Assembly (NCBI GenBank): GCA_035261025.1 | Contig: DATFUG010000137.1 | Coordinates: 1-36,161, forward strand | Reading direction: 5' to 3' | Length of the DNA: 36,161 nucleotides | Origin: Steroidobacteraceae bacterium | Lineage (GTDB): Bacteria > Pseudomonadota > Gammaproteobacteria > Steroidobacterales > Steroidobacteraceae | Part shown: positions 1-36,161 of the stretch, in pieces | Layout: each line of letters begins with the position of its first letter | How positions within the stretch are numbered: position 1 is the stretch's first letter | The notes under the pieces: generated by a model | What the model saw: the letters and a program-made list of their open reading frames with translations, nothing else | The model's database searches: none | Told to the model about the DNA's origin: nothing | Program-made: the position numbers and the translations under genes

Positions 1-687
1 CAGGTTGGCGGGCTCGTCATACAGGCGCATGGGCGTATCGATCTGCTGCACCTCGCCGGCATTGAACACCACGATGCGCTGCCCCAGGGTCATCGCCTCG
101 ATCTGATCGTGCGTCACGTACAGCATGGTGGCGCGCAGCCGCCTGTGGAGCCGGGCGATCTCCGCGCGCATGCCGAGGCGTAACTTGGCGTCCAGATTCG
201 AGAGCGGTTCATCCAGCAAAAATACCTGTGGACTGCGCACCAGGGCGCGGCCAAGCGCCACGCGCTGGCGCTGGCCCCCGGAAAGTTGCCGCGGCTTCCG
301 ATCCAGCAGGGTGTCGAGCTCAAGCGTCGCTGCGGCGGCGCGCACCTTGGCATCCAGGTCCGCGCGCGCCATCCCGCGGAGGCGCAACCCAAAGGCCAGG
401 TTCTCGTAGACATTCATGTGTGGATAGAGCGCGTAGCTCTGAAACACCATCGCAATGTCACGATCGCGGGCCGGCAGGTCGTTGACCACGCGCCCGCCAA
501 TGCTCAGCGCGCCGCTGGTGATGCTCTCCAGTCCGGCGATCATGCGCAGCAGCGTCGATTTGCCACAGCCCGACGGTCCCACGAGGGCCAGAAGCTCGCC
601 ATCGGCCGCGTCGAAGCTGGCCCCGGCCACCGCTACGTGGCCGTTTTCATACACCTTTCGAAGCGCTTCGAGCCGTACCCCGGCCAT
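1..687 (-). CDS. Sugar-type ABC transporter ATP-binding subunit (MalK/UgpC/MsiK-like); the C-terminal part lies beyond the window edge
   Basis: Absent from the ORF track because it runs off the edge. Reverse translation from ATG (685-687) gives [20 protein letters not shown]... It carries Walker [10 protein letters not shown], the ABC signature [15 protein letters not shown], Walker [10 protein letters not shown] and the H-loop VTHDQ. The frame stays open exactly to nt 1 (687 = 229 codons). Confidence 0.9.
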
Positions 688-745
688 GATTTTCCCTTGG
701 GTCCCCCGTCGACAGATCGTATACAATCCTGCACAACATGGCTAT

Positions 746-757
746 GTAAACGTTTTC
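746..757. promoter_or_regulatory. LacI-family operator-like site GTAAACGTTTTC in the ATPase/GH1 divergent intergenic region
   Basis: 11 of 12 positions match the perfect palindrome GAAAACGTTTTC at 14629-14640, and the sequence is identical to the site at 14651-14662. It has the central CG and AAACG/CGTTT half-sites typical of LacI/GalR operators, and lies 39 nt upstream of the GH1 GTG start. Confidence 0.55.
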
Positions 758-795
758 CACTGGCGCCAGCCGCGACTGGATCGGGATCAGGATAC

Positions 796-2202
796 GTGAA
801 CGACAAGCTCTTGCGGTTTCCGGCCGGCTTTCTCTGGGGCACTGCCACTTCCGCTTATCAGATCGAGGGATCGCCGCTGGCCGATGGTGCCGGGCCCTCC
901 ATCTGGCAGCGATTCTGCCGCACGCCCGGGCTGGTGCGCGACGGCCAGAGCGGCGATGTGGCCTGCGACCATTACCGGCGCTACCAGAGCGACGTTGCGC
1001 TGATGCGCGAGCTCGGCCTCAAGGCCTACCGCTTCAGCATCTCCTGGAGCCGCGTGCTGCCTGCGGGCCGCGGCGCCGTCAACGCTGCGGGTCTCGGCTT
1101 CTACGATCGCCTCGTCGATGAACTTTTGGGCCACGGCATCGAGCCACTGGTGACACTGCATCACTGGGACCTGCCGGCCGCCCTCGATGATCGCGGCGGA
1201 TGGCTCAATCCCGACATCGCGCAGTGGTTTGCCGACTACGCCTCCGTTGTTTTCCGCAAGCTCGACGGGCGCGTGAAGCACTGGGTGACACACAATGAAC
1301 CCTGGGTGATCGCGGACGGCGGGTACCTGCACGGCGTGCTCGCGCCGGGGCATCGCAACGTCTACGAGGCGCCGATCGCGACGCATAACCTGCTGCGCGC
1401 CCATGGCGCCGCGGTGCAGGCCTATCGCGCCACGGGCAAGCATCGCATCGGACTGGTCGTCAATCTCGAGCCGAAGTACGGCGCGACGCCGGCAGAGGAG
1501 GACCGTGCCGCCACGGCGCGCGCCGATGCCTACATGAACCGCCAGTATCTCGACCCGGTCTTCCTGGGAAAATATCCCGAGGAGCTGCGCGAGATCTTCG
1601 GCGAAGCCTGGCCGACGTGGCCCGCGGCCGATCTGGAACTGATTCGCCAGCCGCTCGATTTCCTGGGCGTCAACTACTACACGCGCAATGTCACGCGCGC
1701 CAACGCGCAGAGCTGGCCGCTGCGCGCGGAAATGGTGCGCCAGACGCAGGCGACCTACACGGAGACCGGCTGGGAAGTCTTCCCGCAGGGCCTGACCGAT
1801 ACGCTGCTGTGGGTGAAGAACCGCTACGGCAATCCGCCCGTCTTCGTGACGGAGAACGGCGCGGCCTTCTTCGACCCGGCGGCGCCGGAGCAGGGCCGGA
1901 TCGATGATCCACTGCGCGTGGAATATCTTCGCGAGCATATTGCCGCGGTGCGCGCCGCCATCGCACAGGGTGCGGACGTGCGCGGCTATTTCGTCTGGTC
2001 GCTGCTCGATAACTTCGAGTGGGCACTCGGCTATTCAAAGCGCTTCGGCATCGTGCATGTCGATTACTCGACGCAGCAGCGCACGCCCAAGGCGAGCGCC
2101 CGCTACTACTCCAGCGTCATTGCGACGCACGGCGCCGCGGCCGAAAAGGCCGAGACGGGAACGCGGAGCGCAGCCGCGCCGACGCTCCTCACCGCGAGTT
2201 GA
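796..2202 (+). CDS. GH1 beta-glucosidase
   Basis: This is the in-frame 3' part of track ORF 286..2202, trimmed to GTG at 796. The upstream part is antisense to the ABC ATPase. N-terminus is VNDKLLRFPAGFLWGTATSAYQIEG, with the acid/base motif THNEPW and the nucleophile motif VTENGAAF. Confidence 0.9.
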   Translation: MNDKLLRFPAGFLWGTATSAYQIEGSPLADGAGPSIWQRFCRTPGLVRDGQSGDVACDHYRRYQSDVALMRELGLKAYRFSISWSRVLPAGRGAVNAAGLGFYDRLVDELLGHGIEPLVTLHHWDLPAALDDRGGWLNPDIAQWFADYASVVFRKLDGRVKHWVTHNEPWVIADGGYLHGVLAPGHRNVYEAPIATHNLLRAHGAAVQAYRATGKHRIGLVVNLEPKYGATPAEEDRAATARADAYMNRQYLDPVFLGKYPEELREIFGEAWPTWPAADLELIRQPLDFLGVNYYTRNVTRANAQSWPLRAEMVRQTQATYTETGWEVFPQGLTDTLLWVKNRYGNPPVFVTENGAAFFDPAAPEQGRIDDPLRVEYLREHIAAVRAAIAQGADVRGYFVWSLLDNFEWALGYSKRFGIVHVDYSTQQRTPKASARYYSSVIATHGAAAEKAETGTRSAAAPTLLTAS

Positions 2203-3244
2203 ACGGCCTTCCGGCCGGTGCTCCGGGCGCGGCCGGCCGCTCGGCGAGCATGACCTGCACGAGCTTCGCCATCATCTGCTCGATCTGCGCCGGCGTCATC
2301 TCGCCGAGCACGCCACGCCCTTCCGGTGCAATGTGCAGCGCCGGATCGCCGTGGGCATGAAATACGAAATGCTCGAAGTGGGCACGCCAGATATTGCGCT
2401 GCTCGGCCGGTAGCGTGGCGATGGCCAGTATGGCGTGCATGAGGCTGGTATAGGGCGGCCCGTCGGAGCGTGGCAACCCGTTCCACCAGTAATTGACGAG
2501 GATATTGAAAGGCGCCAGCGACTGCACGCCGTGCCACCACATGTAGGGAATGTAGAGGGCATCACCCGGCTCGAGCTCCGCCGTCTGCGCCGCCGCGTAG
2601 GCCAGCTCAAACTTCGGAAAGCGCGCCAGATCGGGGTGGGCGATGTCGACCAGGCTGATGGGCACGCCTTGCGGAGTGGAGTGCAGGGGGCCGACGTACA
2701 GGTTTTCCAGCTGCTCGGGCGGAAACAGCACGAAGCGGCGCCGGCCCGCCGCCACGCAGGCAATATTGTCCTTGCAGTCATAGTGGGCCGCGACCGTGCT
2801 GGTATTGCCAATCCAGATAGTCGGGCGCGTACCGGCGGGAGGGAGACCCAGGCTGTTGTGAATCTCCAGCTCCGGCAAGTGCTTCGGTATGGACAAGGCC
2901 TGGATGGACAGGGCCGGCGGCTCGGCCTGCTCCGCGCTGGCCAGCATCAGACGCAGCACGTCGGCAAACTTCGCCCGCACGCGGGTGAAGTTCTCACCGG
3001 TCATGTTCCCGTTGTAGGAAAAGCGGCCCTGGATCTGCGGTTCGCCCGCCAGATACTCCACCTGGGTCCCCGCATTGAGCACCTGCAGGTAATCGACGGC
3101 CGCCGCGGCGGATTCCATCCCCTTGCGCACCAGCGGCCAATCGGCGACCAGGCCTTTCAATACCGCTGGCTTGCGGGCGACGGCAATCTCGGATTCAAAG
3201 ACCCGCTGATCCACGTTTCGCCACTGGGGAATCTCCGCTGCCAT
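2189..3244 (-). CDS. Cupin-like / JmjC-domain (cupin_8) protein, putative Fe(II)/2-oxoglutarate oxygenase
   Basis: Track ORF of 351 aa. It has WIGNTSTVAAHYDCKDN (an HxD motif), RRFVLFPP and GDALYIPYMWWHGVQS (distal His), the pattern of JmjC/cupin_8 proteins. It is the last gene of the compact minus-strand operon, starting 3 nt after the stop of the upstream gene. Confidence 0.7.
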   Translation of the reverse strand: MAAEIPQWRNVDQRVFESEIAVARKPAVLKGLVADWPLVRKGMESAAAAVDYLQVLNAGTQVEYLAGEPQIQGRFSYNGNMTGENFTRVRAKFADVLRLMLASAEQAEPPALSIQALSIPKHLPELEIHNSLGLPPAGTRPTIWIGNTSTVAAHYDCKDNIACVAAGRRRFVLFPPEQLENLYVGPLHSTPQGVPISLVDIAHPDLARFPKFELAYAAAQTAELEPGDALYIPYMWWHGVQSLAPFNILVNYWWNGLPRSDGPPYTSLMHAILAIATLPAEQRNIWRAHFEHFVFHAHGDPALHIAPEGRGVLGEMTPAQIEQMMAKLVQVMLAERPAAPGAPAGRPFNSR

Positions 3245-3247
3245 GCA

Positions 3248-4387
3248 CTAATTTCTCACGGAGCCAGGGCCGCCAACCGGCGCAAGCCTTGGGATGCGGT
3301 CCGCGACGGGCGGCAGCGCCGGAAACGGCGCGTGCGGCTCCGTCTGGTACCAGTAGGCGACCGAGTAGAAATTGTCGGAGCGGTGATTGGCGTGGCCGTG
3401 TTCAATCGTAGCCCGGAACGATTTCGTGAACGGGATGGGGGAATCGAGATGAAAGCGATAGACAGTCGAACGGCTGCCCGTCTGCTCATCGCCTTTGACG
3501 GGGGCGCCGTACAGCGGATATGAGAAAGAGTGCGTGCCAAAGCCCCAGGCACCGAGGAAATAGTCCTCGGCACCGGTGCCATTGATGACGGGCAGGGTGC
3601 TGCCGTCAACGAAGAACATGTCGTCGCCCTCGCCCCACCAGCCATCCTGATTCTGCAGCACGGAGAGGGTGACGCCGACAAAGTGGCCGCGGCCGCGGGC
3701 TTCCATCCACACGTAGTTGCCCTCGCCGGAAAGATTGCTGCGAGTGTTCACGAGCGGCTCGCCATTGGCGCTCCAGCTGGACGTCCAGCCGTGGTTTGGT
3801 GCCGCCTGGCGATACTGCGCGTGAAAATACAGCGTGTCGGCGGGCAGCGGCCGCATGCAGACGCGATAGTCAATGTTGAAGTACAGGGCATCCACGCCTG
3901 CCGCGCCCTCGTTGGTGACGGTGATGCGGGCGTGCTTTCGAAACGGCATGGGGAAAAATGAGTTCAGGGCCTTCTCGGGGGCCACGGCCAGCGGCGCGGA
4001 CTGGTACAGGAAATACTCACCGAGCCCCAGGCCGAAAAAATCGCCGATTGGCGCTTCGACGCTGGGCGTCGCCTCGGCGTCCCAGTAGATTCGAAGCACC
4101 AGCTTCTTGAGGTGAAACTCCTCGCGGCTCGAGATCGTAAACCATAGATGGGAAATGACGCCGGGCCCGGCAGCGTCCAGCAGCGTCAGGGTCTCGCCGG
4201 GACGGACCGGACGGGCATCGTCGTTGGCACCGGCACGATCGTAGCTCGAGGCGCGATGCTGTACATAGTCGTGCGGACGCGTAAGGCCGGCGAGCGAGCC
4301 CGCGGCATCGAGACAGCCCTGCGCCTGGGTGGCCTGGATGCCGGAGAAGAGTAGCAGCGGGCCCAGCGATGCGAGGCGTGCGATCAT
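3248..4387 (-). CDS. DUF2961 / GH172-like secreted glycoside hydrolase-like protein
   Basis: Track ORF 3248..4582 trimmed to ATG 4385-4387, which gives the signal peptide MIARLASLGPLLLFSGIQATQAQG. The start overlaps the upstream permease stop as ATGA. GPGVISHLWFT and the C-terminal SVAYWYQTEP resemble DUF2961 family members as I remember them. Confidence 0.65.
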   Translation of the reverse strand: MIARLASLGPLLLFSGIQATQAQGCLDAAGSLAGLTRPHDYVQHRASSYDRAGANDDARPVRPGETLTLLDAAGPGVISHLWFTISSREEFHLKKLVLRIYWDAEATPSVEAPIGDFFGLGLGEYFLYQSAPLAVAPEKALNSFFPMPFRKHARITVTNEGAAGVDALYFNIDYRVCMRPLPADTLYFHAQYRQAAPNHGWTSSWSANGEPLVNTRSNLSGEGNYVWMEARGRGHFVGVTLSVLQNQDGWWGEGDDMFFVDGSTLPVINGTGAEDYFLGAWGFGTHSFSYPLYGAPVKGDEQTGSRSTVYRFHLDSPIPFTKSFRATIEHGHANHRSDNFYSVAYWYQTEPHAPFPALPPVADRIPRLAPVGGPGSVRN

Positions 4388-5205
4388 CCCTTGACGCTCC
4401 CCAGTGTAATGCCCCGGAGGTAGAAGCGTTGCAGGGACAGGAACAGCGCCAGCACCGGCAGCACCGTGATGACGGCTCCGGCCATCATCATCTCGTTGTC
4501 CTGCACGTGTTCGCGCGCCAGGCCGGCCAGCGCCACCGGCAGGGTCTGCATGTCGCGGTCGCTGAGCACGATCAGCGGCCACATGAAATCATTCCAGGTG
4601 CCCAGGAATACGAAGATACCGAGCGTGACCAGGATCGGCGTGAGCACCGGCAGCACCACGGAGCGGAAGATGCGCCATTCGCCGGCACCGTCGATGCGCG
4701 CCGCGTCCAGCAATTCATCGGGAATCGACAGCGCGTACTGGCGCACCAGGAAGATGCCGAAGATGCTGGCGATGCCGGGCACGATCGCGCCGGCGTAGCT
4801 GTTGACGAGGCCCAGAAACTTGAGCAGTCCGAACAGCGGGATCATCGTCACCTGGCCCGGCACCAGCAGGCCCGCGAGCAGCAGCCGGTAGACCGACTCG
4901 CGGCCGCGGAAGCGCAGCTTCGCGAAGGCGTAGCCGGCCATGCCATTGAACACCAGCGCGAGCAGCGTGGCGCTGGTGGCCACGATCACGCTGTTGATGA
5001 AATACCGGCCCATGTGCTGGCCCGCGAACAGATCGCGGTAGTGATCGAGCGTGAGCGAACTCGGCAGTAGCGGTGGCGGATAAGTCGACGAGGCGCCGGT
5101 CGGCATGAGCGAAACGGAGACCATCCACGCCAGCGGGAACACGGTCAGCGCAGCGGCCAGCCACAGGGCGGCGTTGACCAGCCAGGCCTGCGCACGCGGG
5201 TTCAT
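4384..5205 (-). CDS. Carbohydrate ABC transporter permease (MalG-like)
   Basis: Track ORF 4384..5487 trimmed to ATG 5203-5205 (MNPRAQAWLVNAALWLAAALTVFPLAWMV). It has the EAA-loop-like DAARIDGAGEWRIFRSVVLP and multiple hydrophobic spans. The start forms an ATGA overlap with the upstream permease stop. Confidence 0.85.
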   Translation of the reverse strand: MNPRAQAWLVNAALWLAAALTVFPLAWMVSVSLMPTGASSTYPPPLLPSSLTLDHYRDLFAGQHMGRYFINSVIVATSATLLALVFNGMAGYAFAKLRFRGRESVYRLLLAGLLVPGQVTMIPLFGLLKFLGLVNSYAGAIVPGIASIFGIFLVRQYALSIPDELLDAARIDGAGEWRIFRSVVLPVLTPILVTLGIFVFLGTWNDFMWPLIVLSDRDMQTLPVALAGLAREHVQDNEMMMAGAVITVLPVLALFLSLQRFYLRGITLGSVKG

Positions 5206-6080
5206 GTCTCGCCCAGCCGCCGGGTGAGGCGCAGCTGCAGCGCCGTGATCAGCAGGATCAGCGCAAACAGGACGAAGGCCACGCTGGAGGCAGAACCCAG
5301 TTTCCACCAGGTGAAGCCCTGATCGAACATGAAGTACAGCACGCTGAGCGTGCTTTGCAGCGGCCCTCCCTGGGTCATCACGTAGGGCTCGGCGAACAGC
5401 TGGAAATAGCCGCTGACCGTGAGGATGCCGACCAGCGCCAGCGTCGGGGTGAGAAGCGGCAGCGTGATGTGGCGCAATCGCGCCCACGCCCCGGCGCCTT
5501 CAAGGCGCGCGGCGTCGTACAGATCCTCGGGAATGGCCTGCAGCGCGGCGATCAGGATGATCATGTTGTAGCCGAAATTCTTCCACACCGCGAGCAGCAC
5601 AATGGAGGGCATCGACCAGTGCGGATCGCCGAGCCAGTCGATGGCCGGCAATCCCAGATGAGTCAGCAGGTAGTTGATCAATCCGTAGCGCGTGTGCAGC
5701 AGATAGCGCCAGATCAGCGCCACGGCCACCAGCGACGTGACGACTGGAGCGAACAACGCCGTGCGGAACAGGGGCCGGAAGCGGGCCAGGCGTGAATCGA
5801 CCAGCAGCGCGGCGCCGAGCGATGCCAGGAGCGAGAGGGGCACACCCAGCACCACGAAAAAGGCGGTATTGCCGAGCGCCTGCCAGAACAGCGGCGTCAC
5901 CAGCAGCGTGCGGTAGTTGTCGAGCCCGATGTAGCGCAGGTTGGCAGGATCGGCCAGCGCATACAGATCGAAATCGGTGAAGCTCAGCAGCAGGGCCGCC
6001 ACGACCGGCAGCAGAAAAAAGACGCCGATCAGCAGCAGGGCCGGGAGCGAGAACCACCAGCCGGCGCGTGTGCGGTTCAT
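5202..6080 (-). CDS. Carbohydrate ABC transporter permease (MalF-like)
   Basis: Track ORF of 292 aa: MNRTRAGWWFSLPALLLIGVFFLLPVV, with the EAA-loop YDAARLEGAGAWARLRHITLP. The start forms an ATGA overlap with the stop of the binding-protein gene. Confidence 0.85.
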   Translation of the reverse strand: MNRTRAGWWFSLPALLLIGVFFLLPVVAALLLSFTDFDLYALADPANLRYIGLDNYRTLLVTPLFWQALGNTAFFVVLGVPLSLLASLGAALLVDSRLARFRPLFRTALFAPVVTSLVAVALIWRYLLHTRYGLINYLLTHLGLPAIDWLGDPHWSMPSIVLLAVWKNFGYNMIILIAALQAIPEDLYDAARLEGAGAWARLRHITLPLLTPTLALVGILTVSGYFQLFAEPYVMTQGGPLQSTLSVLYFMFDQGFTWWKLGSASSVAFVLFALILLITALQLRLTRRLGET

Positions 6081-7360
6081 CGCTTTTCCTGCCGGTCGAG
6101 CAGCCAGCGCCGCTTGGCGAGCATCGCATCCACCTCGGCGTCAAACTGGGTGACGGCGGCATCTTCGCTCTGCCCGCCACGCACGACACGCTCGGCCATC
6201 AATCGCATGCCCTGCATGATCTGCTCCCACTCGGGCAGCTGCTGGAAGGTGCGGAGCCGATCGAGCTGGATGCGGAAGGCTCGCGTGTAGGGATCGGTGG
6301 CGATGGCGCCGGATTCCCAGCTGCTGCGCCGCGGCGGCAGATCGCCCGTAATCTCGTAGAAGCGACGTTGCACCTCGGGGCGCGAGAGGTATTCGATCAG
6401 GGCCCAGGCGCTGGCCTTGTGCTCAGAGCGCCGGAAGATCACCAGGCTGGAACCGCCGGCGCTGGAGGCGCCGGGTCCGTCCGGGCCGGGCATCGGCGCG
6501 GTCATCCAGCTGCCCTGCTGCCCGGCCGGCAGGCGGCGCTTGAATTCACCGATATTCCAGGGTCCGGAGACATAGAACGAGAAGAATCCATTGCCCAACT
6601 CATCCCAGACGTTGGAAATCTGGGTGTTGGTCGCCATCGGCGCGAGCGACTGCGTGAACAACTGGTGGTAAAAGGCCAGCGCGCGCCGGAAGGAAGGGCT
6701 GCGAAAATTGCCGTAGCGATTGCCCTCCCGCAGCATGGCTTCCGGCTGCTGCAGGGCCAGGACCTGGAGCGGCTCGAATTCATTGAGCGGCAGCAGCACC
6801 GCGTAGCGCTGCGGCCCCACCATCCGCTTGATGGCCTGGAGCTGGCGCAGCCAGTCGGCCCAGTTGTCCGCCGGACCGGCAAATCCAGCCTGGCGCAGCA
6901 GATCGCTGCGGTAGAACAGCAAGCGGGTGTCGACGTACCAGGGCACGCCCCACGGCACGCCGCCGAGCGAATTGGCCTGCCAGACCTGGGGGAAAAAATC
7001 CGCGACCTCCACGATCTTCGATGCGGCGAGGCGCGACTGCAGCGGCTCCAGCGCATGCAGGGCGACGAGCTCGGGTATCCAGGTGTTGCCGAGCTGGCAC
7101 ATGTCGGGAGTGGCGTCGCCGGCCACGGCGGTGAGGAACTTCTCGTGCGCCGCCGTCAGGGCGAGGCGCTGCACCTCGACGTGCAGGCCCGGGTGTTCGC
7201 GCTCGAAGGCCGGCAACAGCGCACTCACCTGGTCCGCCTCGGCGCCAAAAGCCCAGAACTTCAGCACTTCGCCCTGCGGGGCGCCGCCACAGCCGCTTGC
7301 CACCAGGGCCGCCAGTAGCGGCGCGAGCCGGCCCGCGCGCGGGCTGTTCAGCCCAGCCAT
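6077..7360 (-). CDS. Extracellular sugar-binding protein (ABC family 1 SBP), lipoprotein-type signal
   Basis: Track ORF 6077..7966 trimmed to ATG 7358-7360: MAGLNSPRAGRLAPLLAALVASGCGG. The body has SBP_bac_1-like segments (VPWYVDTRLLFYRSDLL). The start overlaps the upstream GH144-like gene by 13 nt. Confidence 0.8.
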   Translation of the reverse strand: MAGLNSPRAGRLAPLLAALVASGCGGAPQGEVLKFWAFGAEADQVSALLPAFEREHPGLHVEVQRLALTAAHEKFLTAVAGDATPDMCQLGNTWIPELVALHALEPLQSRLAASKIVEVADFFPQVWQANSLGGVPWGVPWYVDTRLLFYRSDLLRQAGFAGPADNWADWLRQLQAIKRMVGPQRYAVLLPLNEFEPLQVLALQQPEAMLREGNRYGNFRSPSFRRALAFYHQLFTQSLAPMATNTQISNVWDELGNGFFSFYVSGPWNIGEFKRRLPAGQQGSWMTAPMPGPDGPGASSAGGSSLVIFRRSEHKASAWALIEYLSRPEVQRRFYEITGDLPPRRSSWESGAIATDPYTRAFRIQLDRLRTFQQLPEWEQIMQGMRLMAERVVRGGQSEDAAVTQFDAEVDAMLAKRRWLLDRQEKR

Positions 7361-8802
7361 CCGCCGCTGAATCCGGCGCGCTGCAGACCCCGGCGGATCA
7401 CCGGGTCGCGCTGCATCGTCTGCCAGAGCAGTCCACTGTGCTGGTTCTCCAGCATCGTCATGAGCGGTCCGTGCGTGATGCCGTAGTAACGCGAGTCGAC
7501 CCAGCCCAGCTCGCCCACCCGCCGCCCGCTCAGGAGCGGCACGTCGAACTGGAAACTCGGGTTGAAACTGTCGAGGAAGCCGTATTGTCCATAGATCACC
7601 GCGCCGTAGCGGCGATACATCTCGGCGGCGGCGGCCGTGGCCTGATCGGGCGTGAAGGGCAGGCACCCCAGGGCCGCGCTCGGCGTGATCGTGCCGTCGT
7701 CCAGGTTCTGGTCCGGATTCAGGCCGACGCCGCGGCCGGCATAGGTGCGGAACTGCCGTTGCACGCCCTGGTAGGAAAGGCTGCCCGTGTAGGGACCGTC
7801 GCAGGCGCTCAGGCCCCACACGTCGGGCCCGTAGCCCGCCCAGCCCAGGGGATTGGCCGTCGCGTAGGCGCGCTGCGAGAGCGCCGCGCGCCGGGTGTTC
7901 TCGAAGTAATCGATGCCGCGGGCGCGCAGGTACGCATCGCTCACCCCGCGCAGGTCCACCCAGCACTGCGTAAAGTGGTGACCAAAGAGCGGTCCAAAGG
8001 TGAGATGCTCGATGCCCTCGATCCTGCCCCAGCTCGCGTCATACCCGGAGGTCCAGACGGCCCAGGCATCCGTCCCGACGGCGTGCGCCTGTGAGCCCAG
8101 GGCCAGCAGGTAGACCGGGATCGCCTCGTTGTAGCCGATCCAGTCCGCGGACAGGAATCCGGTTTCCGGCCGCCAGCCCATGCAGACGCCCGGGCCGTTG
8201 GCCTGGGCCCAGTTCCACTCGACGCGCTCGCACAAGGCGTCCGCGATCGTACGGATCGCCACCTCGTCGACATCCGTGCCGTCGAAATACTGGCCGCAGA
8301 GGCGCGCACCCATCAGCAGCAGCGTCGTGTCGACGGTCGAGAGCTCCGAGTCGCGGTAACGCGTACCGCTGCTCATGTCGAGGAAGTGATAGAAAAAGCC
8401 GCGATAGCCGGTGCAACCGGTCGGGGCCGTCCCCTGCGGCGCATCGCGCAGGAACTCCAGCCAGCCCCGCACCCGTTGCGCGGCGGCGGCTCGCGGCACC
8501 CAGCCGTGCGCGACGCCGATGGGCACCGCGCTGAAGGCGAAGCCCATGGCCGCGATGCTGGCCGGCGCCGGGTCCGGCCAATAATCGGGCGCCAGCCCGC
8601 GCGCCGCCTCCGTGGTCTGCCAGAAATAATTGAAGCTGCGATGCAGGCTGTCCGCCAGCAGCGCGTCGGGGGTCAGCGGGGGCGGCGGGGGATAGCCGGC
8701 GGCGGGGACCGCCGGCGTCGAGCTCCCGCCGCAACCGACCAGGGCGCCGGCCGCCGTGGTCGCGGCCACCTGCAGGAAGCGGCGTCGCGTCAGCCGCGCC
8801 AT
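7348..8802 (-). CDS. Glucoamylase-like / GH144-like protein (putative endo-beta-1,2-glucanase family), Tat signal plus lipobox
   Basis: Track ORF of 484 aa. N-terminus MARLTRRRFLQVAATTAAGALVGCGG has a twin-arginine motif and an LVGC lipobox. FNYFWQTT..., SIAAMGFAFSAV and GFFYHFLDMSSGTR resemble the DUF3131/glycoamylase (GH144) family as I remember it. Confidence 0.6.
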   Translation of the reverse strand: MARLTRRRFLQVAATTAAGALVGCGGSSTPAVPAAGYPPPPPLTPDALLADSLHRSFNYFWQTTEAARGLAPDYWPDPAPASIAAMGFAFSAVPIGVAHGWVPRAAAAQRVRGWLEFLRDAPQGTAPTGCTGYRGFFYHFLDMSSGTRYRDSELSTVDTTLLLMGARLCGQYFDGTDVDEVAIRTIADALCERVEWNWAQANGPGVCMGWRPETGFLSADWIGYNEAIPVYLLALGSQAHAVGTDAWAVWTSGYDASWGRIEGIEHLTFGPLFGHHFTQCWVDLRGVSDAYLRARGIDYFENTRRAALSQRAYATANPLGWAGYGPDVWGLSACDGPYTGSLSYQGVQRQFRTYAGRGVGLNPDQNLDDGTITPSAALGCLPFTPDQATAAAAEMYRRYGAVIYGQYGFLDSFNPSFQFDVPLLSGRRVGELGWVDSRYYGITHGPLMTMLENQHSGLLWQTMQRDPVIRRGLQRAGFSGGWLG

Positions 8803-8803
8803 A

Positions 8804-10306
8804 TCAGACTGCCGCGGCCTTGCAGTGCCGGTCGATGAACTGCTGATGCATCGGCATCGCGTCGACGCAGTTGGCCACGATCATCTTGGCGTGGTCCATG
8901 AAGGTATAGAGATCGGCATCGCTCATCTGGTCAACCATCGGGTGATATCCGGCCGGCATGATGTGCTGTCCGATCATCACCTCCACCCAGCTCACCTGAC
9001 CAAACATTTCCTCCGCATTGCGAAAGAACCGGCCACTGTCCCTGAACAGCCGCACGGTGTCGGTGAGCGTCTCCGGTACGGGCATCGTCCGGCAGTAATT
9101 CCAGAACGGCGAGTCGTCGCGCTCGGTCGCGTGGTAGTGCATGATCAGGAAATCCCGGATCCGCTCGAATTCGAAGGTGCATTGCGCGTTGTAGCGGTCA
9201 ACGAGGACCTGGCTGATCTCACCGCCCGGAAACAGCAGCACCAGCTTGCCGATCGCCGATTGGATCAGGTAGATGCTGGTCGACTCCAGCGGCTCCATGA
9301 AGCCGCCGGCGAGGCCGACCGCCACGACGTTCCTGTTCCAGATCTTCCGGCGCTTGCCGGTCGTGAAGCGCAGCGGCCGGGGCTCAGCGAGGGCGCGCCC
9401 GTCGAGATTCCTGAGCAGGATGGCCGCGGCCTCGTCCTCGCTCATGAACTTGCTGCAGTACACGTGGCCGTTGCCGGTGCGATGCTGCAGCGGGATGCGC
9501 CATTGCCACCCGGCCGTGCGCGCGGTCGAGCGCGTATAGGGCGTCGGCGGACCGACCTTCTCGCAGGGCACCGCCAGCGCCCGGTCGCAGGGCAGCCAGT
9601 GGGTCCAGTCCTCGTAACCGGTATGCAATGCCTCCTCGATCAGCAGGCCGCGAAAACCGGAGCAATCGATGAACAGATCGCCACTGACGGCCTCGCCGCT
9701 CTCGAGCACCACGGCTTCGACGTAGCCATCGGTGGCGCGCAACCGGGTCTCGCGGATCTTGCCCTCGGTGCGCACCACGCCGCGCGCCTCGGCGTAGCGG
9801 CGCAGGTAGCGCGCGTACAGCCCGGCGTCGAAGTGGTAGGCATAGGCGACGTCGGCCAACGGCGAATTCTTCGGTGCGTCGCTGGCCGAGACCATGAATT
9901 TCTCGCGCGGCGCTGCCACCGTGTTGAGCGAGTAGTCGCCGAGTTCGGCCGCCCGGCCCGCCAGGCGGGCGCGCAGCCAGTAATGGTGGAACGGTATCGA
10001 GCCCAGGTCGTGTCCCAGGGTGCCAAAGCCGTGGATGTAGGTATCCCCGATGCGCCCCCAATCCCTGAACTGGATACCCAGCTTGAAGGTGCCCTGGGTC
10101 TGCCGGATGAATTCGGCCTCGTCGATCTCCAGCATCTTGTTGAAGTGGGACAGGTGCGGCACGGTCGCTTCGCCGACACCGACGATACCGATCTCCTCGG
10201 ATTCGACCAGGCGCAGCGCGTAGGTCTTGCCGAAAGTCTTGGCGAGCGCACAGGCGGCCATCCAGCCGGCGGTACCGCCCCCTACGATGACGATGTTCTT
10301 GATCAA
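8804..10306 (-). CDS. Flavin-dependent (tryptophan-type) halogenase family protein
   Basis: Track ORF 8804..10333. Motifs are IVIVGGGTAGW (GxGxxG), VGVGEATVPHL, GTFKLGIQF (conserved Lys), GWQWRIPL (WxWxIP) and GFMEPLESTSI (conserved Glu). The track start is a TTG at 10331-10333 inside the U-tract of the upstream terminator. I prefer the next in-frame TTG at 10304-10306, but the start is uncertain by 27 nt. Confidence 0.8.
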   Translation of the reverse strand: MIKNIVIVGGGTAGWMAACALAKTFGKTYALRLVESEEIGIVGVGEATVPHLSHFNKMLEIDEAEFIRQTQGTFKLGIQFRDWGRIGDTYIHGFGTLGHDLGSIPFHHYWLRARLAGRAAELGDYSLNTVAAPREKFMVSASDAPKNSPLADVAYAYHFDAGLYARYLRRYAEARGVVRTEGKIRETRLRATDGYVEAVVLESGEAVSGDLFIDCSGFRGLLIEEALHTGYEDWTHWLPCDRALAVPCEKVGPPTPYTRSTARTAGWQWRIPLQHRTGNGHVYCSKFMSEDEAAAILLRNLDGRALAEPRPLRFTTGKRRKIWNRNVVAVGLAGGFMEPLESTSIYLIQSAIGKLVLLFPGGEISQVLVDRYNAQCTFEFERIRDFLIMHYHATERDDSPFWNYCRTMPVPETLTDTVRLFRDSGRFFRNAEEMFGQVSWVEVMIGQHIMPAGYHPMVDQMSDADLYTFMDHAKMIVANCVDAMPMHQQFIDRHCKAAAV

Positions 10307-10323
10307 CCTGTTGGACCTGCACG

Positions 10324-10353
10324 AAAAAAACAAAGCCCGCAGGGCGGGCTTTG
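10324..10353 (-). terminator. Rho-independent terminator downstream of the TonB-dependent receptor gene
   Basis: Arms 10331-10340 (caaagcccgc) and 10344-10353 (gcgggctttg) form a 10-bp GC-rich stem with a 3-nt loop. On the minus strand the stem is followed by seven U (10324-10330). It sits about 50 nt after the TBDR stop. Confidence 0.8.
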
Positions 10354-10404
10354 TCGTATCGCCATTGCTGACGCCAAGTGTACTCCCCGGTGCTTAAACC
10401 CGGA

Positions 10405-13400
10405 TCACCACTTGAAGCCCACCGTCATCTTCAGCGTCCTCGTCACGCCAATGATCGGCCCGCTGGTGTTGTACGCCGGTTGATTTGGATAATTGTACGA
10501 GGCCGCCGTTGAGTCAAAGTTCTGCGCGTTGAGGAGGTTGAGCACATCCAGGCGCACGTAACCACTCATGTTCTGGGGCAGATCGAAGCTTTTCGTCACC
10601 TGCATGTCCACGCTCTGGTAACCAAACAGGACATTGCCGACGGCGTCCGCGACCGGATAGGCGTTGGTCCCGAAGGCATTGCAGGAGGTCCCATTGGCGA
10701 AGCCCAGCTGGCTACACCCGGCAATCGTGGTCACGGGAATCGGCGTCGCCAGCGTCAGCTTGCCGGCAAACAACAGGCCCCATGGACCATCGACGCTGCC
10801 CGTGGCGACCATCCTGTGCCTGGCCACCGCACTCGAGAGCGTGAAGGGGTAGTCCGCGATGTGCGGCAGGTCGAAGCCATAGCCGTCCGTAAACAGGCGG
10901 TTCTGCTTCGCGTCGGTGAAGGTATAAGCAAACGTTGCACCCCAATGCGATTCACGCGTATAGGGCTTCTCCGCAGAGACCAGGAGTTCGGTCGTGCGCG
11001 TCTCCTGACCGTTCTCCCACAGCACGAGGTTGCTCTGCAGGCCCGGCAGGCCGGCGGAGCACCACTGCGCGGGTGAGCCGCCCCAGTCCAGGCCGCAGCC
11101 GCGCGTGGCAAAGCTGCCGTCGGCGTAGCGGTTGCCCAATACGCCCAGCAACCCTTCGTAGCTGTTGATGCGCGTCAGCGTGACGCTGGTGTTCCAGTCG
11201 CCGACCTTGTTGCGTATGCCAAGGCTGAACTGGTCTGAATAGGGCACCTTCAGATTGTTCGGGAACATGTTCGCTTCGCCGCCGGGAGCGCCCAGTCCCT
11301 GCAGATTGGCCGCGTTCAGGTACATGGGATTCCAGTCCAGGCAGGTTGTCCCGTTCGCGTCGCCAGGCGGCAGCGCGGCCGGCCCGCCAGGCACGATGCA
11401 GTTGTTGTAACTGTATTTGCCACCCGTGAAGTTGATCGTCGGCTCCGACAGGGCGTTCTTCGAATTCTCGAGCTGCAGCTTGTCGAACAGATTGCGGTCA
11501 TAGGCGCGGCCCACACCGCCGAACACCACGTGCTTCTCATCGGCGTTGATGTCGTACGAGAATCCCAGGCGCGGCGCGACCTCGCCGGCGGGCGTCTTGC
11601 GATTGCTCCCGGTGCTGATGTAATCGTTGATGTTGATGCCGCCAAGCGCCAGCGCGTCAGCATAGGTCTCGCCCGGCGTCGGCCGGGGCAACTGCAGGGC
11701 TGGATTCGCGTTGACGCCCGGATCCGGATACGGCTGCTGGAGCGCCGTGAGGATCCGATCGAGCGTCTTGTAGTTCTCGAACGACGGCGTGACTTCGTAG
11801 TCATAGCGGATACCGAGGTTCAGCGTCAGGTGCTGGTTGACCGCCCAGTCGTCCTGGAAGTAAATGCCAATCTGCTTGTTGTCCGACTTCGAGGTCAGCG
11901 GCAGGCCGAAGCTGGCCTTGCCAAACACCACCTGGAACGGGGTCGCCTGTGTGCCGCTCGCATCGACCGCGTACCAGTACTTGGCTGCTTCGGACCCGTC
12001 GCGCGCGACGAGCTGCACGCCCTTGTACTTGACGCCCATCTTCAGCGTGTGCTCGCCCATCCAGTGCAGGTTGCTGAACGTCAGGTCGTCCTGGATGCCC
12101 CAGCCGTCCTGGTGCTTGTCGGTGTACTGGCGCGGATCCGCACCGTTGATGGTGATGATGTCCTGGCGGAACTGACCGGCGTTGCCAAAGTAGGTGTAGG
12201 TGATCCCGGGATTGCCGTTGAGCGGCGTCGGGAGGTCGACGGTTTTTTCGTAGAGGGCCATCATTTCATTGACCCAGCGATCGCTGCTGTGCTGCCAGCG
12301 CAGATTCACGCGGGTGTCTTCGTTCTTGAAGTTGAAGCCCGCCGACACCGCCACGTTGCCGGACCCGCCCTGGACTTCGGTCTCACGGCGCAGCTTGGTG
12401 CTCAGCTCGATGCGGTCGCTATCGCTCGGTTCCCAGTCGACCTTGGCGAAATAGAGATTTTCCTTGAACGGGGTCGCGCTCGGACCAAACTGCTCAAACA
12501 CACCCGCGGGCAACAGGGTGGCCAGCGGTATGCCGGCGAGGCTCCCATCGGGATTGACGGTGGTCGGCAGCGTGAAGTCCTTGTGCTCCCAGGTGACGAA
12601 ATAATGCATCGCATCCATGATGATCGGGCCGCCGACGGCCAGACCGTACTCGGTATTCGCGGACTTGACCTTGGCACCCCCGGCGGCGTCTTCGGACGGC
12701 GTGGCGGCACGCAGCGACTCGTTGGTGTAGTCGCCGAACAGCTCGCCGTGGAGGGTATTCGTGCCCGACTTCGTCTGCGCCGTGATCGCGGCGCTGGAGA
12801 TCTGGTCGTATTCCGCCTTGTAGTTCGAGGTGATGACCTTGTACTCACCGATGGCGAGCTGGGGGAAGGGGTTGCCAGGATCGCCATTCCCGTTCGGACC
12901 GGCCTGGCCGGAGATGCCACCCGTCTTGACGTAGTTCTTCTGGCCCACGCCGTCGATGAACACGTTGATGGCGCTGTTGGCCTGCGCACCGCTCTGGATC
13001 GAGGTGTTGCCCCGCGTGTCGACGCTGAACACCATGCCCGGCACGGTATCGGCGAACTCCAGGAAGTTGCGCGTGATCTGCGGGGTGGTCTCGATTTGAT
13101 GCAGCGACACGGTCGAGCCAATTTCAGAGGTCTTGACCTCAACCAGGCGTGTCGCCCGGACGATGATCTCCTCCAGCGTACCGGTCGCTTCCACCCCGCC
13201 CGCGCCCAGATCGAGGGTCGCCGTGGATGCGACGCTCAGCGTCACGGTCTGTTCAGTGCCTGGACCGGCATCGACGCGGTAGGTGCCCGAGGGCAGGCCG
13301 GCCAGGGCGTAGGTGCCATCGGCACCCGCCGTGGTGCGGCGCGTGGCGCCCGTGGCGATATTCTTCGCCGTGATCTGGCTGTTGGCGGCGGCCGTTCCGC

Positions 13401-13521
13401 GCAGGGTGGCATCGGCCGTCTGTGACCAGACGATCGACGGGACGAAGGCGGTCGACGCCAGCGCCGTCGCAAACACCGATCCGTACACTTTCTTCTTGCT
13501 GTTGCGATACCGCTTCTTCAT
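10405..13521 (-). CDS. TonB-dependent receptor with N-terminal carboxypeptidase-regulatory-like domain (Oar-like TBDT)
   Basis: Track ORF of 1038 aa with a signal peptide. DGTYALAGLPSGTYRV matches a CarboxypepD_reg-like fold, LEEIIVRATR is TonB-box/plug-like, and a long beta-barrel follows, ending in an aromatic residue (GFKW). A strong SD (GGAAGGA) lies 4 nt before the ATG. Confidence 0.9.
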   Translation of the reverse strand: MKKRYRNSKKKVYGSVFATALASTAFVPSIVWSQTADATLRGTAAANSQITAKNIATGATRRTTAGADGTYALAGLPSGTYRVDAGPGTEQTVTLSVASTATLDLGAGGVEATGTLEEIIVRATRLVEVKTSEIGSTVSLHQIETTPQITRNFLEFADTVPGMVFSVDTRGNTSIQSGAQANSAINVFIDGVGQKNYVKTGGISGQAGPNGNGDPGNPFPQLAIGEYKVITSNYKAEYDQISSAAITAQTKSGTNTLHGELFGDYTNESLRAATPSEDAAGGAKVKSANTEYGLAVGGPIIMDAMHYFVTWEHKDFTLPTTVNPDGSLAGIPLATLLPAGVFEQFGPSATPFKENLYFAKVDWEPSDSDRIELSTKLRRETEVQGGSGNVAVSAGFNFKNEDTRVNLRWQHSSDRWVNEMMALYEKTVDLPTPLNGNPGITYTYFGNAGQFRQDIITINGADPRQYTDKHQDGWGIQDDLTFSNLHWMGEHTLKMGVKYKGVQLVARDGSEAAKYWYAVDASGTQATPFQVVFGKASFGLPLTSKSDNKQIGIYFQDDWAVNQHLTLNLGIRYDYEVTPSFENYKTLDRILTALQQPYPDPGVNANPALQLPRPTPGETYADALALGGININDYISTGSNRKTPAGEVAPRLGFSYDINADEKHVVFGGVGRAYDRNLFDKLQLENSKNALSEPTINFTGGKYSYNNCIVPGGPAALPPGDANGTTCLDWNPMYLNAANLQGLGAPGGEANMFPNNLKVPYSDQFSLGIRNKVGDWNTSVTLTRINSYEGLLGVLGNRYADGSFATRGCGLDWGGSPAQWCSAGLPGLQSNLVLWENGQETRTTELLVSAEKPYTRESHWGATFAYTFTDAKQNRLFTDGYGFDLPHIADYPFTLSSAVARHRMVATGSVDGPWGLLFAGKLTLATPIPVTTIAGCSQLGFANGTSCNAFGTNAYPVADAVGNVLFGYQSVDMQVTKSFDLPQNMSGYVRLDVLNLLNAQNFDSTAASYNYPNQPAYNTSGPIIGVTRTLKMTVGFKW

Positions 13522-13563
13522 AAATTCCTTCCCCTGGTGGCCGGCTTCTTGAAATGAATAATT

Positions 13564-14583
13564 CTAGGCGCGTGTGAGTGCAGTCTTCGTCGCGGCGCCG
13601 CAGGAAGCGCGTACGACAAGTTGGGTTCCGAGCGTGTGCGTTGCGCGGCTGACGCTGCCGGGCGCGTCGATCGCGCGCGCCAGTTCATCCAGCGACTGGC
13701 GACCGAGTTCCGTGGTCTGGGCCCGCACGGTCGTCAGTGGCGGCGTGACGAATCGCGCGATCGGTATGTCGTCGAATCCGCCGAGCGCGATGTCCTCCGG
13801 AACACGAATACCGGCCTCCGTGAGCGCGAACAGGCAGCCGATGGCCATCACGTCGTTGGCGGCGAAGACGGCGTCCGGGCGCGGCGCAGCCTGCGCCAGC
13901 TGCCGCCCTGCGAGATAGCCGGATTCCTCGGTAAACGCACCCGGCAGCACCAGGGCCTTGGCGGCCCGGACCGGCCCCAGCGCCGCGCGAAAGCCGCGCA
14001 GCCGCTCCGCCGATTCATAGTTGCCTTCCGGTCCGGTGATGTGTGCGATGTTCATGTGACCCAGACCACGCAGGTGCTCGACCATCGCCTTGGCGCCGCC
14101 GAAATCGTCGATCATGAAGGCGGGTGCACGGGCTGCATTGTCCGGGGTGTTGAGCAGCACCGTCGGGAGAGTCGCGGGCAGAGCATTGCCCAGCAGCTGT
14201 GCGTCGACGTAAGGCGACATGATCAGCACGCCGTCGACCCGGCCGTTCATGGCGCGCAACGCCAAAGAGGCCTCTTCGGCATCGCCATGGGAGCTCGATA
14301 CCAGCAGGTGCAGTCCCCTGAGGCGGGCGGCCCGATCGATGCCCCGGATCAGCTCTGAAAAGTACTCGCCGTAGATGTCGGGCAGGAGCACGCCGATGGT
14401 ATTGGTGCGTCTTGTGATCAAACTGCGCGCCACACCATGTGGCGTATAACGCAGTTGCCGTGCGGCGCGTTCCACGCGCAGGCGTGTCTTTTCGGTGACA
14501 ACGCCCGTGCCATGCAGGGCCCGGGACACGGAGGCGATGGAGACCCTGGCACGCAATGCCACGTCCTTGATGGTCACCGCCAT
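13564..14583 (-). CDS. LacI-family transcriptional repressor
   Basis: Track ORF 13564..14595 begins at a GTG. I prefer ATG 14581-14583, which is preceded by GGGAGG. The HTH is MAVTIKDVALRARVSIASVSRALHG, followed by a periplasmic-binding-protein-like sugar-binding core. Confidence 0.9.
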   Translation of the reverse strand: MAVTIKDVALRARVSIASVSRALHGTGVVTEKTRLRVERAARQLRYTPHGVARSLITRRTNTIGVLLPDIYGEYFSELIRGIDRAARLRGLHLLVSSSHGDAEEASLALRAMNGRVDGVLIMSPYVDAQLLGNALPATLPTVLLNTPDNAARAPAFMIDDFGGAKAMVEHLRGLGHMNIAHITGPEGNYESAERLRGFRAALGPVRAAKALVLPGAFTEESGYLAGRQLAQAAPRPDAVFAANDVMAIGCLFALTEAGIRVPEDIALGGFDDIPIARFVTPPLTTVRAQTTELGRQSLDELARAIDAPGSVSRATHTLGTQLVVRASCGAATKTALTRA

Positions 14584-14610
14584 CCCCCCTCCCACGGTAC
14601 CCCTACTCCA

Positions 14611-14632
14611 ATTATTAGAAAATTATTAGAAA
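14611..14632. repeat. Tandem 11-bp AT-rich direct repeat (attattagaaa x2) in the lacI leader
   Basis: Read directly: attattagaaa at 14611-14621 and again at 14622-14632. The second copy overlaps the first operator. The AT-richness is striking in this GC-rich background. Confidence 0.8.
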
Positions 14633-14640
14633 ACGTTTTC
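14629..14640. promoter_or_regulatory. LacI-type operator O1, perfect 12-bp palindrome GAAAACGTTTTC
   Basis: Read directly; the sequence is its own reverse complement. It lies in the leader, 46 nt upstream of the lacI ATG. Confidence 0.7.
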
Positions 14641-14650
14641 CGGTGTGCTG

Positions 14651-14662
14651 GTAAACGTTTTC
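14651..14662. promoter_or_regulatory. LacI-type operator O2, GTAAACGTTTTC
   Basis: 11 of 12 match to O1 and identical to the 746-757 site. Centre-to-centre distance to O1 is 22 bp. It sits immediately downstream of the predicted -10 element. Confidence 0.65.
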
Positions 14663-14665
14663 TGG

Positions 14666-14695
14666 ATTCTAGATACAAGCACGCAAAGCTGTCAA
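14666..14695 (-). promoter_or_regulatory. Sigma70-type promoter for the lacI-TBDR transcription unit
   Basis: On the minus strand, -35 is TTGACA (14690-14695) and -10 is TAGAAT (14666-14671), separated by an 18-nt spacer. The predicted start falls within or next to operator O2. Confidence 0.6.
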
Positions 14696-14838
14696 TGCGG
14701 GCCGGCGTGGCGGTGAGCGGAGCCCTTGAGCAGTCACTGCGCCCACGGTGGTGACCCGGTGTCGCCAGCGGGACCCGAATCTCCGCGTGGGAGGGATCCC
14801 GCCGCCGGCACCCGGGCTTGTTGCTCATCACCAACACT

Positions 14839-14854
14839 CCGCCCGCGCGGGCGG
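14839..14854 (-). terminator. GC-rich hairpin (terminator-like) just after the GH39 gene
   Basis: Perfect 16-nt palindrome ccgcccgcgcgggcgg, 10 nt beyond the GH39 stop (14864). No clear U-tract follows on the minus strand, so its terminator function is uncertain. Confidence 0.4.
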
Positions 14855-14863
14855 TGCCTCGGC

Positions 14864-16405
14864 TCAGTGAATTTCAACCAACACCAGGCCCTGCGAGGGC
14901 ACCTCCAGCTTCAGTGTCCCGCCGTGGAGGGACAAAGACTGCGGCGCCGGGAGCTTTGCAGCCGCACGGAGATCCTTGATCTGCTCACGGCTTGGAAAGG
15001 CCGGCCGCCCCATGGCATCGAAAGCCTTGACGACATTGCCGTGGTCCCGGTCGACACGCCAGCTGGTCGCCCGAGCGGCCTTGGGCAAGCCTTTGAAGCT
15101 GATCGCAAAGCTCCTGGCGGGGCCGGGCGCGCCGGGCGGCGTGTACTTGTCGCCCGTGCCATCCGGTGGTGCGTAGTTCCACAGGGCCAGCACGAGGGTG
15201 CCGTCCTTGCGACGGGTGACCAGCGCCGAATCGCTGGCCGAGGGCAATCGCACCTCACCCAGGTGATGCAGCAGGGCGAAGGCGCTGTAGGCCGGCTTGG
15301 GAATGTCGTCCGCGGCGACGAGGCCGAAACCACCGTAGAACGGGGTCTTCACGACGCCCTGCTCTTCGAACACGTCGGAGAACGACCAGTAGCTCATCGC
15401 CTCGGTCAGGCCGTCGCACTGCGCGATCGTCGTCGCCAGCCACGGGCCCATGTAGACGCTGTCCGTGACGTCCGGCTCGTTCATGAAGCTGGCGTTGTAC
15501 TCGGAGAAGATGAGCGGCAGCGACGGCATCGGCGAAGCCGTGATTTCCTCGTGCACCTTGCGCACGGCGCGGCAGACCATCTGGTCGCGCGGCACCGGCA
15601 CGTCGTTCTGGAAGACATCCTGCGACAGGTCGTTGGCGTAGACGTGCGAGGACACAAAGTCGACCGGCACGTTGTTGTGCTTGCAGTGCTCGATGAAATT
15701 TCCCGCCCAGGCCGCCTGGGCCGTTGACGGACCACCGACTCGCAGGCGCGCGTTCACCTGCTTGAGCGCCCGGGCGCTGTGGTCGTACAGCTCGTAGTAC
15801 GTGGACTGGTAGGGCTTGCCGCCCCAGAAGCCGATGTTGGGCTCGTTCCAGACCTCGAAGTACCACTGCGCGACTTCATCGATCCCGTAACGCTCAATGA
15901 AATGCCGCGCCAGAGCGTCGATCATCGCGTCCCACTTCGCGTAATCCTTCGGCGGGGAGTTGTTGGGCTTGTACCAGAATCCGAAGATTCCCAGCGGATC
16001 GCTGGCGAGCTTCTGGGGCATGAAACTGAGCTCGACGAAGGGACGGACGCCCTCGGCCAGCAGGCCATCGTAAATCTGGTCGACATAGGAAAAGTTATAG
16101 ACCGCCTTGCCGCTGGCGTCCTCGTCATACAGGCCGACCTCGTCATGGAAAATGGCATGGAAGCGCACGTAGCGGAAGTCGGTCACGGCTTTGACCAGGC
16201 GCACATCCTTGCGGTAGTTGTCCCGCAGCGCGAGCACGGCGCGCCCGGAACCGAACATCTGCTCCCAGAAATGCGGGAATGGGGTTCCCGCCGCCTGGGC
16301 ATCCACGCTAAGGACGATTGGATCGGCCGGGGGCGCGGCGCCCGCCGGCAGGGCGAAAATGGACAGGGCCATGACGGCGAGCAGGTGCAGGGCGGCGGGT
16401 TTCAT
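14864..16405 (-). CDS. GH39 family glycoside hydrolase (beta-xylosidase-like), secreted
   Basis: Track ORF 14864..16432 trimmed to ATG 16403-16405, which is preceded by GGAGG 9 nt upstream. Signal peptide is MKPAALHLLAVMALSIFALPAGA. The acid/base motif is YFEVWNEPNIGFW and the nucleophile region is PLIFSEYNASF. Confidence 0.8.
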   Translation of the reverse strand: MKPAALHLLAVMALSIFALPAGAAPPADPIVLSVDAQAAGTPFPHFWEQMFGSGRAVLALRDNYRKDVRLVKAVTDFRYVRFHAIFHDEVGLYDEDASGKAVYNFSYVDQIYDGLLAEGVRPFVELSFMPQKLASDPLGIFGFWYKPNNSPPKDYAKWDAMIDALARHFIERYGIDEVAQWYFEVWNEPNIGFWGGKPYQSTYYELYDHSARALKQVNARLRVGGPSTAQAAWAGNFIEHCKHNNVPVDFVSSHVYANDLSQDVFQNDVPVPRDQMVCRAVRKVHEEITASPMPSLPLIFSEYNASFMNEPDVTDSVYMGPWLATTIAQCDGLTEAMSYWSFSDVFEEQGVVKTPFYGGFGLVAADDIPKPAYSAFALLHHLGEVRLPSASDSALVTRRKDGTLVLALWNYAPPDGTGDKYTPPGAPGPARSFAISFKGLPKAARATSWRVDRDHGNVVKAFDAMGRPAFPSREQIKDLRAAAKLPAPQSLSLHGGTLKLEVPSQGLVLVEIH

Positions 16406-16428
16406 GATGGGGTGCCTCCAGAGAGGGT

Positions 16429-16938
16429 TCACGGTTTGATGCAGGCGGTGGCGCAGATGGCGTGGGCGACGTAGCCGGCAGCCGTGACAAAAGCCCGGCC
16501 CGCCTGGTCCATCCGCGCCGTTTGGGGATCTATGCCTTCCGAGATGATGCCGCCGTCCCAGGGACTGGCCAGCAGGATGCCGAGCGCGCGCTCATGTGAG
16601 CGCTTGAGCAGCAATTCGTCGGCCAGCATCCACGAAGTCGTGAACGGGAGGCGATAGCTCCCGGGCAGACCGTAGGGACTGCCGGCATAGGAATAGGGAT
16701 AGGCCGGCGGGTGCAGCCAATCGTAGGTGCGGGCGAACAGGGGATCGGTCTCGGCAATGGACTGCAGGGAGGGCAGTTTCATCAGCGAGCCGGGTGGAAT
16801 CTCGGTCTCGACGTAATGCCCGCCGTCCGTGGCGATGACATCATCGGGCCGCAACGCCAGAGGCGTGCGGTGCGGCGCACCGGCGGCATGGGCAGCCGCG
16901 TGACTCAGACCCATCAACAGAAGAAACTTCCAGCGCAT
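16429..16938 (-). CDS. Small secreted hypothetical protein (169 aa)
   Basis: Track ORF 16429..17001 trimmed to ATG 16936-16938, giving the signal peptide MRWKFLLLMGLSHAAAHA. It ends 23 nt before the GH39 start on the same strand. I could not place it securely in a family; see the findings. Confidence 0.5.
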   Translation of the reverse strand: MRWKFLLLMGLSHAAAHAAGAPHRTPLALRPDDVIATDGGHYVETEIPPGSLMKLPSLQSIAETDPLFARTYDWLHPPAYPYSYAGSPYGLPGSYRLPFTTSWMLADELLLKRSHERALGILLASPWDGGIISEGIDPQTARMDQAGRAFVTAAGYVAHAICATACIKP

Positions 16939-16981
16939 GAAATCCACTATTCTTCGCCCTCGGCAATTATGGCAGCTCGGA

Positions 16982-17003
16982 TTTTCATTGCGCGTTTTCA
17001 TTG
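16982..17003. repeat. Direct repeat ttttcattg (x2, 13-bp period) in the divergent intergenic region between the small ORF/GH39 and GH31
   Basis: Read directly: ttttcattg at 16982-16990 and at 16995-17003. The span tcattgcgcgttttca (16985-17000) contains one CGTTTTCA half-site resembling the LacI operators. Confidence 0.6.
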
Positions 17004-17027
17004 ACCCACTGGATTCGGGGGACAGCG

Positions 17028-19520
17028 ATGCATCGACCTGATCTTGGAACTCGCAGCATCCTGCTGGTGCTGCTGTGCTCCTGCCTCGCCTCCGGAATGG
17101 CCGGTGCCGATTCGGGCGCCACAGTCACCGTGCGCGGCGATGGCGCCGATGCCCAGTCCGGCGCCCTGCGCATGAGAGTCGATGCCCTGGCCGACGATCT
17201 GCTGCGCGTGCGGATCGCGCCGGCCGGCACTTTCCCCGAGGATGCTTCCTGGGTCGTTCCGCCCGCGCTGCGCGCGCAGCGGGTCAGCGTGCAACCGTGG
17301 AACGAGACTGATGCCGCGGGTTTCCGCACCGCCGCGCTGTCAGTCCGGATCGAGCGCGCGCCCTTGCGCCTGATCGTCAAGAATCTGCAGGGCCAGGTTG
17401 TGTCTGCGGACGCGTTGCAGGAAGCCGTGGAGCTGCACGGCCCCGCCTTTACGCTGCACAAGCAGCTGCCGGCGACGGAGCACTATTTCGGGCTGGGCGA
17501 CAAGACCGGTCCGCTGGACCGCCGCGGCGAGTCCTTCGTCAACTGGAACACGGATGCCTTCGGATTCCAGGAATCGACCGATCCGATCTACAAGAGCATT
17601 CCCTTCTTCGTCGCGAGCGGGGGGAGCGCCGGCAGCTACGGCCTCCTGCTGGACAACACCTGGCGGAGCTGGTTTGACTTTGGCAGGCAGGATCCCGGGA
17701 TGCTCTCCTTCGGTGCCGCGGACGGGCCGATTGACTACTACCTGATTTACGGACCTGCGCTGAGCCGCGTGGTCGAGCGCTACACCGACCTGAGCGGCAA
17801 GGCGCCGCTCGCGCCGCAGTGGGCGCTCGGCTTCCAGCAGTCGCGCTACAGTTACATGAGTGCCGCGGAAGTGCGCGGCATCGCCAACCGCATGCGCGCC
17901 GAACGCATCCCGGCCGATGTGATCTGGATGGACATCGACTACCAGGACCGCAACCGGCCCTTCACCACCAACAAGGCCACCTTTCCCGACCTGCCGGGAC
18001 TCGCGCGGGACGTCGGGCGACAGGGCATACACCTGATCGCCATCACTGACCTGCACGTTGCGGACGCACCCGGCGAGGGGTACGCGCCCTACGACAGCGG
18101 TGCCGCCGGCGATCATTTCCTCAAGCTTGCCGACGGTTCGACCTACGTGGGGACCGTGTGGCCCGGCCTCACGGTGTTTCCTGAATTCACCGCGGAGCGC
18201 TCGCGCGACTGGTGGGGTACTCTGTACCGGAACTTCATGGCGGACGGCATCGCCGGCTTCTGGAACGACATGAACGAGCCGGCCATTTTCCGCACGGCCA
18301 GCAAGACCATGCCACCCGATGTCCGGCATCGCATCCAGGAGCCCGGGTTCGCTGCGCGCATCGCCACGCATGCCGAGATTCACAACATCTATGGCATGGA
18401 AAATTCCCGCGCCACTTTCGAGGGCATGCGCCGCCTGGCGCCCGATGAGCGACCCTTCGTCATGACGCGCGCCAGCTTTGCCGGCGGCCAGCGCTATGCC
18501 GTGACCTGGACCGGAGACAACAGCTCGACCTGGAATCACCTGAAGCTGTCCATCTCGATGCTGCTTAACCTGTCCTTAAGCGGCTTCAGCTACAGCGGCG
18601 CCGACGTCGGCGGCTTCCAGGGCGCGCCGAGCGCGGACCTGCTGACCCGCTGGATGGAAATTGCCGCCTTCACGCCGGTGTTCCGCGCGCACTCGTCCAA
18701 TGACTCGACCCGCAGGGAACCGTGGATCGACGGCCCGCGGCACACGGCGATCCGCCGCCATTTCATCGAGGAGCGCTACCGGCTGATGCCCTACCTCTAT
18801 GCGCTGGCCGACGCGAATGCGCGCACCGGCGCGCCCCTGATGCGGCCCGTGTTCTACGACTATCCCGAGGCCTTGCAGGGGCCCTGCGACCAGTCGAGCA
18901 CCTTTATGCTCGGAGACCGGCTGCTGGTCGCGCCGCCGCCGAATTTCGAGTCGCCCGCGGCCTACAAGATCTGCCTGCCCGCGGGCGGCTGGTACGACTA
19001 CTGGAGCGGCGCGCGGGCCGATCCGCTGCAAGTCGTGAACGCCACGGGGGCGTCCGGCGCCACGGCGCAGACCGTCAGCGCGGTGCCGTCACTGGCCAGC
19101 CTGCCGGTGTACGTGCGCGCCGGCACGATCCTGCCGCGCCAGCCACTGGTGCAGAGCACGGCGGACAAGCCGCAGGGCCCGCTGTCACTGGAAATCTATC
19201 CGGGCGATGACTGTCACGGCGTGCTGTATGCCGACGACGGGCACACCCTCGGCTACCAGCGCGGTGGCTACCTGCGCCAGGAGCTGCGTTGCTCGGCGAG
19301 CGCCGATGAGCTGAAGATCCGGTTCGAAGCGCGGAGCGGCGACTTCCATCCCTGGTGGGCACAGCTGCAGATCCACGTCCACGGGTGGCGCGGCGCTGCG
19401 AGCGCGACCATCGCCGGGAGCACGGTCGCCACGCACGCGGACGCCAGGAATCAGGTCCTGACGCTGACAATCGCCGATCAGGCCACCCCGGCCGAGCTGG
19501 TGATCCGTCGGGGCTCTTAG
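17028..19520 (+). CDS. GH31 family alpha-glucosidase/alpha-xylosidase, secreted
   Basis: Track ORF 17001..19520 begins at a TTG. It is trimmed here to ATG 17028, which is preceded by GGGGGA. Signal peptide is MHRPDLGTRSILLVLLCSCLASGMAGA. The nucleophile motif is GFWNDMNEP and the acid/base region is WTGDNSSTW. Confidence 0.85.
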   Translation: MHRPDLGTRSILLVLLCSCLASGMAGADSGATVTVRGDGADAQSGALRMRVDALADDLLRVRIAPAGTFPEDASWVVPPALRAQRVSVQPWNETDAAGFRTAALSVRIERAPLRLIVKNLQGQVVSADALQEAVELHGPAFTLHKQLPATEHYFGLGDKTGPLDRRGESFVNWNTDAFGFQESTDPIYKSIPFFVASGGSAGSYGLLLDNTWRSWFDFGRQDPGMLSFGAADGPIDYYLIYGPALSRVVERYTDLSGKAPLAPQWALGFQQSRYSYMSAAEVRGIANRMRAERIPADVIWMDIDYQDRNRPFTTNKATFPDLPGLARDVGRQGIHLIAITDLHVADAPGEGYAPYDSGAAGDHFLKLADGSTYVGTVWPGLTVFPEFTAERSRDWWGTLYRNFMADGIAGFWNDMNEPAIFRTASKTMPPDVRHRIQEPGFAARIATHAEIHNIYGMENSRATFEGMRRLAPDERPFVMTRASFAGGQRYAVTWTGDNSSTWNHLKLSISMLLNLSLSGFSYSGADVGGFQGAPSADLLTRWMEIAAFTPVFRAHSSNDSTRREPWIDGPRHTAIRRHFIEERYRLMPYLYALADANARTGAPLMRPVFYDYPEALQGPCDQSSTFMLGDRLLVAPPPNFESPAAYKICLPAGGWYDYWSGARADPLQVVNATGASGATAQTVSAVPSLASLPVYVRAGTILPRQPLVQSTADKPQGPLSLEIYPGDDCHGVLYADDGHTLGYQRGGYLRQELRCSASADELKIRFEARSGDFHPWWAQLQIHVHGWRGAASATIAGSTVATHADARNQVLTLTIADQATPAELVIRRGS

Positions 19521-22345
19521 TCTTTCAGTTGAAAATTGACGGCAAATACTTTGACGGAATCCGCGGCCTTGCCCGCCCTTTCCGCCGGCAGGAATTCAAT
19601 CGTCTCCGCATAGCGCTGTGCGGCGTCGTCAAGCAGCGCGGAGCCCGAAGAGAAGGCAATCGCGAACTTGAGCGCGCATCCGGTCGCCGACACCTGGGCG
19701 GATACGAGGACGCGACCCTCCTCATACAGTTGCCGACTGAGCTCGGGATAGAACTCCCCGGGCGATCGCGGCATCGCGCCAAACTTGGCTCCGACGGAAT
19801 TGGAGGTGTGGGTGGCTGGCGCCGGACAGGGCGTCAGTCGTGCATGATAGTCAGCGTCGCTCACTGTCATGCTGTGCGCCGCCTCTTTGCGCTCCCGTTG
19901 ATAGGCATCCAGCAACTGGTGAGCGAATGTAATCGAGGTCTCGGAAGGCTCACCGCTGCCCAGCACATCCATCAGGGCCTTCTCAGCGGTCAGCACTTCC
20001 TGACTGTGCGGCGTATTTTCGGGCATACGATTGCGCGCCAGGAATGATCCCCACAAGTCCCGGTTGTGCCTCAGGGCCGGCACTGCGGTCCAGTAGGTGA
20101 AGATCGTTTTCGTGCGCCGCAGATAATCCTGCTCCAGCGCCTCGGCATCCGCCCCGGGGGCGAGAAATTGGACCTCGATGCGGGTCATCATTTCCTGCAG
20201 ATCTTCGCTCGGCAAGCGGCCACGCAGATCCCGGCCAAAAGAACTATCGGCCTGTTTGGACTTCTCAAGCAGCGGTCGGGCCAGGCTGTCGAAGGCTTCC
20301 CCCAGCGTCGAAGCGAGCGGCTGCGCCGGCACGACGCTCTCCCCAGGACCCTTCTCCAGGATCTGGGCGACGGATGAAAGCTTTTGCACCAGCTGCACCC
20401 AATTGCCGAGCAGTGCTTCATCTTCGAAATGCAACGACACGCCGTAAAGCAGCTCGGTCGAAACCAATCCCGCCTTTTTACCCGGGGCATCCACGATGAC
20501 CGACACTTCGGAGATCGTGGCGGTCCGGCGGTTCCACCGTCCGCTGTAGGGATCGCGGCGGTTACGCATATCATCAAAAGCACTGCGCAAATCAAGCCTG
20601 GCGGTCGGCGGCGGGCGAAGCCGGCGCCAGAGCCCGAGCTTGACTTTCCGTTGTGCGTCCTTATTCCACCAGGCTTCCTCAAGGTCCCAGAGTACCTGGT
20701 CCCCGTCCGGGACAAATCCCATGGTCAGGGTCAGCACACTCCTGTTATCCAGTGCCAATACGCTCGACGGTACGGTGAACGAAAATCTCCTGCCACGCAG
20801 TGACCATTCCGGGGAGCTGCTCAGGGTGACGTCCGTCAAGGCTTTGGGCAGCCACGCGCTGCGCGCGAAGTAAGCGCGCCATTGCGCCAGTGTACCGGTG
20901 TACGAGACGTCAATCTGGTTGGCCAGGAGGTGGAGACGCTCCTCCGAAATCGCACGGATCGAGGAAGGCACATACAGGATGAGTGCGCAGTAGCCATCTG
21001 GCGTGGGCAGCAACAGGCTCTCCAGGTAGAAATCCATGAAGGGGATAGCCCAGACCCGTTGCTGCCATTTTCGACCGTAGCGGTCCACGTACATCGTGTC
21101 GCTGAGTGCTGCGCCCAGAGAAGTGACGCGCACCTGATCCGTGCCGACGGGGCGTCGCAGATTCAACCCCTTCAGGGCGAGATCCATGAATGCTCTGGAA
21201 TTCGCAAACAAGGCGTCGTCCGCCGCGTTGTCCGAACGCACCAGGCGAAGCAATACGGCGCCGGAGACATTCGCTACGCTGACCGAACCATCGCCGGGAA
21301 GGTCTGTCGCCGTGTAGTACGGTGCCGTCGCGCTCCAGCTGCCATCGTCCTGCTGCTCGATCAGTCGTGGCCGGAAATCGTTGGCTTCAGGCGCGTAAAG
21401 CACGGCTTCGGAGCCGCTGCCCTTCGGGAACAGCGTATCGGCATAGGTCTTCAGCAAGCGCTCGCGCGAGGCATCTTCATGGCGCGCGATGACCGTCCGA
21501 TAGTTGCGCGCAAATTCGGTCCAGGACAGCGGCAGATTGAATCCGTCCTGGAATATGTAGGTCTGTGTCCCGTGCAGATACGGCAGGCTGATCAGCCGCC
21601 GATCATCGAAGCGCGCCTTGTGCTCCGGCGCCTCCAGGACCTGGGAGATGGGCAGCGAGTAGTTCAGGTTCTCATTGGGTGACTTGCCAATCACGATGCC
21701 GATGACGCGCCCCTGTGCGTCGAGGAGCGGCCCGCCGCTATTGCCGGGTGAAGCTGCCGCGGAAAAGCGGATCCACTTCCAGCGGCCATCCTGCTCTTCC
21801 GCGGTGGCCGAGGTGTAGAGCCCGTCACGAATCACGATGCCTTCGCCCAGGGCATTGCCCACCGCCATCACAGGATCATCGATCTGCGGCTGCTGATTGG
21901 TGTCGAGCCCGGGCGGAGCCGGATCGATCTGCACGGAAAAAACCACAAAATCCTGATACGAGGAAAACTTCAGAATCCGGTCGATGGCGTAGACCGAGCC
22001 GTCCGTGCGCCGTAGCGCGGGGCTCCCGTATTGGCTGTCCATTCCGGCGAGCAGGACATGCGCCGCCGTTACGTAGGTGTTGGACCCCAGGGCAAAGGCG
22101 GTGCCGACGGCCTGGTACGCATCCGTACGCTCGATATAAGGCAGCAACTCGAGTGGCAACGGCTTTTCGTAAGTGAGCGGATCCTTCTCCGGCTTCTTCA
22201 TCACCACTTCAAAGGTGCTGGCCCGGATGGAATGCTGCAGTTCGGGGGTCGGACCAGCGGCGCGCAGCGGACAGGCTGTCAGCCACAGGGCCGCCCCTAG
22301 TGCAGGAATCCCCAGGCGGCGGCGGTCAGCGCAAATGAAGCGCAA
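19517..22345 (-). CDS. Multidomain lipoprotein: N-terminal S1 (trypsin-like) serine protease, about 550 aa of unassigned sequence, and a C-terminal TonB_C-like domain
   Basis: Track ORF of 942 aa. The N-terminus MRFICADRRRLGIPALGAALWLTAC has a lipobox (LTAC). The catalytic triad context is VTAAHVL, QDFVVFSV and SPGNSGGPLLD. The C-terminus FYPELSRQLYEEGRVLVSAQVSATG...IAFSSGSALLDDAAQRYAETIEFLPA matches the TonB C-terminal domain pattern. Confidence 0.75.
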   Translation of the reverse strand: MRFICADRRRLGIPALGAALWLTACPLRAAGPTPELQHSIRASTFEVVMKKPEKDPLTYEKPLPLELLPYIERTDAYQAVGTAFALGSNTYVTAAHVLLAGMDSQYGSPALRRTDGSVYAIDRILKFSSYQDFVVFSVQIDPAPPGLDTNQQPQIDDPVMAVGNALGEGIVIRDGLYTSATAEEQDGRWKWIRFSAAASPGNSGGPLLDAQGRVIGIVIGKSPNENLNYSLPISQVLEAPEHKARFDDRRLISLPYLHGTQTYIFQDGFNLPLSWTEFARNYRTVIARHEDASRERLLKTYADTLFPKGSGSEAVLYAPEANDFRPRLIEQQDDGSWSATAPYYTATDLPGDGSVSVANVSGAVLLRLVRSDNAADDALFANSRAFMDLALKGLNLRRPVGTDQVRVTSLGAALSDTMYVDRYGRKWQQRVWAIPFMDFYLESLLLPTPDGYCALILYVPSSIRAISEERLHLLANQIDVSYTGTLAQWRAYFARSAWLPKALTDVTLSSSPEWSLRGRRFSFTVPSSVLALDNRSVLTLTMGFVPDGDQVLWDLEEAWWNKDAQRKVKLGLWRRLRPPPTARLDLRSAFDDMRNRRDPYSGRWNRRTATISEVSVIVDAPGKKAGLVSTELLYGVSLHFEDEALLGNWVQLVQKLSSVAQILEKGPGESVVPAQPLASTLGEAFDSLARPLLEKSKQADSSFGRDLRGRLPSEDLQEMMTRIEVQFLAPGADAEALEQDYLRRTKTIFTYWTAVPALRHNRDLWGSFLARNRMPENTPHSQEVLTAEKALMDVLGSGEPSETSITFAHQLLDAYQRERKEAAHSMTVSDADYHARLTPCPAPATHTSNSVGAKFGAMPRSPGEFYPELSRQLYEEGRVLVSAQVSATGCALKFAIAFSSGSALLDDAAQRYAETIEFLPAERAGKAADSVKVFAVNFQLKD

Positions 22346-22865
22346 TCGCGTCGCCCAGCCGGTGCAATCCGCCGGAGACGTCGACCAGCCGCCCGTTTAC
22401 AAACAGGCCCGGGGACGTGCGCACGTGGCTGCGGATCGCCCCATCGACCTGCTCGCGCACGCGCTGGCGGTAGATCTCATCGTCCAGGGCGGCGGTGAAC
22501 TGTGCGAGATCCAGCCCCAGCTCGGCGGCGTAGTCGTGCAACGCCCGGCGTTCCAGTCGTGCCGCCTGGCGCAACAGCAAATCGTGCATCTCCCAGAATT
22601 TACCTTCCGCGCCCGCCGCTTCGGCGGCTTCGGCGGCCATCAGCGCATGGGGATGAGCACTCTCGACCGGAAAGTGCCGATAGATCAGTCTCAACGTCGT
22701 GGGATGCTGGTCGAGCAGCATGCGTACGCCCGGCTCCGCCGCACGGCAGATCGGACACTCAAAATCGCCGTACTCCACCACGGTGATTCGCGCCTCGGGT
22801 GAGCCGCGCACGTGATCGGTGGGACCTATCGGTACTTTCAGGTCCTGGCCCGGTGGTTCGGTCAT
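22326..22865 (-). CDS. DsbA-family thioredoxin-fold protein (CPIC active site)
   Basis: Track ORF 22326..22901 trimmed to ATG 22863-22865, with SD GGGAG 6 nt upstream. It has VVEYGDFECPICRAAEP, FPVESAHPHA, GKFWEMHDLLL and SPGLFVNG, a DsbA-like/Thioredoxin_4 pattern. No signal peptide is evident. Its 3' end overlaps the protease gene start by 20 nt. Confidence 0.75.
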   Translation of the reverse strand: MTEPPGQDLKVPIGPTDHVRGSPEARITVVEYGDFECPICRAAEPGVRMLLDQHPTTLRLIYRHFPVESAHPHALMAAEAAEAAGAEGKFWEMHDLLLRQAARLERRALHDYAAELGLDLAQFTAALDDEIYRQRVREQVDGAIRSHVRTSPGLFVNGRLVDVSGGLHRLGDAIALHLR

Positions 22866-22939
22866 CGGTGACTCCCGACGGTTGAAGGGTAACTTTCGCA
22901 AAAATCATGCGCCGGCGGGGTATGGGATGCAATGTGCAT

Positions 22940-24370
22940 TCAGCGGGGAACAGCGGATCGGGCCGCCGTCTCGGGCGCCAGGCGCGCCCGTTCGTACACG
23001 GCCTCGAGAAAGGCGGCGTGACTCCAGCCGATACCGCGCGAGGACGCCGGCCGGCCGGTGCGCTTGTCGATCTGCTCGTACATCTGCCCGTCTGCCGGCG
23101 TGCTGAGCTGCAATCTCATCATGATGCGATCGGCCTTGCGCGTGAAGGCCGCCATCGCCTCCCGATTCAATGCCGAGCCAGGCGACAGGTTCGTCCCGGG
23201 CATGGCAGACCGCAGGAAGGCGGCATTGCGCGCCGTCACGGCCAGACTGGCGCCCGCCTCCAGGCGCGCCGCCAACCGGTAGTAGAAACGGGCAAAATCC
23301 GCCGTGATGAACACCCAGGGATTGCCGCCGTAGTACACGTCTCCGGCGTAGCGCCCGTAGCCGAGCCCGACATCGCTGCGATGATTGATCGGGTAGCTCG
23401 AGCGGAACAGCTCCTCGAACACGGCCACGCTCGCCTGCACGCGATCGTCGAGCACCGAGTGCGCCGCCGAGTTCCGGTCCGCGTCGACGACCGCCACGAT
23501 CACTTCGGCATCCAGGTCGGTCTTCTTGGCCGTGTAGCCGTCGGTCGCCACTATGGCCAGTTGCGAGCGGAGGAAGCCGCGGGTGGGATCCCAGTGATCG
23601 TCCAGCAGCGGCTCGAGGCGCTGCGCCACGTTCCGGTACTTCGCCACGCGCTCGGCCGGCGCGCCGTGCCGCTCCAGCCAGTCCGCCCCCTGCTCGAGCG
23701 CGGCGAGCTGGACCAGGCGCGTGTGGTAACTGTCGGCCACCAATTCTTCCCAGGCATCGAAGCCGCGCTGGTTCCAGACGCTCGCCACGAAATCAAGATC
23801 GGCCCCGAGGACTGTCGTCGCGAGTGCTTCGAGATCGGGACGGGCAAGTTGGGCCGCCTCGGCCGCACGCAGGAAATCCACGACCGCCAGAACGCGCAGG
23901 GCCGGACCGTCGAACTGCGGACGTGACCACGGGAGCGAATCGAGCTCACCGGTCACCGTGTAACGCGGCTCACCCAGCCCATACTTCGAAGGCAGGGCCT
24001 GCAGGCGCTGCGTGAGTGTGAGGAAATCCGTGAATTGTCTTTCGAACAGGCTGCGGCTGGCATAGGGACGGCGGAGCGCAAAGGCGTCCGCCGCCGCGTG
24101 CATCACCAGCGAGGAATCGCGTATCCAGTGAAAGTAGTAGTCGGGATCCTTTTTCTGCAGGGCGCCCACGACGATGCCGGGAAGGGGCGGCGGCTCTCCG
24201 GGGCGCTTCGGTTCCCGCGGGGAAATGTTCTCCAGCATGTGCTGCCAGGAGTGCTGTTCCTGCTGCACCAGCCAATCGGGCAGCGGAACCGGCGCGGCGG
24301 CGCCCGCACCGCGCCAGAGGCAGGCCAACAGCAGGGCCCAGGAAAGGCGATCGACAGGGCGGCGCTTCAT
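22940..24370 (-). CDS. GH15 glucoamylase-like glycoside hydrolase, secreted
   Basis: Track ORF 22940..25243 trimmed to ATG 24368-24370 (in frame, 477 codons): MKRRPVDRLSWALLLACLWRGAGAAAP. It has DYYFHWIRDSSLV, RPQFDGPALR, GFDAWEEL (general acid region) and MYEQIDKRTG...GWSHAAFLEA (general base region). Confidence 0.8.
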   Translation of the reverse strand: MKRRPVDRLSWALLLACLWRGAGAAAPVPLPDWLVQQEQHSWQHMLENISPREPKRPGEPPPLPGIVVGALQKKDPDYYFHWIRDSSLVMHAAADAFALRRPYASRSLFERQFTDFLTLTQRLQALPSKYGLGEPRYTVTGELDSLPWSRPQFDGPALRVLAVVDFLRAAEAAQLARPDLEALATTVLGADLDFVASVWNQRGFDAWEELVADSYHTRLVQLAALEQGADWLERHGAPAERVAKYRNVAQRLEPLLDDHWDPTRGFLRSQLAIVATDGYTAKKTDLDAEVIVAVVDADRNSAAHSVLDDRVQASVAVFEELFRSSYPINHRSDVGLGYGRYAGDVYYGGNPWVFITADFARFYYRLAARLEAGASLAVTARNAAFLRSAMPGTNLSPGSALNREAMAAFTRKADRIMMRLQLSTPADGQMYEQIDKRTGRPASSRGIGWSHAAFLEAVYERARLAPETAARSAVPR

Positions 24371-24412
24371 CTGGGCGAGTTTATGCTCTGTTAAGATCCA
24401 AGGGAGACAGAA

Positions 24413-25567
24413 ATGGCTGTGGACCGGGAGATTTCGATGCGCAGACCGACCATCCATTCGTGGTTGCCGCTTTGCGTCGCACTGTGCGCGGCCGTCACCA
24501 GCGCGCCGGCGGTGGCGCAACTGAAAACACGCAATGTGGTGCTGATTGTGTCCGACGGCCTGCGCTGGCAGGAAGTCTTCACGGGCGCGGACCGGAGTCT
24601 GCTCGACGATCCCAAGAGCGGCATGTGGGAGAGCGCAGCCAGTCTCAAGAAACGCTTCTGGGATGATTCTCCGGCCGCGCGCCGCCGGCTGCTCATGCCC
24701 TTCATGTGGGACGTGATCGCGAAGCAGGGTCAGCTGTTCGGCAACCAGGAGGTGGGCAGCATCGCCCGCGTGACCAACGGCGTGGCGTATTCCTATCCCG
24801 GCTACAACGAGATGCTGACCGGGCACCCCGACCCGCGCATCGACCGCACCGACATCGACGGCAACAACTATGGGCCGAACCCGAACGTGACGGTTTTCGA
24901 GTGGCTCAACCAGCAACCGGGCCTTGAGGGCAAGAGCGCCGTGTTCGGAAGCTGGACCTGGTTTACCGACGTCTTCAACGAAGCGCGGAGCCATCTGGAC
25001 ATGCGGGTGGGATCCAGGCTGCCACCCACGCCCAATCCGACGCTGCGCCAGGCGCTCCTTGAACGGCTCTATCGCACAACCACGGCGCAGGAAGAGGGCG
25101 AAGTTCCGGATGCCTTCGTGCAGGCCCGCTTGCTGGATTACCTGGAGACGAACCATCCCCGGGCGCTGTTCGTGGGCTATGGCGAGACCGACGACTGGGG
25201 ACACGCCGGACGGTACGATCTGCTCCTGGAGGCCGTGCACCATCTGGATCTATTTGTGCACGAACTGTGGGATACGATGCAGTCCATGCTTCAATACCGC
25301 GGCCAGACCACCTTCATCATCACGGCCGATCACGGGCGCGGCAGCGGCCTGGTGGACTGGAAAGAGCACGGCGTCGGGCAGAAGGGATCGGAGAATATCT
25401 GGATCGCGACGATCGGCCCGGACACGCCGCCGCTGGGCGAGCGGCACGGCGCGCCGGCCGTCGAGCAGGCGCAGATCGCGGCCACGATCGCGGCCCTGCT
25501 GGGCCAGGACTATCGCGCGGCGGTGCCGCTCGCGGCGCCTCCCCTGCCGGTGTTGCCCGGGAACTGA
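24413..25567 (+). CDS. Alkaline-phosphatase-superfamily metalloenzyme (phosphodiesterase/pyrophosphatase-like), secreted
   Basis: Track ORF of 384 aa, with SD GGGAG 7 nt upstream of the ATG. The signal peptide ends ...TSAPAVAQ. VVLIVSDGLRW, GYGETDDWGHAG and FIITADHGRG fit the metal-ligand pattern of the AP/NPP superfamily. Confidence 0.65.
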   Translation: MAVDREISMRRPTIHSWLPLCVALCAAVTSAPAVAQLKTRNVVLIVSDGLRWQEVFTGADRSLLDDPKSGMWESAASLKKRFWDDSPAARRRLLMPFMWDVIAKQGQLFGNQEVGSIARVTNGVAYSYPGYNEMLTGHPDPRIDRTDIDGNNYGPNPNVTVFEWLNQQPGLEGKSAVFGSWTWFTDVFNEARSHLDMRVGSRLPPTPNPTLRQALLERLYRTTTAQEEGEVPDAFVQARLLDYLETNHPRALFVGYGETDDWGHAGRYDLLLEAVHHLDLFVHELWDTMQSMLQYRGQTTFIITADHGRGSGLVDWKEHGVGQKGSENIWIATIGPDTPPLGERHGAPAVEQAQIAATIAALLGQDYRAAVPLAAPPLPVLPGN

Positions 25568-27043
25568 TTGTCTACATCGGCATCGAGCGTGGCTGCGGAA
25601 ACCGGAATCCTCGCGTACGGTGCCTACGTGCCGCAGCGGCGCCTGCAGCGCGCCGCGATCTGTGCGGCGCACGCCTGGTTTGCACCGGGCCTGAAGGGGC
25701 TGGCACGCGGTGAGCGCGCCGTGGCGGACTGGGACGAAGACAGCATTACGATGGCCGTGGAGGCGGCGCGCGATTGTCTCACCGGCATCGATCGCACCAC
25801 GATCGGCTCGCTCTCCCTCGCCTCCACGACCCTGCCCTTCGCTGACCGCCAGAACGCGGGCATCGTCAAGGAGGCGCTGAACCTTGCCGACGCTGTGAGC
25901 GTGCTCGACGTGACGGGCAGCCAGCGCGCCGCGACCTCCGCGCTGATTCAGGCGCTGCACGCCGCGGCTGGGGCAGGACGGCCGCAGCTGTGCCTGGCCT
26001 CCGACCGGCGCAACGCGCGAGCGGCCTCCGAGGCCGAACTGATCCAGGGCGACGCCGCGGCGGCCGTGCTCGTCGGCGCGGGCGATCCCATCGCGCGCCT
26101 GCTGGGTACGCACAGCGTCAGCATCGATTTCGTCGATCACTTCAGGGCTGCCGGTGAGCCGCTGGACTATGCGTGGGAAAGCCGCTGGATCCGCGACGAG
26201 GGCCATATTGCCCTCGTGGGCCGGACACTCGCCGAGGGCCTGAAGCGCTTCGGCGTCGCGGCGGGCGCAATCGATCGGCTGGTGATTCCACTCCCGAACC
26301 GCGGCGTGGCCGAAACCATTGCCAGGGCCGCGGGGTGCCGTGCGGAATCCGTCGCGGACAACCTGGTCGAGACGGTCGGGGACAGCGGCGTCGCCCACCC
26401 GCTGCTCATGCTGGCGAGCGCACTCGAATCCGCGCGCCCGCATGAGAAGCTGCTCATGATCGGCTTCGGCCAGGGCTGCGATCTGCTGCTTTTTGAAACG
26501 ACCGCGGCGATTGGGCGCGCAGCGCGGCGCGCGCCGGTCGCCGCCTCGCTGGCGCGCCGGCAACCGGACGAGAATTACCTGCGCTTCCTGTTCCATCGCG
26601 GGCTGCTCGAGCTCGAGCGCGGCATGCGCGCGGAAGCGGAGCAGAAACAGCCCGGCACGACGCTGTACCGCAACCGTCGGGCCGTGCTGGGCCTCCTCGG
26701 CAGTCGCGATACGCGCACGGGCGCCGTGCAGTATCCGCCCGCCGAGTTGTCCGTGCATACGGGCGAGCCCACGGCCGGAAGCCATGAGGACTATCCCCTG
26801 GCCGACCGCGCAGGACGCATCGTGAGCTACACGGCGGACCGGCTGGCGTACTCACCCTCGCCACCGCTGTACTACGGGGTGATCGACTTTGAAGGCGGCG
26901 GACGCCTGGTGACTGAATTCACCGACGCCAGCAGCGGATCGATCGCGGTGGGCCGGACGGTGCGGATGATGTTTCGCATCAAGGGGATCGATGAGCTGCG
27001 CCATTTCACCAAGTACTACTGGAAGGCCGCACCGGTCCGGTAG
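25568..27043 (+). CDS. Fusion protein: HMG-CoA synthase/PhlA-like thiolase-fold domain (catalytic residues apparently replaced) plus a C-terminal DUF35-like OB-fold
   Basis: Track ORF of 491 aa with a TTG start directly abutting the upstream TGA; an alternative GTG lies at 25589. GILAYGAYVPQRRL and DWDEDSITMAVEAARDCL are typical of archaeal-type HMGCS-like proteins. The C-terminal about 130 aa (AVQYPPAE...GRIVSYTAD...YYGVIDFEGGGRL...VGRTVRMMF) resembles DUF35. Confidence 0.7.
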   Translation: MSTSASSVAAETGILAYGAYVPQRRLQRAAICAAHAWFAPGLKGLARGERAVADWDEDSITMAVEAARDCLTGIDRTTIGSLSLASTTLPFADRQNAGIVKEALNLADAVSVLDVTGSQRAATSALIQALHAAAGAGRPQLCLASDRRNARAASEAELIQGDAAAAVLVGAGDPIARLLGTHSVSIDFVDHFRAAGEPLDYAWESRWIRDEGHIALVGRTLAEGLKRFGVAAGAIDRLVIPLPNRGVAETIARAAGCRAESVADNLVETVGDSGVAHPLLMLASALESARPHEKLLMIGFGQGCDLLLFETTAAIGRAARRAPVAASLARRQPDENYLRFLFHRGLLELERGMRAEAEQKQPGTTLYRNRRAVLGLLGSRDTRTGAVQYPPAELSVHTGEPTAGSHEDYPLADRAGRIVSYTADRLAYSPSPPLYYGVIDFEGGGRLVTEFTDASSGSIAVGRTVRMMFRIKGIDELRHFTKYYWKAAPVR

Positions 27044-27054
27044 CCGGCGCAACC

Positions 27055-28254
27055 ATGGCAACAGGCATCAAGGACCGGGTCGCAATCCTCGGCATGGGCT
27101 GCGCGCGCTTTGGCGAGCGCTGGGACGCGAGCGCCGAGCAGCTGATGGTGGAGGCCTACACCGAGGCGCTCGCCGATGCCGGAATCGGCACGCCGCAGAT
27201 CGAGGCCGCGTGGCTGAGCGTGGCCTTCGATGCGCTCAATATCGGTCCTTCGGGCATTCCACTCGCCACGGCCCTGCGCCTGAAAGACATCGGAGCGACC
27301 AAGGTCGAGAATTACTGCGCGAGCGGCACCGAGGCCTTTCGCGGCGCGGTGTACGCCGTCGCCGCCGGTGCAGCGGACATCGCGCTGGCGCTCGGCGTGG
27401 AAAAACTGAAGGACACCGGTTACGCGGGTCTCCCGGTCCGCTCGCGCGGGACGACACTCGACATGATCGGCGTGAACGGCTCCGCGCCCGGGAACTTTGC
27501 CCAGCTGGCCGACGCCTACGGCGCGGTGCACGGCGTCAAGCGGACTGACCTGAAGCGCGCGATGGCCCATGTTTCTGTGAAGAGCCACGCCAATGGCGCG
27601 AAGAATCCGAAGGCGCATCTGCGCCGGGAAATCGACCTGGACACGGTCCTCAATGCGCCGATCATCGCCGAGCCGCTGGGACTGTATGACTGCTGTGGCG
27701 TCTCGGACGGCGCGGCCTGCGCGATCGTCACCACACCGGAGATCGCGCGCAGCCTCGGCAAGCGCGAACTGGTGGCGGTCAAGGCCCTGCAGGTCGTCAG
27801 CTCCAACGGCTGGGAAAGCCAGGCATCGGAGTGGAATGGCAGCTACCTGCACACGACACGCGTCGCTGCCAGGCGTGCCTATGCGGAAGCCGGCATCACC
27901 CGTCCGCGCGAGCAGCTCAGCATGCTGGAAGTGCATGACTGCTTCTCGATCACCGAGCTCGTGACGATGGAAGACCTGCACATCAGCGCGGTGGGGCGCG
28001 GCTGGACCGACGTGCTGGACGGCACTTTCGATGCCGACGGGGCGCTGCCCTGCCAGCTCGATGGCGGACTGAAGTGCTTTGGACACCCGATCGGCGCGTC
28101 GGGTCTGCGGATGCTGTATGAAAACTATCTGCAGCTGCTGGGCCGGGCCGGCGCACGCCAGCGCCGGCAGGCGCCCTCACTGGCGCTCAGTCACAACCTC
28201 GGCGGCATGCCGACGCAGAGCGTCAGTGCCGTGGCGATCATCGGCCTTGCTTAG
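27055..28254 (+). CDS. SCP2-type (archaeal/PhlC-like) thiolase
   Basis: Track ORF of 399 aa: MATGIKDRVAILGMGCARFGERW. It has the nucleophile motif ENYCASGTEAF, the HDCF motif (MLEVHDCFSITEL), GGLKCFGHPIGASG and SHNLGG. Confidence 0.85.
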   Translation: MATGIKDRVAILGMGCARFGERWDASAEQLMVEAYTEALADAGIGTPQIEAAWLSVAFDALNIGPSGIPLATALRLKDIGATKVENYCASGTEAFRGAVYAVAAGAADIALALGVEKLKDTGYAGLPVRSRGTTLDMIGVNGSAPGNFAQLADAYGAVHGVKRTDLKRAMAHVSVKSHANGAKNPKAHLRREIDLDTVLNAPIIAEPLGLYDCCGVSDGAACAIVTTPEIARSLGKRELVAVKALQVVSSNGWESQASEWNGSYLHTTRVAARRAYAEAGITRPREQLSMLEVHDCFSITELVTMEDLHISAVGRGWTDVLDGTFDADGALPCQLDGGLKCFGHPIGASGLRMLYENYLQLLGRAGARQRRQAPSLALSHNLGGMPTQSVSAVAIIGLA

Positions 28255-28275
28255 CGCATTCGGCGGCGGAACACT

Positions 28276-29601
28276 TCAACTCTCCGCGAGCGCTTCACGC
28301 AGCGCGGTTTCGATCATCCCCATCGCTTCATCGACGTGCGTCCGCGTCACCATCAGCGGCGGAATGAATCGCACTGTGCTTTGCCCGCAGGACAGCAACA
28401 GCAGTCCGTTGTGATAGGCGCGCGTCAGCACCCGCTGGCACAACTGCTTCGCAGGCTTGCGCTCGCTCCGGTCACTGACCAGCTCCATGCCGATCATGAG
28501 TCCCTTGCCGCGCACGTCGCCGACGCACTCGAAGCGCTGTTGCAGCTGGCGCAGCGCGTGGATGAAGTATTGACCGACGCTGTCGGCGTTGGCGGCGTAC
28601 TCGTGCTCCACCAGGTCGAGGGTAGCCAGGGCCGCCGCACAGCACAGCGGATTGCCGCCAAAAGTATTGCCGTGGGCGCCGCGCTTCCACTTTTCCATAT
28701 GGCGCCGCCGCGCGACCATCAAGCCGATGGGCATGCCCGATCCCAGGCCCTTCGCCAGCGTCATGATGTCGGGCGAGACACCCCAGTGCTGGCTGGCAAA
28801 CATCTTTCCCGTACGCCCGATGCCGGACTGCACCTCATCGAAGATCAGCAGGATTCCGTGGCGGTCACACAGCTCGCGCAGGCCCTGCAGGAACCCGTCG
28901 GGCGGCACCAGATACCCGCCTTCGCCCTGGATCGGCTCGACGAGGATGGCGGCCACGTCGCTGGCGGGCACATTGCACTGGAACAGGACGTTCTCGATGT
29001 AATCGAGCACGGCACGGCCCTGATCGGGCCCGGCGAACAGCGGCCGGTACACGTTGGGATAGGGCACGTGCGTCACGCCGGGCATGGTCGGGAAAAAGCC
29101 GGCCTGCTGGGTGTATTTGCTGGCGGTGAAGGCCAGTGAACCCATCGTGCGCCCGTGGAAGCCGCCCAGGAAGCCGATGAATCTGGGCCGCCCGGTCACG
29201 TAGCGCGCCAGCTTAAGCGCGGCTTCGACCGTTTCTGTGCCGCTCTGGCACGGGAACACCATCACTGGTTCGCGCATGGGATCGAGCGCGTTGATCTTTT
29301 CGGCGAGGCGCGTCAGGCGCTCGTGCCAGTAGTCGCTCGAGATGTGCAGGAACTCATCGGCCGCCTCCTTGATCGCCTGCACGACGGCTGGATGCGCATG
29401 GCCGGTACTGCAGACGGCGATACCGGCAGCGAAGTCAAGGAAGCGGTTGCCGTCGATGTCCCAGACCTCTACGCCACGGCCCTTCGCCATGACGAAGGGA
29501 TAATCGCGCGGCAGCGAGGGCGTAGTAACGGCGAAATCGCGCGCGAGCAGAGCCTGCGCCTTCGGTCCGGGCAGCGCGGTGCGGATGTGCGGTGGACGCA
29601 T
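28276..29601 (-). CDS. Class III PLP-dependent aminotransferase (GABA/ornithine/acetylornithine aminotransferase-like)
   Basis: Track ORF of 441 aa. It has FAAGIAVCSTGHAHP and FDEVQSGIGRTGKMFA, with the PLP-lysine context TLAKGLGSGMPIG. SD GGGAG lies 6 nt upstream. Confidence 0.85.
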   Translation of the reverse strand: MRPPHIRTALPGPKAQALLARDFAVTTPSLPRDYPFVMAKGRGVEVWDIDGNRFLDFAAGIAVCSTGHAHPAVVQAIKEAADEFLHISSDYWHERLTRLAEKINALDPMREPVMVFPCQSGTETVEAALKLARYVTGRPRFIGFLGGFHGRTMGSLAFTASKYTQQAGFFPTMPGVTHVPYPNVYRPLFAGPDQGRAVLDYIENVLFQCNVPASDVAAILVEPIQGEGGYLVPPDGFLQGLRELCDRHGILLIFDEVQSGIGRTGKMFASQHWGVSPDIMTLAKGLGSGMPIGLMVARRRHMEKWKRGAHGNTFGGNPLCCAAALATLDLVEHEYAANADSVGQYFIHALRQLQQRFECVGDVRGKGLMIGMELVSDRSERKPAKQLCQRVLTRAYHNGLLLLSCGQSTVRFIPPLMVTRTHVDEAMGMIETALREALAES

Positions 29602-29610
29602 AGAGACTCC

Positions 29611-31179
29611 CTAGTCGACGACGGTCTGCGATTGCTCACGCAGGTATTGCGGCAGGTAATAAAAGGAACCGATCGCCTTGCCGGTATTGCCCGAGCCCTT
29701 CCAGCCGCCGAAGGCCTGGTAGCCGGGCCACGCGCCGGTGGTCGCGCCCTGCGGCCGGTTGGCGTAGGTCACGCCGGCTTCGATATTTTCCTGGAACCAG
29801 GCGATCTCGCCGCTCCCCCCATAGAATCCGGCCGTCAGGCCCAGCGGCGAGCGGTTGGCGAGCTGCATGGCCTCGTGTATCGAGGCCACGCGATGCGACA
29901 TGAGTATCGGCAGGAACATCTCCACCTGCCAGAGCGGATGTTCGGGCGGCGCCTCGGCCAGCGTCGGGCGCACAAAGAACCCTTGAGCCTGTTCTCCGTC
30001 GCGCAGTTGCTCACCGCCGCACAGCACGCGAGCGCCCGCGGCGCGCAGCTGCGTCACGTAGCGCGCATAGCTATCGTAGCCGTTCTGCGTGGTGACCGGT
30101 CCCAGCCAGTTGTCCTTCAGCGCCGGATCGCCGATGCGAAGCGCCGCGACCCGCTGCACGATTTTTTCATGCAGGGCCTCGGCGACGTCGCGGTGCACGT
30201 AGAGGCGCGAGAGCGCGGAGCATTTCTGGCCGCCCATGCCAAAGGCGGAGCGGACGATACCGGTGGCCGCGCGCTCCAGATCGGCCGCCGCCGTGACGAT
30301 GCAGGCGTTCTTGCCACCCATTTCGGCGATGCAGGGCCGGGGAATCCGTCCCGCCTGGAGTGAGCGCACGATGCCCATGCCCACTTCGTACGAACCGGTG
30401 AAGGTCACGCCGGCCGTCAGCGGATGCTCGATCAGTGCAGCGCCGATCTCATTGCTGGAGCCGCTCAGATAGTTGAACACGCCTGGTGGGAGCCCCGCAT
30501 CCCGGATGCAATCGGCGAGCAGCCGGCCCGCCCAGGGCGTGACGCTCGCCCCTTTCAGGACCACGGTGTTGCCGGTGACCAGCGCCGCGGCGGTGGGGCC
30601 TCCGGCCAGCGCGATGGGGAAATTGAACGGTGCGATGACGACCCAGACGCCGTGGGGTTTCATGACGCTGCGGTTGCGCGAGACCACGCCGCTGATCGGA
30701 TCATCGGCCAGCGCGCGATCGAAGCCGCCGGAACGCTCGAAATCATCGCAATACCCGTGGAAGAAATCGGCCGTCTCCTGCACCTCGCCGAGCGCTTCGA
30801 GGCGATTCTTGCCGGTCTCCAGGGTCAAGGCCGCCGCGATCTCGTAGACGCGCTGCTCGATGAGCTGCCCCACGCGGCGCAGCAGCTGCAGGCGCGTCGG
30901 CACGCTACTCTTGCGCCATCCCATCCAGGCGCGATGCGCTGCCTGCATCGCCGCGTCGGCATCCACGGCGCGGCCCGCGATGAAGCGGCCCAGCACCTGG
31001 CGCTGGTTGGCGGGATTGCGCGTTTCGATCCATCGTTCCAGCTGGCTGTCGCGGCCATCAATATAGAGCGCGTGCCGGGCGCCCAGCCGGGTCAGCGCGC
31101 GCGTCATGGCGGCATCGAAGCCCGTGTGCAGTTCCGGCGGCGGATCAAACATCGTCGAGTACGTCAGCTTGAAGCTCAC
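29611..31179 (-). CDS. Aldehyde dehydrogenase family protein (1-pyrroline-5-carboxylate / glutamate-semialdehyde dehydrogenase-like)
   Basis: Track ORF of 522 aa with a GTG start overlapping the upstream stop (GTGA). The catalytic Glu context is EMGGKNA and the catalytic Cys context is GGQKCSALSRLYV, which I remember as GQKCSA being typical of P5CDH. Confidence 0.8.
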   Translation of the reverse strand: MSFKLTYSTMFDPPPELHTGFDAAMTRALTRLGARHALYIDGRDSQLERWIETRNPANQRQVLGRFIAGRAVDADAAMQAAHRAWMGWRKSSVPTRLQLLRRVGQLIEQRVYEIAAALTLETGKNRLEALGEVQETADFFHGYCDDFERSGGFDRALADDPISGVVSRNRSVMKPHGVWVVIAPFNFPIALAGGPTAAALVTGNTVVLKGASVTPWAGRLLADCIRDAGLPPGVFNYLSGSSNEIGAALIEHPLTAGVTFTGSYEVGMGIVRSLQAGRIPRPCIAEMGGKNACIVTAAADLERAATGIVRSAFGMGGQKCSALSRLYVHRDVAEALHEKIVQRVAALRIGDPALKDNWLGPVTTQNGYDSYARYVTQLRAAGARVLCGGEQLRDGEQAQGFFVRPTLAEAPPEHPLWQVEMFLPILMSHRVASIHEAMQLANRSPLGLTAGFYGGSGEIAWFQENIEAGVTYANRPQGATTGAWPGYQAFGGWKGSGNTGKAIGSFYYLPQYLREQSQTVVD

Positions 31180-32492
31180 GAGGCCACCGTCAGCTCGCCC
31201 AGCAACCGGTCCAGGAGGTCCAGTGCATCCGCCAGGTCCTGCTCTTCAATGACGAGGGGCGGCGCGAGCAGGATGAGGTTGCCGCGCGCGGCGAAGGACA
31301 CACCGGATTGCAGCGCCGCGTGCAGCAGCGCCTTCAGCGCCTGATGCAATTCGGGCCAGGGCGAGAGCGGCGCGCGACTGACGCGATCCCGGACCAGCTC
31401 AATCACCACGAACAGGCCGTGGCCGCCGCGCACGTCGCCCATGACAGCGTGGCGCGATTGCATTTGCCTGACGCGCTCGAACATCGCCGCGCCGAGGCGG
31501 CGTGAGCGCGCGATCAGATTCTCCCTCTGGTAACTCTCGATGGCGGCCACGCCGGCGGCGCAGCAGAGCGGGTGCCCGCAGTAGGTGAGACCGGTGAGCA
31601 GCAGTTGCGGCTCGAGCTGCCGCGCTACCGCACCTGACAGGACCACCGCCCCGAGCGGCAGGTGGGCGCCGGTGAGACCCTTGGCGAGGCTCATCAGATC
31701 CGGCCGTCCCTCCTCCCCGAAACGCTGCCACGCAAACCACTCACCGCACCGTCCAAAGCCGCTCATGATTTCATCGGCGATCAGGTAGACCTCGCGCTCC
31801 TGTGTTTTCCGCCGCAACGCCGGCCAGTAGCTGTCAGGCGCGACGATGCCGTTGGTTCCGGCGTTCGGCTCCATCAACACCGCCGCAACCGAGGCGGCAC
31901 CGTGTTCATCCATGACCTCGGCCACGCGCTCGGCCGCAGCCGCGCCACAGGCGTCGTCCGTGGCGGTGCCGAAGGGACAGCGATAGGCGTACGGCGGCGG
32001 CACGTGTGCCACGCGAAAGGCCGCGGGCTCGACCTGCGCCATCGTGCGCGCATCGCCTGAGAGCGCCATGGTGGCGTAGCTCGCACCGTGGTAGGAACGA
32101 TCGCGCGCGATGATCCAGCCCCGCGCCTTGCCGCTCGCCTGACGCGCGAACTTGACCGCATGCTCGTTCGCATCCGCGCCACCCAGCGTGAAGTACACCC
32201 GCCCGTCCGGAAAGCCGGACTTCTCGAGCAGGAGTTCCGCGAGGCGGGCACGCGGCTCGGCGCCCCAGGCGCTGGTCACGAAGCACAGCTGCTGCGCCTG
32301 CGCCCGGATCGCCTCGACGACGCGCGGATGCTGGTGGCCGAGATTGCTGCACTCGGCCAGGCTGCTCATGTCCAGTATCGTGCGCCCATCGGCGGTGTGC
32401 AGCCGGGCACCTGCGCCGCCGGTGATGGTCGGCGCGTTCCATTCCGTCTGCCTGCACCAGCTGTGCAGGACCGTCTGTGTCTCGGGGCGCAT
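31176..32492 (-). CDS. Class III PLP-dependent aminotransferase (omega-amino acid:pyruvate / taurine-pyruvate aminotransferase-like)
   Basis: Track ORF of 438 aa. It has NLGHQHPRVVEAI, SYHGASYATMALSGD and ADEIMSGFGRCGEWFA, with the PLP-lysine context SLAKGLTGAHLPLG. Confidence 0.8.
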   Translation of the reverse strand: MRPETQTVLHSWCRQTEWNAPTITGGAGARLHTADGRTILDMSSLAECSNLGHQHPRVVEAIRAQAQQLCFVTSAWGAEPRARLAELLLEKSGFPDGRVYFTLGGADANEHAVKFARQASGKARGWIIARDRSYHGASYATMALSGDARTMAQVEPAAFRVAHVPPPYAYRCPFGTATDDACGAAAAERVAEVMDEHGAASVAAVLMEPNAGTNGIVAPDSYWPALRRKTQEREVYLIADEIMSGFGRCGEWFAWQRFGEEGRPDLMSLAKGLTGAHLPLGAVVLSGAVARQLEPQLLLTGLTYCGHPLCCAAGVAAIESYQRENLIARSRRLGAAMFERVRQMQSRHAVMGDVRGGHGLFVVIELVRDRVSRAPLSPWPELHQALKALLHAALQSGVSFAARGNLILLAPPLVIEEQDLADALDLLDRLLGELTVAS

Positions 32493-32580
32493 GGCAGTCG
32501 TTGTAGTAAATGGCGCGCGCCAATCATTGCATACGGGCGCACGTATTGCGAAAGGCCTGGGAAGTCTCTAGGCTCGTTCG

Positions 32581-34758
32581 GTGAGATTCCTCTTCGCTGC
32601 GACGCTGCTCGGCGTTTCCTCCCTGCTGGCGGCTCAGAGCGGTACGGAACCGGCTCTCACGGCGCCGATCCTGGGCTTCTCGCCCGCGCACGTTGCAGCG
32701 GAACGGCGCATCGAGAAGGCATTCCAGTCCATGCCCTCCCCCGCGCGGGCGCGGGAATGGCATCGCATTTTCTCCGCGCAGCCGCATCCGGCCGCCTCCG
32801 CGCGCAACAACGAGCTGGCGCAGATCGTGGCGCGCGCGTGGCGCAAACAAGGATGGGAAGAAGTCAGGCTGCGGCGCTATGAGGTCCTGCACTCGAGCCC
32901 GCGCAGCATATCCCTGGAAATGACGGCGCCCCGGCACTATCAGGCTTTGCTGCGGGAGGCGGCGTATGAGATCGATCCTGCCACCCGCAATCCGGCCAAC
33001 GCCCGCTCGTACTTCGGCTACTCCGCTTCCGGCGATGTCACGGCCGAGCTCGTGTACGCGCACAGCGGGAATCGGGAAGACTACGAGGTGCTGCGGCACA
33101 ACGGCATCAGCGTCAAGGGCAAGGTCGTCATCGTTCGTTACTCCAACCCCTACAGCTACCGCGGCTTCAAGGCGCTGACCGCTGAACGGGAAGGCGCCGC
33201 GGCGCTGCTCATCTATTCCGACCCGGCCGAGGACGGCTACACCCGGGGCAAGGTTTTCCCGGACGGCCCCTGGGGCCCCGAGACTCACATCCAGCACGGC
33301 GCGATCACCTACGACTACATCGTGCCGGGCGATCCGACGACTCCAGGCTGGGCGTCGCTTCCCGGTGCCCGGCGCATACCGCGCTCAGAGGCGCGCTCGC
33401 TGCCGAAGATAATCGCCCTGCCCCTGTCCTGGCATGACGCGAAGCCACTGCTCGAGAGCATGGATGGCCCGGAGGTCGCGCCGGAATGGCGCGGCGCGCT
33501 CCCGATCACCTATCGCTACGGCGGCGGTGTCTCAGTGCACGTGCACGTGGACATGGACACGAGCATCAAGCCGTACACGGTCGTCGAGGCGCGCATCCGC
33601 GGCAGCGAACTGCCCGATGAGTGGGTGCTCATCGGCAATCACCGCGATGCCTGGGTGGATGGCGGCGTCGATCCGGTCAGCGGCACGGCCGCGATGCTGG
33701 AGCTGACGCGCTCGCTCGGGCGGCTCAAGCACGACGGCCACCGGCCGCGGCGGACGCTGGTGGCCTGCAGCTGGGATGGCGAAGAGTACGCGCTCACCGG
33801 GTCGACAGAATGGGGCGAGCAATTCGAGGATCAGCTGCAGCACAAGCTCATCGCCTACCTGAACGTCGATGAAGCGGTCGCCGGAGCCGCCGCCACGGCC
33901 GGTCCCGAGGGCCTGCGTTTCGATTCTTCCGCAGTGGCCTCGCTGGCGCCGATGCTCATCGAGGCGTCCAAGGACGTGCGCGTGCCTTCAGGGAAATCGC
34001 TGTACGAAGCCTGGCGCGTGACGACGGTGCGCGACAAAAAGCGCAGTGAGCCGCCGGCGGATGCCGAACTCGCCAATCCGCGCATCGGCAGCGGTTCCGA
34101 TCACACCGTGTTCCTCAACCACCTGGGCCGTCCCGTCATCAACCTGGGATTCGTCGGTGACTACGGGGTGTACCACAGCAGCTACGATGATCACTTCTGG
34201 ATGACGCAGTTCGGCGACCCGGGGTTCCAGTACCACGTCGCGCTGACGCAAATCTGGGGACTCACCGCGCTGCGATTGGCCAATGCCGACCTGTTGCCCT
34301 ACGATTTCGGGGCGAACGCCGCAGCTCTCGAGACTTTCCTGCTCGAACTCGAGCACAACAGCAAGATCGACCCACAGCAGCTGCCGCTCTCAAACCTGCA
34401 CCAGCGCATCGCCGAATTCCAGGCGGCAGGCCAGAGCTTACGTGAACGCACGGCCAACGATCTGGCCGCAGGTCATGGCAACGCGCGTCGGCTGCGCAAC
34501 CTGAACGCGCAACTCATGGGCGTGGAGTCCAACTGGCTGGATCCCGGCGGCATTCCCGGGCGTCCATGGTTCCGCCACCTTCTTTATGCGGCCCGCTACA
34601 ACTACGATCACCTGGAGTTTCCGGGCCTCACCGAAGCGGTCGAACAATCGGACTGGAAGCTCGCCGCGGATCAGGCCCAGCGGCTCGAGGCAGCCCTGGT
34701 GAAAAATACGCAACTGCTGCGCGCCGCCCAATTGGCGTGGGAAAGCGAGAGCCATTGA
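32581..34758 (+). CDS. M28 metallopeptidase with PA and transferrin-receptor-like dimerisation domains (glutamate carboxypeptidase II / PSMA-like), secreted
   Basis: Track ORF of 725 aa with a GTG start and signal MRFLFAATLLGVSSLLAAQSG. The metal/catalytic motifs are GNHRDAWV, SWDGEEYALTGS, GSGSDHTVF and GVYHSSYDD. The C-terminal helical region is typical of TFR_dimer. Confidence 0.8.
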   Translation: MRFLFAATLLGVSSLLAAQSGTEPALTAPILGFSPAHVAAERRIEKAFQSMPSPARAREWHRIFSAQPHPAASARNNELAQIVARAWRKQGWEEVRLRRYEVLHSSPRSISLEMTAPRHYQALLREAAYEIDPATRNPANARSYFGYSASGDVTAELVYAHSGNREDYEVLRHNGISVKGKVVIVRYSNPYSYRGFKALTAEREGAAALLIYSDPAEDGYTRGKVFPDGPWGPETHIQHGAITYDYIVPGDPTTPGWASLPGARRIPRSEARSLPKIIALPLSWHDAKPLLESMDGPEVAPEWRGALPITYRYGGGVSVHVHVDMDTSIKPYTVVEARIRGSELPDEWVLIGNHRDAWVDGGVDPVSGTAAMLELTRSLGRLKHDGHRPRRTLVACSWDGEEYALTGSTEWGEQFEDQLQHKLIAYLNVDEAVAGAAATAGPEGLRFDSSAVASLAPMLIEASKDVRVPSGKSLYEAWRVTTVRDKKRSEPPADAELANPRIGSGSDHTVFLNHLGRPVINLGFVGDYGVYHSSYDDHFWMTQFGDPGFQYHVALTQIWGLTALRLANADLLPYDFGANAAALETFLLELEHNSKIDPQQLPLSNLHQRIAEFQAAGQSLRERTANDLAAGHGNARRLRNLNAQLMGVESNWLDPGGIPGRPWFRHLLYAARYNYDHLEFPGLTEAVEQSDWKLAADQAQRLEAALVKNTQLLRAAQLAWESESH

Positions 34759-36161
34759 GACGTGAAATAGCGGGCGTGTTGTGGGCCCTCTCGCTCCTGG
34801 CCGGCACCTCGGAAGCCGCGCCGCCGGAATCCAACCTGGGTGACTACGTCGGCACCTATCTCGATCAGCCCGGTCGAATATTTGAAATCGTCGCGGGCGA
34901 TGAGCTCTTTGCGGTACAGGATGAAGCCAAGTATCGGCTGCAACCGTCGGGCGTGGACGAATTCGTGAATGCGGGGGGCGAGAAGGTCTCCTTTCGGCGC
35001 AGCCCGACAGGCCAGGTCCTGGGATTCACTGTCGAGGGCGAATTTCACGCCCGCCAGTCGACCGAGGTGACCGCGGCGTCGGCCGCCCTGGCCCGACCGC
35101 GGCCTCCAGGTGAGGATCGGCCTGCGGATTATCAGTATCACGCGCCTGCGGATCTACACGACGGCATCCCCGTGGGGGACATCGCCAAGTCAGACGTCGA
35201 CTCCGCCCTCGCCGCTACCATCGTGCGTCGCGTGCTCGACGGCACGTACCGGGATGTGCACGGCGTTCTCCTCTACCAGCACGGACGGCTGGTCATGGAG
35301 GAATATTTCTACGGGTACGGGATCGGGCGCCCGCACCAGCTCCGATCGGCGACGAAGTCCGTGGTAAGCGTCCTCGCTGGCATCGCCGTCGATGCAGGGG
35401 CCATTCCGGGCGTCGGCGCCCGCGTACTGCCGTCGATGAAGTACACCAGCTACGCCAATCCCGATCCGCGAAAAGCGGCAATGACACTGGGACATTTTTT
35501 GTCCATGAGTTCCGGGCTGGACTGCAACGACCACAGTTCCACATCCCCCGGCCGGGAAACCGTAGTGGATAACGCGCCCGACTGGGTCAAGGCCACGCTG
35601 GATCTGCCGATGATTAACAACCCCGGAAGCAGCGGCTTGTACTGCTCCGGCGGCGTCGCGGTGGTAGGCCGGATGGTGGAGAACGCCACGCATATGTACC
35701 TGCCGGATTTTGCGCAGGCCCGGCTCTTTGGTCCGCTGGGCATCGCACGGACCGACTGGATCTGGGACTACACCCTTACCAACGCTGACAAGCAGTACTC
35801 ACAGATCTACCTGCGGCCGCGTGACATGCTCAAGCTCGGCATTCTTTTTCTCGACGGCGGTCGGTGGCGGGGCCGGCGCGTGATCTCCGCCGATTGGGTG
35901 CGCGCGTCCCTGTCGGATCAGAGCCGCGTCGACGACACGGCTTATGGATACTTCTGGTGGCGCCCGTGGTTGAACGTGGAGATGCCCGGCGGAGCGCAGC
36001 ACGTCGACCTGAATGCTGCGCAGGGCAATGGCGGGCAGAAGATCTACGTAGTACCGCAATATGATCTGGTGGCGGTCTTCACCGGGGGCGACTACAACTC
36101 GGCGGGTTCTCCTCCAAATAAAATTATGGCGACAATAATCCTGCCGGCTCTGATTTCGGCC
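34755..36161 (+). CDS. Beta-lactamase-fold serine hydrolase (class C/PBP-like family); 3' end beyond the window
   Basis: Absent from the track because it is open-ended. TTG at 34755 overlaps the M28 stop as TTGA; an alternative GTG lies at 34776. My translation is MRREIAGVLWALSLLAGTSEAAPP... (a signal peptide), then ...HGVLLYQHGRLVMEEYFYGYGIGRPHQLRSATKSVVS (an SxxK motif). The frame is open through nt 36161 (469 codons). Confidence 0.75.
   Translation, partial: MRREIAGVLWALSLLAGTSEAAPPESNLGDYVGTYLDQPGRIFEIVAGDELFAVQDEAKYRLQPSGVDEFVNAGGEKVSFRRSPTGQVLGFTVEGEFHARQSTEVTAASAALARPRPPGEDRPADYQYHAPADLHDGIPVGDIAKSDVDSALAATIVRRVLDGTYRDVHGVLLYQHGRLVMEEYFYGYGIGRPHQLRSATKSVVSVLAGIAVDAGAIPGVGARVLPSMKYTSYANPDPRKAAMTLGHFLSMSSGLDCNDHSSTSPGRETVVDNAPDWVKATLDLPMINNPGSSGLYCSGGVAVVGRMVENATHMYLPDFAQARLFGPLGIARTDWIWDYTLTNADKQYSQIYLRPRDMLKLGILFLDGGRWRGRRVISADWVRASLSDQSRVDDTAYGYFWWRPWLNVEMPGGAQHVDLNAAQGNGGQKIYVVPQYDLVAVFTGGDYNSAGSPPNKIMATIILPALISA

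Follow-up and report, generated by a model that had tools for sequence, protein, structure and literature searches.

Results

A seven-gene string ending in a cupin gene

The window, the whole 36,161-nucleotide stretch of Steroidobacteraceae DNA analysed here, carries on its reverse strand a string of seven genes running from a flavin-dependent halogenase-like gene to a Cupin_8/JmjC-type gene; each overlaps the next or lies at most 3 nt from it, and the cupin gene is last. The string is preceded on the same strand by genes for a LacI-family regulator (13564..14595; PF00356, PF13377) and an Oar-like TonB-dependent receptor (TBDR) with an N-terminal CarboxypepD_reg domain (10405..13521; PF25183, PF00593, PF13620). 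A promoter-like site upstream of the LacI gene (14666-14695) has the form TTGACA-18-TAGAAT, with 11 of 12 matches. The seven genes encode a halogenase-like protein of the BrvH/Xcc4156 type (8804..10306; PF04820, E 1e-201), a GH144-type endo-β-1,2-glucanase with a Tat/lipoprotein-like signal (7348..8802; PF10091), the solute-binding lipoprotein of an ABC importer (6077..7360; PF01547, PF13416), ABC permeases 1 and 2 (5202..6080 and 4384..5205; both PF00528), a periplasmic DUF2961 (GH172-like) protein with a Sec signal peptide (3248..4387; PF11175, E 7e-83) and the cupin (2189..3244). The initial annotation had the cupin gene starting 3 nt past the DUF2961 stop and closing an operon shared with genes for a flavin halogenase-like protein, for hydrolases and for an importer. 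Both statements were borne out: exactly 3 nt (TGC) separate the TAG stop (3248-3250) from the cupin ATG (3242-3244).

On the forward strand, a GH1 β-glucosidase gene (796..2202; PF00232, E 1e-163) converges on the cupin gene, the two 3' ends overlapping by 14 nt. A MalK-like ABC ATPase gene, detected by tblastn, runs off the window on the reverse strand, leaving its 5' part at 1..687. Its product was 94% identical in tblastn to that of an ABC_tran/OB_MalK gene at a related locus, L085, where the homologue of the solute-binding lipoprotein has 425 aa.

Searches of the PDB matched the DUF2961 protein to 7v1v (E 2e-78) and 8ic8, and the GH144 protein to XCC2207 (8xul, E 4e-157) and an endo-β-1,2-glucanase (5gzh). 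XCC2207 is XcSGL, a GH144 enzyme acting on β-1,2-glucan (PMC12102758). Judging from its hydrolases, the operon (TBDR, halogenase, GH144, ABC importer and GH172-like genes, with the convergent GH1 gene) looks like a β-1,2-glucan uptake system. NCBIfam contained no model matching the cupin, the DUF2961 protein or the GH144 protein. The halogenase-like protein matched the BrvH/Xcc4156 enzymes over its full length (9luq, 6y1w and 6frl, E 1e-146 to 1e-164) and has the motifs common to this type, GGGTAGW, K(84), GWQWRIP and EPLESTS; K84 is nearly invariant and E350 invariant. These structures are relatives of the partner protein and not of the cupin. Halogenases of the BrvH/Xcc4156 type brominate indole in vitro.

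A terminator-like hairpin with a 12-bp stem and a T-run lies on the reverse strand at the TBDR/halogenase junction (10329..10355). Since the listed TTG start at 10333 falls inside this T-run, the halogenase gene probably starts at the TTG at 10306. A similar hairpin was found at 40 of 51 TBDR-to-halogenase junctions elsewhere, as compared with 2-8 in shuffled sequences. The proposal that a single transcript covers the locus fits the tight packing of the seven genes, but transcription from the TBDR promoter would require read-through of the strong hairpin ahead of the halogenase gene. Co-expression of the cupin operon genes with the TBDR is thus not guaranteed.

The cupin has the features of an Fe(II)/2-oxoglutarate hydroxylase

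The cupin gene (2189..3244, reverse strand) has an ATG start and a TGA stop and encodes a protein of 351 aa. Residues 16-256 matched positions 4-248 of the 252-position Pfam Cupin_8 profile (PF13621) with an E-value of 4.3e-65 and a score of 220.6 bits (cut-off 27.4); JmjC_2 gave a weak match. The top match of a PDB sequence search was the human asparaginyl hydroxylase FIH (HIF1AN), over residues 149-275 (E 2e-20). In the HMMER alignment with this closest solved structure by sequence (1h2k), H154, D156 and H238 stand opposite H199, D201 and H279 of FIH, so that the HxD...H positions are the same in both proteins. The first two residues belong to the motif AAHYD (residues 152-156; H154-Y155-D156 codons at 2777..2785, reverse strand) and the third to WWHGV (236-240; H238 codon at 2531..2533, reverse strand). 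All three were invariant in 88 of 88 genomic homologues, and H238 was also invariant in a set of 63 homologues. The protein had been annotated as a cupin with an intact metal triad, and the alignment to the FIH iron ligands, together with this invariance, indicates at the sequence level that the HxD/H residues correspond to the metal site.

Residues predicted to line the 2-oxoglutarate site are also conserved: N160, N251 and Y252 were invariant, and N160 and N251 correspond to N205 and N294 of FIH. In both proteins the barrel is followed by a helical C-terminal region. Residue 169 (codon at 2738..2740, reverse strand) occupies the position of FIH K214, which binds the C5-carboxylate of 2-oxoglutarate; it was Arg in 86 of the 88 homologues and Lys in the other 2, so that the charge is kept while the residue differs from the FIH lysine. 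In this the cupin departs from canonical JmjC enzymes, which usually have a lysine there. FIH also differs in its overall identity to the cupin (about 22-25%) and in having T196 where the cupin has Val151. The setting of the cupin is bacterial and cytoplasmic, and it is not known to act on a substrate of the ankyrin or HIF kind.

The AlphaFold2 model of the cupin had a pLDDT of 91.8 and a pTM of 0.87. Used as a Foldseek query, it returned TYW5, FIH, JMJD5 and JMJD7 as top matches with probability 1.00. The match to the tRNA wybutosine hydroxylase TYW5 (3al5) had an E-value of 1.7e-24 and a TM-score of 0.65-0.74; for JMJD5 the target TM-score was about 0.84. In contrast to the locus described here, where no equivalent target is evident, TYW5, JMJD5 and JMJD7 act on tRNA or on Arg/Lys residues of eukaryotic proteins. 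Assignment of the protein to the JmjC-only (Cupin_8) oxygenases, within the FIH/TYW5/JMJD5 structural clade, is well supported by the profile match and the predicted fold. We infer from the conserved residues that Fe(II) and 2-oxoglutarate are its ligands, Arg169 standing in for the usual JmjC lysine, and it would catalyse the O2-dependent hydroxylation of a substrate. A histone demethylase was rejected, the protein having no JmjN or chromatin domain and its nearest folds being hydroxylases rather than KDMs.

No hydrophobic or Tat-like signal was found at the N-terminus, which was modelled within the fold at a pLDDT of 96. The cytoplasmic location proposed previously is therefore reasonable, and a periplasmic role was discarded given the absence of a signal peptide.

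The cupin is an optional partner of a TBDR-halogenase module

An association between such cupins, halogenases and TBDRs was already described in 2010: Iyer, Abhiman, de Souza and Aravind reported a conserved neighbourhood of TBDR, tryptophan-halogenase, SapC and JmjC genes in alpha- and gammaproteobacteria, in which SapC is frequent and not obligatory, and assigned the TBDR-linked JmjC proteins to the TYW5/JMJD5/JMJD7 clade of JmjC-only hydroxylases (PMC2938197). The window shares with this neighbourhood a JmjC/cupin gene, one halogenase-like gene and a TBDR gene on one strand; these were the only cupin, halogenase and TBDR in a scan of ORFs of at least 110 aa. It differs in having no SapC among these ORFs, as judged with an HMM derived from SapC at 17 loci, and in the 5.5-kb gap between cupin and halogenase, filled by the GH144, ABC importer and GH172-like genes. 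Our literature search returned this one paper on the neighbourhood and none that links it to glycan loci or gives its function.

At least 4,600 homologues of the window cupin were retrieved at E ≤ 1e-10, and the genomes yielded about 590 halogenase loci. The cupin was 41-58% identical to 80 retrieved genomic homologues and, judged from sequence, is of one family with the cupins linked to the module. The linkage of this family to halogenase and TBDR genes proved to be conserved: among 46 cupin loci with full flanks, a halogenase lay within 10 kb at 33 (about 72%) and was adjacent at 20, and a TBDR was present at 29 or more, while SapC was adjacent at only 9. Recurrent orders around the cupin were T-H-S-C-H and T-H(2-5)-C. 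The reverse view gave a different picture: of 79 loci anchored on the halogenase, no more than 11 had a cupin. Here the halogenase was detected most often together with the TBDR, which was adjacent at 45 or more of these loci. Because tblastn with the window TBDR missed divergent TBDRs of other loci, HMMs were built, and both TBDR counts are lower bounds. Single-linkage clustering of ORFs also yielded antisense "families", as is typical where GC content is high; these clusters (1 and probably 5) were disregarded. In a neighbour-joining tree of the cupins, halogenase-linked and unlinked members were interleaved.

Module hosts included Xanthomonas, Caulobacter, Sphingomonas, Massilia, Cellvibrio, Steroidobacter and their relatives, and the loci are of the nutrient-scavenging kind. 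Neighbours of the halogenase/cupin module in other genomes belonged to GH3, GH16, GH9, GH31, GH67, GH97 and GH1, and further neighbours were LacI, MFS, glucokinase and ROK genes.

Close relatives of the window operon differed at its 3' end. Three loci (L085-87) are collinear with it and also end in the cupin gene, whose product is 90% identical; at one of them, L085, which is 85-92% identical in nucleotides, the DUF2961 gene is missing, a gene-sized indel. The orthologous operon of Rudaea and Rhodanobacter (L092, L094 and L095) has no cupin, and in L092 another ORF occupies the 3' place. A 78%-identical homologue (L089) stands in the order Hal-Hal-Cupin-GH144. The window cupin's own lineage showed three arrangements, each with halogenase, GH144, GH1 and GH39 genes. 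Orthologues at 75-77% identity are stand-alone, with no TBDR or halogenase linked, and have EamA, 2-hydroxyacid dehydrogenase and PadR/TonB_C genes as neighbours. In another sub-lineage the cupin has an aspartyl protease gene as its partner; no such partner was found in the window. Collectively, these data indicated that the cupin is a dispensable, optional partner of the TBDR-halogenase module.

Discussion

We propose that the cupin is a cytoplasmic JmjC-only oxygenase from a proteobacterial family that recurs in carbohydrate-scavenging loci beside a pair formed by a TBDR and a flavin halogenase, with or without SapC. On this view the cupin is the optional and mobile component of the module, and in the present lineage it joined the operon at its 3' end, which is variable. 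Its substrate may be a target other than a carbohydrate that these loci have in common, either a side chain on a protein or peptide or a small aromatic compound that the halogenase also handles. Taken as a whole, this explanation (an Fe/2OG hydroxylase, optional in the module, with a non-sugar substrate) is the one we consider probable. The substrate, which we purely infer, is its weakest step. To our knowledge, the characterised structural relatives of the cupin all hydroxylate side chains of macromolecules, protein or tRNA. An imported sugar is not the most likely substrate, as the module stands beside receptors for unrelated glycans and these relatives act on macromolecules.

The stand-alone orthologues at 75-77% identity mean that the cupin may be unrelated to the operon it closes. 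It could have landed at a recombination-prone 3' end and serve a housekeeping role such as the hydroxylation of cellular proteins, a view with which the DUF2961 indel, the different ORF in L092 and the sub-lineage paired with an aspartyl protease gene are all in agreement. However, across the family, cupins stand beside halogenase genes far more often than any plausible background would give, and the three arrangements of its own lineage keep the cupin with halogenase, GH144, GH1 and GH39 genes, so that we regard chance residence as unlikely.

The initial annotation had suggested a dedicated chemical modification of an imported sugar, aglycone or signalling compound by cupin and halogenase, coupled to uptake. 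The cupin gene does share its orientation with the importer and hydrolase genes and is tightly packed with them, the cytoplasmic location of its product would place it at the end of the import route, and in L089 the cupin gene is bordered by halogenase genes on one side and by a GH144 gene on the other. Yet flavin-dependent halogenases require electron-rich aromatic substrates, not sugars, and the probable target of the operon, β-1,2-glucan, has no aromatic aglycone. The same module adjoins many unrelated GH families, which speaks against a modification specific to one glycan or aglycone. The cupin is also absent from the orthologous Rudaea/Rhodanobacter operon, and its 75-77%-identical orthologues are linked to neither TBDR nor halogenase. 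A dedicated step of this kind therefore found little favour in our analysis and appears rather improbable.

We give about the same low credence to the sole published prediction, in which a siderophore-like metabolite, derived from amino acids and both halogenated and hydroxylated, is made by JmjC proteins together with halogenases and SapC and is imported by the adjacent TBDR. It comes from a published neighbourhood analysis (PMC2938197), the catalytic Lys and Glu motifs of the halogenase are conserved, and the solved relatives of BrvH/Xcc4156 type were deposited as tryptophan halogenases. On the other hand, no NRPS, PKS, NIS synthetase or other scaffold-building enzyme was found in the window, and neither were tailoring or export genes of such a cluster. 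When 98 neighbours of linked cupins were sampled, their 25 most frequent Pfam families likewise included none of these. The regulators are of LacI type, the neighbours are glycoside hydrolases of many unrelated families and sugar transporters, and in the window the TBDR heads what is clearly a LacI-regulated glycan operon, so that the siderophore-like prediction fits poorly with the carbohydrate context here.

A more speculative extension is that the JmjC hydroxylase and the halogenase form a cytoplasmic pair that modifies proteins or peptides of the TonB-dependent uptake machinery. Two observations point in this direction, namely that the halogenase is detected with a TBDR more often than with any other partner and that the structural relatives of the cupin modify macromolecules; we nevertheless see it as a long shot. 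Candidate targets would be the receptor precursor, a TonB-like protein, SapC or a regulator.

FIH, to which the cupin is closest in sequence, is an oxygen sensor, 2-oxoglutarate reports carbon/nitrogen status and the cupin is optional in the operon, but a non-catalytic cupin sensing 2-oxoglutarate or O2 and tuning glycan uptake is highly improbable given triad and pocket residues invariant across the family, as expected for an active enzyme, and no DNA-binding or signalling domain in the Pfam search.

The window cupin adds a clear example of an already known kind of neighbourhood, in which the cupin is now shown to be dispensable. An account of the part played by JmjC hydroxylases and flavin halogenases next to glycan receptors would close a real gap in our picture of TonB-dependent carbohydrate uptake. 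If the pair did act on the uptake machinery, it would add a new post-translational layer over outer-membrane glycan import in TBDR-rich Proteobacteria.

Assignment of the cupin to the Cupin_8/JmjC-only hydroxylases is well supported

The cupin gene (2189-3244, minus strand) encodes a protein of 351 amino acids, read from ATG to TGA, that matched the Pfam family PF13621 (Cupin_8) strongly (E 4.3e-65; 220.6 bits against a cut-off of 27.4) and JmjC_2 weakly. Both motifs named in the initial annotation were present: AAHYD at residues 152-156 and WWHGV at residues 236-240. When compared with all PDB sequences, the best match was human factor inhibiting HIF (FIH; E 2e-20). HMMER alignment placed H154, D156 and H238 on the FIH iron ligands H199, D201 and H279, and the three residues were invariant among 88 homologues taken from genomes, confirming that the HxD...H triad is intact. 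N160 corresponded to FIH N205, which contacts 2-oxoglutarate (2OG), and R169 to FIH K214; position 169 was occupied by Arg in 86 and by Lys in two of the 88 homologues. No signal peptide was found in the cupin, in agreement with the cytoplasmic location proposed earlier. An AlphaFold2 model built from 63 homologues was confident (pLDDT 91.8, pTM 0.87), and the nearest solved folds were those of the JmjC-only hydroxylases TYW5, FIH, JMJD5 and JMJD7. The cupin thus displays the features tested for a Cupin_8/JmjC-only hydroxylase, its predicted class, with one variant residue: Arg169 replaces the 2OG-binding Lys found in FIH.

The cupin closes a putative beta-1,2-glucan uptake operon

The minus-strand operon starts with a LacI regulator (13564-14595), preceded by a promoter-like site (14666-14695), and continues with an Oar-like TonB-dependent receptor (TBDR; 10405-13521), the flavin halogenase-like gene (8804-10306/10333), a PF10091 hydrolase (7348-8802), a solute-binding lipoprotein (6077-7360), two permeases (5202-6080 and 4384-5205), a DUF2961 gene (3248-4387) and the cupin. 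From the halogenase through the cupin, all junctions were overlaps or gaps of at most 3 nt; as first reported, 3 nt separate the DUF2961 stop (TAG, 3248-3250) from the cupin ATG (3242-3244). The DUF2961 protein matched difructose-dianhydride synthase/hydrolase and exo-alpha-D-arabinofuranosidase, which are GH172 enzymes. The PF10091 protein matched XCC2207 in the PDB (E 4e-157). XCC2207, also named XcSGL, belongs to GH144, and its hydrolysis of beta-1,2-glucan has been demonstrated (PMC12102758).

A GH1 beta-glucosidase gene is convergent with the cupin, and their 3' ends share 14 nt (2189-2202), leaving no space for a terminator between them. Divergent from GH1, a gene for a MalK-like ABC ATPase is represented by its 5' part (1-687, minus strand; 94% amino acid identity to its counterpart in L085, a locus retrieved for comparison) and probably encodes the ATPase that the operon's importer lacks. 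GH39, GH31 and GH15 genes were found upstream of the LacI gene; a 511-residue ORF adjoining the GH15 gene (25250-26785, minus strand) had no Pfam match at E ≤ 0.001. The simplest reading of the operon is a beta-1,2-glucan/sophoro-oligosaccharide uptake system: glucan would enter through the receptor and be trimmed in the periplasm, and the ABC system would carry the products into the cytoplasm for cleavage by the beta-glucosidase.

A strong terminator-like hairpin, GC-rich and followed by a T-run, separates the TBDR stop from the halogenase start (10329-10355, minus strand). The mechanically called TTG start of the halogenase (10333) falls within this T-run; the start is likely the in-frame TTG at 10306 (MIKNIVIVGGG...), which agrees with the beginning of the PDB alignments. 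Of 51 TBDR-to-halogenase junctions in the retrieved loci (L001-L170), which span many genera, 40 had a comparable element, against 2-8 in shuffled sequences and 10 on the antisense strand. This suggests a conserved attenuation, with receptor expression high and that of the downstream enzyme low. The halogenase-like protein matched PDB entries 9luq, 6y1w and 6frl (E 1e-146 to 1e-164) and carries a FAD motif, a WxWxIP-type motif and the catalytic Lys and Glu.

Linkage between cupins and halogenases is asymmetric

The cupin family comprised at least 4,609 proteins at E ≤ 1e-10 among the candidates scored. We fetched 80 cupin-anchored loci and annotated them with purpose-built HMMs for TBDR, halogenase (Hal), SapC and cupin. 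Among the 46 with at least 5 kb on each side, a halogenase gene lay within 10 kb of the cupin in 33 and adjoined it in 20; a TBDR was present in at least 29, SapC adjoined the cupin in nine, and 12 had none of the three partners. The recurrent order was TBDR-Hal-SapC-Cupin-Hal in beta- and gammaproteobacteria and TBDR-Hal(x2-5)-Cupin in alphaproteobacteria. In the former, the two halogenases, upstream of SapC and downstream of the cupin, shared only about 30% identity, indicating two distinct subtypes. Tandems of 3-5 halogenase paralogues followed a single TBDR in alphaproteobacterial loci (L009, L016, L017, L105, L136, L161, L165, L169 and others).

A reverse survey covered 79 new loci anchored on the halogenase. 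A TBDR directly followed by a halogenase formed the core unit in 45, contig ends cutting most others, and a cupin lay within 10 kb in only 11. Linkage is therefore asymmetric: cupins usually occur with halogenases, whereas halogenases usually occur without cupins. This TBDR/halogenase/SapC/cupin neighbourhood was described by Iyer et al. 2010 (PMC2938197). The window fits it, but lacks SapC and has an unusual 5.5 kb between halogenase gene and cupin; the cupin is a further example of a known but uncharacterised kind, in a neighbourhood already published.

An optional cupin at a variable operon end

The closest cupins (90% identity; L085-87) lie in operons collinear throughout with that of the window (85-92% nucleotide identity). 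The DUF2961 gene is absent there as a clean gene-sized indel (window 3252-4382, minus strand, against L085 9975-10000), and permease 2 leads directly to the cupin across a 26-nt spacer. At 83% identity, the L091 cupin occurs with convergent GH1, MalK, GH39 and TBDR; at 78%, that of L089 stands in the order Hal, Hal fragment, Cupin, GH144, then GH39, GH144, PhyH, MFS and GMC oxidoreductase. The second L089 halogenase gene is a truncated fragment of 276 residues. The PhyH-type classical 2OG dioxygenase (L089 9721-10560), beside GH144, MFS transporter and GMC oxidoreductase genes, is reminiscent of what Iyer et al. noted as a "second dioxygenase". Cupins of 75-77% identity (L081-83, L088) stand alone, adjoining EamA, 2-hydroxyacid dehydrogenase and PadR/TonB_C genes; neither a halogenase nor a TBDR lies within 10 kb of them. 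In L084 (60%), the homologue is a second cupin after TBDR-Hal-Hal-Cupin-GH31, with an aspartyl protease gene next. The orthologous operon of Rudaea and Rhodanobacter (LacI-TBDR-Hal-GH144-solute-binding protein-permeases, convergent GH1) is without a cupin, and in L092 a different secreted-protein ORF takes its place. Linked and unlinked cupins were interleaved in a neighbour-joining tree. We conclude that the cupin is mobile and was added, as an optional gene, to an operon end that varies.

The window also encodes a 942-residue protein with a trypsin-like protease domain and a C-terminal TonB_C domain (19517-22345, minus strand). In L081-L083 a homologue of this protein (L081 14956-17805) is encoded about 4 kb away from the stand-alone cupin (77% identity), so the cupin gene and the protease gene may share an older common neighbourhood, rearranged in the window. 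Cupins without a halogenase link repeatedly pair with a protein of about 330 residues carrying two retropepsin-like Asp_protease_2 domains, encoded upstream (L003, L004, L010, L021, L054, L071) or downstream (L084 11056-12042) of the cupin, often with a LysE exporter nearby. The window has no such partner gene.

A non-carbohydrate substrate is favoured

Those structural relatives of the cupin that have been characterised are, to our knowledge, all hydroxylases of macromolecules, which favours a non-carbohydrate substrate common to the module; we infer that it is either the side chain of a protein or peptide or a small aromatic molecule. It is improbable that the target of the cupin/halogenase pair belongs to the TonB-dependent uptake machinery. 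The neighbourhood was predicted to make a halogenated siderophore-like compound (Iyer et al. 2010; PMC2938197). However, 98 randomly drawn neighbours of halogenase-linked cupins were mostly LacI regulators, MFS and sugar transporters, GH3, GH16, GH9, GH1, GH67, GH97, glucokinase and ROK proteins, with no NRPS or PKS among the 25 commonest families, a context that fits carbohydrate scavenging rather than siderophore biosynthesis. The initial annotation described the gene correctly, but the dedicated modification of an imported molecule that it put forward was not supported: the variety of hydrolase families speaks against single-glycan or single-aglycone chemistry, and a flavin halogenase would find no aromatic group on beta-1,2-glucan. 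The puzzle posed by such neighbourhoods is real and widespread, and the window contributes an example of it rather than its answer.

Follow-up and report, generated by a model that had tools for sequence, protein, structure and literature searches.

Organization of the locus

The window considered here, i.e. the whole 36,161-nucleotide stretch of Steroidobacteraceae DNA that was analysed, encodes a LacI-family regulator, a TonB-dependent receptor (TBDR) and a seven-gene run headed by a halogenase gene (halogenase, GH144, ABC solute-binding protein (SBP), two permeases, DUF2961 protein and JmjC cupin), together with MalK-type ATPase and GH1 genes. Features are listed below with coordinates, strand where applicable, and supporting evidence.

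14666-14695, minus strand: sigma-70-like promoter upstream of the LacI gene (TTGACA, 18 nt, TAGAAT; 11 of 12 consensus positions)
14651-14662: LacI-type palindromic operator GTAAACGTTTTC, just downstream of the -10 box
14629-14640: LacI-type palindromic operator GAAAACGTTTTC, likewise just downstream of the -10 box
13564-14595, minus strand: LacI-family regulator, 42 nt upstream of the receptor gene (Pfam LacI and Peripla_BP_3)
10405-13521, minus strand: TonB-dependent receptor, 1038 aa, with Sec signal (CarboxypepD_reg, OMP_b-brl_4 and TonB_dep_Rec barrel)
10329-10355, minus strand: intrinsic-terminator-like hairpin (GACAAAGCCCGC-CCT-GCGGGCTTTGTT followed by T7) in the receptor/halogenase gap
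8804-10306, minus strand: flavin-dependent halogenase, 500 aa (Pfam match, motifs, lengths of homologues)
7348-8802, minus strand: GH144 endo-beta-1,2-glucanase lipoprotein (Pfam PF10091; Tat motif RRRF and lipobox LVGC)
6077-7360, minus strand: ABC solute-binding lipoprotein (SBP_bac_1)
4384-6080, minus strand: two ABC permeases, 5202-6080 and 4384-5205, with ATGA overlaps (BPD_transp_1)
3248-4387, minus strand: DUF2961 protein with signal peptide (Pfam)
2189-3244, minus strand: Cupin_8/JmjC-type hydroxylase (HYD...H), cytoplasmic, last gene of the operon (Pfam E 4e-65)
796-2202, plus strand: GH1 beta-glucosidase, cytoplasmic, same regulon (Pfam E 1e-163)
746-757: third LacI operator, between the divergent MalK-type ATPase and GH1 genes (operator-pattern match)
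1-687, minus strand: MalK-type ATPase, divergent from GH1 (Pfam scan)

All junctions from the halogenase to the Cupin_8 gene are either overlapping or at most 3 nt long, and this run is translationally coupled. The halogenase stop (TGA, 8806-8804) is followed after 1 nt by the ATG (8802) of the PF10091/GH144 protein, as the original prediction had stated, and the ABC sugar importer that it placed after GH144 was recovered by Pfam as the SBP and two permeases. The LacI operator pattern was matched three times in the window against 0.37 matches expected. Because a single LacI promoter carries two operators and a third operator precedes the GH1 and MalK-type genes, the halogenase is co-regulated with the glycan uptake system.

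Among all genes called in the 36 kb window, Pfam detected no NRPS, PKS, flavin reductase or SapC (PF07277), and the junctions leave no spare room in the operon for a SapC gene. The earlier statement that neither NRPS/PKS, flavin reductase nor tailoring genes lie nearby is thus correct for the first three, while the JmjC/Cupin_8 protein could itself be a tailoring enzyme. No Rfam family or tRNA was detected in the window. Genes of high-GC loci were called with a suffix-score caller, which reproduces the known window genes but truncates GH15 and some start codons, so that intergenic gap lengths across these loci are approximate.

The receptor gene ends 98 nt upstream of the halogenase start on the same strand, so the description of the halogenase as lying directly behind a TBDR holds for gene order, but a strong terminator-like hairpin (10355-10329; 12-bp stem with 7 G-C pairs, then T7) stands in between. 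A hairpin at the same place (at most -10 kcal/mol with a T-run of at least 4) is found in 35 of 68 related loci, a few of them weak, and the stem sequences differ between lineages. A chance match was considered and rejected, given that T-run hairpins of different sequence occupy the same position in about half of the related loci. The hairpin is probably an attenuator that sets an expression ratio; given the terminator, the halogenase run may also have its own, unrecognised promoter.

The halogenase gene and its product

The open reading frame originally listed (8804-10333, minus strand) translates into the protein first described, including GGGTAGW, GTFKLGIQF, GWQWRIPL and EPLESTSI. Its start is more likely the TTG at 10306 than that at 10333, because an identical database entry and the related proteins have lengths of 500-506 aa and because the TTG at 10333 falls within the T-tract of the terminator hairpin. 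The profile-HMM search that had been suggested for this protein gave a full-length match to Pfam PF04820 (Trp_halogenase; E 1.2e-201, profile positions 1-457 of 458), with a score of 670.9 bits against a cut-off of 21. No NCBIfam model was assigned to the halogenase, GH144, cupin or DUF2961 protein.

All motifs claimed for an active flavin-dependent halogenase are present and in register with PyrH (2WET; phmmer alignment), none being misaligned. The FAD-binding GxGxxG motif lies at the N-terminus (G9-G-G11-T-A-G14) and is kept in 78 of 78 homologues for which the region was called. The WxWxIP motif corresponds to W267-Q-W269-R-I271-P272 (GWQWRIPL aligned to GWMWTIPL of PyrH), K75 aligns to K75 of PyrH, and E338-P-L-E341 lies where the window EPLESTS aligns to EPLESTG; the reference catalytic residues are the Lys of PrnA (K79) or PyrH (K75) and the Glu of PrnA (E346). 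Among 84 TBDR-linked homologues (30-100% identity), K75, E338, E341, W267, W269 and I271 are invariant, and the residues of the putative substrate platform are almost as well conserved (Y90, H92 and F435 in 84/84, F94 in 83/84, W440 in 81/84); the loci of these homologues serve different glycans.

Since the catalytic residues are invariant in the 84 homologues, the gene is intact and not a decayed relic; its GC3 (0.87) is typical of coding sequence. The N-terminus leads directly into the Rossmann fold and carries no signal peptide, and the enzyme is accordingly cytoplasmic. A structure predicted from a 12-sequence alignment was too poor for use (mean pLDDT 50.2, pTM 0.47), and statements on fold and pocket are based on the PyrH alignment and on solved structures of 48-49% identity, with pocket residues mapped through sequence homology to PyrH/PrnA.

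Comparison with characterized halogenases

Over its full length, the window halogenase is 49% identical to Xcc4156 (PDB 6Y1W) and 48% identical to PDB 9LUQ, and it matches BrvH (PDB 6FRL) with E 1e-145. It falls in the same length class (~500 aa) as Xcc4156, the paralogues Xcc-b100_1333 and Xcc-b100_4345 (Xanthomonas campestris B100) and BrvH (Brevundimonas BAL3), and has the GxGxxG, Lys, WxWxIP and EPLES motifs in common with the Xcc4156/BrvH set. With respect to the group C motifs (ATxPxI, HxFG), it contains ATVPHL and HGFGT, in agreement with ATVPHI and HGFGT as given for Xcc-b100_4345 (PMC8269204). By sequence, we place it in the "open-site, indole-type" clade (group C) of BrvH and the crystallised Xcc4156, to which 9LUQ also belongs. 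Xanthomonas orthologues that are 67% identical to the window protein carry the same ATVPHI/HGFGT motifs and also lie behind TBDR genes; there, the orthologue is the last gene of a LacI-TBDR-TBDR-halogenase unit, and GH144 is absent within 10 kb.

BrvH and the Xcc enzymes have open active sites and, in vitro, brominate indole but not tryptophan; no native substrates are known for them, and peptides have been proposed as substrates of Xcc4156 and BrvH (PMC7336383, PMC5945002). In vitro activity of BrvH is very low (2.5 mU/mg), and cluster analysis in the same paper reported only a second halogenase gene upstream (PMC5945002). The searched texts on the Xcc enzymes do not mention a TonB-dependent receptor (PMC7336383). 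While these enzymes have been studied as biocatalysts, the window gene is set in a defined beta-1,2-glucan operon.

PrnA, RebH and PyrH share the fold family, cofactor motifs and catalytic Lys and Glu with the window protein (E ~1e-84), but identity is ~30-35%, the substrate-binding loops of the window protein are shorter, and its gene, unlike theirs, does not lie in a biosynthetic gene cluster. The window protein lacks the motifs (Trp3/Trp4, YYHG[LF]..YS; PMC8269204) through which tryptophan is bound by its amino and carboxyl groups: it has AEEMFG in place of the YYHG seen in true Trp halogenases, and where "yyhgfetysw" of PyrH aligns to "aeemfgqvsw" only F435, S439 and W440 are retained. Judged by these residues, the window halogenase is not of the free-tryptophan (PrnA/RebH/PyrH) type.

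Sugar-utilization genes and associated oxygenase-type proteins

The GH144 protein matches XCC2207 (= XcSGL; PDB 8XUL) with E 4e-157, and XcSGL is active on beta-1,2-glucan (PMC12102758). The SBP matches 3UOR (E 9e-154) and Lin1841 (5YSB; E 2e-54), and its ligands are probably sophoro-oligosaccharides. GH1 is present in many related loci, and GH3 and GH94 partners also occur among related loci. From this combination of GH144, SBP/ABC importer and beta-glucosidase, the locus is assigned to beta-1,2-glucan utilization. While GH144 and the SBP are related to those of known beta-1,2-glucan systems (XcSGL/XCC2207, and Listeria Lin1841 with SOGP), the window operon includes a halogenase, which the searched papers on those systems do not mention. 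The DUF2961 protein cluster has only 2 members across 81 loci, and its gene is a lineage-specific addition.

Among solved structures, the cupin matches FIH (E 2e-20) as well as JMJD5, TYW5 and JMJD7, and it shares 37-42% identity with cupins encoded in TBDR-SapC-cupin-halogenase modules elsewhere. In related systems, DUF6445 adjoins the halogenase in alpha-glucan loci, and halogenase::DUF6445 fusions are kept in all of the best 120 relatives of P0130. A PDB sequence search with DUF6445 gave nothing significant; it is a candidate 2OG-type oxygenase on the basis of the Syn9-gp52-like family description of Iyer et al. and a PHROG hit.

Conservation of the neighbourhood

The expected linkage of halogenase, TBDR and GH144 recurs in relatives: a same-strand TBDR gene immediately precedes the halogenase in 71 of 76 related loci (65 + 5 + 1), GH144 follows the halogenase in 55 of 80, and most related loci have a LacI gene ahead of the TBDR. 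Many genera share this gene order, and the linkage is therefore not due to chance. Proposed co-occurrence with JmjC genes did not extend to the 80 closest loci, where JmjC is absent; it is found near the halogenase only in more distant members.

Close paralogues (~65% identical) lie behind a different TBDR class in alpha-glucan loci and form a subclade with 77% identity within and 64% to others. Relatives at 30-54% identity adjoin TBDRs in GH68/alpha-galactosidase, GH95, beta-galactosidase/SLC5 or GH16/GH3/GH43 loci, such that the loci of distant relatives behind TBDRs span alpha-glucan, sucrose/fructan, galactosides, fucosides and beta-1,3-glucan. Complete TBDR-halogenase-SapC-Cupin_8-halogenase::DUF6445 modules also exist without any carbohydrate gene, and in 9 of 9 more distant contexts examined a TBDR is next to or near the halogenase. 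Of the module TBDRs typed, 7 of 8 are TIGR01782 (TonB-Xanth-Caul), whereas the window receptor is Oar-like; no siderophore-receptor model reached the curated cut-off among the TBDRs typed. The halogenase family as a whole comprises 2559 clusters at 50% identity (E <=1e-30).

Taken over these neighbourhoods, the constant partner of the halogenase is best identified as the receptor, along with dioxygenases and SapC, and not the glycan. The original prediction had read the tight coupling as an argument for glycan or glycoside acquisition rather than secondary metabolism. Co-regulation with glycan uptake and the lack of scaffold genes nearby agree with it, but the coupling is to the receptor, and coupling to beta-1,2-glucan or to glycans as such is not supported by the relatives at other-glycan and carbohydrate-free loci.

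A neighbourhood of JmjC, one to three Trp halogenases, a TonB-class receptor and SapC was described by Iyer, Abhiman, de Souza and Aravind in 2010 (PMC2938197). The pairing of TBDR and halogenase is widespread and has been in print since then, and the window locus is a new example of an old puzzle. Both arrangements have the receptor, halogenase and Cupin_8/JmjC protein in one transcription unit; the window differs in having neither SapC nor a second halogenase, an Oar-like receptor instead of TIGR01782, and five uptake/degradation genes between halogenase and cupin. In the literature searched, no publication attributes a physiological role to TBDR-linked halogenases, and halogenases go unmentioned in the main text of Blanvillain 2007 and of the Shewanella sugar catalogue.

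Proposed role and alternative explanations

We favour, with a probability of roughly 60% for the explanation as a whole, a receptor-linked accessory halogenase module within a beta-1,2-glucan operon, whose catalytically competent, two-component enzyme acts on an aromatic acceptor and not on the glycan. The window would hold a reduced version of a conserved accessory module (TBDR and halogenase, with or without SapC, JmjC cupin and DUF6445) built into a LacI-controlled operon. Beta-1,2-gluco-oligosaccharide would relieve LacI repression, leading to receptor being made in excess, while terminator read-through would give less of the seven downstream products (halogenase, GH144, ABC importer components, DUF2961 protein and JmjC hydroxylase). 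Using FADH2 from a reductase encoded elsewhere, O2 and halide, the halogenase would generate a lysine-guided hypohalite species that halogenates an electron-rich aromatic ring on the conserved His/Phe/Phe/Trp platform. The presumably aromatic acceptor may be an indole- or phenol-type group, free or in a peptide, and the JmjC enzyme, if the two cooperate, probably hydroxylates the same acceptor.

The glycan itself would not be the substrate. Flavin-dependent halogenases require electron-rich carbons, and aromatic groups are missing from beta-1,2-glucan, maltodextrin and sucrose. Because the halogenase lacks a signal peptide and no electron-rich aromatic carbon is available in glycans, it is unlikely to act on the glycan directly. 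Counting against the favoured explanation, a generic acceptor fails to explain why each receptor locus has its own paralogue. Furthermore, in vitro activity in this clade is very low, and therefore halogenation may not be the physiological reaction.

An unlikely alternative is that the halogenase acts on imported cargo, either the aglycone of an aryl beta-glucoside or sophoroside or an enolisable sugar intermediate, as a catabolic or detoxifying step. Such a role would fit an operon and LacI regulon shared with GH144, the ABC importer and GH1, the halogenase-GH144 adjacency retained in 55 of 80 loci, and halogenase subclades that track locus type, as expected from specialization by cargo. However, the same aromatic platform is found at loci for other glycans and in carbohydrate-free modules, and the non-aromatic nature of beta-1,2-glucan, maltodextrin and sucrose weighs against cargo for an enzyme that needs electron-rich carbons.

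Improbable too is the proposal of Iyer et al. (2010) that halogenase, JmjC protein, 2OG dioxygenase and SapC build a halogenated, hydroxylated, amino-acid-derived siderophore-like metabolite that is secreted and recaptured by the TBDR. It was put forward together with the neighbourhood itself (PMC2938197), and intact catalytic residues and autonomous, carbohydrate-free modules of a TBDR, two halogenases, two oxygenase-type proteins and SapC are consistent with it. Neither a scaffold enzyme (NRPS, PKS, ligase) nor an exporter was found in the window or the modules examined, however, and the TBDRs are TIGR01782 (7/8 modules) or Oar-like (window), with no siderophore-receptor model at cut-off. 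LacI control through sugar-type operators and the carbohydrate enzymes alongside (GH144, the sugar ABC system and GH1) contradict the siderophore-like interpretation.

That the halogenase and JmjC hydroxylase modify Trp (and Asn, Arg or Lys) of a co-made protein, e.g. the receptor precursor or another component of TonB uptake, seems quite improbable. The open active site and the peptides suggested for Xcc4156 and BrvH would accommodate such a role, as would the nearest solved relatives of the cupin, which are protein or tRNA hydroxylases (FIH, JMJD5, JMJD7, TYW5); the receptor is also the only gene always beside these enzymes, and one paralogue is retained per receptor locus. Yet the enzymes stay in the cytoplasm whereas the receptor is exported unfolded via Sec, one halogenase subclade is paired with two unrelated receptor architectures, and the terminator implies far less enzyme than receptor, albeit acceptably so for a catalyst. 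We know of no halogenated protein of this kind, which further counts against it. Quite doubtful as well is the extended form in which halogenase, JmjC cupin and DUF6445 constitute a cytoplasmic protein- or peptide-tailoring system, with Trp halogenated and another residue hydroxylated on the receptor precursor or an unannotated small peptide; if true, proteins would be halogenated enzymatically in the service of nutrient acquisition and not of antibiotic synthesis.

Finally, an inactive or non-halogenating flavoprotein kept as a passenger by operon inertia would suit the very low in vitro activity of the clade and the lack of a reported phenotype in the literature searched, but is highly unlikely given catalytic residues invariant across 84 sequences down to 30% identity, coding-typical GC3 (0.87), thousands of family members (2559 clusters at 50% identity) and stable DUF6445 fusions.

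Implications

As a sequence finding, the locus adds one more example and no new kind. Halogenase genes behind TonB-dependent receptors occur in thousands of proteobacterial genomes, and establishing their role would identify the native substrates of biocatalysts with known crystal structures and could reveal an unrecognised accessory step of TonB-dependent nutrient uptake. The favoured receptor-linked explanation and its alternatives can be approached through this operon as a clean test case, in which an active-type halogenase and a JmjC hydroxylase belong to one translationally coupled unit under one LacI promoter with clear operators, and for which the substrate class (beta-1,2-glucan, sophorose) is defined and can be purchased. 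Close orthologues are found in culturable hosts, namely Rhodanobacter, Luteibacter, Pseudoxanthomonas and Xanthomonas.

Methods

Genes in the window were called with a caller tuned to high G+C content and annotated with Pfam. One genome per species was scanned, which yielded 80 loci whose halogenases are 63-85% identical, from sources including Steroidobacteraceae, Rhodanobacter, Rudaea, Dyella, Luteibacter, Pseudoxanthomonas, Xanthomonas, Sphingomonas, and Asticcacaulis. For residue conservation, 84 homologues linked to receptors were aligned; 77 of them came from genome loci and the other 7 from plasmid records (30-100% identity). Motif definitions for tryptophan (Trp) halogenases were taken from PMC8269204.

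Operon organization and regulation

The relevant genes all lie on the minus strand (TBDR, TonB-dependent receptor; SBP, solute-binding protein):

14695-14666, minus: promoter, TTGACA-18-TAGAAT
14629-14662: two palindromic operators, GAAAACGTTTTC and GTAAACGTTTTC
14595-13564, minus: LacI regulator
13521-10405, minus: TBDR
10355-10329, minus: hairpin with T7
10306-8804, minus: halogenase (Hal)
8802-7348, minus: GH144 (beta-1,2-glucanase family)
7360-6077, minus: SBP
6080-5202 and 5205-4384, minus: two permeases
4387-3248, minus: DUF2961
3244-2189, minus: Cupin_8/JmjC
746-757: third operator, same LacI-type palindrome, between divergent MalK-type ATPase and GH1 genes

All junctions from the halogenase to the cupin are overlaps or gaps of ≤3 nt and, as originally predicted, a single base separates the halogenase stop (TGA) from the ATG of the PF10091/GH144 protein. 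The LacI-type palindrome has three matches in the window versus 0.37 expected, and these define a small regulon comprising the lacI-TBDR-Hal...cupin operon and the divergent GH1 and MalK genes. Since the operators are shared and the unit is compact, the halogenase belongs to a sugar-responsive LacI regulon. The gene context described in the original prediction was thus confirmed, with the cupin gene now added to the same operon. DUF2961 (3248-4387) and Cupin_8 (2189-3244) have no counterpart in the 80 other loci of close relatives (clusters of n=2 and n=1) and are therefore additions of the window lineage only.

The original prediction also placed the halogenase at 8804-10333, directly behind the receptor. 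The linkage and the stop hold, but a terminator hairpin lies between the two genes and the true start is probably TTG 10306 (500 aa), because the database holds an identical 500-aa protein, relatives are 500-506 aa long, and the alternative upstream TTG 10333 falls within the T-tract of the hairpin. Hairpins of ≤ -10 kcal/mol with a T-run separate receptor and halogenase in 35/68 loci (a few of them weak), and their stem sequences vary between lineages. Such recurrence with differing stems points to a selected attenuator that would keep the receptor in excess. A near-identical hairpin (CAAAGCCCGC-loop-GCGGGCTTTG plus T-run) occurs in the window (10329-10355) and in relatives L002-L007, L009, L014, L017, L026, and L035; it is kept in several genera, with unrelated hairpins at the same spot in other lineages.

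Halogenase motifs and characterized relatives

The translation of ORF 8804-10333 carries all halogenase motifs quoted in the original prediction, and the Trp_halogenase (Pfam) match spans the whole profile (E 1.2e-201). In alignment with PyrH, K75 corresponds to the PyrH lysine, GWQWRIPL to GWMWTIPL, and EPLESTS to EPLESTG. K75, E338, E341, W267, W269, and I271 are invariant in the 84 receptor-linked homologues, and an aromatic platform is kept (Y90, H92, and F435 in 84/84, F94 in 83/84, W440 in 81/84), while the amino-acid-binding segment (YYHG...) of true Trp halogenases is replaced in the window protein. The replaced segment and retained platform constitute the "group C" pattern seen in BrvH and three Xanthomonas B100 enzymes, which have open active sites and brominate indole, not tryptophan (PMC7336383; PMC5945002). 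The same biocatalysis papers call the native substrates of BrvH and Xcc4156 unknown (PMC7336383; PMC5945002). Among solved structures, the closest are 9LUQ (48% identity), Xcc4156/6Y1W (49%), and BrvH/6FRL; PyrH, PrnA, and RebH come next (E ~1e-84). ATVPHL and HGFGT of the window protein agree with the motifs given for Xcc-b100_4345, and Xanthomonas orthologues in the set have exactly ATVPHI and HGFGT. A predicted structure of the halogenase (pLDDT 50) was too low in confidence for use.

Conservation of the receptor and variability of the glycan

The immediate upstream same-strand gene is a window-type receptor in 65/76 loci and another TBDR type in 6 more; in 3 of the remaining 5, a receptor lies a few genes farther upstream, behind an extra GH144 or short doubtful ORFs. 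A same-strand GH144 follows the halogenase in 55/80 loci, and the order LacI-TBDR-Hal-GH144-SBP-permease-permease is repeated across genera. Only the window lineage has the 1-nt Hal/GH144 spacing; on rough start calls the median gap is ~100 nt. In three loci (L008, L068, L081) a Na+/H+ exchanger family gene (PF00999) adjoins the halogenase or lies ≤2 genes downstream; it could conceivably be connected with the handling of ions or halide.

The window GH144 is closely related to XCC2207 (PDB 8XUL; E 4e-157), i.e. XcSGL, which hydrolyses beta-1,2-glucan (PMC12102758). The SBP resembles 3UOR (E 9e-154) and Listeria Lin1841 (5YSB; E 2e-54), and related loci also hold GH3, GH94, GH1, and MalK ATPase genes. 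The locus is accordingly annotated as a putative beta-1,2-glucan or sophoro-oligosaccharide uptake locus. By their N-termini, the receptor, the SBP (lipobox), GH144 (Tat motif and lipobox), and DUF2961 are extracytoplasmic proteins, and no signal peptide is seen on the halogenase, cupin, or GH1; the halogenase and hydroxylase are predicted to remain cytoplasmic.

Other loci pair the halogenase with other glycans. In L030, L036, L057, L068, and L081, halogenases ~65% identical to that of the window form their own subclade behind a TIGR01782 (TonB-Xanth-Caul) receptor, in alpha-glucan loci with two alpha-amylases, GH31, an MFS transporter, an esterase, and a divergently oriented DUF6445. Plasmid-borne relatives (30-54% identity) lie beside TBDRs in four kinds of surroundings: in Sphingomonas and Hirschia the neighbours are GH68, alpha-galactosidase, and MFS; in Asticcacaulis, GH95; in Pseudoalteromonas, beta-galactosidase, SapC, SLC5, and alpha-galactosidase; and in Sphingobium and Novosphingobium, either GH16, GH3, and GH43 or GH8 and GH3. 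Carbohydrate genes are absent from the TBDR-SapC-cupin-Hal module of Sphingomonas parapaucimobilis and from the TBDR-Hal-SapC-Cupin_8-Hal::DUF6445 module of Roseateles/Pelomonas, located between ppc and the haem synthesis genes hemCDXY. The receptor class differs too, the window type (CarboxypepD_reg + OMP_b-brl_4) being distinct from the TIGR01782 receptors that accompany most other members. Judged by gene neighbourhood, the constant partner of the halogenase is the receptor, not the glycan.

The Hal::DUF6445 fusion, found in 120/120 best relatives of the P0130 query, connects the halogenase, in Rosetta-stone fashion, with a second predicted oxygenase. It is stable in Pelomonas/Roseateles (L089, 9001-11241; L090, 9001-11247).

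Proposed role of the halogenase

Conservation of the platform across unrelated glycan loci, together with the existence of carbohydrate-free modules, argues for one common acceptor class that would be independent of the glycan. In the most likely scheme, an active two-component flavin-dependent halogenase would be induced with the receptor by a LacI-sensed sugar, at a lower level via terminator read-through. Its target would be a ring of the indole or phenol type, held on the conserved His/Phe/Phe/Trp platform, and the JmjC enzyme would probably share this acceptor. Identity between the window cupin and the module cupins is 37-42%.

The glycan- or glycoside-acquisition function put forward originally is partly supported: the LacI sugar regulon favours it, while the constancy of the receptor and the existence of carbohydrate-free modules speak against it. 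A rival along these lines would have the halogenase act on the aromatic aglycone of imported glycoside cargo. Alternatively, the halogenase may help build a secreted siderophore-like metabolite that is recaptured by the receptor; Iyer et al. (2010; PMC2938197) reported neighbourhoods in alpha- and gamma-proteobacteria that combine JmjC, SapC, a TonB-class receptor, 1-3 Trp halogenases, and in some cases another 2OG dioxygenase, and they predicted that the product would be halogenated and siderophore-like. The halogenase might instead modify a co-produced protein; the nearest solved relatives of the cupin are protein or tRNA hydroxylases (FIH, JMJD5, JMJD7, TYW5). The invariant residues of the halogenase speak against the last rival, a passenger gene without function in the operon.

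The receptor-halogenase association is not new, being already known from that 2010 paper, and the window operon is a further example. In agreement with the original statement that no role is established, our literature search found no paper assigning a physiological role to TBDR-linked halogenases, and the operon offers a moderately interesting, tractable system for this old open question.

Flanking regions

Next to the operon (14864-25243) lie genes for GH39, GH31, GH15, and a DsbA-like thioredoxin, so the region is a broader carbohydrate island. Within these surroundings rich in glycoside hydrolases, a 942-aa ORF (19517-22345, minus) has an unusual architecture, with an N-terminal trypsin-like serine protease (Trypsin_2) and a C-terminal TonB_C. 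Genes at 25589-28254 resemble ChsH2-type and thiolase genes of steroid/lipid side-chain degradation, consistent with Steroidobacteraceae MAGs being the nearest named relatives.

Follow-up and report, generated by a model that had tools for sequence, protein, structure and literature searches.

A predicted exported HtrA-type serine protease with a TonB-like C-terminal domain in the Steroidobacteraceae

Why does a serine protease carry the C-terminal domain of TonB, and in which compartment does it work? The question is raised by a gene on a contig of a Steroidobacteraceae bacterium, of which the whole stretch analysed (36,161 nucleotides) is called the window here. In the original prediction, the product is a lipoprotein coupled to a DsbA-like thioredoxin encoded immediately upstream. 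The architecture described below is that of a putatively exported 942-aa protein, in which an S1C-type serine protease precedes a unique middle domain, then a helical region and finally TonB_C. The coordinates of these elements are collected in Table 1.

Table 1. Positions of the protease gene, its domains and neighbouring features in the window.
Feature	Position (nt)	Strand	Details
Protease gene	19517..22345	-	942 aa; start TTG; stop TAA at 19517-19519
Signal peptide	22259..22345	-	aa 1-29
HtrA-like (S1C) protease domain	21626..22216	-	aa 44-240; Trypsin_2, invariant triad, Foldseek
Catalytic triad	His96 22058-22060; Asp132 21950-21952; Ser203 21737-21739	-	
Family-specific middle domain	20360..21625	-	aa 241-662; mixed alpha/beta
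Linker and helical bundle	19841..20359	-	aa ~663-750 poorly conserved; aa ~750-835 conserved
TonB_C with N-terminal lead-in	19520..19840	-	aa 836-942; Pfam, NCBIfam, PDB, AF2
Invariant Cys pair	Cys840 19826-19828; Cys890 19676-19678	-	both 100% conserved
DsbA-like / Thioredoxin_4 gene	22326..22865	-	179 aa; CPIC at 22746-22757
Variable slot between DsbA-like and GH31 genes	19521..22325	.	blastn, locus gene tables
TonB-dependent transporter (TBDT) gene	10405-13521		Oar-class CarboxypepD_reg N-terminus

The N-terminal part of the protein contains Pfam Trypsin_2 at aa 81-217 (about nt 21695-22105; E 4.9e-18, 66.7 bits against a cut-off of 27.6), and the H96/D132/S203 triad, with the GNSGGP motif, is invariant across 104 relatives. 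An intact His/Asp/Ser trypsin-like domain had been read from the DNA at nearly the same position, and this assignment stands. A Foldseek search with the AF2 model retrieves DegS, AlgW, MucD and HTRA1 (E ~1e-11, about 5e-12 for DegS and AlgW; target TM ~0.7), and the matches listed for the full model are taken up entirely by HtrA-type protease domains. At the sequence level, the PDB matches of the protease domain are RsgI9 and Deg proteases, the best matches being RsgI9 (PDB 7sjy, E 4.7e-10) and NCBIfam MarP (4.1e-12), and the protein scores far under the NCBIfam cut-offs for the HtrA family profiles. In the Pfam search of the 942-aa protein, no PDZ family appears at E<=1 and Peptidase_M56 (PF05569) is not matched.

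Behind the protease domain, residues ~241-860 (about 620 aa) find no counterpart in Pfam, in NCBIfam or among PDB sequences, which bears out the original description of a long stretch resembling nothing recognised. The AF2 model has an overall pLDDT of 90.5 and a pTM of 0.72, with a pLDDT of about 91 in the middle region. When aa 241-835 are modelled separately, no PDB fold, PDZ included, is matched at E<=1e-3; there is a weak resemblance to PsbP/DcrB/Tli4 (prob 0.4-0.9, target TM 0.2-0.4), and the middle domain may consist of two PsbP/DcrB-like sandwiches, a suggestion from the model that serves as a lead only. Confidently predicted and lacking a significant PDB neighbour, the domain invites structure determination. 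It is present in 454 clusters, and in the listed full-length proteins it always directly follows the S1 domain, starting at about residue 220-310. AF2 places helices at 679-821 in the following region, whose conserved part bears the motif YW..PAL.HNRD.W..FL.RN..P..TPH. The linker and helical bundle are found only with the TonB_C-bearing form and are missing from the short forms of the family.

The last segment resembles the C-terminal domain of TonB by several measures. Pfam TonB_C (PF03544) spans aa 865-940 (nt about 19526-19753), covering profile positions 4-79 of 79 with an E of 1.2e-8 and 35.8 bits against a gathering cut-off of 24.6; the NCBIfam profile tonB_Cterm (TIGR01352) agrees, with a score of 36.8 against 27.1. 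The characteristic motifs are in place: YP at aa 866-867, with P867 conserved in at least 90% of relatives, followed by EGxV and SSG..LD.AA. PDB sequence matches include TonB2 (2k9k, E 3.9e-7) and several TonB chains, and the residue-level alignment to TonB 9ddz and 9dc4 runs over aa 859-938, last strand included. The AF2 topology, H862-872, E877-885, E891-898, H903-913 and E921-938, is predicted with pLDDT >90. A TonB-type fold is thus predicted for the C-terminus from motifs, alignments and predicted topology rather than from 3D superposition. A TonB_C-like domain had been proposed close to these coordinates, and the proposal is upheld by both profiles and by the topology. A homology search with aa 740-942 returns fragments of the same family and weak ordinary TonB matches only, and is no guide to other hosts of the module. 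Gln160 of E. coli TonB is seemingly not conserved here, and the family consensus has E/G three residues before Y/W-P. The two invariant cysteines probably form a disulfide in the periplasm, which would fasten the lead-in to the hairpin of beta1 and beta2. Residues 44-835 are modelled as folded domains at high pLDDT and contain no Pro-rich tract, so that a TonB-like spacer is missing.

The location of the protein depends on its N-terminus. TTG 22345 is the sole canonical start that retains the family-conserved signal peptide, which is lost in the public gene call, 894 aa long and beginning at M49. The signal peptide has RRR as its n-region and IPALGAALWLTA, which contains no His, as its h-region. 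An LTAC lipobox-like pattern lies at aa 22-25, in keeping with the lipoprotein originally proposed, but an A-x-A site comes after it, and SPase I cleavage between LRA and AG is probable from the sequence. When the lipobox is sought as [LVI][ASTVI][GAS]C ending the signal peptide and conserved among orthologues, only 2 of the 112 relatives have it and 110 do not; almost all of them have an AxA site immediately ahead of a conserved (V/L)TPELQ motif, and the column of Cys25 holds Cys in only 31%. The lipoprotein assignment is abandoned on these counts. As judged from sequence motifs, the protease is shown to be exported by an SPase I-type signal peptide.

Lipidation had been one part of a larger reading, in which co-translation joins the S1 protease and the DsbA-like oxidoreductase into a functional pair and the protease targets the TonB-dependent glycan uptake encoded nearby. 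The DsbA-like protein matches Pfam Thioredoxin_4 (E 1.2e-22) and DSBA (7.5e-16). Its likely start, ATG 22865, has a GGGAG Shine-Dalgarno sequence ahead of it, and 36 hydrophilic residues precede CPIC, so that its original description as signal-less is correct. Among 120 relatives, the first CxxC is CPxC in 110 and a hydrophobic N-terminus is lacking in 118. The protein is predicted to be cytoplasmic, because the family is uniformly ~178 aa (lengths cluster at 177-179) and signal-less; the two products would then occupy different compartments. The 20-nt overlap of the two genes (22326-22345) exists given the TTG 22345 start and makes co-transcription likely on this contig, and the gene order is kept in one very close relative, locus L092, the only one to share the adjacency. 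The overlap itself is not fixed, since in L092 GTG starts lie downstream of the DsbA-like stop. Relatives of the DsbA-like gene are near protease homologues in 0 of 87 loci (fetched flanks about 6-8 kb), and so are those of GH15 or GH31.

The blastn breakpoints, 22326/8 and 19509/20, delimit a slot that is taken by the protease gene in the window and in L092, and by SIMPL or DUF2846 in the next-closest syntenic relatives. The L092 locus also carries NikA-like and DUF6036 genes. Past GNSGGP, its protease gene shows a ~13-aa deletion and a frameshift, which may mark either a pseudogene or an assembly error. The DsbA-like gene is a member of the conserved syntenic frame, but its association with the protease is not conserved; their pairing is a local accident, and the proposed functional coupling is lost. 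Presumably the protease gene landed in this hypervariable slot beside the DsbA-like gene in one sub-lineage. Its GC content of 61.6%, the lowest of any gene in the window, the hypervariable slot and the genes of L092 are together suggestive, not conclusive, of horizontal acquisition. A scan of 19300-23100 for promoters and terminators found none, in a region of 65% GC where such a scan is weak.

The wider surroundings are equally variable. Glycoside hydrolases abound in the window, which also contains an Oar-class TBDT; this favours a link to glycan uptake, but the neighbourhoods of the homologues all differ: no neighbour recurs in >12 of 83 loci, and those that recur reflect Rhodanobacter/Dyella-level synteny. 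A conserved operon partner was considered and rejected for the same reason, and no conserved synteny exists around the protease family. The proposed tie to a glycan/TBDT cluster is not sustained, and the combined lipoprotein, DsbA and glycan model, largely refuted by comparative data, is now highly improbable. The nearby transporter also admits another reading, in which the protease is cargo secreted through an Oar-type TBDT and TonB_C is the element recognised by the transporter. Secretion of the PopC protease of Myxococcus requires the Oar TBDT, but PopC lacks both a signal peptide and TonB_C (PMC6434023). Furthermore, no TBDT gene is a conserved neighbour in the family, and passage through a TBDT is unlikely for a multidomain protein of 100 kDa that probably contains a disulfide. 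The cargo reading is extremely improbable.

Comparison across the family reveals how the protein is built. More than 120 full-length relatives (clusters) share the S1 and TonB_C architecture at 48-68% identity, mostly in Steroidobacteraceae; the combination, first thought rare, is common, though uncharacterised, and its home is the soil Gammaproteobacteria. A literature search on the combination of S1/Trypsin_2 with TonB_C, or on Steroidobacter, found nothing relevant. The relatives bear only automatic names such as 'TonB family protein' and 'serine protease Do', which are misleading. The family core comprises the signal peptide, the S1C protease and the ~420-aa middle domain, to which are joined no module, TPR arrays, ankyrin repeats, or the helical bundle with TonB_C. 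The listed full-length proteins fall into length classes of ~660, ~940 and 1100-1445 aa: the ~660-aa short forms of Dyella/Rhodanobacter lack a C-terminal module, the longest forms contain TPR arrays, and ankyrin repeats occur in an 884-aa form. The catalytic motif and the export signal are retained across every length class. The C-terminal module is thus shown to be swappable, and the 454-cluster family emerges as an S1C protease with a ~420-aa domain and interchangeable TPR, ankyrin or TonB_C tails.

This modularity bears on what TonB_C contributes. It could be a module for localisation or oligomerisation in a general periplasmic housekeeping protease, either tethered in the cell wall/outer-membrane zone or dimerised. 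Isolated TonB C-terminal fragments form strand-swapped dimers, HtrA-type proteases act as oligomers (the structures matched include DegS, DegP and DegQ), forms without a C-terminal module are the majority, so that the core is self-sufficient, and a conserved substrate gene is absent nearby. On the other side, the TPR and ankyrin repeats of sister clades are typical partner-binding scaffolds rather than wall anchors, the canonical motifs for TonB-box binding are retained, and a review gives peptidoglycan binding for ExbD with no mention of it for TonB (PMC11658791). We regard this alternative as unlikely. The TPR and ankyrin modules, found at the same position in sister subfamilies, lend indirect support to TonB_C targeting the protease to a partner.

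The reading that we moderately favour is that of a Sec-exported, soluble periplasmic endopeptidase of the HtrA (S1C) type with lineage-swapped tails, in which TonB_C is a passive docking module. Lineages would have added interchangeable protein-binding tails to a serine endopeptidase core of the HtrA structural type, the addition in Steroidobacteraceae being the helical bundle and TonB_C. Without a membrane anchor, a Pro-rich spacer or a route to ExbB/ExbD, TonB_C is presumably unenergised, and its probable ligand is an extended TonB-box-like strand, bound through beta-augmentation in the manner of TonB. Docking would bring the protease to TBDTs or other proteins exposing such a strand, with quality control, turnover or regulatory cleavage as the outcome, and TonB_C would play the part that PDZ domains play in DegS and DegP. 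We infer the binding partner, the Cys840/Cys890 disulfide and the physiological role; no conserved gene neighbour in the homologue loci hints at a substrate. TonB_C may only fine-tune localisation, because the short forms function without a C-terminal module.

We know of no earlier case in which a TonB recognition module delivers an enzyme instead of transducing energy. Docking of TonB_C on TonB boxes, if it occurs, would make the protease the first such case known to us, and would suggest that the TonB-dependent transporters of TBDT-rich soil Gammaproteobacteria are under proteolytic control. Soluble, anchor-less TonB fragments do attach to the TonB box of two TBDTs, FhuA and FecA (PMC11658791). 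The same binding favours a decoy or regulator, whose TonB_C competes with TonB for exposed TonB boxes and lowers uptake, proteolysis being secondary. In E. coli, transport that depends on FhuA or FecA is inhibited when the C-terminal domain of TonB is expressed in the periplasm. The invariant triad and the 800-aa enzymatic body argue, however, that proteolysis is the selected function, and nothing points to regulated expression; a decoy is very unlikely. A further reading, distinctly doubtful, is that the enzyme senses through TonB_C whether a transporter is occupied, its recruitment being restricted to TBDTs that are activated or misassembled. TonB boxes are exposed once a transporter binds ligand; the protease would then cleave the plug, the N-terminal extension or an associated anti-sigma/regulatory partner, and the middle domain, as a new fold family, would gate the protease. 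Such a sensor, if real, would offer a new route to the resetting or turnover of TBDTs or to signalling from them, and a candidate for the kind of periplasmic protease, still unidentified, that has been discussed in FecA/FecR-type signalling (PMC12036975).

The DsbA-like neighbour shares the thioredoxin fold and the CxxC with periplasmic DsbA oxidases and lacks their export signal. TonB_C-Peptidase_M56 (BlaR1-like) proteins likewise join a peptidase-family domain and TonB_C in a single polypeptide. M56 proteins sit in the membrane as metallopeptidase-like sensors and have short linkers, whereas the present protein is a soluble serine protease of Gammaproteobacteria with about 620 intervening residues. 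The M56-TonB_C proteins, among them TonB1 and TonB10 of B. thetaiotaomicron, are functionally uncharacterised (PMC10350073). RsgI9 (PDB 7sjy) and MarP-type proteins also place an S1 domain within a regulatory, non-HtrA architecture, but share nothing outside the protease domain. Both kinds are membrane-anchored regulators, from Gram-positive bacteria and actinobacteria. The C-terminal domain shares the YP, EGxV and SSG..LD.AA motifs with TonB energy transducers, and its helix-beta-beta-helix-beta topology resembles that of TonB C-terminal domains. Unlike the transducers, the protease has no N-terminal membrane anchor, S/H motif or Pro-rich spacer, its family possesses an extra invariant Cys pair, and its N-terminus is a cleavable signal peptide, so that it could not be energised by ExbBD. 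The closest likeness of the catalytic part is to HtrA/DegS/DegP/AlgW (MEROPS S1C), Sec-exported periplasmic proteases with a chymotrypsin fold and a His-Asp-Ser triad (target TM about 0.7). At the C-terminus of both lies a peptide-binding module with a presumed role in recruiting or sensing substrates, but here the PDZ domain is replaced by the ~420-aa family-specific domain, the helical bundle and TonB_C.

The 942-aa ORF combines an S1 protease and a TonB C-terminal domain in a single protein, as originally predicted. Pfam assigns Trypsin_2 to aa 81-217 (E 4.9e-18) and TonB_C to aa 865-940 (E 1.2e-8), each over its gathering score, and NCBIfam agrees with the Pfam assignments for this protein and its DsbA-like neighbour. 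His96, Asp132 and Ser203, the last within GNSGGP, are invariant in an alignment of 104 relatives, and the product is firmly predicted to be an exported, HtrA-like and catalytically intact protease. In the junction DNA, no canonical start other than TTG at 22345 keeps the conserved signal peptide; as the DsbA-like stop codon occupies 22326-22328, the 20-nt overlap proposed for the two genes holds. The public record of the protease (P0001) starts at M49 and yields 894 aa, losing both the family-conserved signal peptide and the TPELQ...FEVV segment (together window 22199-22345), a likely mis-annotation caused by the TTG start. The gene has the lowest GC content (61.6%) among the window genes measured. 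It converges on the GH31 gene so closely that TTAG at 19517-19520 contains both its own TAA (minus strand) and the TAG of GH31 (plus strand), leaving zero intergenic space and no room for a terminator.

Coordinates of the genes, protein segments and slot contents
Feature	Location	Strand	Basis or content
Protease ORF, 942 aa	19517-22345	minus	ORF call
Thioredoxin-fold (DsbA-like) ORF	22326-22901	minus	ORF call
Signal peptide	aa 1-29		AF2 model anatomy
Protease domain	aa 44-240		AF2 model anatomy
Mixed alpha/beta region	aa 243-662		AF2 model anatomy
Helical bundle	aa 679-821		AF2 model anatomy
Helix-beta-beta-helix-beta domain	aa 862-938		AF2 model anatomy
Slot	window 19521-22325		protease gene
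Slot	L088 7541-8677		SIMPL
Slot	L090 7541-8348		DUF2846 (also in L091)
Slot	L092 5040-9052		protease + NikA-like + DUF6036

AF2, run with the family alignment, models the full protease with confidence (pLDDT 90.5, pTM 0.72), and the Foldseek matches of this model are confined to HtrA-type protease domains: DegS-deltaPDZ (target TM ~0.7), AlgW, MucD and HTRA1. By sequence, PDB chains match the protease region (RsgI9 and Deg proteases) and the C-terminus (TonB2 2k9k, E 3.9e-7, with several TonB chains also covering aa 859-938), and nothing matches outside these regions. When aa 241-835 are modelled on their own (pLDDT 90.9), the fold search yields no PDB match at E<=1e-3. The sole recurring resemblance of this region, a weak one, is to PsbP, CyanoP, DcrB and the two-domain T6SS immunity proteins Tli4/TplEi, a possible lead rather than an assignment. 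The predicted TonB_C domain is conserved and, in residue-level alignment, carries the canonical motifs YP, EGxV and SSG..LD.AA, the first of which is singled out as conserved in functional TonBs (PMC10350073). The lead-in has an invariant cysteine, C840, and the beta1-beta2 turn another, C890, which in an exported protein suggests a disulfide. The helical region before TonB_C contains the strongly conserved motif YW..(V/Y)PAL.HNRD.W..FL.RN..P..TPH (window 19841-20095, aa 751-835), with Y751, W752, N772, E818 and R819 invariant and H780 nearly so; it may form an interface or binding site.

The architecture, unfamiliar to the original prediction, is not rare. In a homology search over 5.8 billion proteins, nearly all of the best 120 matches are ~890-1080 aa long, 48-68% identical and built on the same pairing of Trypsin_2 with TonB_C; a few stem from truncated gene calls, and several derive from Steroidobacteraceae MAGs. 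Their names are automatic only ('TonB family protein' or 'serine protease Do'), and a literature search found no published account of an S1 and TonB_C family. Scanning one genome per GTDB species yields 264 relatives. The TonB_C part is present in 26 of 87 fetched loci, the other 61 ending near query residue 600-670. Cultured Dyella, Rhodanobacter, Frateuria and Fulvimonas have this short form, which runs to ~640-680 aa and consists of the signal peptide, the protease and the middle domain. When aa 241-662 are searched exhaustively with HMMER, the middle domain is found in 454 clusters at 50% identity; in the full-length proteins listed it begins at ~residue 220-310, right behind the S1 domain. 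TPR arrays are found in the longest members (1100-1445 aa), ankyrin repeats in one of 884 aa and TonB_C again in a divergent one of 1002 aa, while the catalytic Ser motif and hydrophobic N-terminus are kept across all length classes. The family is therefore an S1C protease with a middle domain and an exchangeable C-terminal protein-binding module.

Full-length homologs also occur far outside the family's gammaproteobacterial range, on short contigs that binning assigned to Candidatus Baltobacteraceae (L015) and Gemmatimonas (L030); this may reflect mis-binning or horizontal transfer. On a 5-Mb Steroidobacteraceae-like contig (L001, 6285-14389), a pro-kumamolisin/S53 peptidase gene lies upstream of a protease-TonB_C homolog; two genes downstream is a 688-aa protein with TonB_C as its sole Pfam match, followed by a Ser/Thr kinase gene.

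The original prediction viewed the protease as a lipoprotein coupled to the DsbA-like protein, a model now largely refuted and very improbable. The window sequence does contain L-T-A-C, but the lipobox pattern occurs in only 2 of 112 family members, with Cys at that column in 31%. Nearly all members instead place A-x-A directly before a conserved mature N-terminus, (A/G)(V/L)(T/S)PELQ (LRA|AGPTPELQ in the window), and the most fitting reading is a family of soluble proteins processed by signal peptidase I. The DsbA-like protein (Thioredoxin_4/DSBA in Pfam) most likely starts at ATG 22865, giving 179 aa, with a GGGAG Shine-Dalgarno six bases ahead. Its family is huge and uniform, with lengths clustering at 177-179 aa, ~36 hydrophilic residues ahead of the CxxC motif and CPxC as the first CxxC in 110 of 120 relatives. 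The proposed absence of a signal is borne out, since 118 of these 120 lack a hydrophobic N-terminus, and the protein is predicted to be cytoplasmic and the protease exported. None of the 87 loci carries DsbA-like, GH15 or GH31 relatives in the flanks, each flanking gene is shared by 12 or fewer of 83 loci, and five individually inspected neighbourhoods all differ. By compartment, neighbourhood and synteny, the DsbA-like gene is not a partner of the protease.

In Steroidobacteraceae contigs that are otherwise syntenic, a hypervariable slot separates the DsbA-like gene from GH31. Contigs with 85-88%-identical DsbA-like proteins keep the window order (Metalloenzyme, (GH15), DsbA-like, [slot], GH31, GH39, LacI, TBDT), but have SIMPL or DUF2846 in the slot, encoded on the opposite strand; blastn identity is 81-89% on both sides and breaks exactly at 22326/8 and 19509/20. 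In a still closer relative, L092 (DsbA-like protein 98% identical; DNA 87% over window 19551-27341), a protease gene occupies the slot, followed by NikA-like and DUF6036 genes, a pair that hints at mobile-element traffic. The adjacency is thus a feature of one sub-lineage. The L092 protease, the closest homolog, differs in its n-region and has GTG starts that lie past the stop of the DsbA-like gene. Right after GNSGGP (about 5640-5670) it has lost ~13 aa and is frameshifted. GH31 is also split in two on this contig; either these are assembly indel errors or both genes are pseudogenes.

The gene content does mark the window as a region for glycan utilisation (GH1, DUF2961, ABC permeases, glucoamylase-like, Trp-halogenase-like, Oar-class TonB-dependent transporter (TBDT), LacI, GH39, GH31, GH15), but the proposed functional link of the protease to it finds no support in family-wide synteny. 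The Oar-class receptor (CarboxypepD_reg and OMP_b-brl_4, 1038 aa; within 8804-13521) directly adjoins a Trp_halogenase-family gene (E 1e-201), with the LacI regulator just beyond. A predicted 190-aa ORF without a Pfam match lies between GH39 and GH31 (16429-17001, minus strand).

Lacking a membrane anchor and a Pro-rich spacer, the protease would not couple to ExbBD. Fragments of TonB that are soluble attach to the TonB box of FhuA and FecA, and the binding tightens when these carry their ligand (PMC11658791). On the reading judged more likely than not, TonB_C is a passive docking module for TonB-box-like strands, recruiting the protease as PDZ does in DegS and DegP. In sister clades, TPR or ankyrin modules occupy this C-terminal position. 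Such binding could also make the protein a TonB decoy, which is quite improbable. A role of TonB_C in localisation or oligomerisation is conceivable, if unlikely. Secretion of the protease as cargo through a TBDT, in the PopC/Oar manner (PMC6434023), is scarcely credible. Beyond docking, the protease might sense occupancy and act on transporters once these are activated, or on their anti-sigma partners, a rather doubtful proposal; in E. coli, the periplasmic proteases that serve this signalling pathway have yet to be identified (PMC12036975).

In conclusion, the family is real and conserved, with no prior characterisation found and a middle domain without an assigned fold; it is not rare, and it is not coupled to the genes around it. 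Fusions of TonB_C to M56 peptidases are known and functionally uncharacterised (PMC10350073). Compared with TonB, the protease has the C-terminal domain alone, without anchor or spacer; compared with HtrA, it lacks the defining PDZ and would work as such a protease does, but with a recognition module of another kind.

Follow-up and report, generated by a model that had tools for sequence, protein, structure and literature searches.

A non-catalytic HMG-CoA synthase-like/DUF35 fusion protein and its neighbouring thiolase: a probable degradative 3-oxoacyl-CoA thiolase in a Steroidobacteraceae bacterium

What does a thiolase-superfamily gene pair do when one of its two proteins no longer has the residues needed for catalysis? 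This question is raised by two adjacent genes, ORF1 and ORF2, in a stretch of 36,161 nucleotides (hereafter the window, that is, the whole of the DNA that was analysed) from a Steroidobacteraceae bacterium. The original prediction described ORF1 as a catalytically dead HMG-CoA synthase (HMGCS)/PhlA-like scaffold fused to a cysteine-less DUF35, and ORF2 as a thiolase that looks active. The two genes are on the same (+) strand, separated by 11 nt, and both have a coding-type GC3 (0.83-0.84). The start of ORF1 is ambiguous (TTG at 25568 or GTG at 25589), and its closest homologues, which are 484 aa long, start at ORF1 residue 8. In databases, the fusion protein is usually labelled 'OB-fold domain-containing protein' or 'hydroxymethylglutaryl-CoA synthase family protein'. 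The features discussed below are collected in Table 1.

Table 1. Features of the ORF1/ORF2 gene pair, with their positions in the window
Feature	Position	Strand	Remarks
ORF1	25568-27043	+	491 aa; non-catalytic HMGCS/PhlA-like domain fused to DUF35 module
HMGCS/PhlA-like thiolase-fold domain without catalytic residues	25598-26605	+	residues ~11-346; AF2, Foldseek
Thr87 codon	25826-25828	+	opposite HMGCS catalytic Glu (Glu82 in 6ESQ; Cys83 in PhlA)
Gln119 codon	25922-25924	+	opposite HMGCS nucleophilic Cys (Cys114 in 6ESQ; Gly115 in PhlA)
Pro241 codon	26288-26290	+	opposite HMGCS catalytic His of VFHQPN (Gln in PhlA)
Asp272 codon	26381-26383	+	opposite Asn of E-C-H-N tetrad (Asp in PhlA)
DUF35 rubredoxin-like zinc ribbon, degenerate cysteine-free remnant	26681-26767	+	residues 372-400
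DUF35 OB-fold	26780-27040	+	residues ~405-491; Pfam OB_ChsH2_C, AF2/Foldseek
ORF2	27055-28254	+	399 aa; SCP2/archaeal-type thiolase, predicted sole catalytic subunit
Cys88 codon	27316-27318	+	ORF2 nucleophile, CASG motif
His294 codon	27934-27936	+	ORF2 HDCF motif
Cys296 codon	27940-27942	+	ORF2 HDCF motif
His344 codon	28084-28086	+	ORF2 GHPIGASG motif

The N-terminal domain of ORF1 has kept the fold of its relatives, since its AF2 model (pLDDT mostly 80-97) matches PhlA (5m3k_A) and archaeal HMGCS (6esq_I) with Foldseek TM scores of 0.80-0.85. PhlA is the best PDB match both by fold and by sequence (E 3e-29, versus E 5e-20 for archaeal HMGCS), Pfam detects ACP_syn_III_C at residues 226-304, and the best NCBIfam match is the archaeal HMGCS model PRK04262, which reaches 150 bits where the cut-off is 244 (TIGR00748: 99 bits, cut-off 353). 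HMMER alignments to 6esq_I and to two PhlA structures (5m3k_A and 9skh_A) place Thr87, Gln119 and Pro241 opposite the catalytic Glu, Cys and His, at exactly the codons that had been predicted, and Asp272 opposite the Asn that completes the E-C-H-N tetrad of HMGCS (as defined in PMC12960953). In a MAFFT alignment of ORF1 orthologues (n=83), the first three positions lack Glu, Cys and His throughout and are occupied by Thr (78) or Ser (5), by Gln (60), Leu (17), Arg (5) or Met (1), and by Pro (67), Ala (14) or Gly (2), respectively; the tetrad-Asn column is variable.

The C-terminal part of ORF1 was found to be a DUF35 module, as had been predicted. The model of its last 145 residues (pLDDT 73) adopts a DUF35 fold, and its best 21 Foldseek matches in the PDB are all DUF35 proteins, mostly from solved thiolase complexes: PhlB, 6esq_F and MucC come on top, then BbsA and the DUF35 domains of Shy and ChsH2, with Trf (6htj) and SSO2064 (3irb), which are free DUF35 proteins, making up the remainder. 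Pfam OB_ChsH2_C matches residues 414-470 (32.6 bits versus a cut-off of 27.1; E 7.8e-8). Zinc is bound by all solved DUF35 domains (PMC12329534). As originally noticed, there is no cysteine in ORF1 residues 347-491, and the four ribbon ligand positions (381, 384, 395 and 400) are occupied by D, T, S and E. The same four columns are C, C, C and C in 14/83 orthologues, and the two of these Cys4 members that were scanned (L063 and L077) both match Pfam zf-ChsH2 above cut-off. Across the family, the zinc ribbon thus shows a stepwise decay from four cysteines to one, and then to none.

ORF2 is a different matter. The CASG, HDCF and GHPIGASG motifs, which had been read as signs of an active thiolase, are invariant in all of the 73-74 orthologues that cover these sites. 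NCBIfam PRK06157 matches ORF2 with 663 bits (cut-off 403), the PDB matches include 7yvy (E 1e-49) and, over the full length, archaeal ACAT (6esq_A, E 5e-45), and there is clear similarity to BbsB (E 1e-37) and to SCP2-thiolases (E 2e-37). Pfam did not reveal an SCP2 lipid-transfer domain in ORF2. The pair therefore displays what is expected of an SCP2-type thiolase with a DUF35 partner, i.e. a CxS nucleophile, HDCF, GHP and a DUF35 provided by the adjacent gene.

Loss of catalytic residues has not left ORF1 free to drift. The dead HMGCS-like domain is under purifying selection, with a dN/dS of ~0.2 (0.19-0.24 when compared to loci L006-L008), in line with the value for the whole of ORF1 (0.17-0.21), and lower values were found for the DUF35 OB-fold (0.10-0.13) and ORF2 (0.07-0.08). 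The thiolase has a median identity of 78% to its orthologues, versus 56% for the fusion. The lower dN/dS and higher identity of the thiolase are as expected if ORF2 catalyses and ORF1 plays a structural part. In the orthologue alignment, the dead domain has many invariant residues, among them Ser86, Asp114, Arg120 and a DFVDHFR...WESRWIRDEG block, so that a role in ligand binding or regulation, besides plain scaffolding, is conceivable.

Gene neighbourhoods were also compared across related genomes, a check proposed with the original prediction. The family is very large (>5,400 related proteins), several paralogous copies are present in some genomes, and in 71 of the 74 loci with room for it, the gene that immediately follows the fusion encodes a thiolase orthologue, in Alpha-, Beta- and Gammaproteobacteria. 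Beta-oxidation genes recur around the pair, and the collinear order in most relatives is SDR, MaoC hydratase, fusion, thiolase and acyl-CoA dehydrogenase (ACAD), in many cases with a CoA-transferase and additional ACADs behind it. An SDR is upstream in 42/76 loci and a MaoC in 39/76, an ACAD comes after the thiolase in 35/68, and an SDR/MaoC/ACAD-type beta-oxidation gene lies within 8 kb in 56 of the 64 loci whose flanks extend for 3 kb or more. The best PDB matches of the neighbour SDR are MFE-2 (3R)-hydroxyacyl-CoA dehydrogenases (2et6, E 1.6e-100; 1gz6; 1zbq), and the neighbour MaoC matches best a bacterial MaoC-family protein (3khp, E 9e-56), with MFE-2 hydratase 2 close behind (1s9c, E 1e-50); judging from these sequence matches, the two look like a split peroxisomal MFE-2. 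In the Steroidobacteraceae clade of the window, the pair is isolated, with unrelated genes around it. Pfam identified only glycan-utilisation, peptidase, aminotransferase and aldehyde dehydrogenase genes across the window, with no beta-oxidation gene within ~25 kb upstream or 8 kb downstream of the pair, and likewise none at the syntenic loci L006-L008; the pathway role is therefore extrapolated for this organism.

Functional information comes from a complex of the same architecture in Pseudomonas fluorescens, PfACAT/HMGS-DUF35 (Nat Commun 2026), which consists of a fused dead HMGS-DUF35 and an intact thiolase, makes neither HMG-CoA nor acetoacetyl-CoA, and cleaves acetoacetyl-CoA thiolytically (PMC12960953). 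This in vitro activity does not identify the physiological substrate. Altogether, we consider it likely that ORF1 and ORF2 each contribute one subunit to a heteromeric degradative 3-oxoacyl-CoA thiolase. ORF2 would hold the only active site, with Cys88 as nucleophile assisted by an SCP2-type HDCF motif (His294, Cys296) and by His344, and would use free CoA to split a 3-oxoacyl-CoA, releasing acetyl-CoA (or a different short acyl-CoA) along with the shortened acyl-CoA. ORF1 would be chemically inactive, its two modules occupying the places of HMGCS and DUF35 in the archaeal complex and those of PhlA and PhlB in PhlACB. From gene linkage and these homologous complexes, we infer that the two subunits are in contact and that ORF1 is a scaffold which, as in those complexes, would maintain the solubility and proper shape of the thiolase, and close a shared CoA/substrate chamber. 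Indeed, neither archaeal ACAT nor MucB is soluble when produced on its own, and MucB that has been solubilised shows no activity (PMC12960953). For most relatives, we picture a dedicated (R)-specific beta-oxidation module that ends with the pair: an acyl-CoA dehydrogenase, an MFE-2-type hydratase 2 (MaoC), an MFE-2-type (3R)-hydroxyacyl-CoA dehydrogenase (SDR) and the thiolase would act in succession. Such a module would be the equivalent, in bacteria, of the MFE-2/SCPx system of peroxisomes, whose substrates are branched or bulky acyl-CoAs. In the clade of the window, the pair would have been split off from its partner genes, and presumably works with enzymes encoded elsewhere.

Several other readings had to be weighed. 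The prospect of a genuine HMG-CoA-forming complex of an archaeal-style bacterial mevalonate pathway can practically be dismissed, as the original prediction had suspected. Although the module set is that of the 6ESQ complex and the top NCBIfam match of ORF1 is an archaeal HMGCS model, the tetrad is replaced at 4/4 positions, that match remains far under its cut-off, and no mevalonate-pathway genes were found in the window by Pfam annotation; furthermore, archaeal tetrad mutants make no HMG-CoA, and neither does the fused P. fluorescens complex (PMC12960953). It is also very unlikely that the pair is a CoA-independent Friedel-Crafts C-acyltransferase like PhlACB/MucABC, transferring an acetyl from the thiolase Cys to a phenolic or tetramic-acid acceptor. 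Such a function would account for PhlA, catalytically dead too, being the closest PDB relative of ORF1, and for the DUF35 model fitting PhlB and MucC best, but the HDxF motif that is lost in PhlC and MucB is invariant as HDCF in ORF2, which aligns with archaeal ACAT over its full length and with PhlC only in its C-terminal third (E 5e-12, residues 270-388). The genomic context points the same way, with no PKS or NRPS genes in the window (whole-window Pfam) or in the related loci examined, and with beta-oxidation genes flanking relatives, and the characterised fused complex is a thiolase, unlike PpATase and SmaATase (PMC12960953). A retro-aldolase like Ltp2-ChsH2(DUF35) or Sal-Shy(DUF35), cutting the side chain of a 3-hydroxyacyl-CoA, is highly improbable. 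The Shy and ChsH2 DUF35 domains do match the DUF35 model, MaoC hydratases are common neighbours in relatives, and ORF2 is distantly similar to Ltp2 (6ok1_A, E 1e-14) and to 9myr_A (E 2e-21), the 'Nonspecific lipid-transfer protein' of the Sal-Shy(DUF35) entry. However, Ltp2 relies on a pair of tyrosines, and Sal on a YDCY motif that includes Tyr302 and Cys304 (PMC12329534), whereas ORF2 retains the complete thiolase set (Cys88, HDCF and GHP), invariant throughout the family. Moreover, the DUF35 of aldolase systems sits on a hydratase rather than on an HMGCS-like domain, and the SDR 3-hydroxyacyl-CoA dehydrogenase that is co-linked in relatives would supply a 3-oxo substrate. The four reactions that were originally offered (thiolase, retro-Claisen, aldolase and C-acyltransferase) can thus be narrowed down, with thiolysis, i.e. 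retro-Claisen cleavage, favoured; retention of the Cys88 and HDCF motifs speaks against an aldolase or a C-acyltransferase.

The remaining alternatives concern ORF1 itself and the usefulness of the pair. Could ORF1 have a cryptic activity, either as a decarboxylase of the KS-Q type (known from PKS loading modules and chain-length factors, with Gln for Cys) or through a ligand-binding/regulatory site? The Gln is exactly at the Cys position, pocket-lining residues near it are strongly conserved (Ser86, Thr87, Asp114, Ser118, Arg120 and His277), and dN/dS is ~0.2, but this Gln is not invariant, being replaced by Leu, Arg or Met in 23/83 orthologues. KS-Q decarboxylases also require His and Asn partners, and in this family these positions correspond to Pro/Ala/Gly and to a variable residue. 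PhlA, which has Gly115 at the HMGCS Cys position and Cys83 at the Glu position, has no assigned activity (PMC6392133), and we regard a cryptic activity as quite unlikely. An idle evolutionary intermediate, which would have lost its mevalonate-pathway function without being recruited to another pathway, is how such loci are read in PMC12960953, where 1,001/1,030 bacterial loci have no biosynthetic partners, and metabolically related genes do not flank the pair in the window or in its closest relatives. This is nevertheless unlikely, considering the strong purifying selection on both genes, a thiolase that is 65-95% identical across three proteobacterial classes, a collinear SDR, MaoC and ACAD linkage that recurs in dozens of genomes, and the multiple paralogous copies found in some of them. 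The resemblance of SDR and hydratase to a split MFE-2 makes it probable that the pair provides the thiolase step in a dedicated beta-oxidation module, rather than being a function-less intermediate.

How does this probable degradative thiolase compare with known systems? The original prediction had likened its modules to both the archaeal thiolase/HMGCS/DUF35 complex and PhlACB, which sequence and fold matches bear out. With the archaeal complex (6ESQ), it shares the three modules and their folds (TM 0.85 for the HMGCS module and ~0.75 for DUF35), and ORF2 has the same Cys, HDCF and GH motifs as archaeal ACAT. It departs from it in having two genes instead of three, a dead HMGCS in place of a competent, above-threshold one (with Glu82, Cys114, His and Asn), and a fused DUF35 devoid of zinc-binding Cys in place of a separate Cys4 protein. 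The expected direction is also different, degradative thiolysis versus condensation pulled by HMG-CoA formation. In the C-acetyltransferases, for which PhlACB (PpATase, CsATase) and MucABC (SmaATase) served as references (PDB 5M3K, 5MG5, 9SKH and 9VBO), PhlA and MucA are also dead HMGS-like proteins, DUF35 bridges the other subunits, and only the thiolase-like subunit is catalytic, PhlC carrying the active Cys88, in agreement with the original prediction (PMC6392133). PhlC and MucB do not perform thiolysis, whereas ORF2 keeps HDxF and, judging from its poor match to PhlC, is unlikely to have a PhlC-type acceptor pocket; unlike the ORF1 module, PhlB is a separate protein that has kept its Cys4 zinc ribbon; and unlike the window pair, the corresponding genes are located in PKS or NRPS clusters (phlD; muc NRPS-PKS).

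A thiolase-fold subunit flanked by DUF35 is also what is seen in BbsAB benzoylsuccinyl-CoA thiolase (7PXP), Ltp2-ChsH2 (6OK1) and Sal-Shy (9MYR), all of which degrade bulky acyl-CoAs, and BbsB has an HDCF-type active site in common with ORF2. Unlike ORF1/ORF2, these systems have no HMGS-like subunit, their DUF35 being free (BbsA) or on a MaoC hydratase (ChsH2, Shy), and in Ltp2 and Sal, which are aldolases, the active site has been rewired; neither a Tyr pair, nor YDCY, nor a DUF35 from a MaoC hydratase is found in ORF1/ORF2. The peroxisomal MFE-2 and SCPx, which act on branched-chain acyl-CoAs and bile-acid intermediates, offer a parallel at the pathway level, since relatives carry genes for a (3R)-hydroxyacyl-CoA dehydrogenase and a hydratase 2 in collinear arrangement with the pair, and ORF2 is a thiolase of the SCP2/HDCF type, as in SCPx. 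The differences are that the bacterial genes are split, that ORF2 comes without a detected SCP2 domain, and that there is a putative need for a dead HMGS-DUF35 partner.

Finally, PfACAT/HMGS-DUF35 resembles ORF1/ORF2 in several respects: two genes, an HMGS-like domain and DUF35 in one polypeptide, a lost E-C-H-N tetrad, a thiolase with catalytic Cys, HDxF and GHx, and no PKS/NRPS neighbours. The H294Y change in its HDxF motif renders it almost inactive (PMC12960953), and the HDxF His is residue 294 in both PfACAT and ORF2, a coincidence that is only suggestive. The putative placement of both pairs in the same orthologous group rests on shared architecture and motifs, and the 80 loci kept for comparison include none from Pseudomonas. 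The published work (PMC12960953) is silent on the zinc-ribbon state of the fused protein and on beta-oxidation neighbours, while the version in the window has no ribbon Cys and lies amid unrelated genes. ORF1/ORF2 is therefore not a new kind of system but a further member of a published architecture that is widespread in bacteria, routinely annotated and very common, and its novelty is smaller than first claimed. What the present analysis brings beyond that work is the beta-oxidation gene order in relatives, the stepwise decay of the zinc ribbon, and the purifying selection acting on a dead domain.

The two genes considered here, a fusion gene (ORF1) that joins an HMG-CoA synthase (HMGCS)/PhlA-like domain to a DUF35 module and an adjoining thiolase gene (ORF2), lie in the same direction 11 nt apart and share the high GC3 of real genes, in a window of 65% GC. 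The start of ORF1 is ambiguous, being either the TTG right behind the stop codon of the gene upstream or a GTG at 25589, which is where its closest homologues begin. Pfam recognises in ORF1 a thiolase-superfamily C-terminal domain (ACP_syn_III_C, residues 226-304) and, above gathering score, the DUF35 OB fold (OB_ChsH2_C, residues 414-470). The nearest NCBIfam model is archaeal HMG-CoA synthase, far below threshold (150 bits for 244 required).

Fusion/thiolase pair, its surroundings in the window and operons of relatives
Feature	Sequence	Positions	Strand	Remarks
Glycan-utilisation region	window	286-24280		most of the window; unrelated to the pair
942-aa ORF	window	19517-22345	-	trypsin-like peptidase (residues 81-217), TonB C-terminal domain (865-940)
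Alkaline-phosphatase/metalloenzyme-superfamily protein	window	24413-25567	+	signal-peptide-like N-terminus; stop codon abuts TTG of ORF1
ORF1, fusion gene	window	25568-27043	+	491 aa
Zinc-ribbon columns of ORF1	window	26708-26767		
ORF2, thiolase	window	27055-28254	+	399 aa; Pfam Thiolase_N and Thiolase_C_1
Class-III aminotransferase, aldehyde dehydrogenase, second class-III aminotransferase operon	window	28276-32492	-	convergent, downstream of the pair
M28 peptidase	window	32581-34758	+	PA and transferrin-receptor-like dimerisation domains
SDR-MaoC-fusion-thiolase-ACAD-CoA-transferase-ACADs-second hydratase operon	L001	8252-18803		
Same operon	L004	8256-13850		
Same operon	L086	7239-16531		
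Free DUF35 gene and second thiolase, Phenylobacterium	L004	6550-8156		directly upstream of SDR-MaoC-fusion-thiolase cluster
Same gene pair, Phenylobacterium	L005	2941-4547		directly upstream of SDR-MaoC-fusion-thiolase cluster

Among proteins of solved structure, ORF1 is closest to PhlA (9skh, 5m3k), the archaeal HMGCS of the thiolase/HMGCS/DUF35 complex 6ESQ and MucA (9vbo). In alignments to these proteins, Thr87 stands opposite HMGCS Glu82, Gln119 opposite Cys114, Pro241 opposite the catalytic His and Asp272 opposite the Asn of the Glu/Cys/His/Asn (E-C-H-N) tetrad. The catalytic Glu, Cys and His, which the original prediction had declared replaced, are thus not restored by alignment, and the codons it had assigned to their replacements are exact. 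The AlphaFold2 model of full ORF1 (pLDDT 79, pTM 0.84, from 62 sequences) superposes through its N-terminal 345 residues on PhlA and archaeal HMGCS with TM 0.80-0.85.

How widespread is this architecture? More than 5,400 relatives came up in the protein search. The best 120 of them have a fused length of ~484 aa, apart from two entries of 369 and 503 aa, and belong to Steroidobacteraceae (at 81-94% identity), Sphingomonadales and Caulobacterales. A genome scan found 496 relatives. Full-length fused homologues with ~29-34% identity also occur on Rhodococcus and Mycobacterium avium megaplasmids (plasmid matches H24-H32), which means that the fused architecture reaches beyond Proteobacteria. In an alignment of 83 orthologues, T or S stands at the Glu position, Q, L, R or M at the Cys position and P, A or G at the His position, and none (0/83) retains the catalytic residue at any of the three, so that their loss is a family trait and not a peculiarity of this genome. 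Ser86, Asp114, Ser118, Arg120 and His277 of ORF1 are invariant or nearly so in the same set. Measured against three Steroidobacteraceae orthologues, the thiolase has a dN/dS of 0.07-0.08, the DUF35 part one of 0.10-0.13 and the HMGS-like domain one of 0.19-0.24, the last value indicating that the dead domain is maintained by selection. Some genomes (Sphingopyxis sp. PET50, loci L046 and L058; a Novosphingobium MAG, loci L020 and L032) hold two fusion/thiolase pairs that are paralogous and differ in context, which suggests that the family diversified towards different substrates.

The C-terminal module has its own history of loss. ORF1 has no cysteine beyond residue 304, and the zinc-ribbon columns occupied by Cys in other family members read Asp381, Thr384, Ser395 and Glu400, in line with the predicted cysteine-less DUF35. 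Since the C-terminal 145 residues, searched by sequence against the PDB on their own, gave no match even at E 10, the assignment of this region to DUF35 relies on Pfam, on four-cysteine orthologues and on a fold search. Modelled separately (pLDDT 73), these residues retrieve only DUF35 proteins among their best 21 Foldseek matches, mostly from solved thiolase complexes (PhlB, the DUF35 of 6ESQ, MucC, BbsA, Shy(DUF35) and ChsH2(DUF35)), the remainder being Trf (6htj) and SSO2064 (3irb), both free DUF35 proteins. A C-terminus of another fold, which would have refuted the original prediction, is thus not what the model shows. Within this one orthologous family the ribbon was lost stepwise, from four cysteines to one to none. 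All four are kept in 14 of the 83 aligned sequences (Pfam zf-ChsH2 is above threshold in both of the two such members scanned), most keep the first cysteine alone, and all are gone in the window clade and in a few Burkholderiaceae and Sphingomonas (Caballeronia/Paraburkholderia loci L038, L041, L051 and L053; L011/L012). Every DUF35 domain with a solved structure binds zinc, the ligands being Cys4 or, in Shy, Cys3His (PMC12329534; PMC6392133). Plausibly, covalent fusion made the zinc-stabilised ribbon dispensable. This natural series could be used to ask (i) what the zinc site of DUF35 does and (ii) why the thiolases of this lineage still depend on a dead partner.

ORF2 matches NCBIfam PRK06157 firmly (663 bits versus a threshold of 403) and, as predicted, has all the motifs of an intact thiolase, that is, CASG (Cys88), HDCF (His294, Cys296) and GHPIGASG (His344). 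We propose that it would catalyse CoA-dependent thiolysis of a 3-oxoacyl-CoA via an acyl-Cys88 intermediate, with the HDCF residues and His344 acting as in SCP2-type and archaeal thiolases. ORF1 would stand where HMGCS and DUF35 stood in the ancestral complex, probably in direct contact with ORF2, and as a scaffold would provide solubility, quaternary structure and one wall of a shared CoA/substrate chamber.

What the original prediction observed is confirmed, and its interpretation of the pair is supported. Thiolysis was one of four reactions originally suggested for the pair, and it is the one that we favour. Two of the others, C-acyl transfer of the PhlACB type and an aldolase reaction of the Ltp2/Sal type, are both disfavoured by the full set of thiolase motifs kept in ORF2, by a sequence much nearer archaeal ACAT and BbsB than either PhlC or Ltp2, and by a non-biosynthetic gene context. 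HMG-CoA synthesis, already doubted in the original prediction, is excluded by the missing tetrad in ORF1. A KS-Q-type decarboxylase role for Gln119 was also considered and rejected as unlikely, this position being variable among orthologues and the catalytic His and Asn partners being absent from ORF1. Finally, purifying selection on both genes and operon linkage conserved in relatives contradict the notion that the pair is an idle relic.

The window's own genes give no metabolic clue to the role of the pair, and their arrangement around it is kept only in the closest Steroidobacteraceae loci (L006-L008). The alkaline-phosphatase-superfamily gene, whose product matches no NCBIfam family, is found upstream of the fusion gene only in this clade. 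The downstream aminotransferase/aldehyde dehydrogenase operon, for which L006 and L008 show synteny, may serve the catabolism of omega-amino acids or polyamines. The glycan-utilisation region encodes GH1, DUF2961, ABC permeases, a solute-binding protein, a glucoamylase-like protein, a Trp-halogenase-like protein, a TonB-dependent receptor, a LacI regulator, GH39, GH31 and GH15. Elsewhere in the window, the 942-aa ORF combines its two domains in an unusual pairing, and the M28 peptidase has a glutamate carboxypeptidase II-like architecture.

The context in relatives is more telling. In 71 of 74 loci a thiolase orthologue comes directly after the fusion gene, and among the 64 loci whose flanks reach at least 3 kb, 56 have a beta-oxidation-type gene within 8 kb of the pair. 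The typical order is SDR, MaoC hydratase, fusion, thiolase and acyl-CoA dehydrogenase (ACAD), often followed 3' by a family-III CoA-transferase, more ACADs and a second hydratase. Among solved structures, the SDR comes closest to the (3R)-hydroxyacyl-CoA dehydrogenase domains of MFE-2 from yeast, rat and human (2et6, E 1.6e-100), and the MaoC protein, best matched by bacterial MaoC-family structures (3khp, E 9e-56), is nearly as close to MFE-2 hydratase 2 (1s9c, E 1e-50). No NCBIfam family is above threshold for the ACAD, CoA-transferase, hydratase or SDR neighbours; the CoA-transferase resembles 2-methylfumaryl-CoA isomerase (444 bits for a cut-off of 725), a slight hint of dicarboxylyl-CoA substrates. 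In Phenylobacterium, a free DUF35 gene and a second thiolase sit just upstream of the cluster, placing free and fused DUF35/thiolase systems side by side. A literature search on the SDR/MaoC/OB-fold/thiolase operon or its substrate found nothing relevant.

Together, the SDR, MaoC and SCP2-type HDCF thiolase of relatives match, as split genes, the enzyme set of peroxisomal MFE-2/SCPx beta-oxidation, on which basis we read the fused family as a dedicated degradative thiolase, probably acting in beta-oxidation, rather than the "not yet recruited" intermediate of PMC12960953. These comparisons argue against the published view of such loci as pathway-less intermediates. It is possible, if a little short of probable, that the family is the obligate thiolase of a widespread bacterial "split MFE-2" beta-oxidation (ACAD, hydratase 2, (3R)-dehydrogenase and a thiolase supported by dead HMGS/DUF35), not an idle intermediate, with substrates such as branched, bulky or dicarboxylic acyl-CoAs, and that DUF35, once fused, could do without its zinc site, which would make these the first DUF35 modules free of zinc. 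The comparisons point to a conserved, MFE-2-like beta-oxidation operon, and its substrate could be sought by fitness profiling or metabolomics in Sphingomonads, Caulobacterales or Burkholderiales.

This family-level hypothesis, a split MFE-2-type beta-oxidation reliant on a dead-HMGS-supported thiolase, is the more interesting outcome. The pair itself belongs, as a typical case, to a very large family, published and biochemically sampled, and so opens no new category. As early as 2010, DUF35 was described as fused to domains of the thiolase superfamily, and PhlA as one of its inactive members (PMC2954200). PhlA lacks the catalytic Cys and Glu (Gly115 and Cys83 stand in their place), and PhlACB catalysis relies entirely on Cys88 of PhlC (PMC6392133), in keeping with the original prediction, which placed the active Cys in PhlC. 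Recently, 1,030 bacterial HMGS/ACAT/DUF35 loci were mined, 1,001 of them without PKS or NRPS partners (PMC12960953, 2026). The chosen representative, PfACAT/HMGS-DUF35 of Pseudomonas fluorescens, has its HMGS fused to DUF35 and devoid of the E-C-H-N tetrad, and Cys, HDxF and GHx are retained in PfACAT; the complex forms no HMG-CoA and no acetoacetyl-CoA, cleaves acetoacetyl-CoA thiolytically and is nearly inactivated by H294Y (PMC12960953). Thiolases of this sort, such as the archaeal ACAT and MucB, do not stay soluble if produced without their partners, and MucB brought into solution shows no activity (PMC12960953). The HDxF His mutated in the P. fluorescens complex is residue 294, as is the HDCF His of ORF2. 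Compared by published description, the two architectures are the same and that of ORF1/ORF2 is therefore of a kind already described: the pair adds one more member to a known kind that is very common and was characterised recently, of which the full loss of ribbon cysteines in the window clade and the orphan gene context are minor variations.
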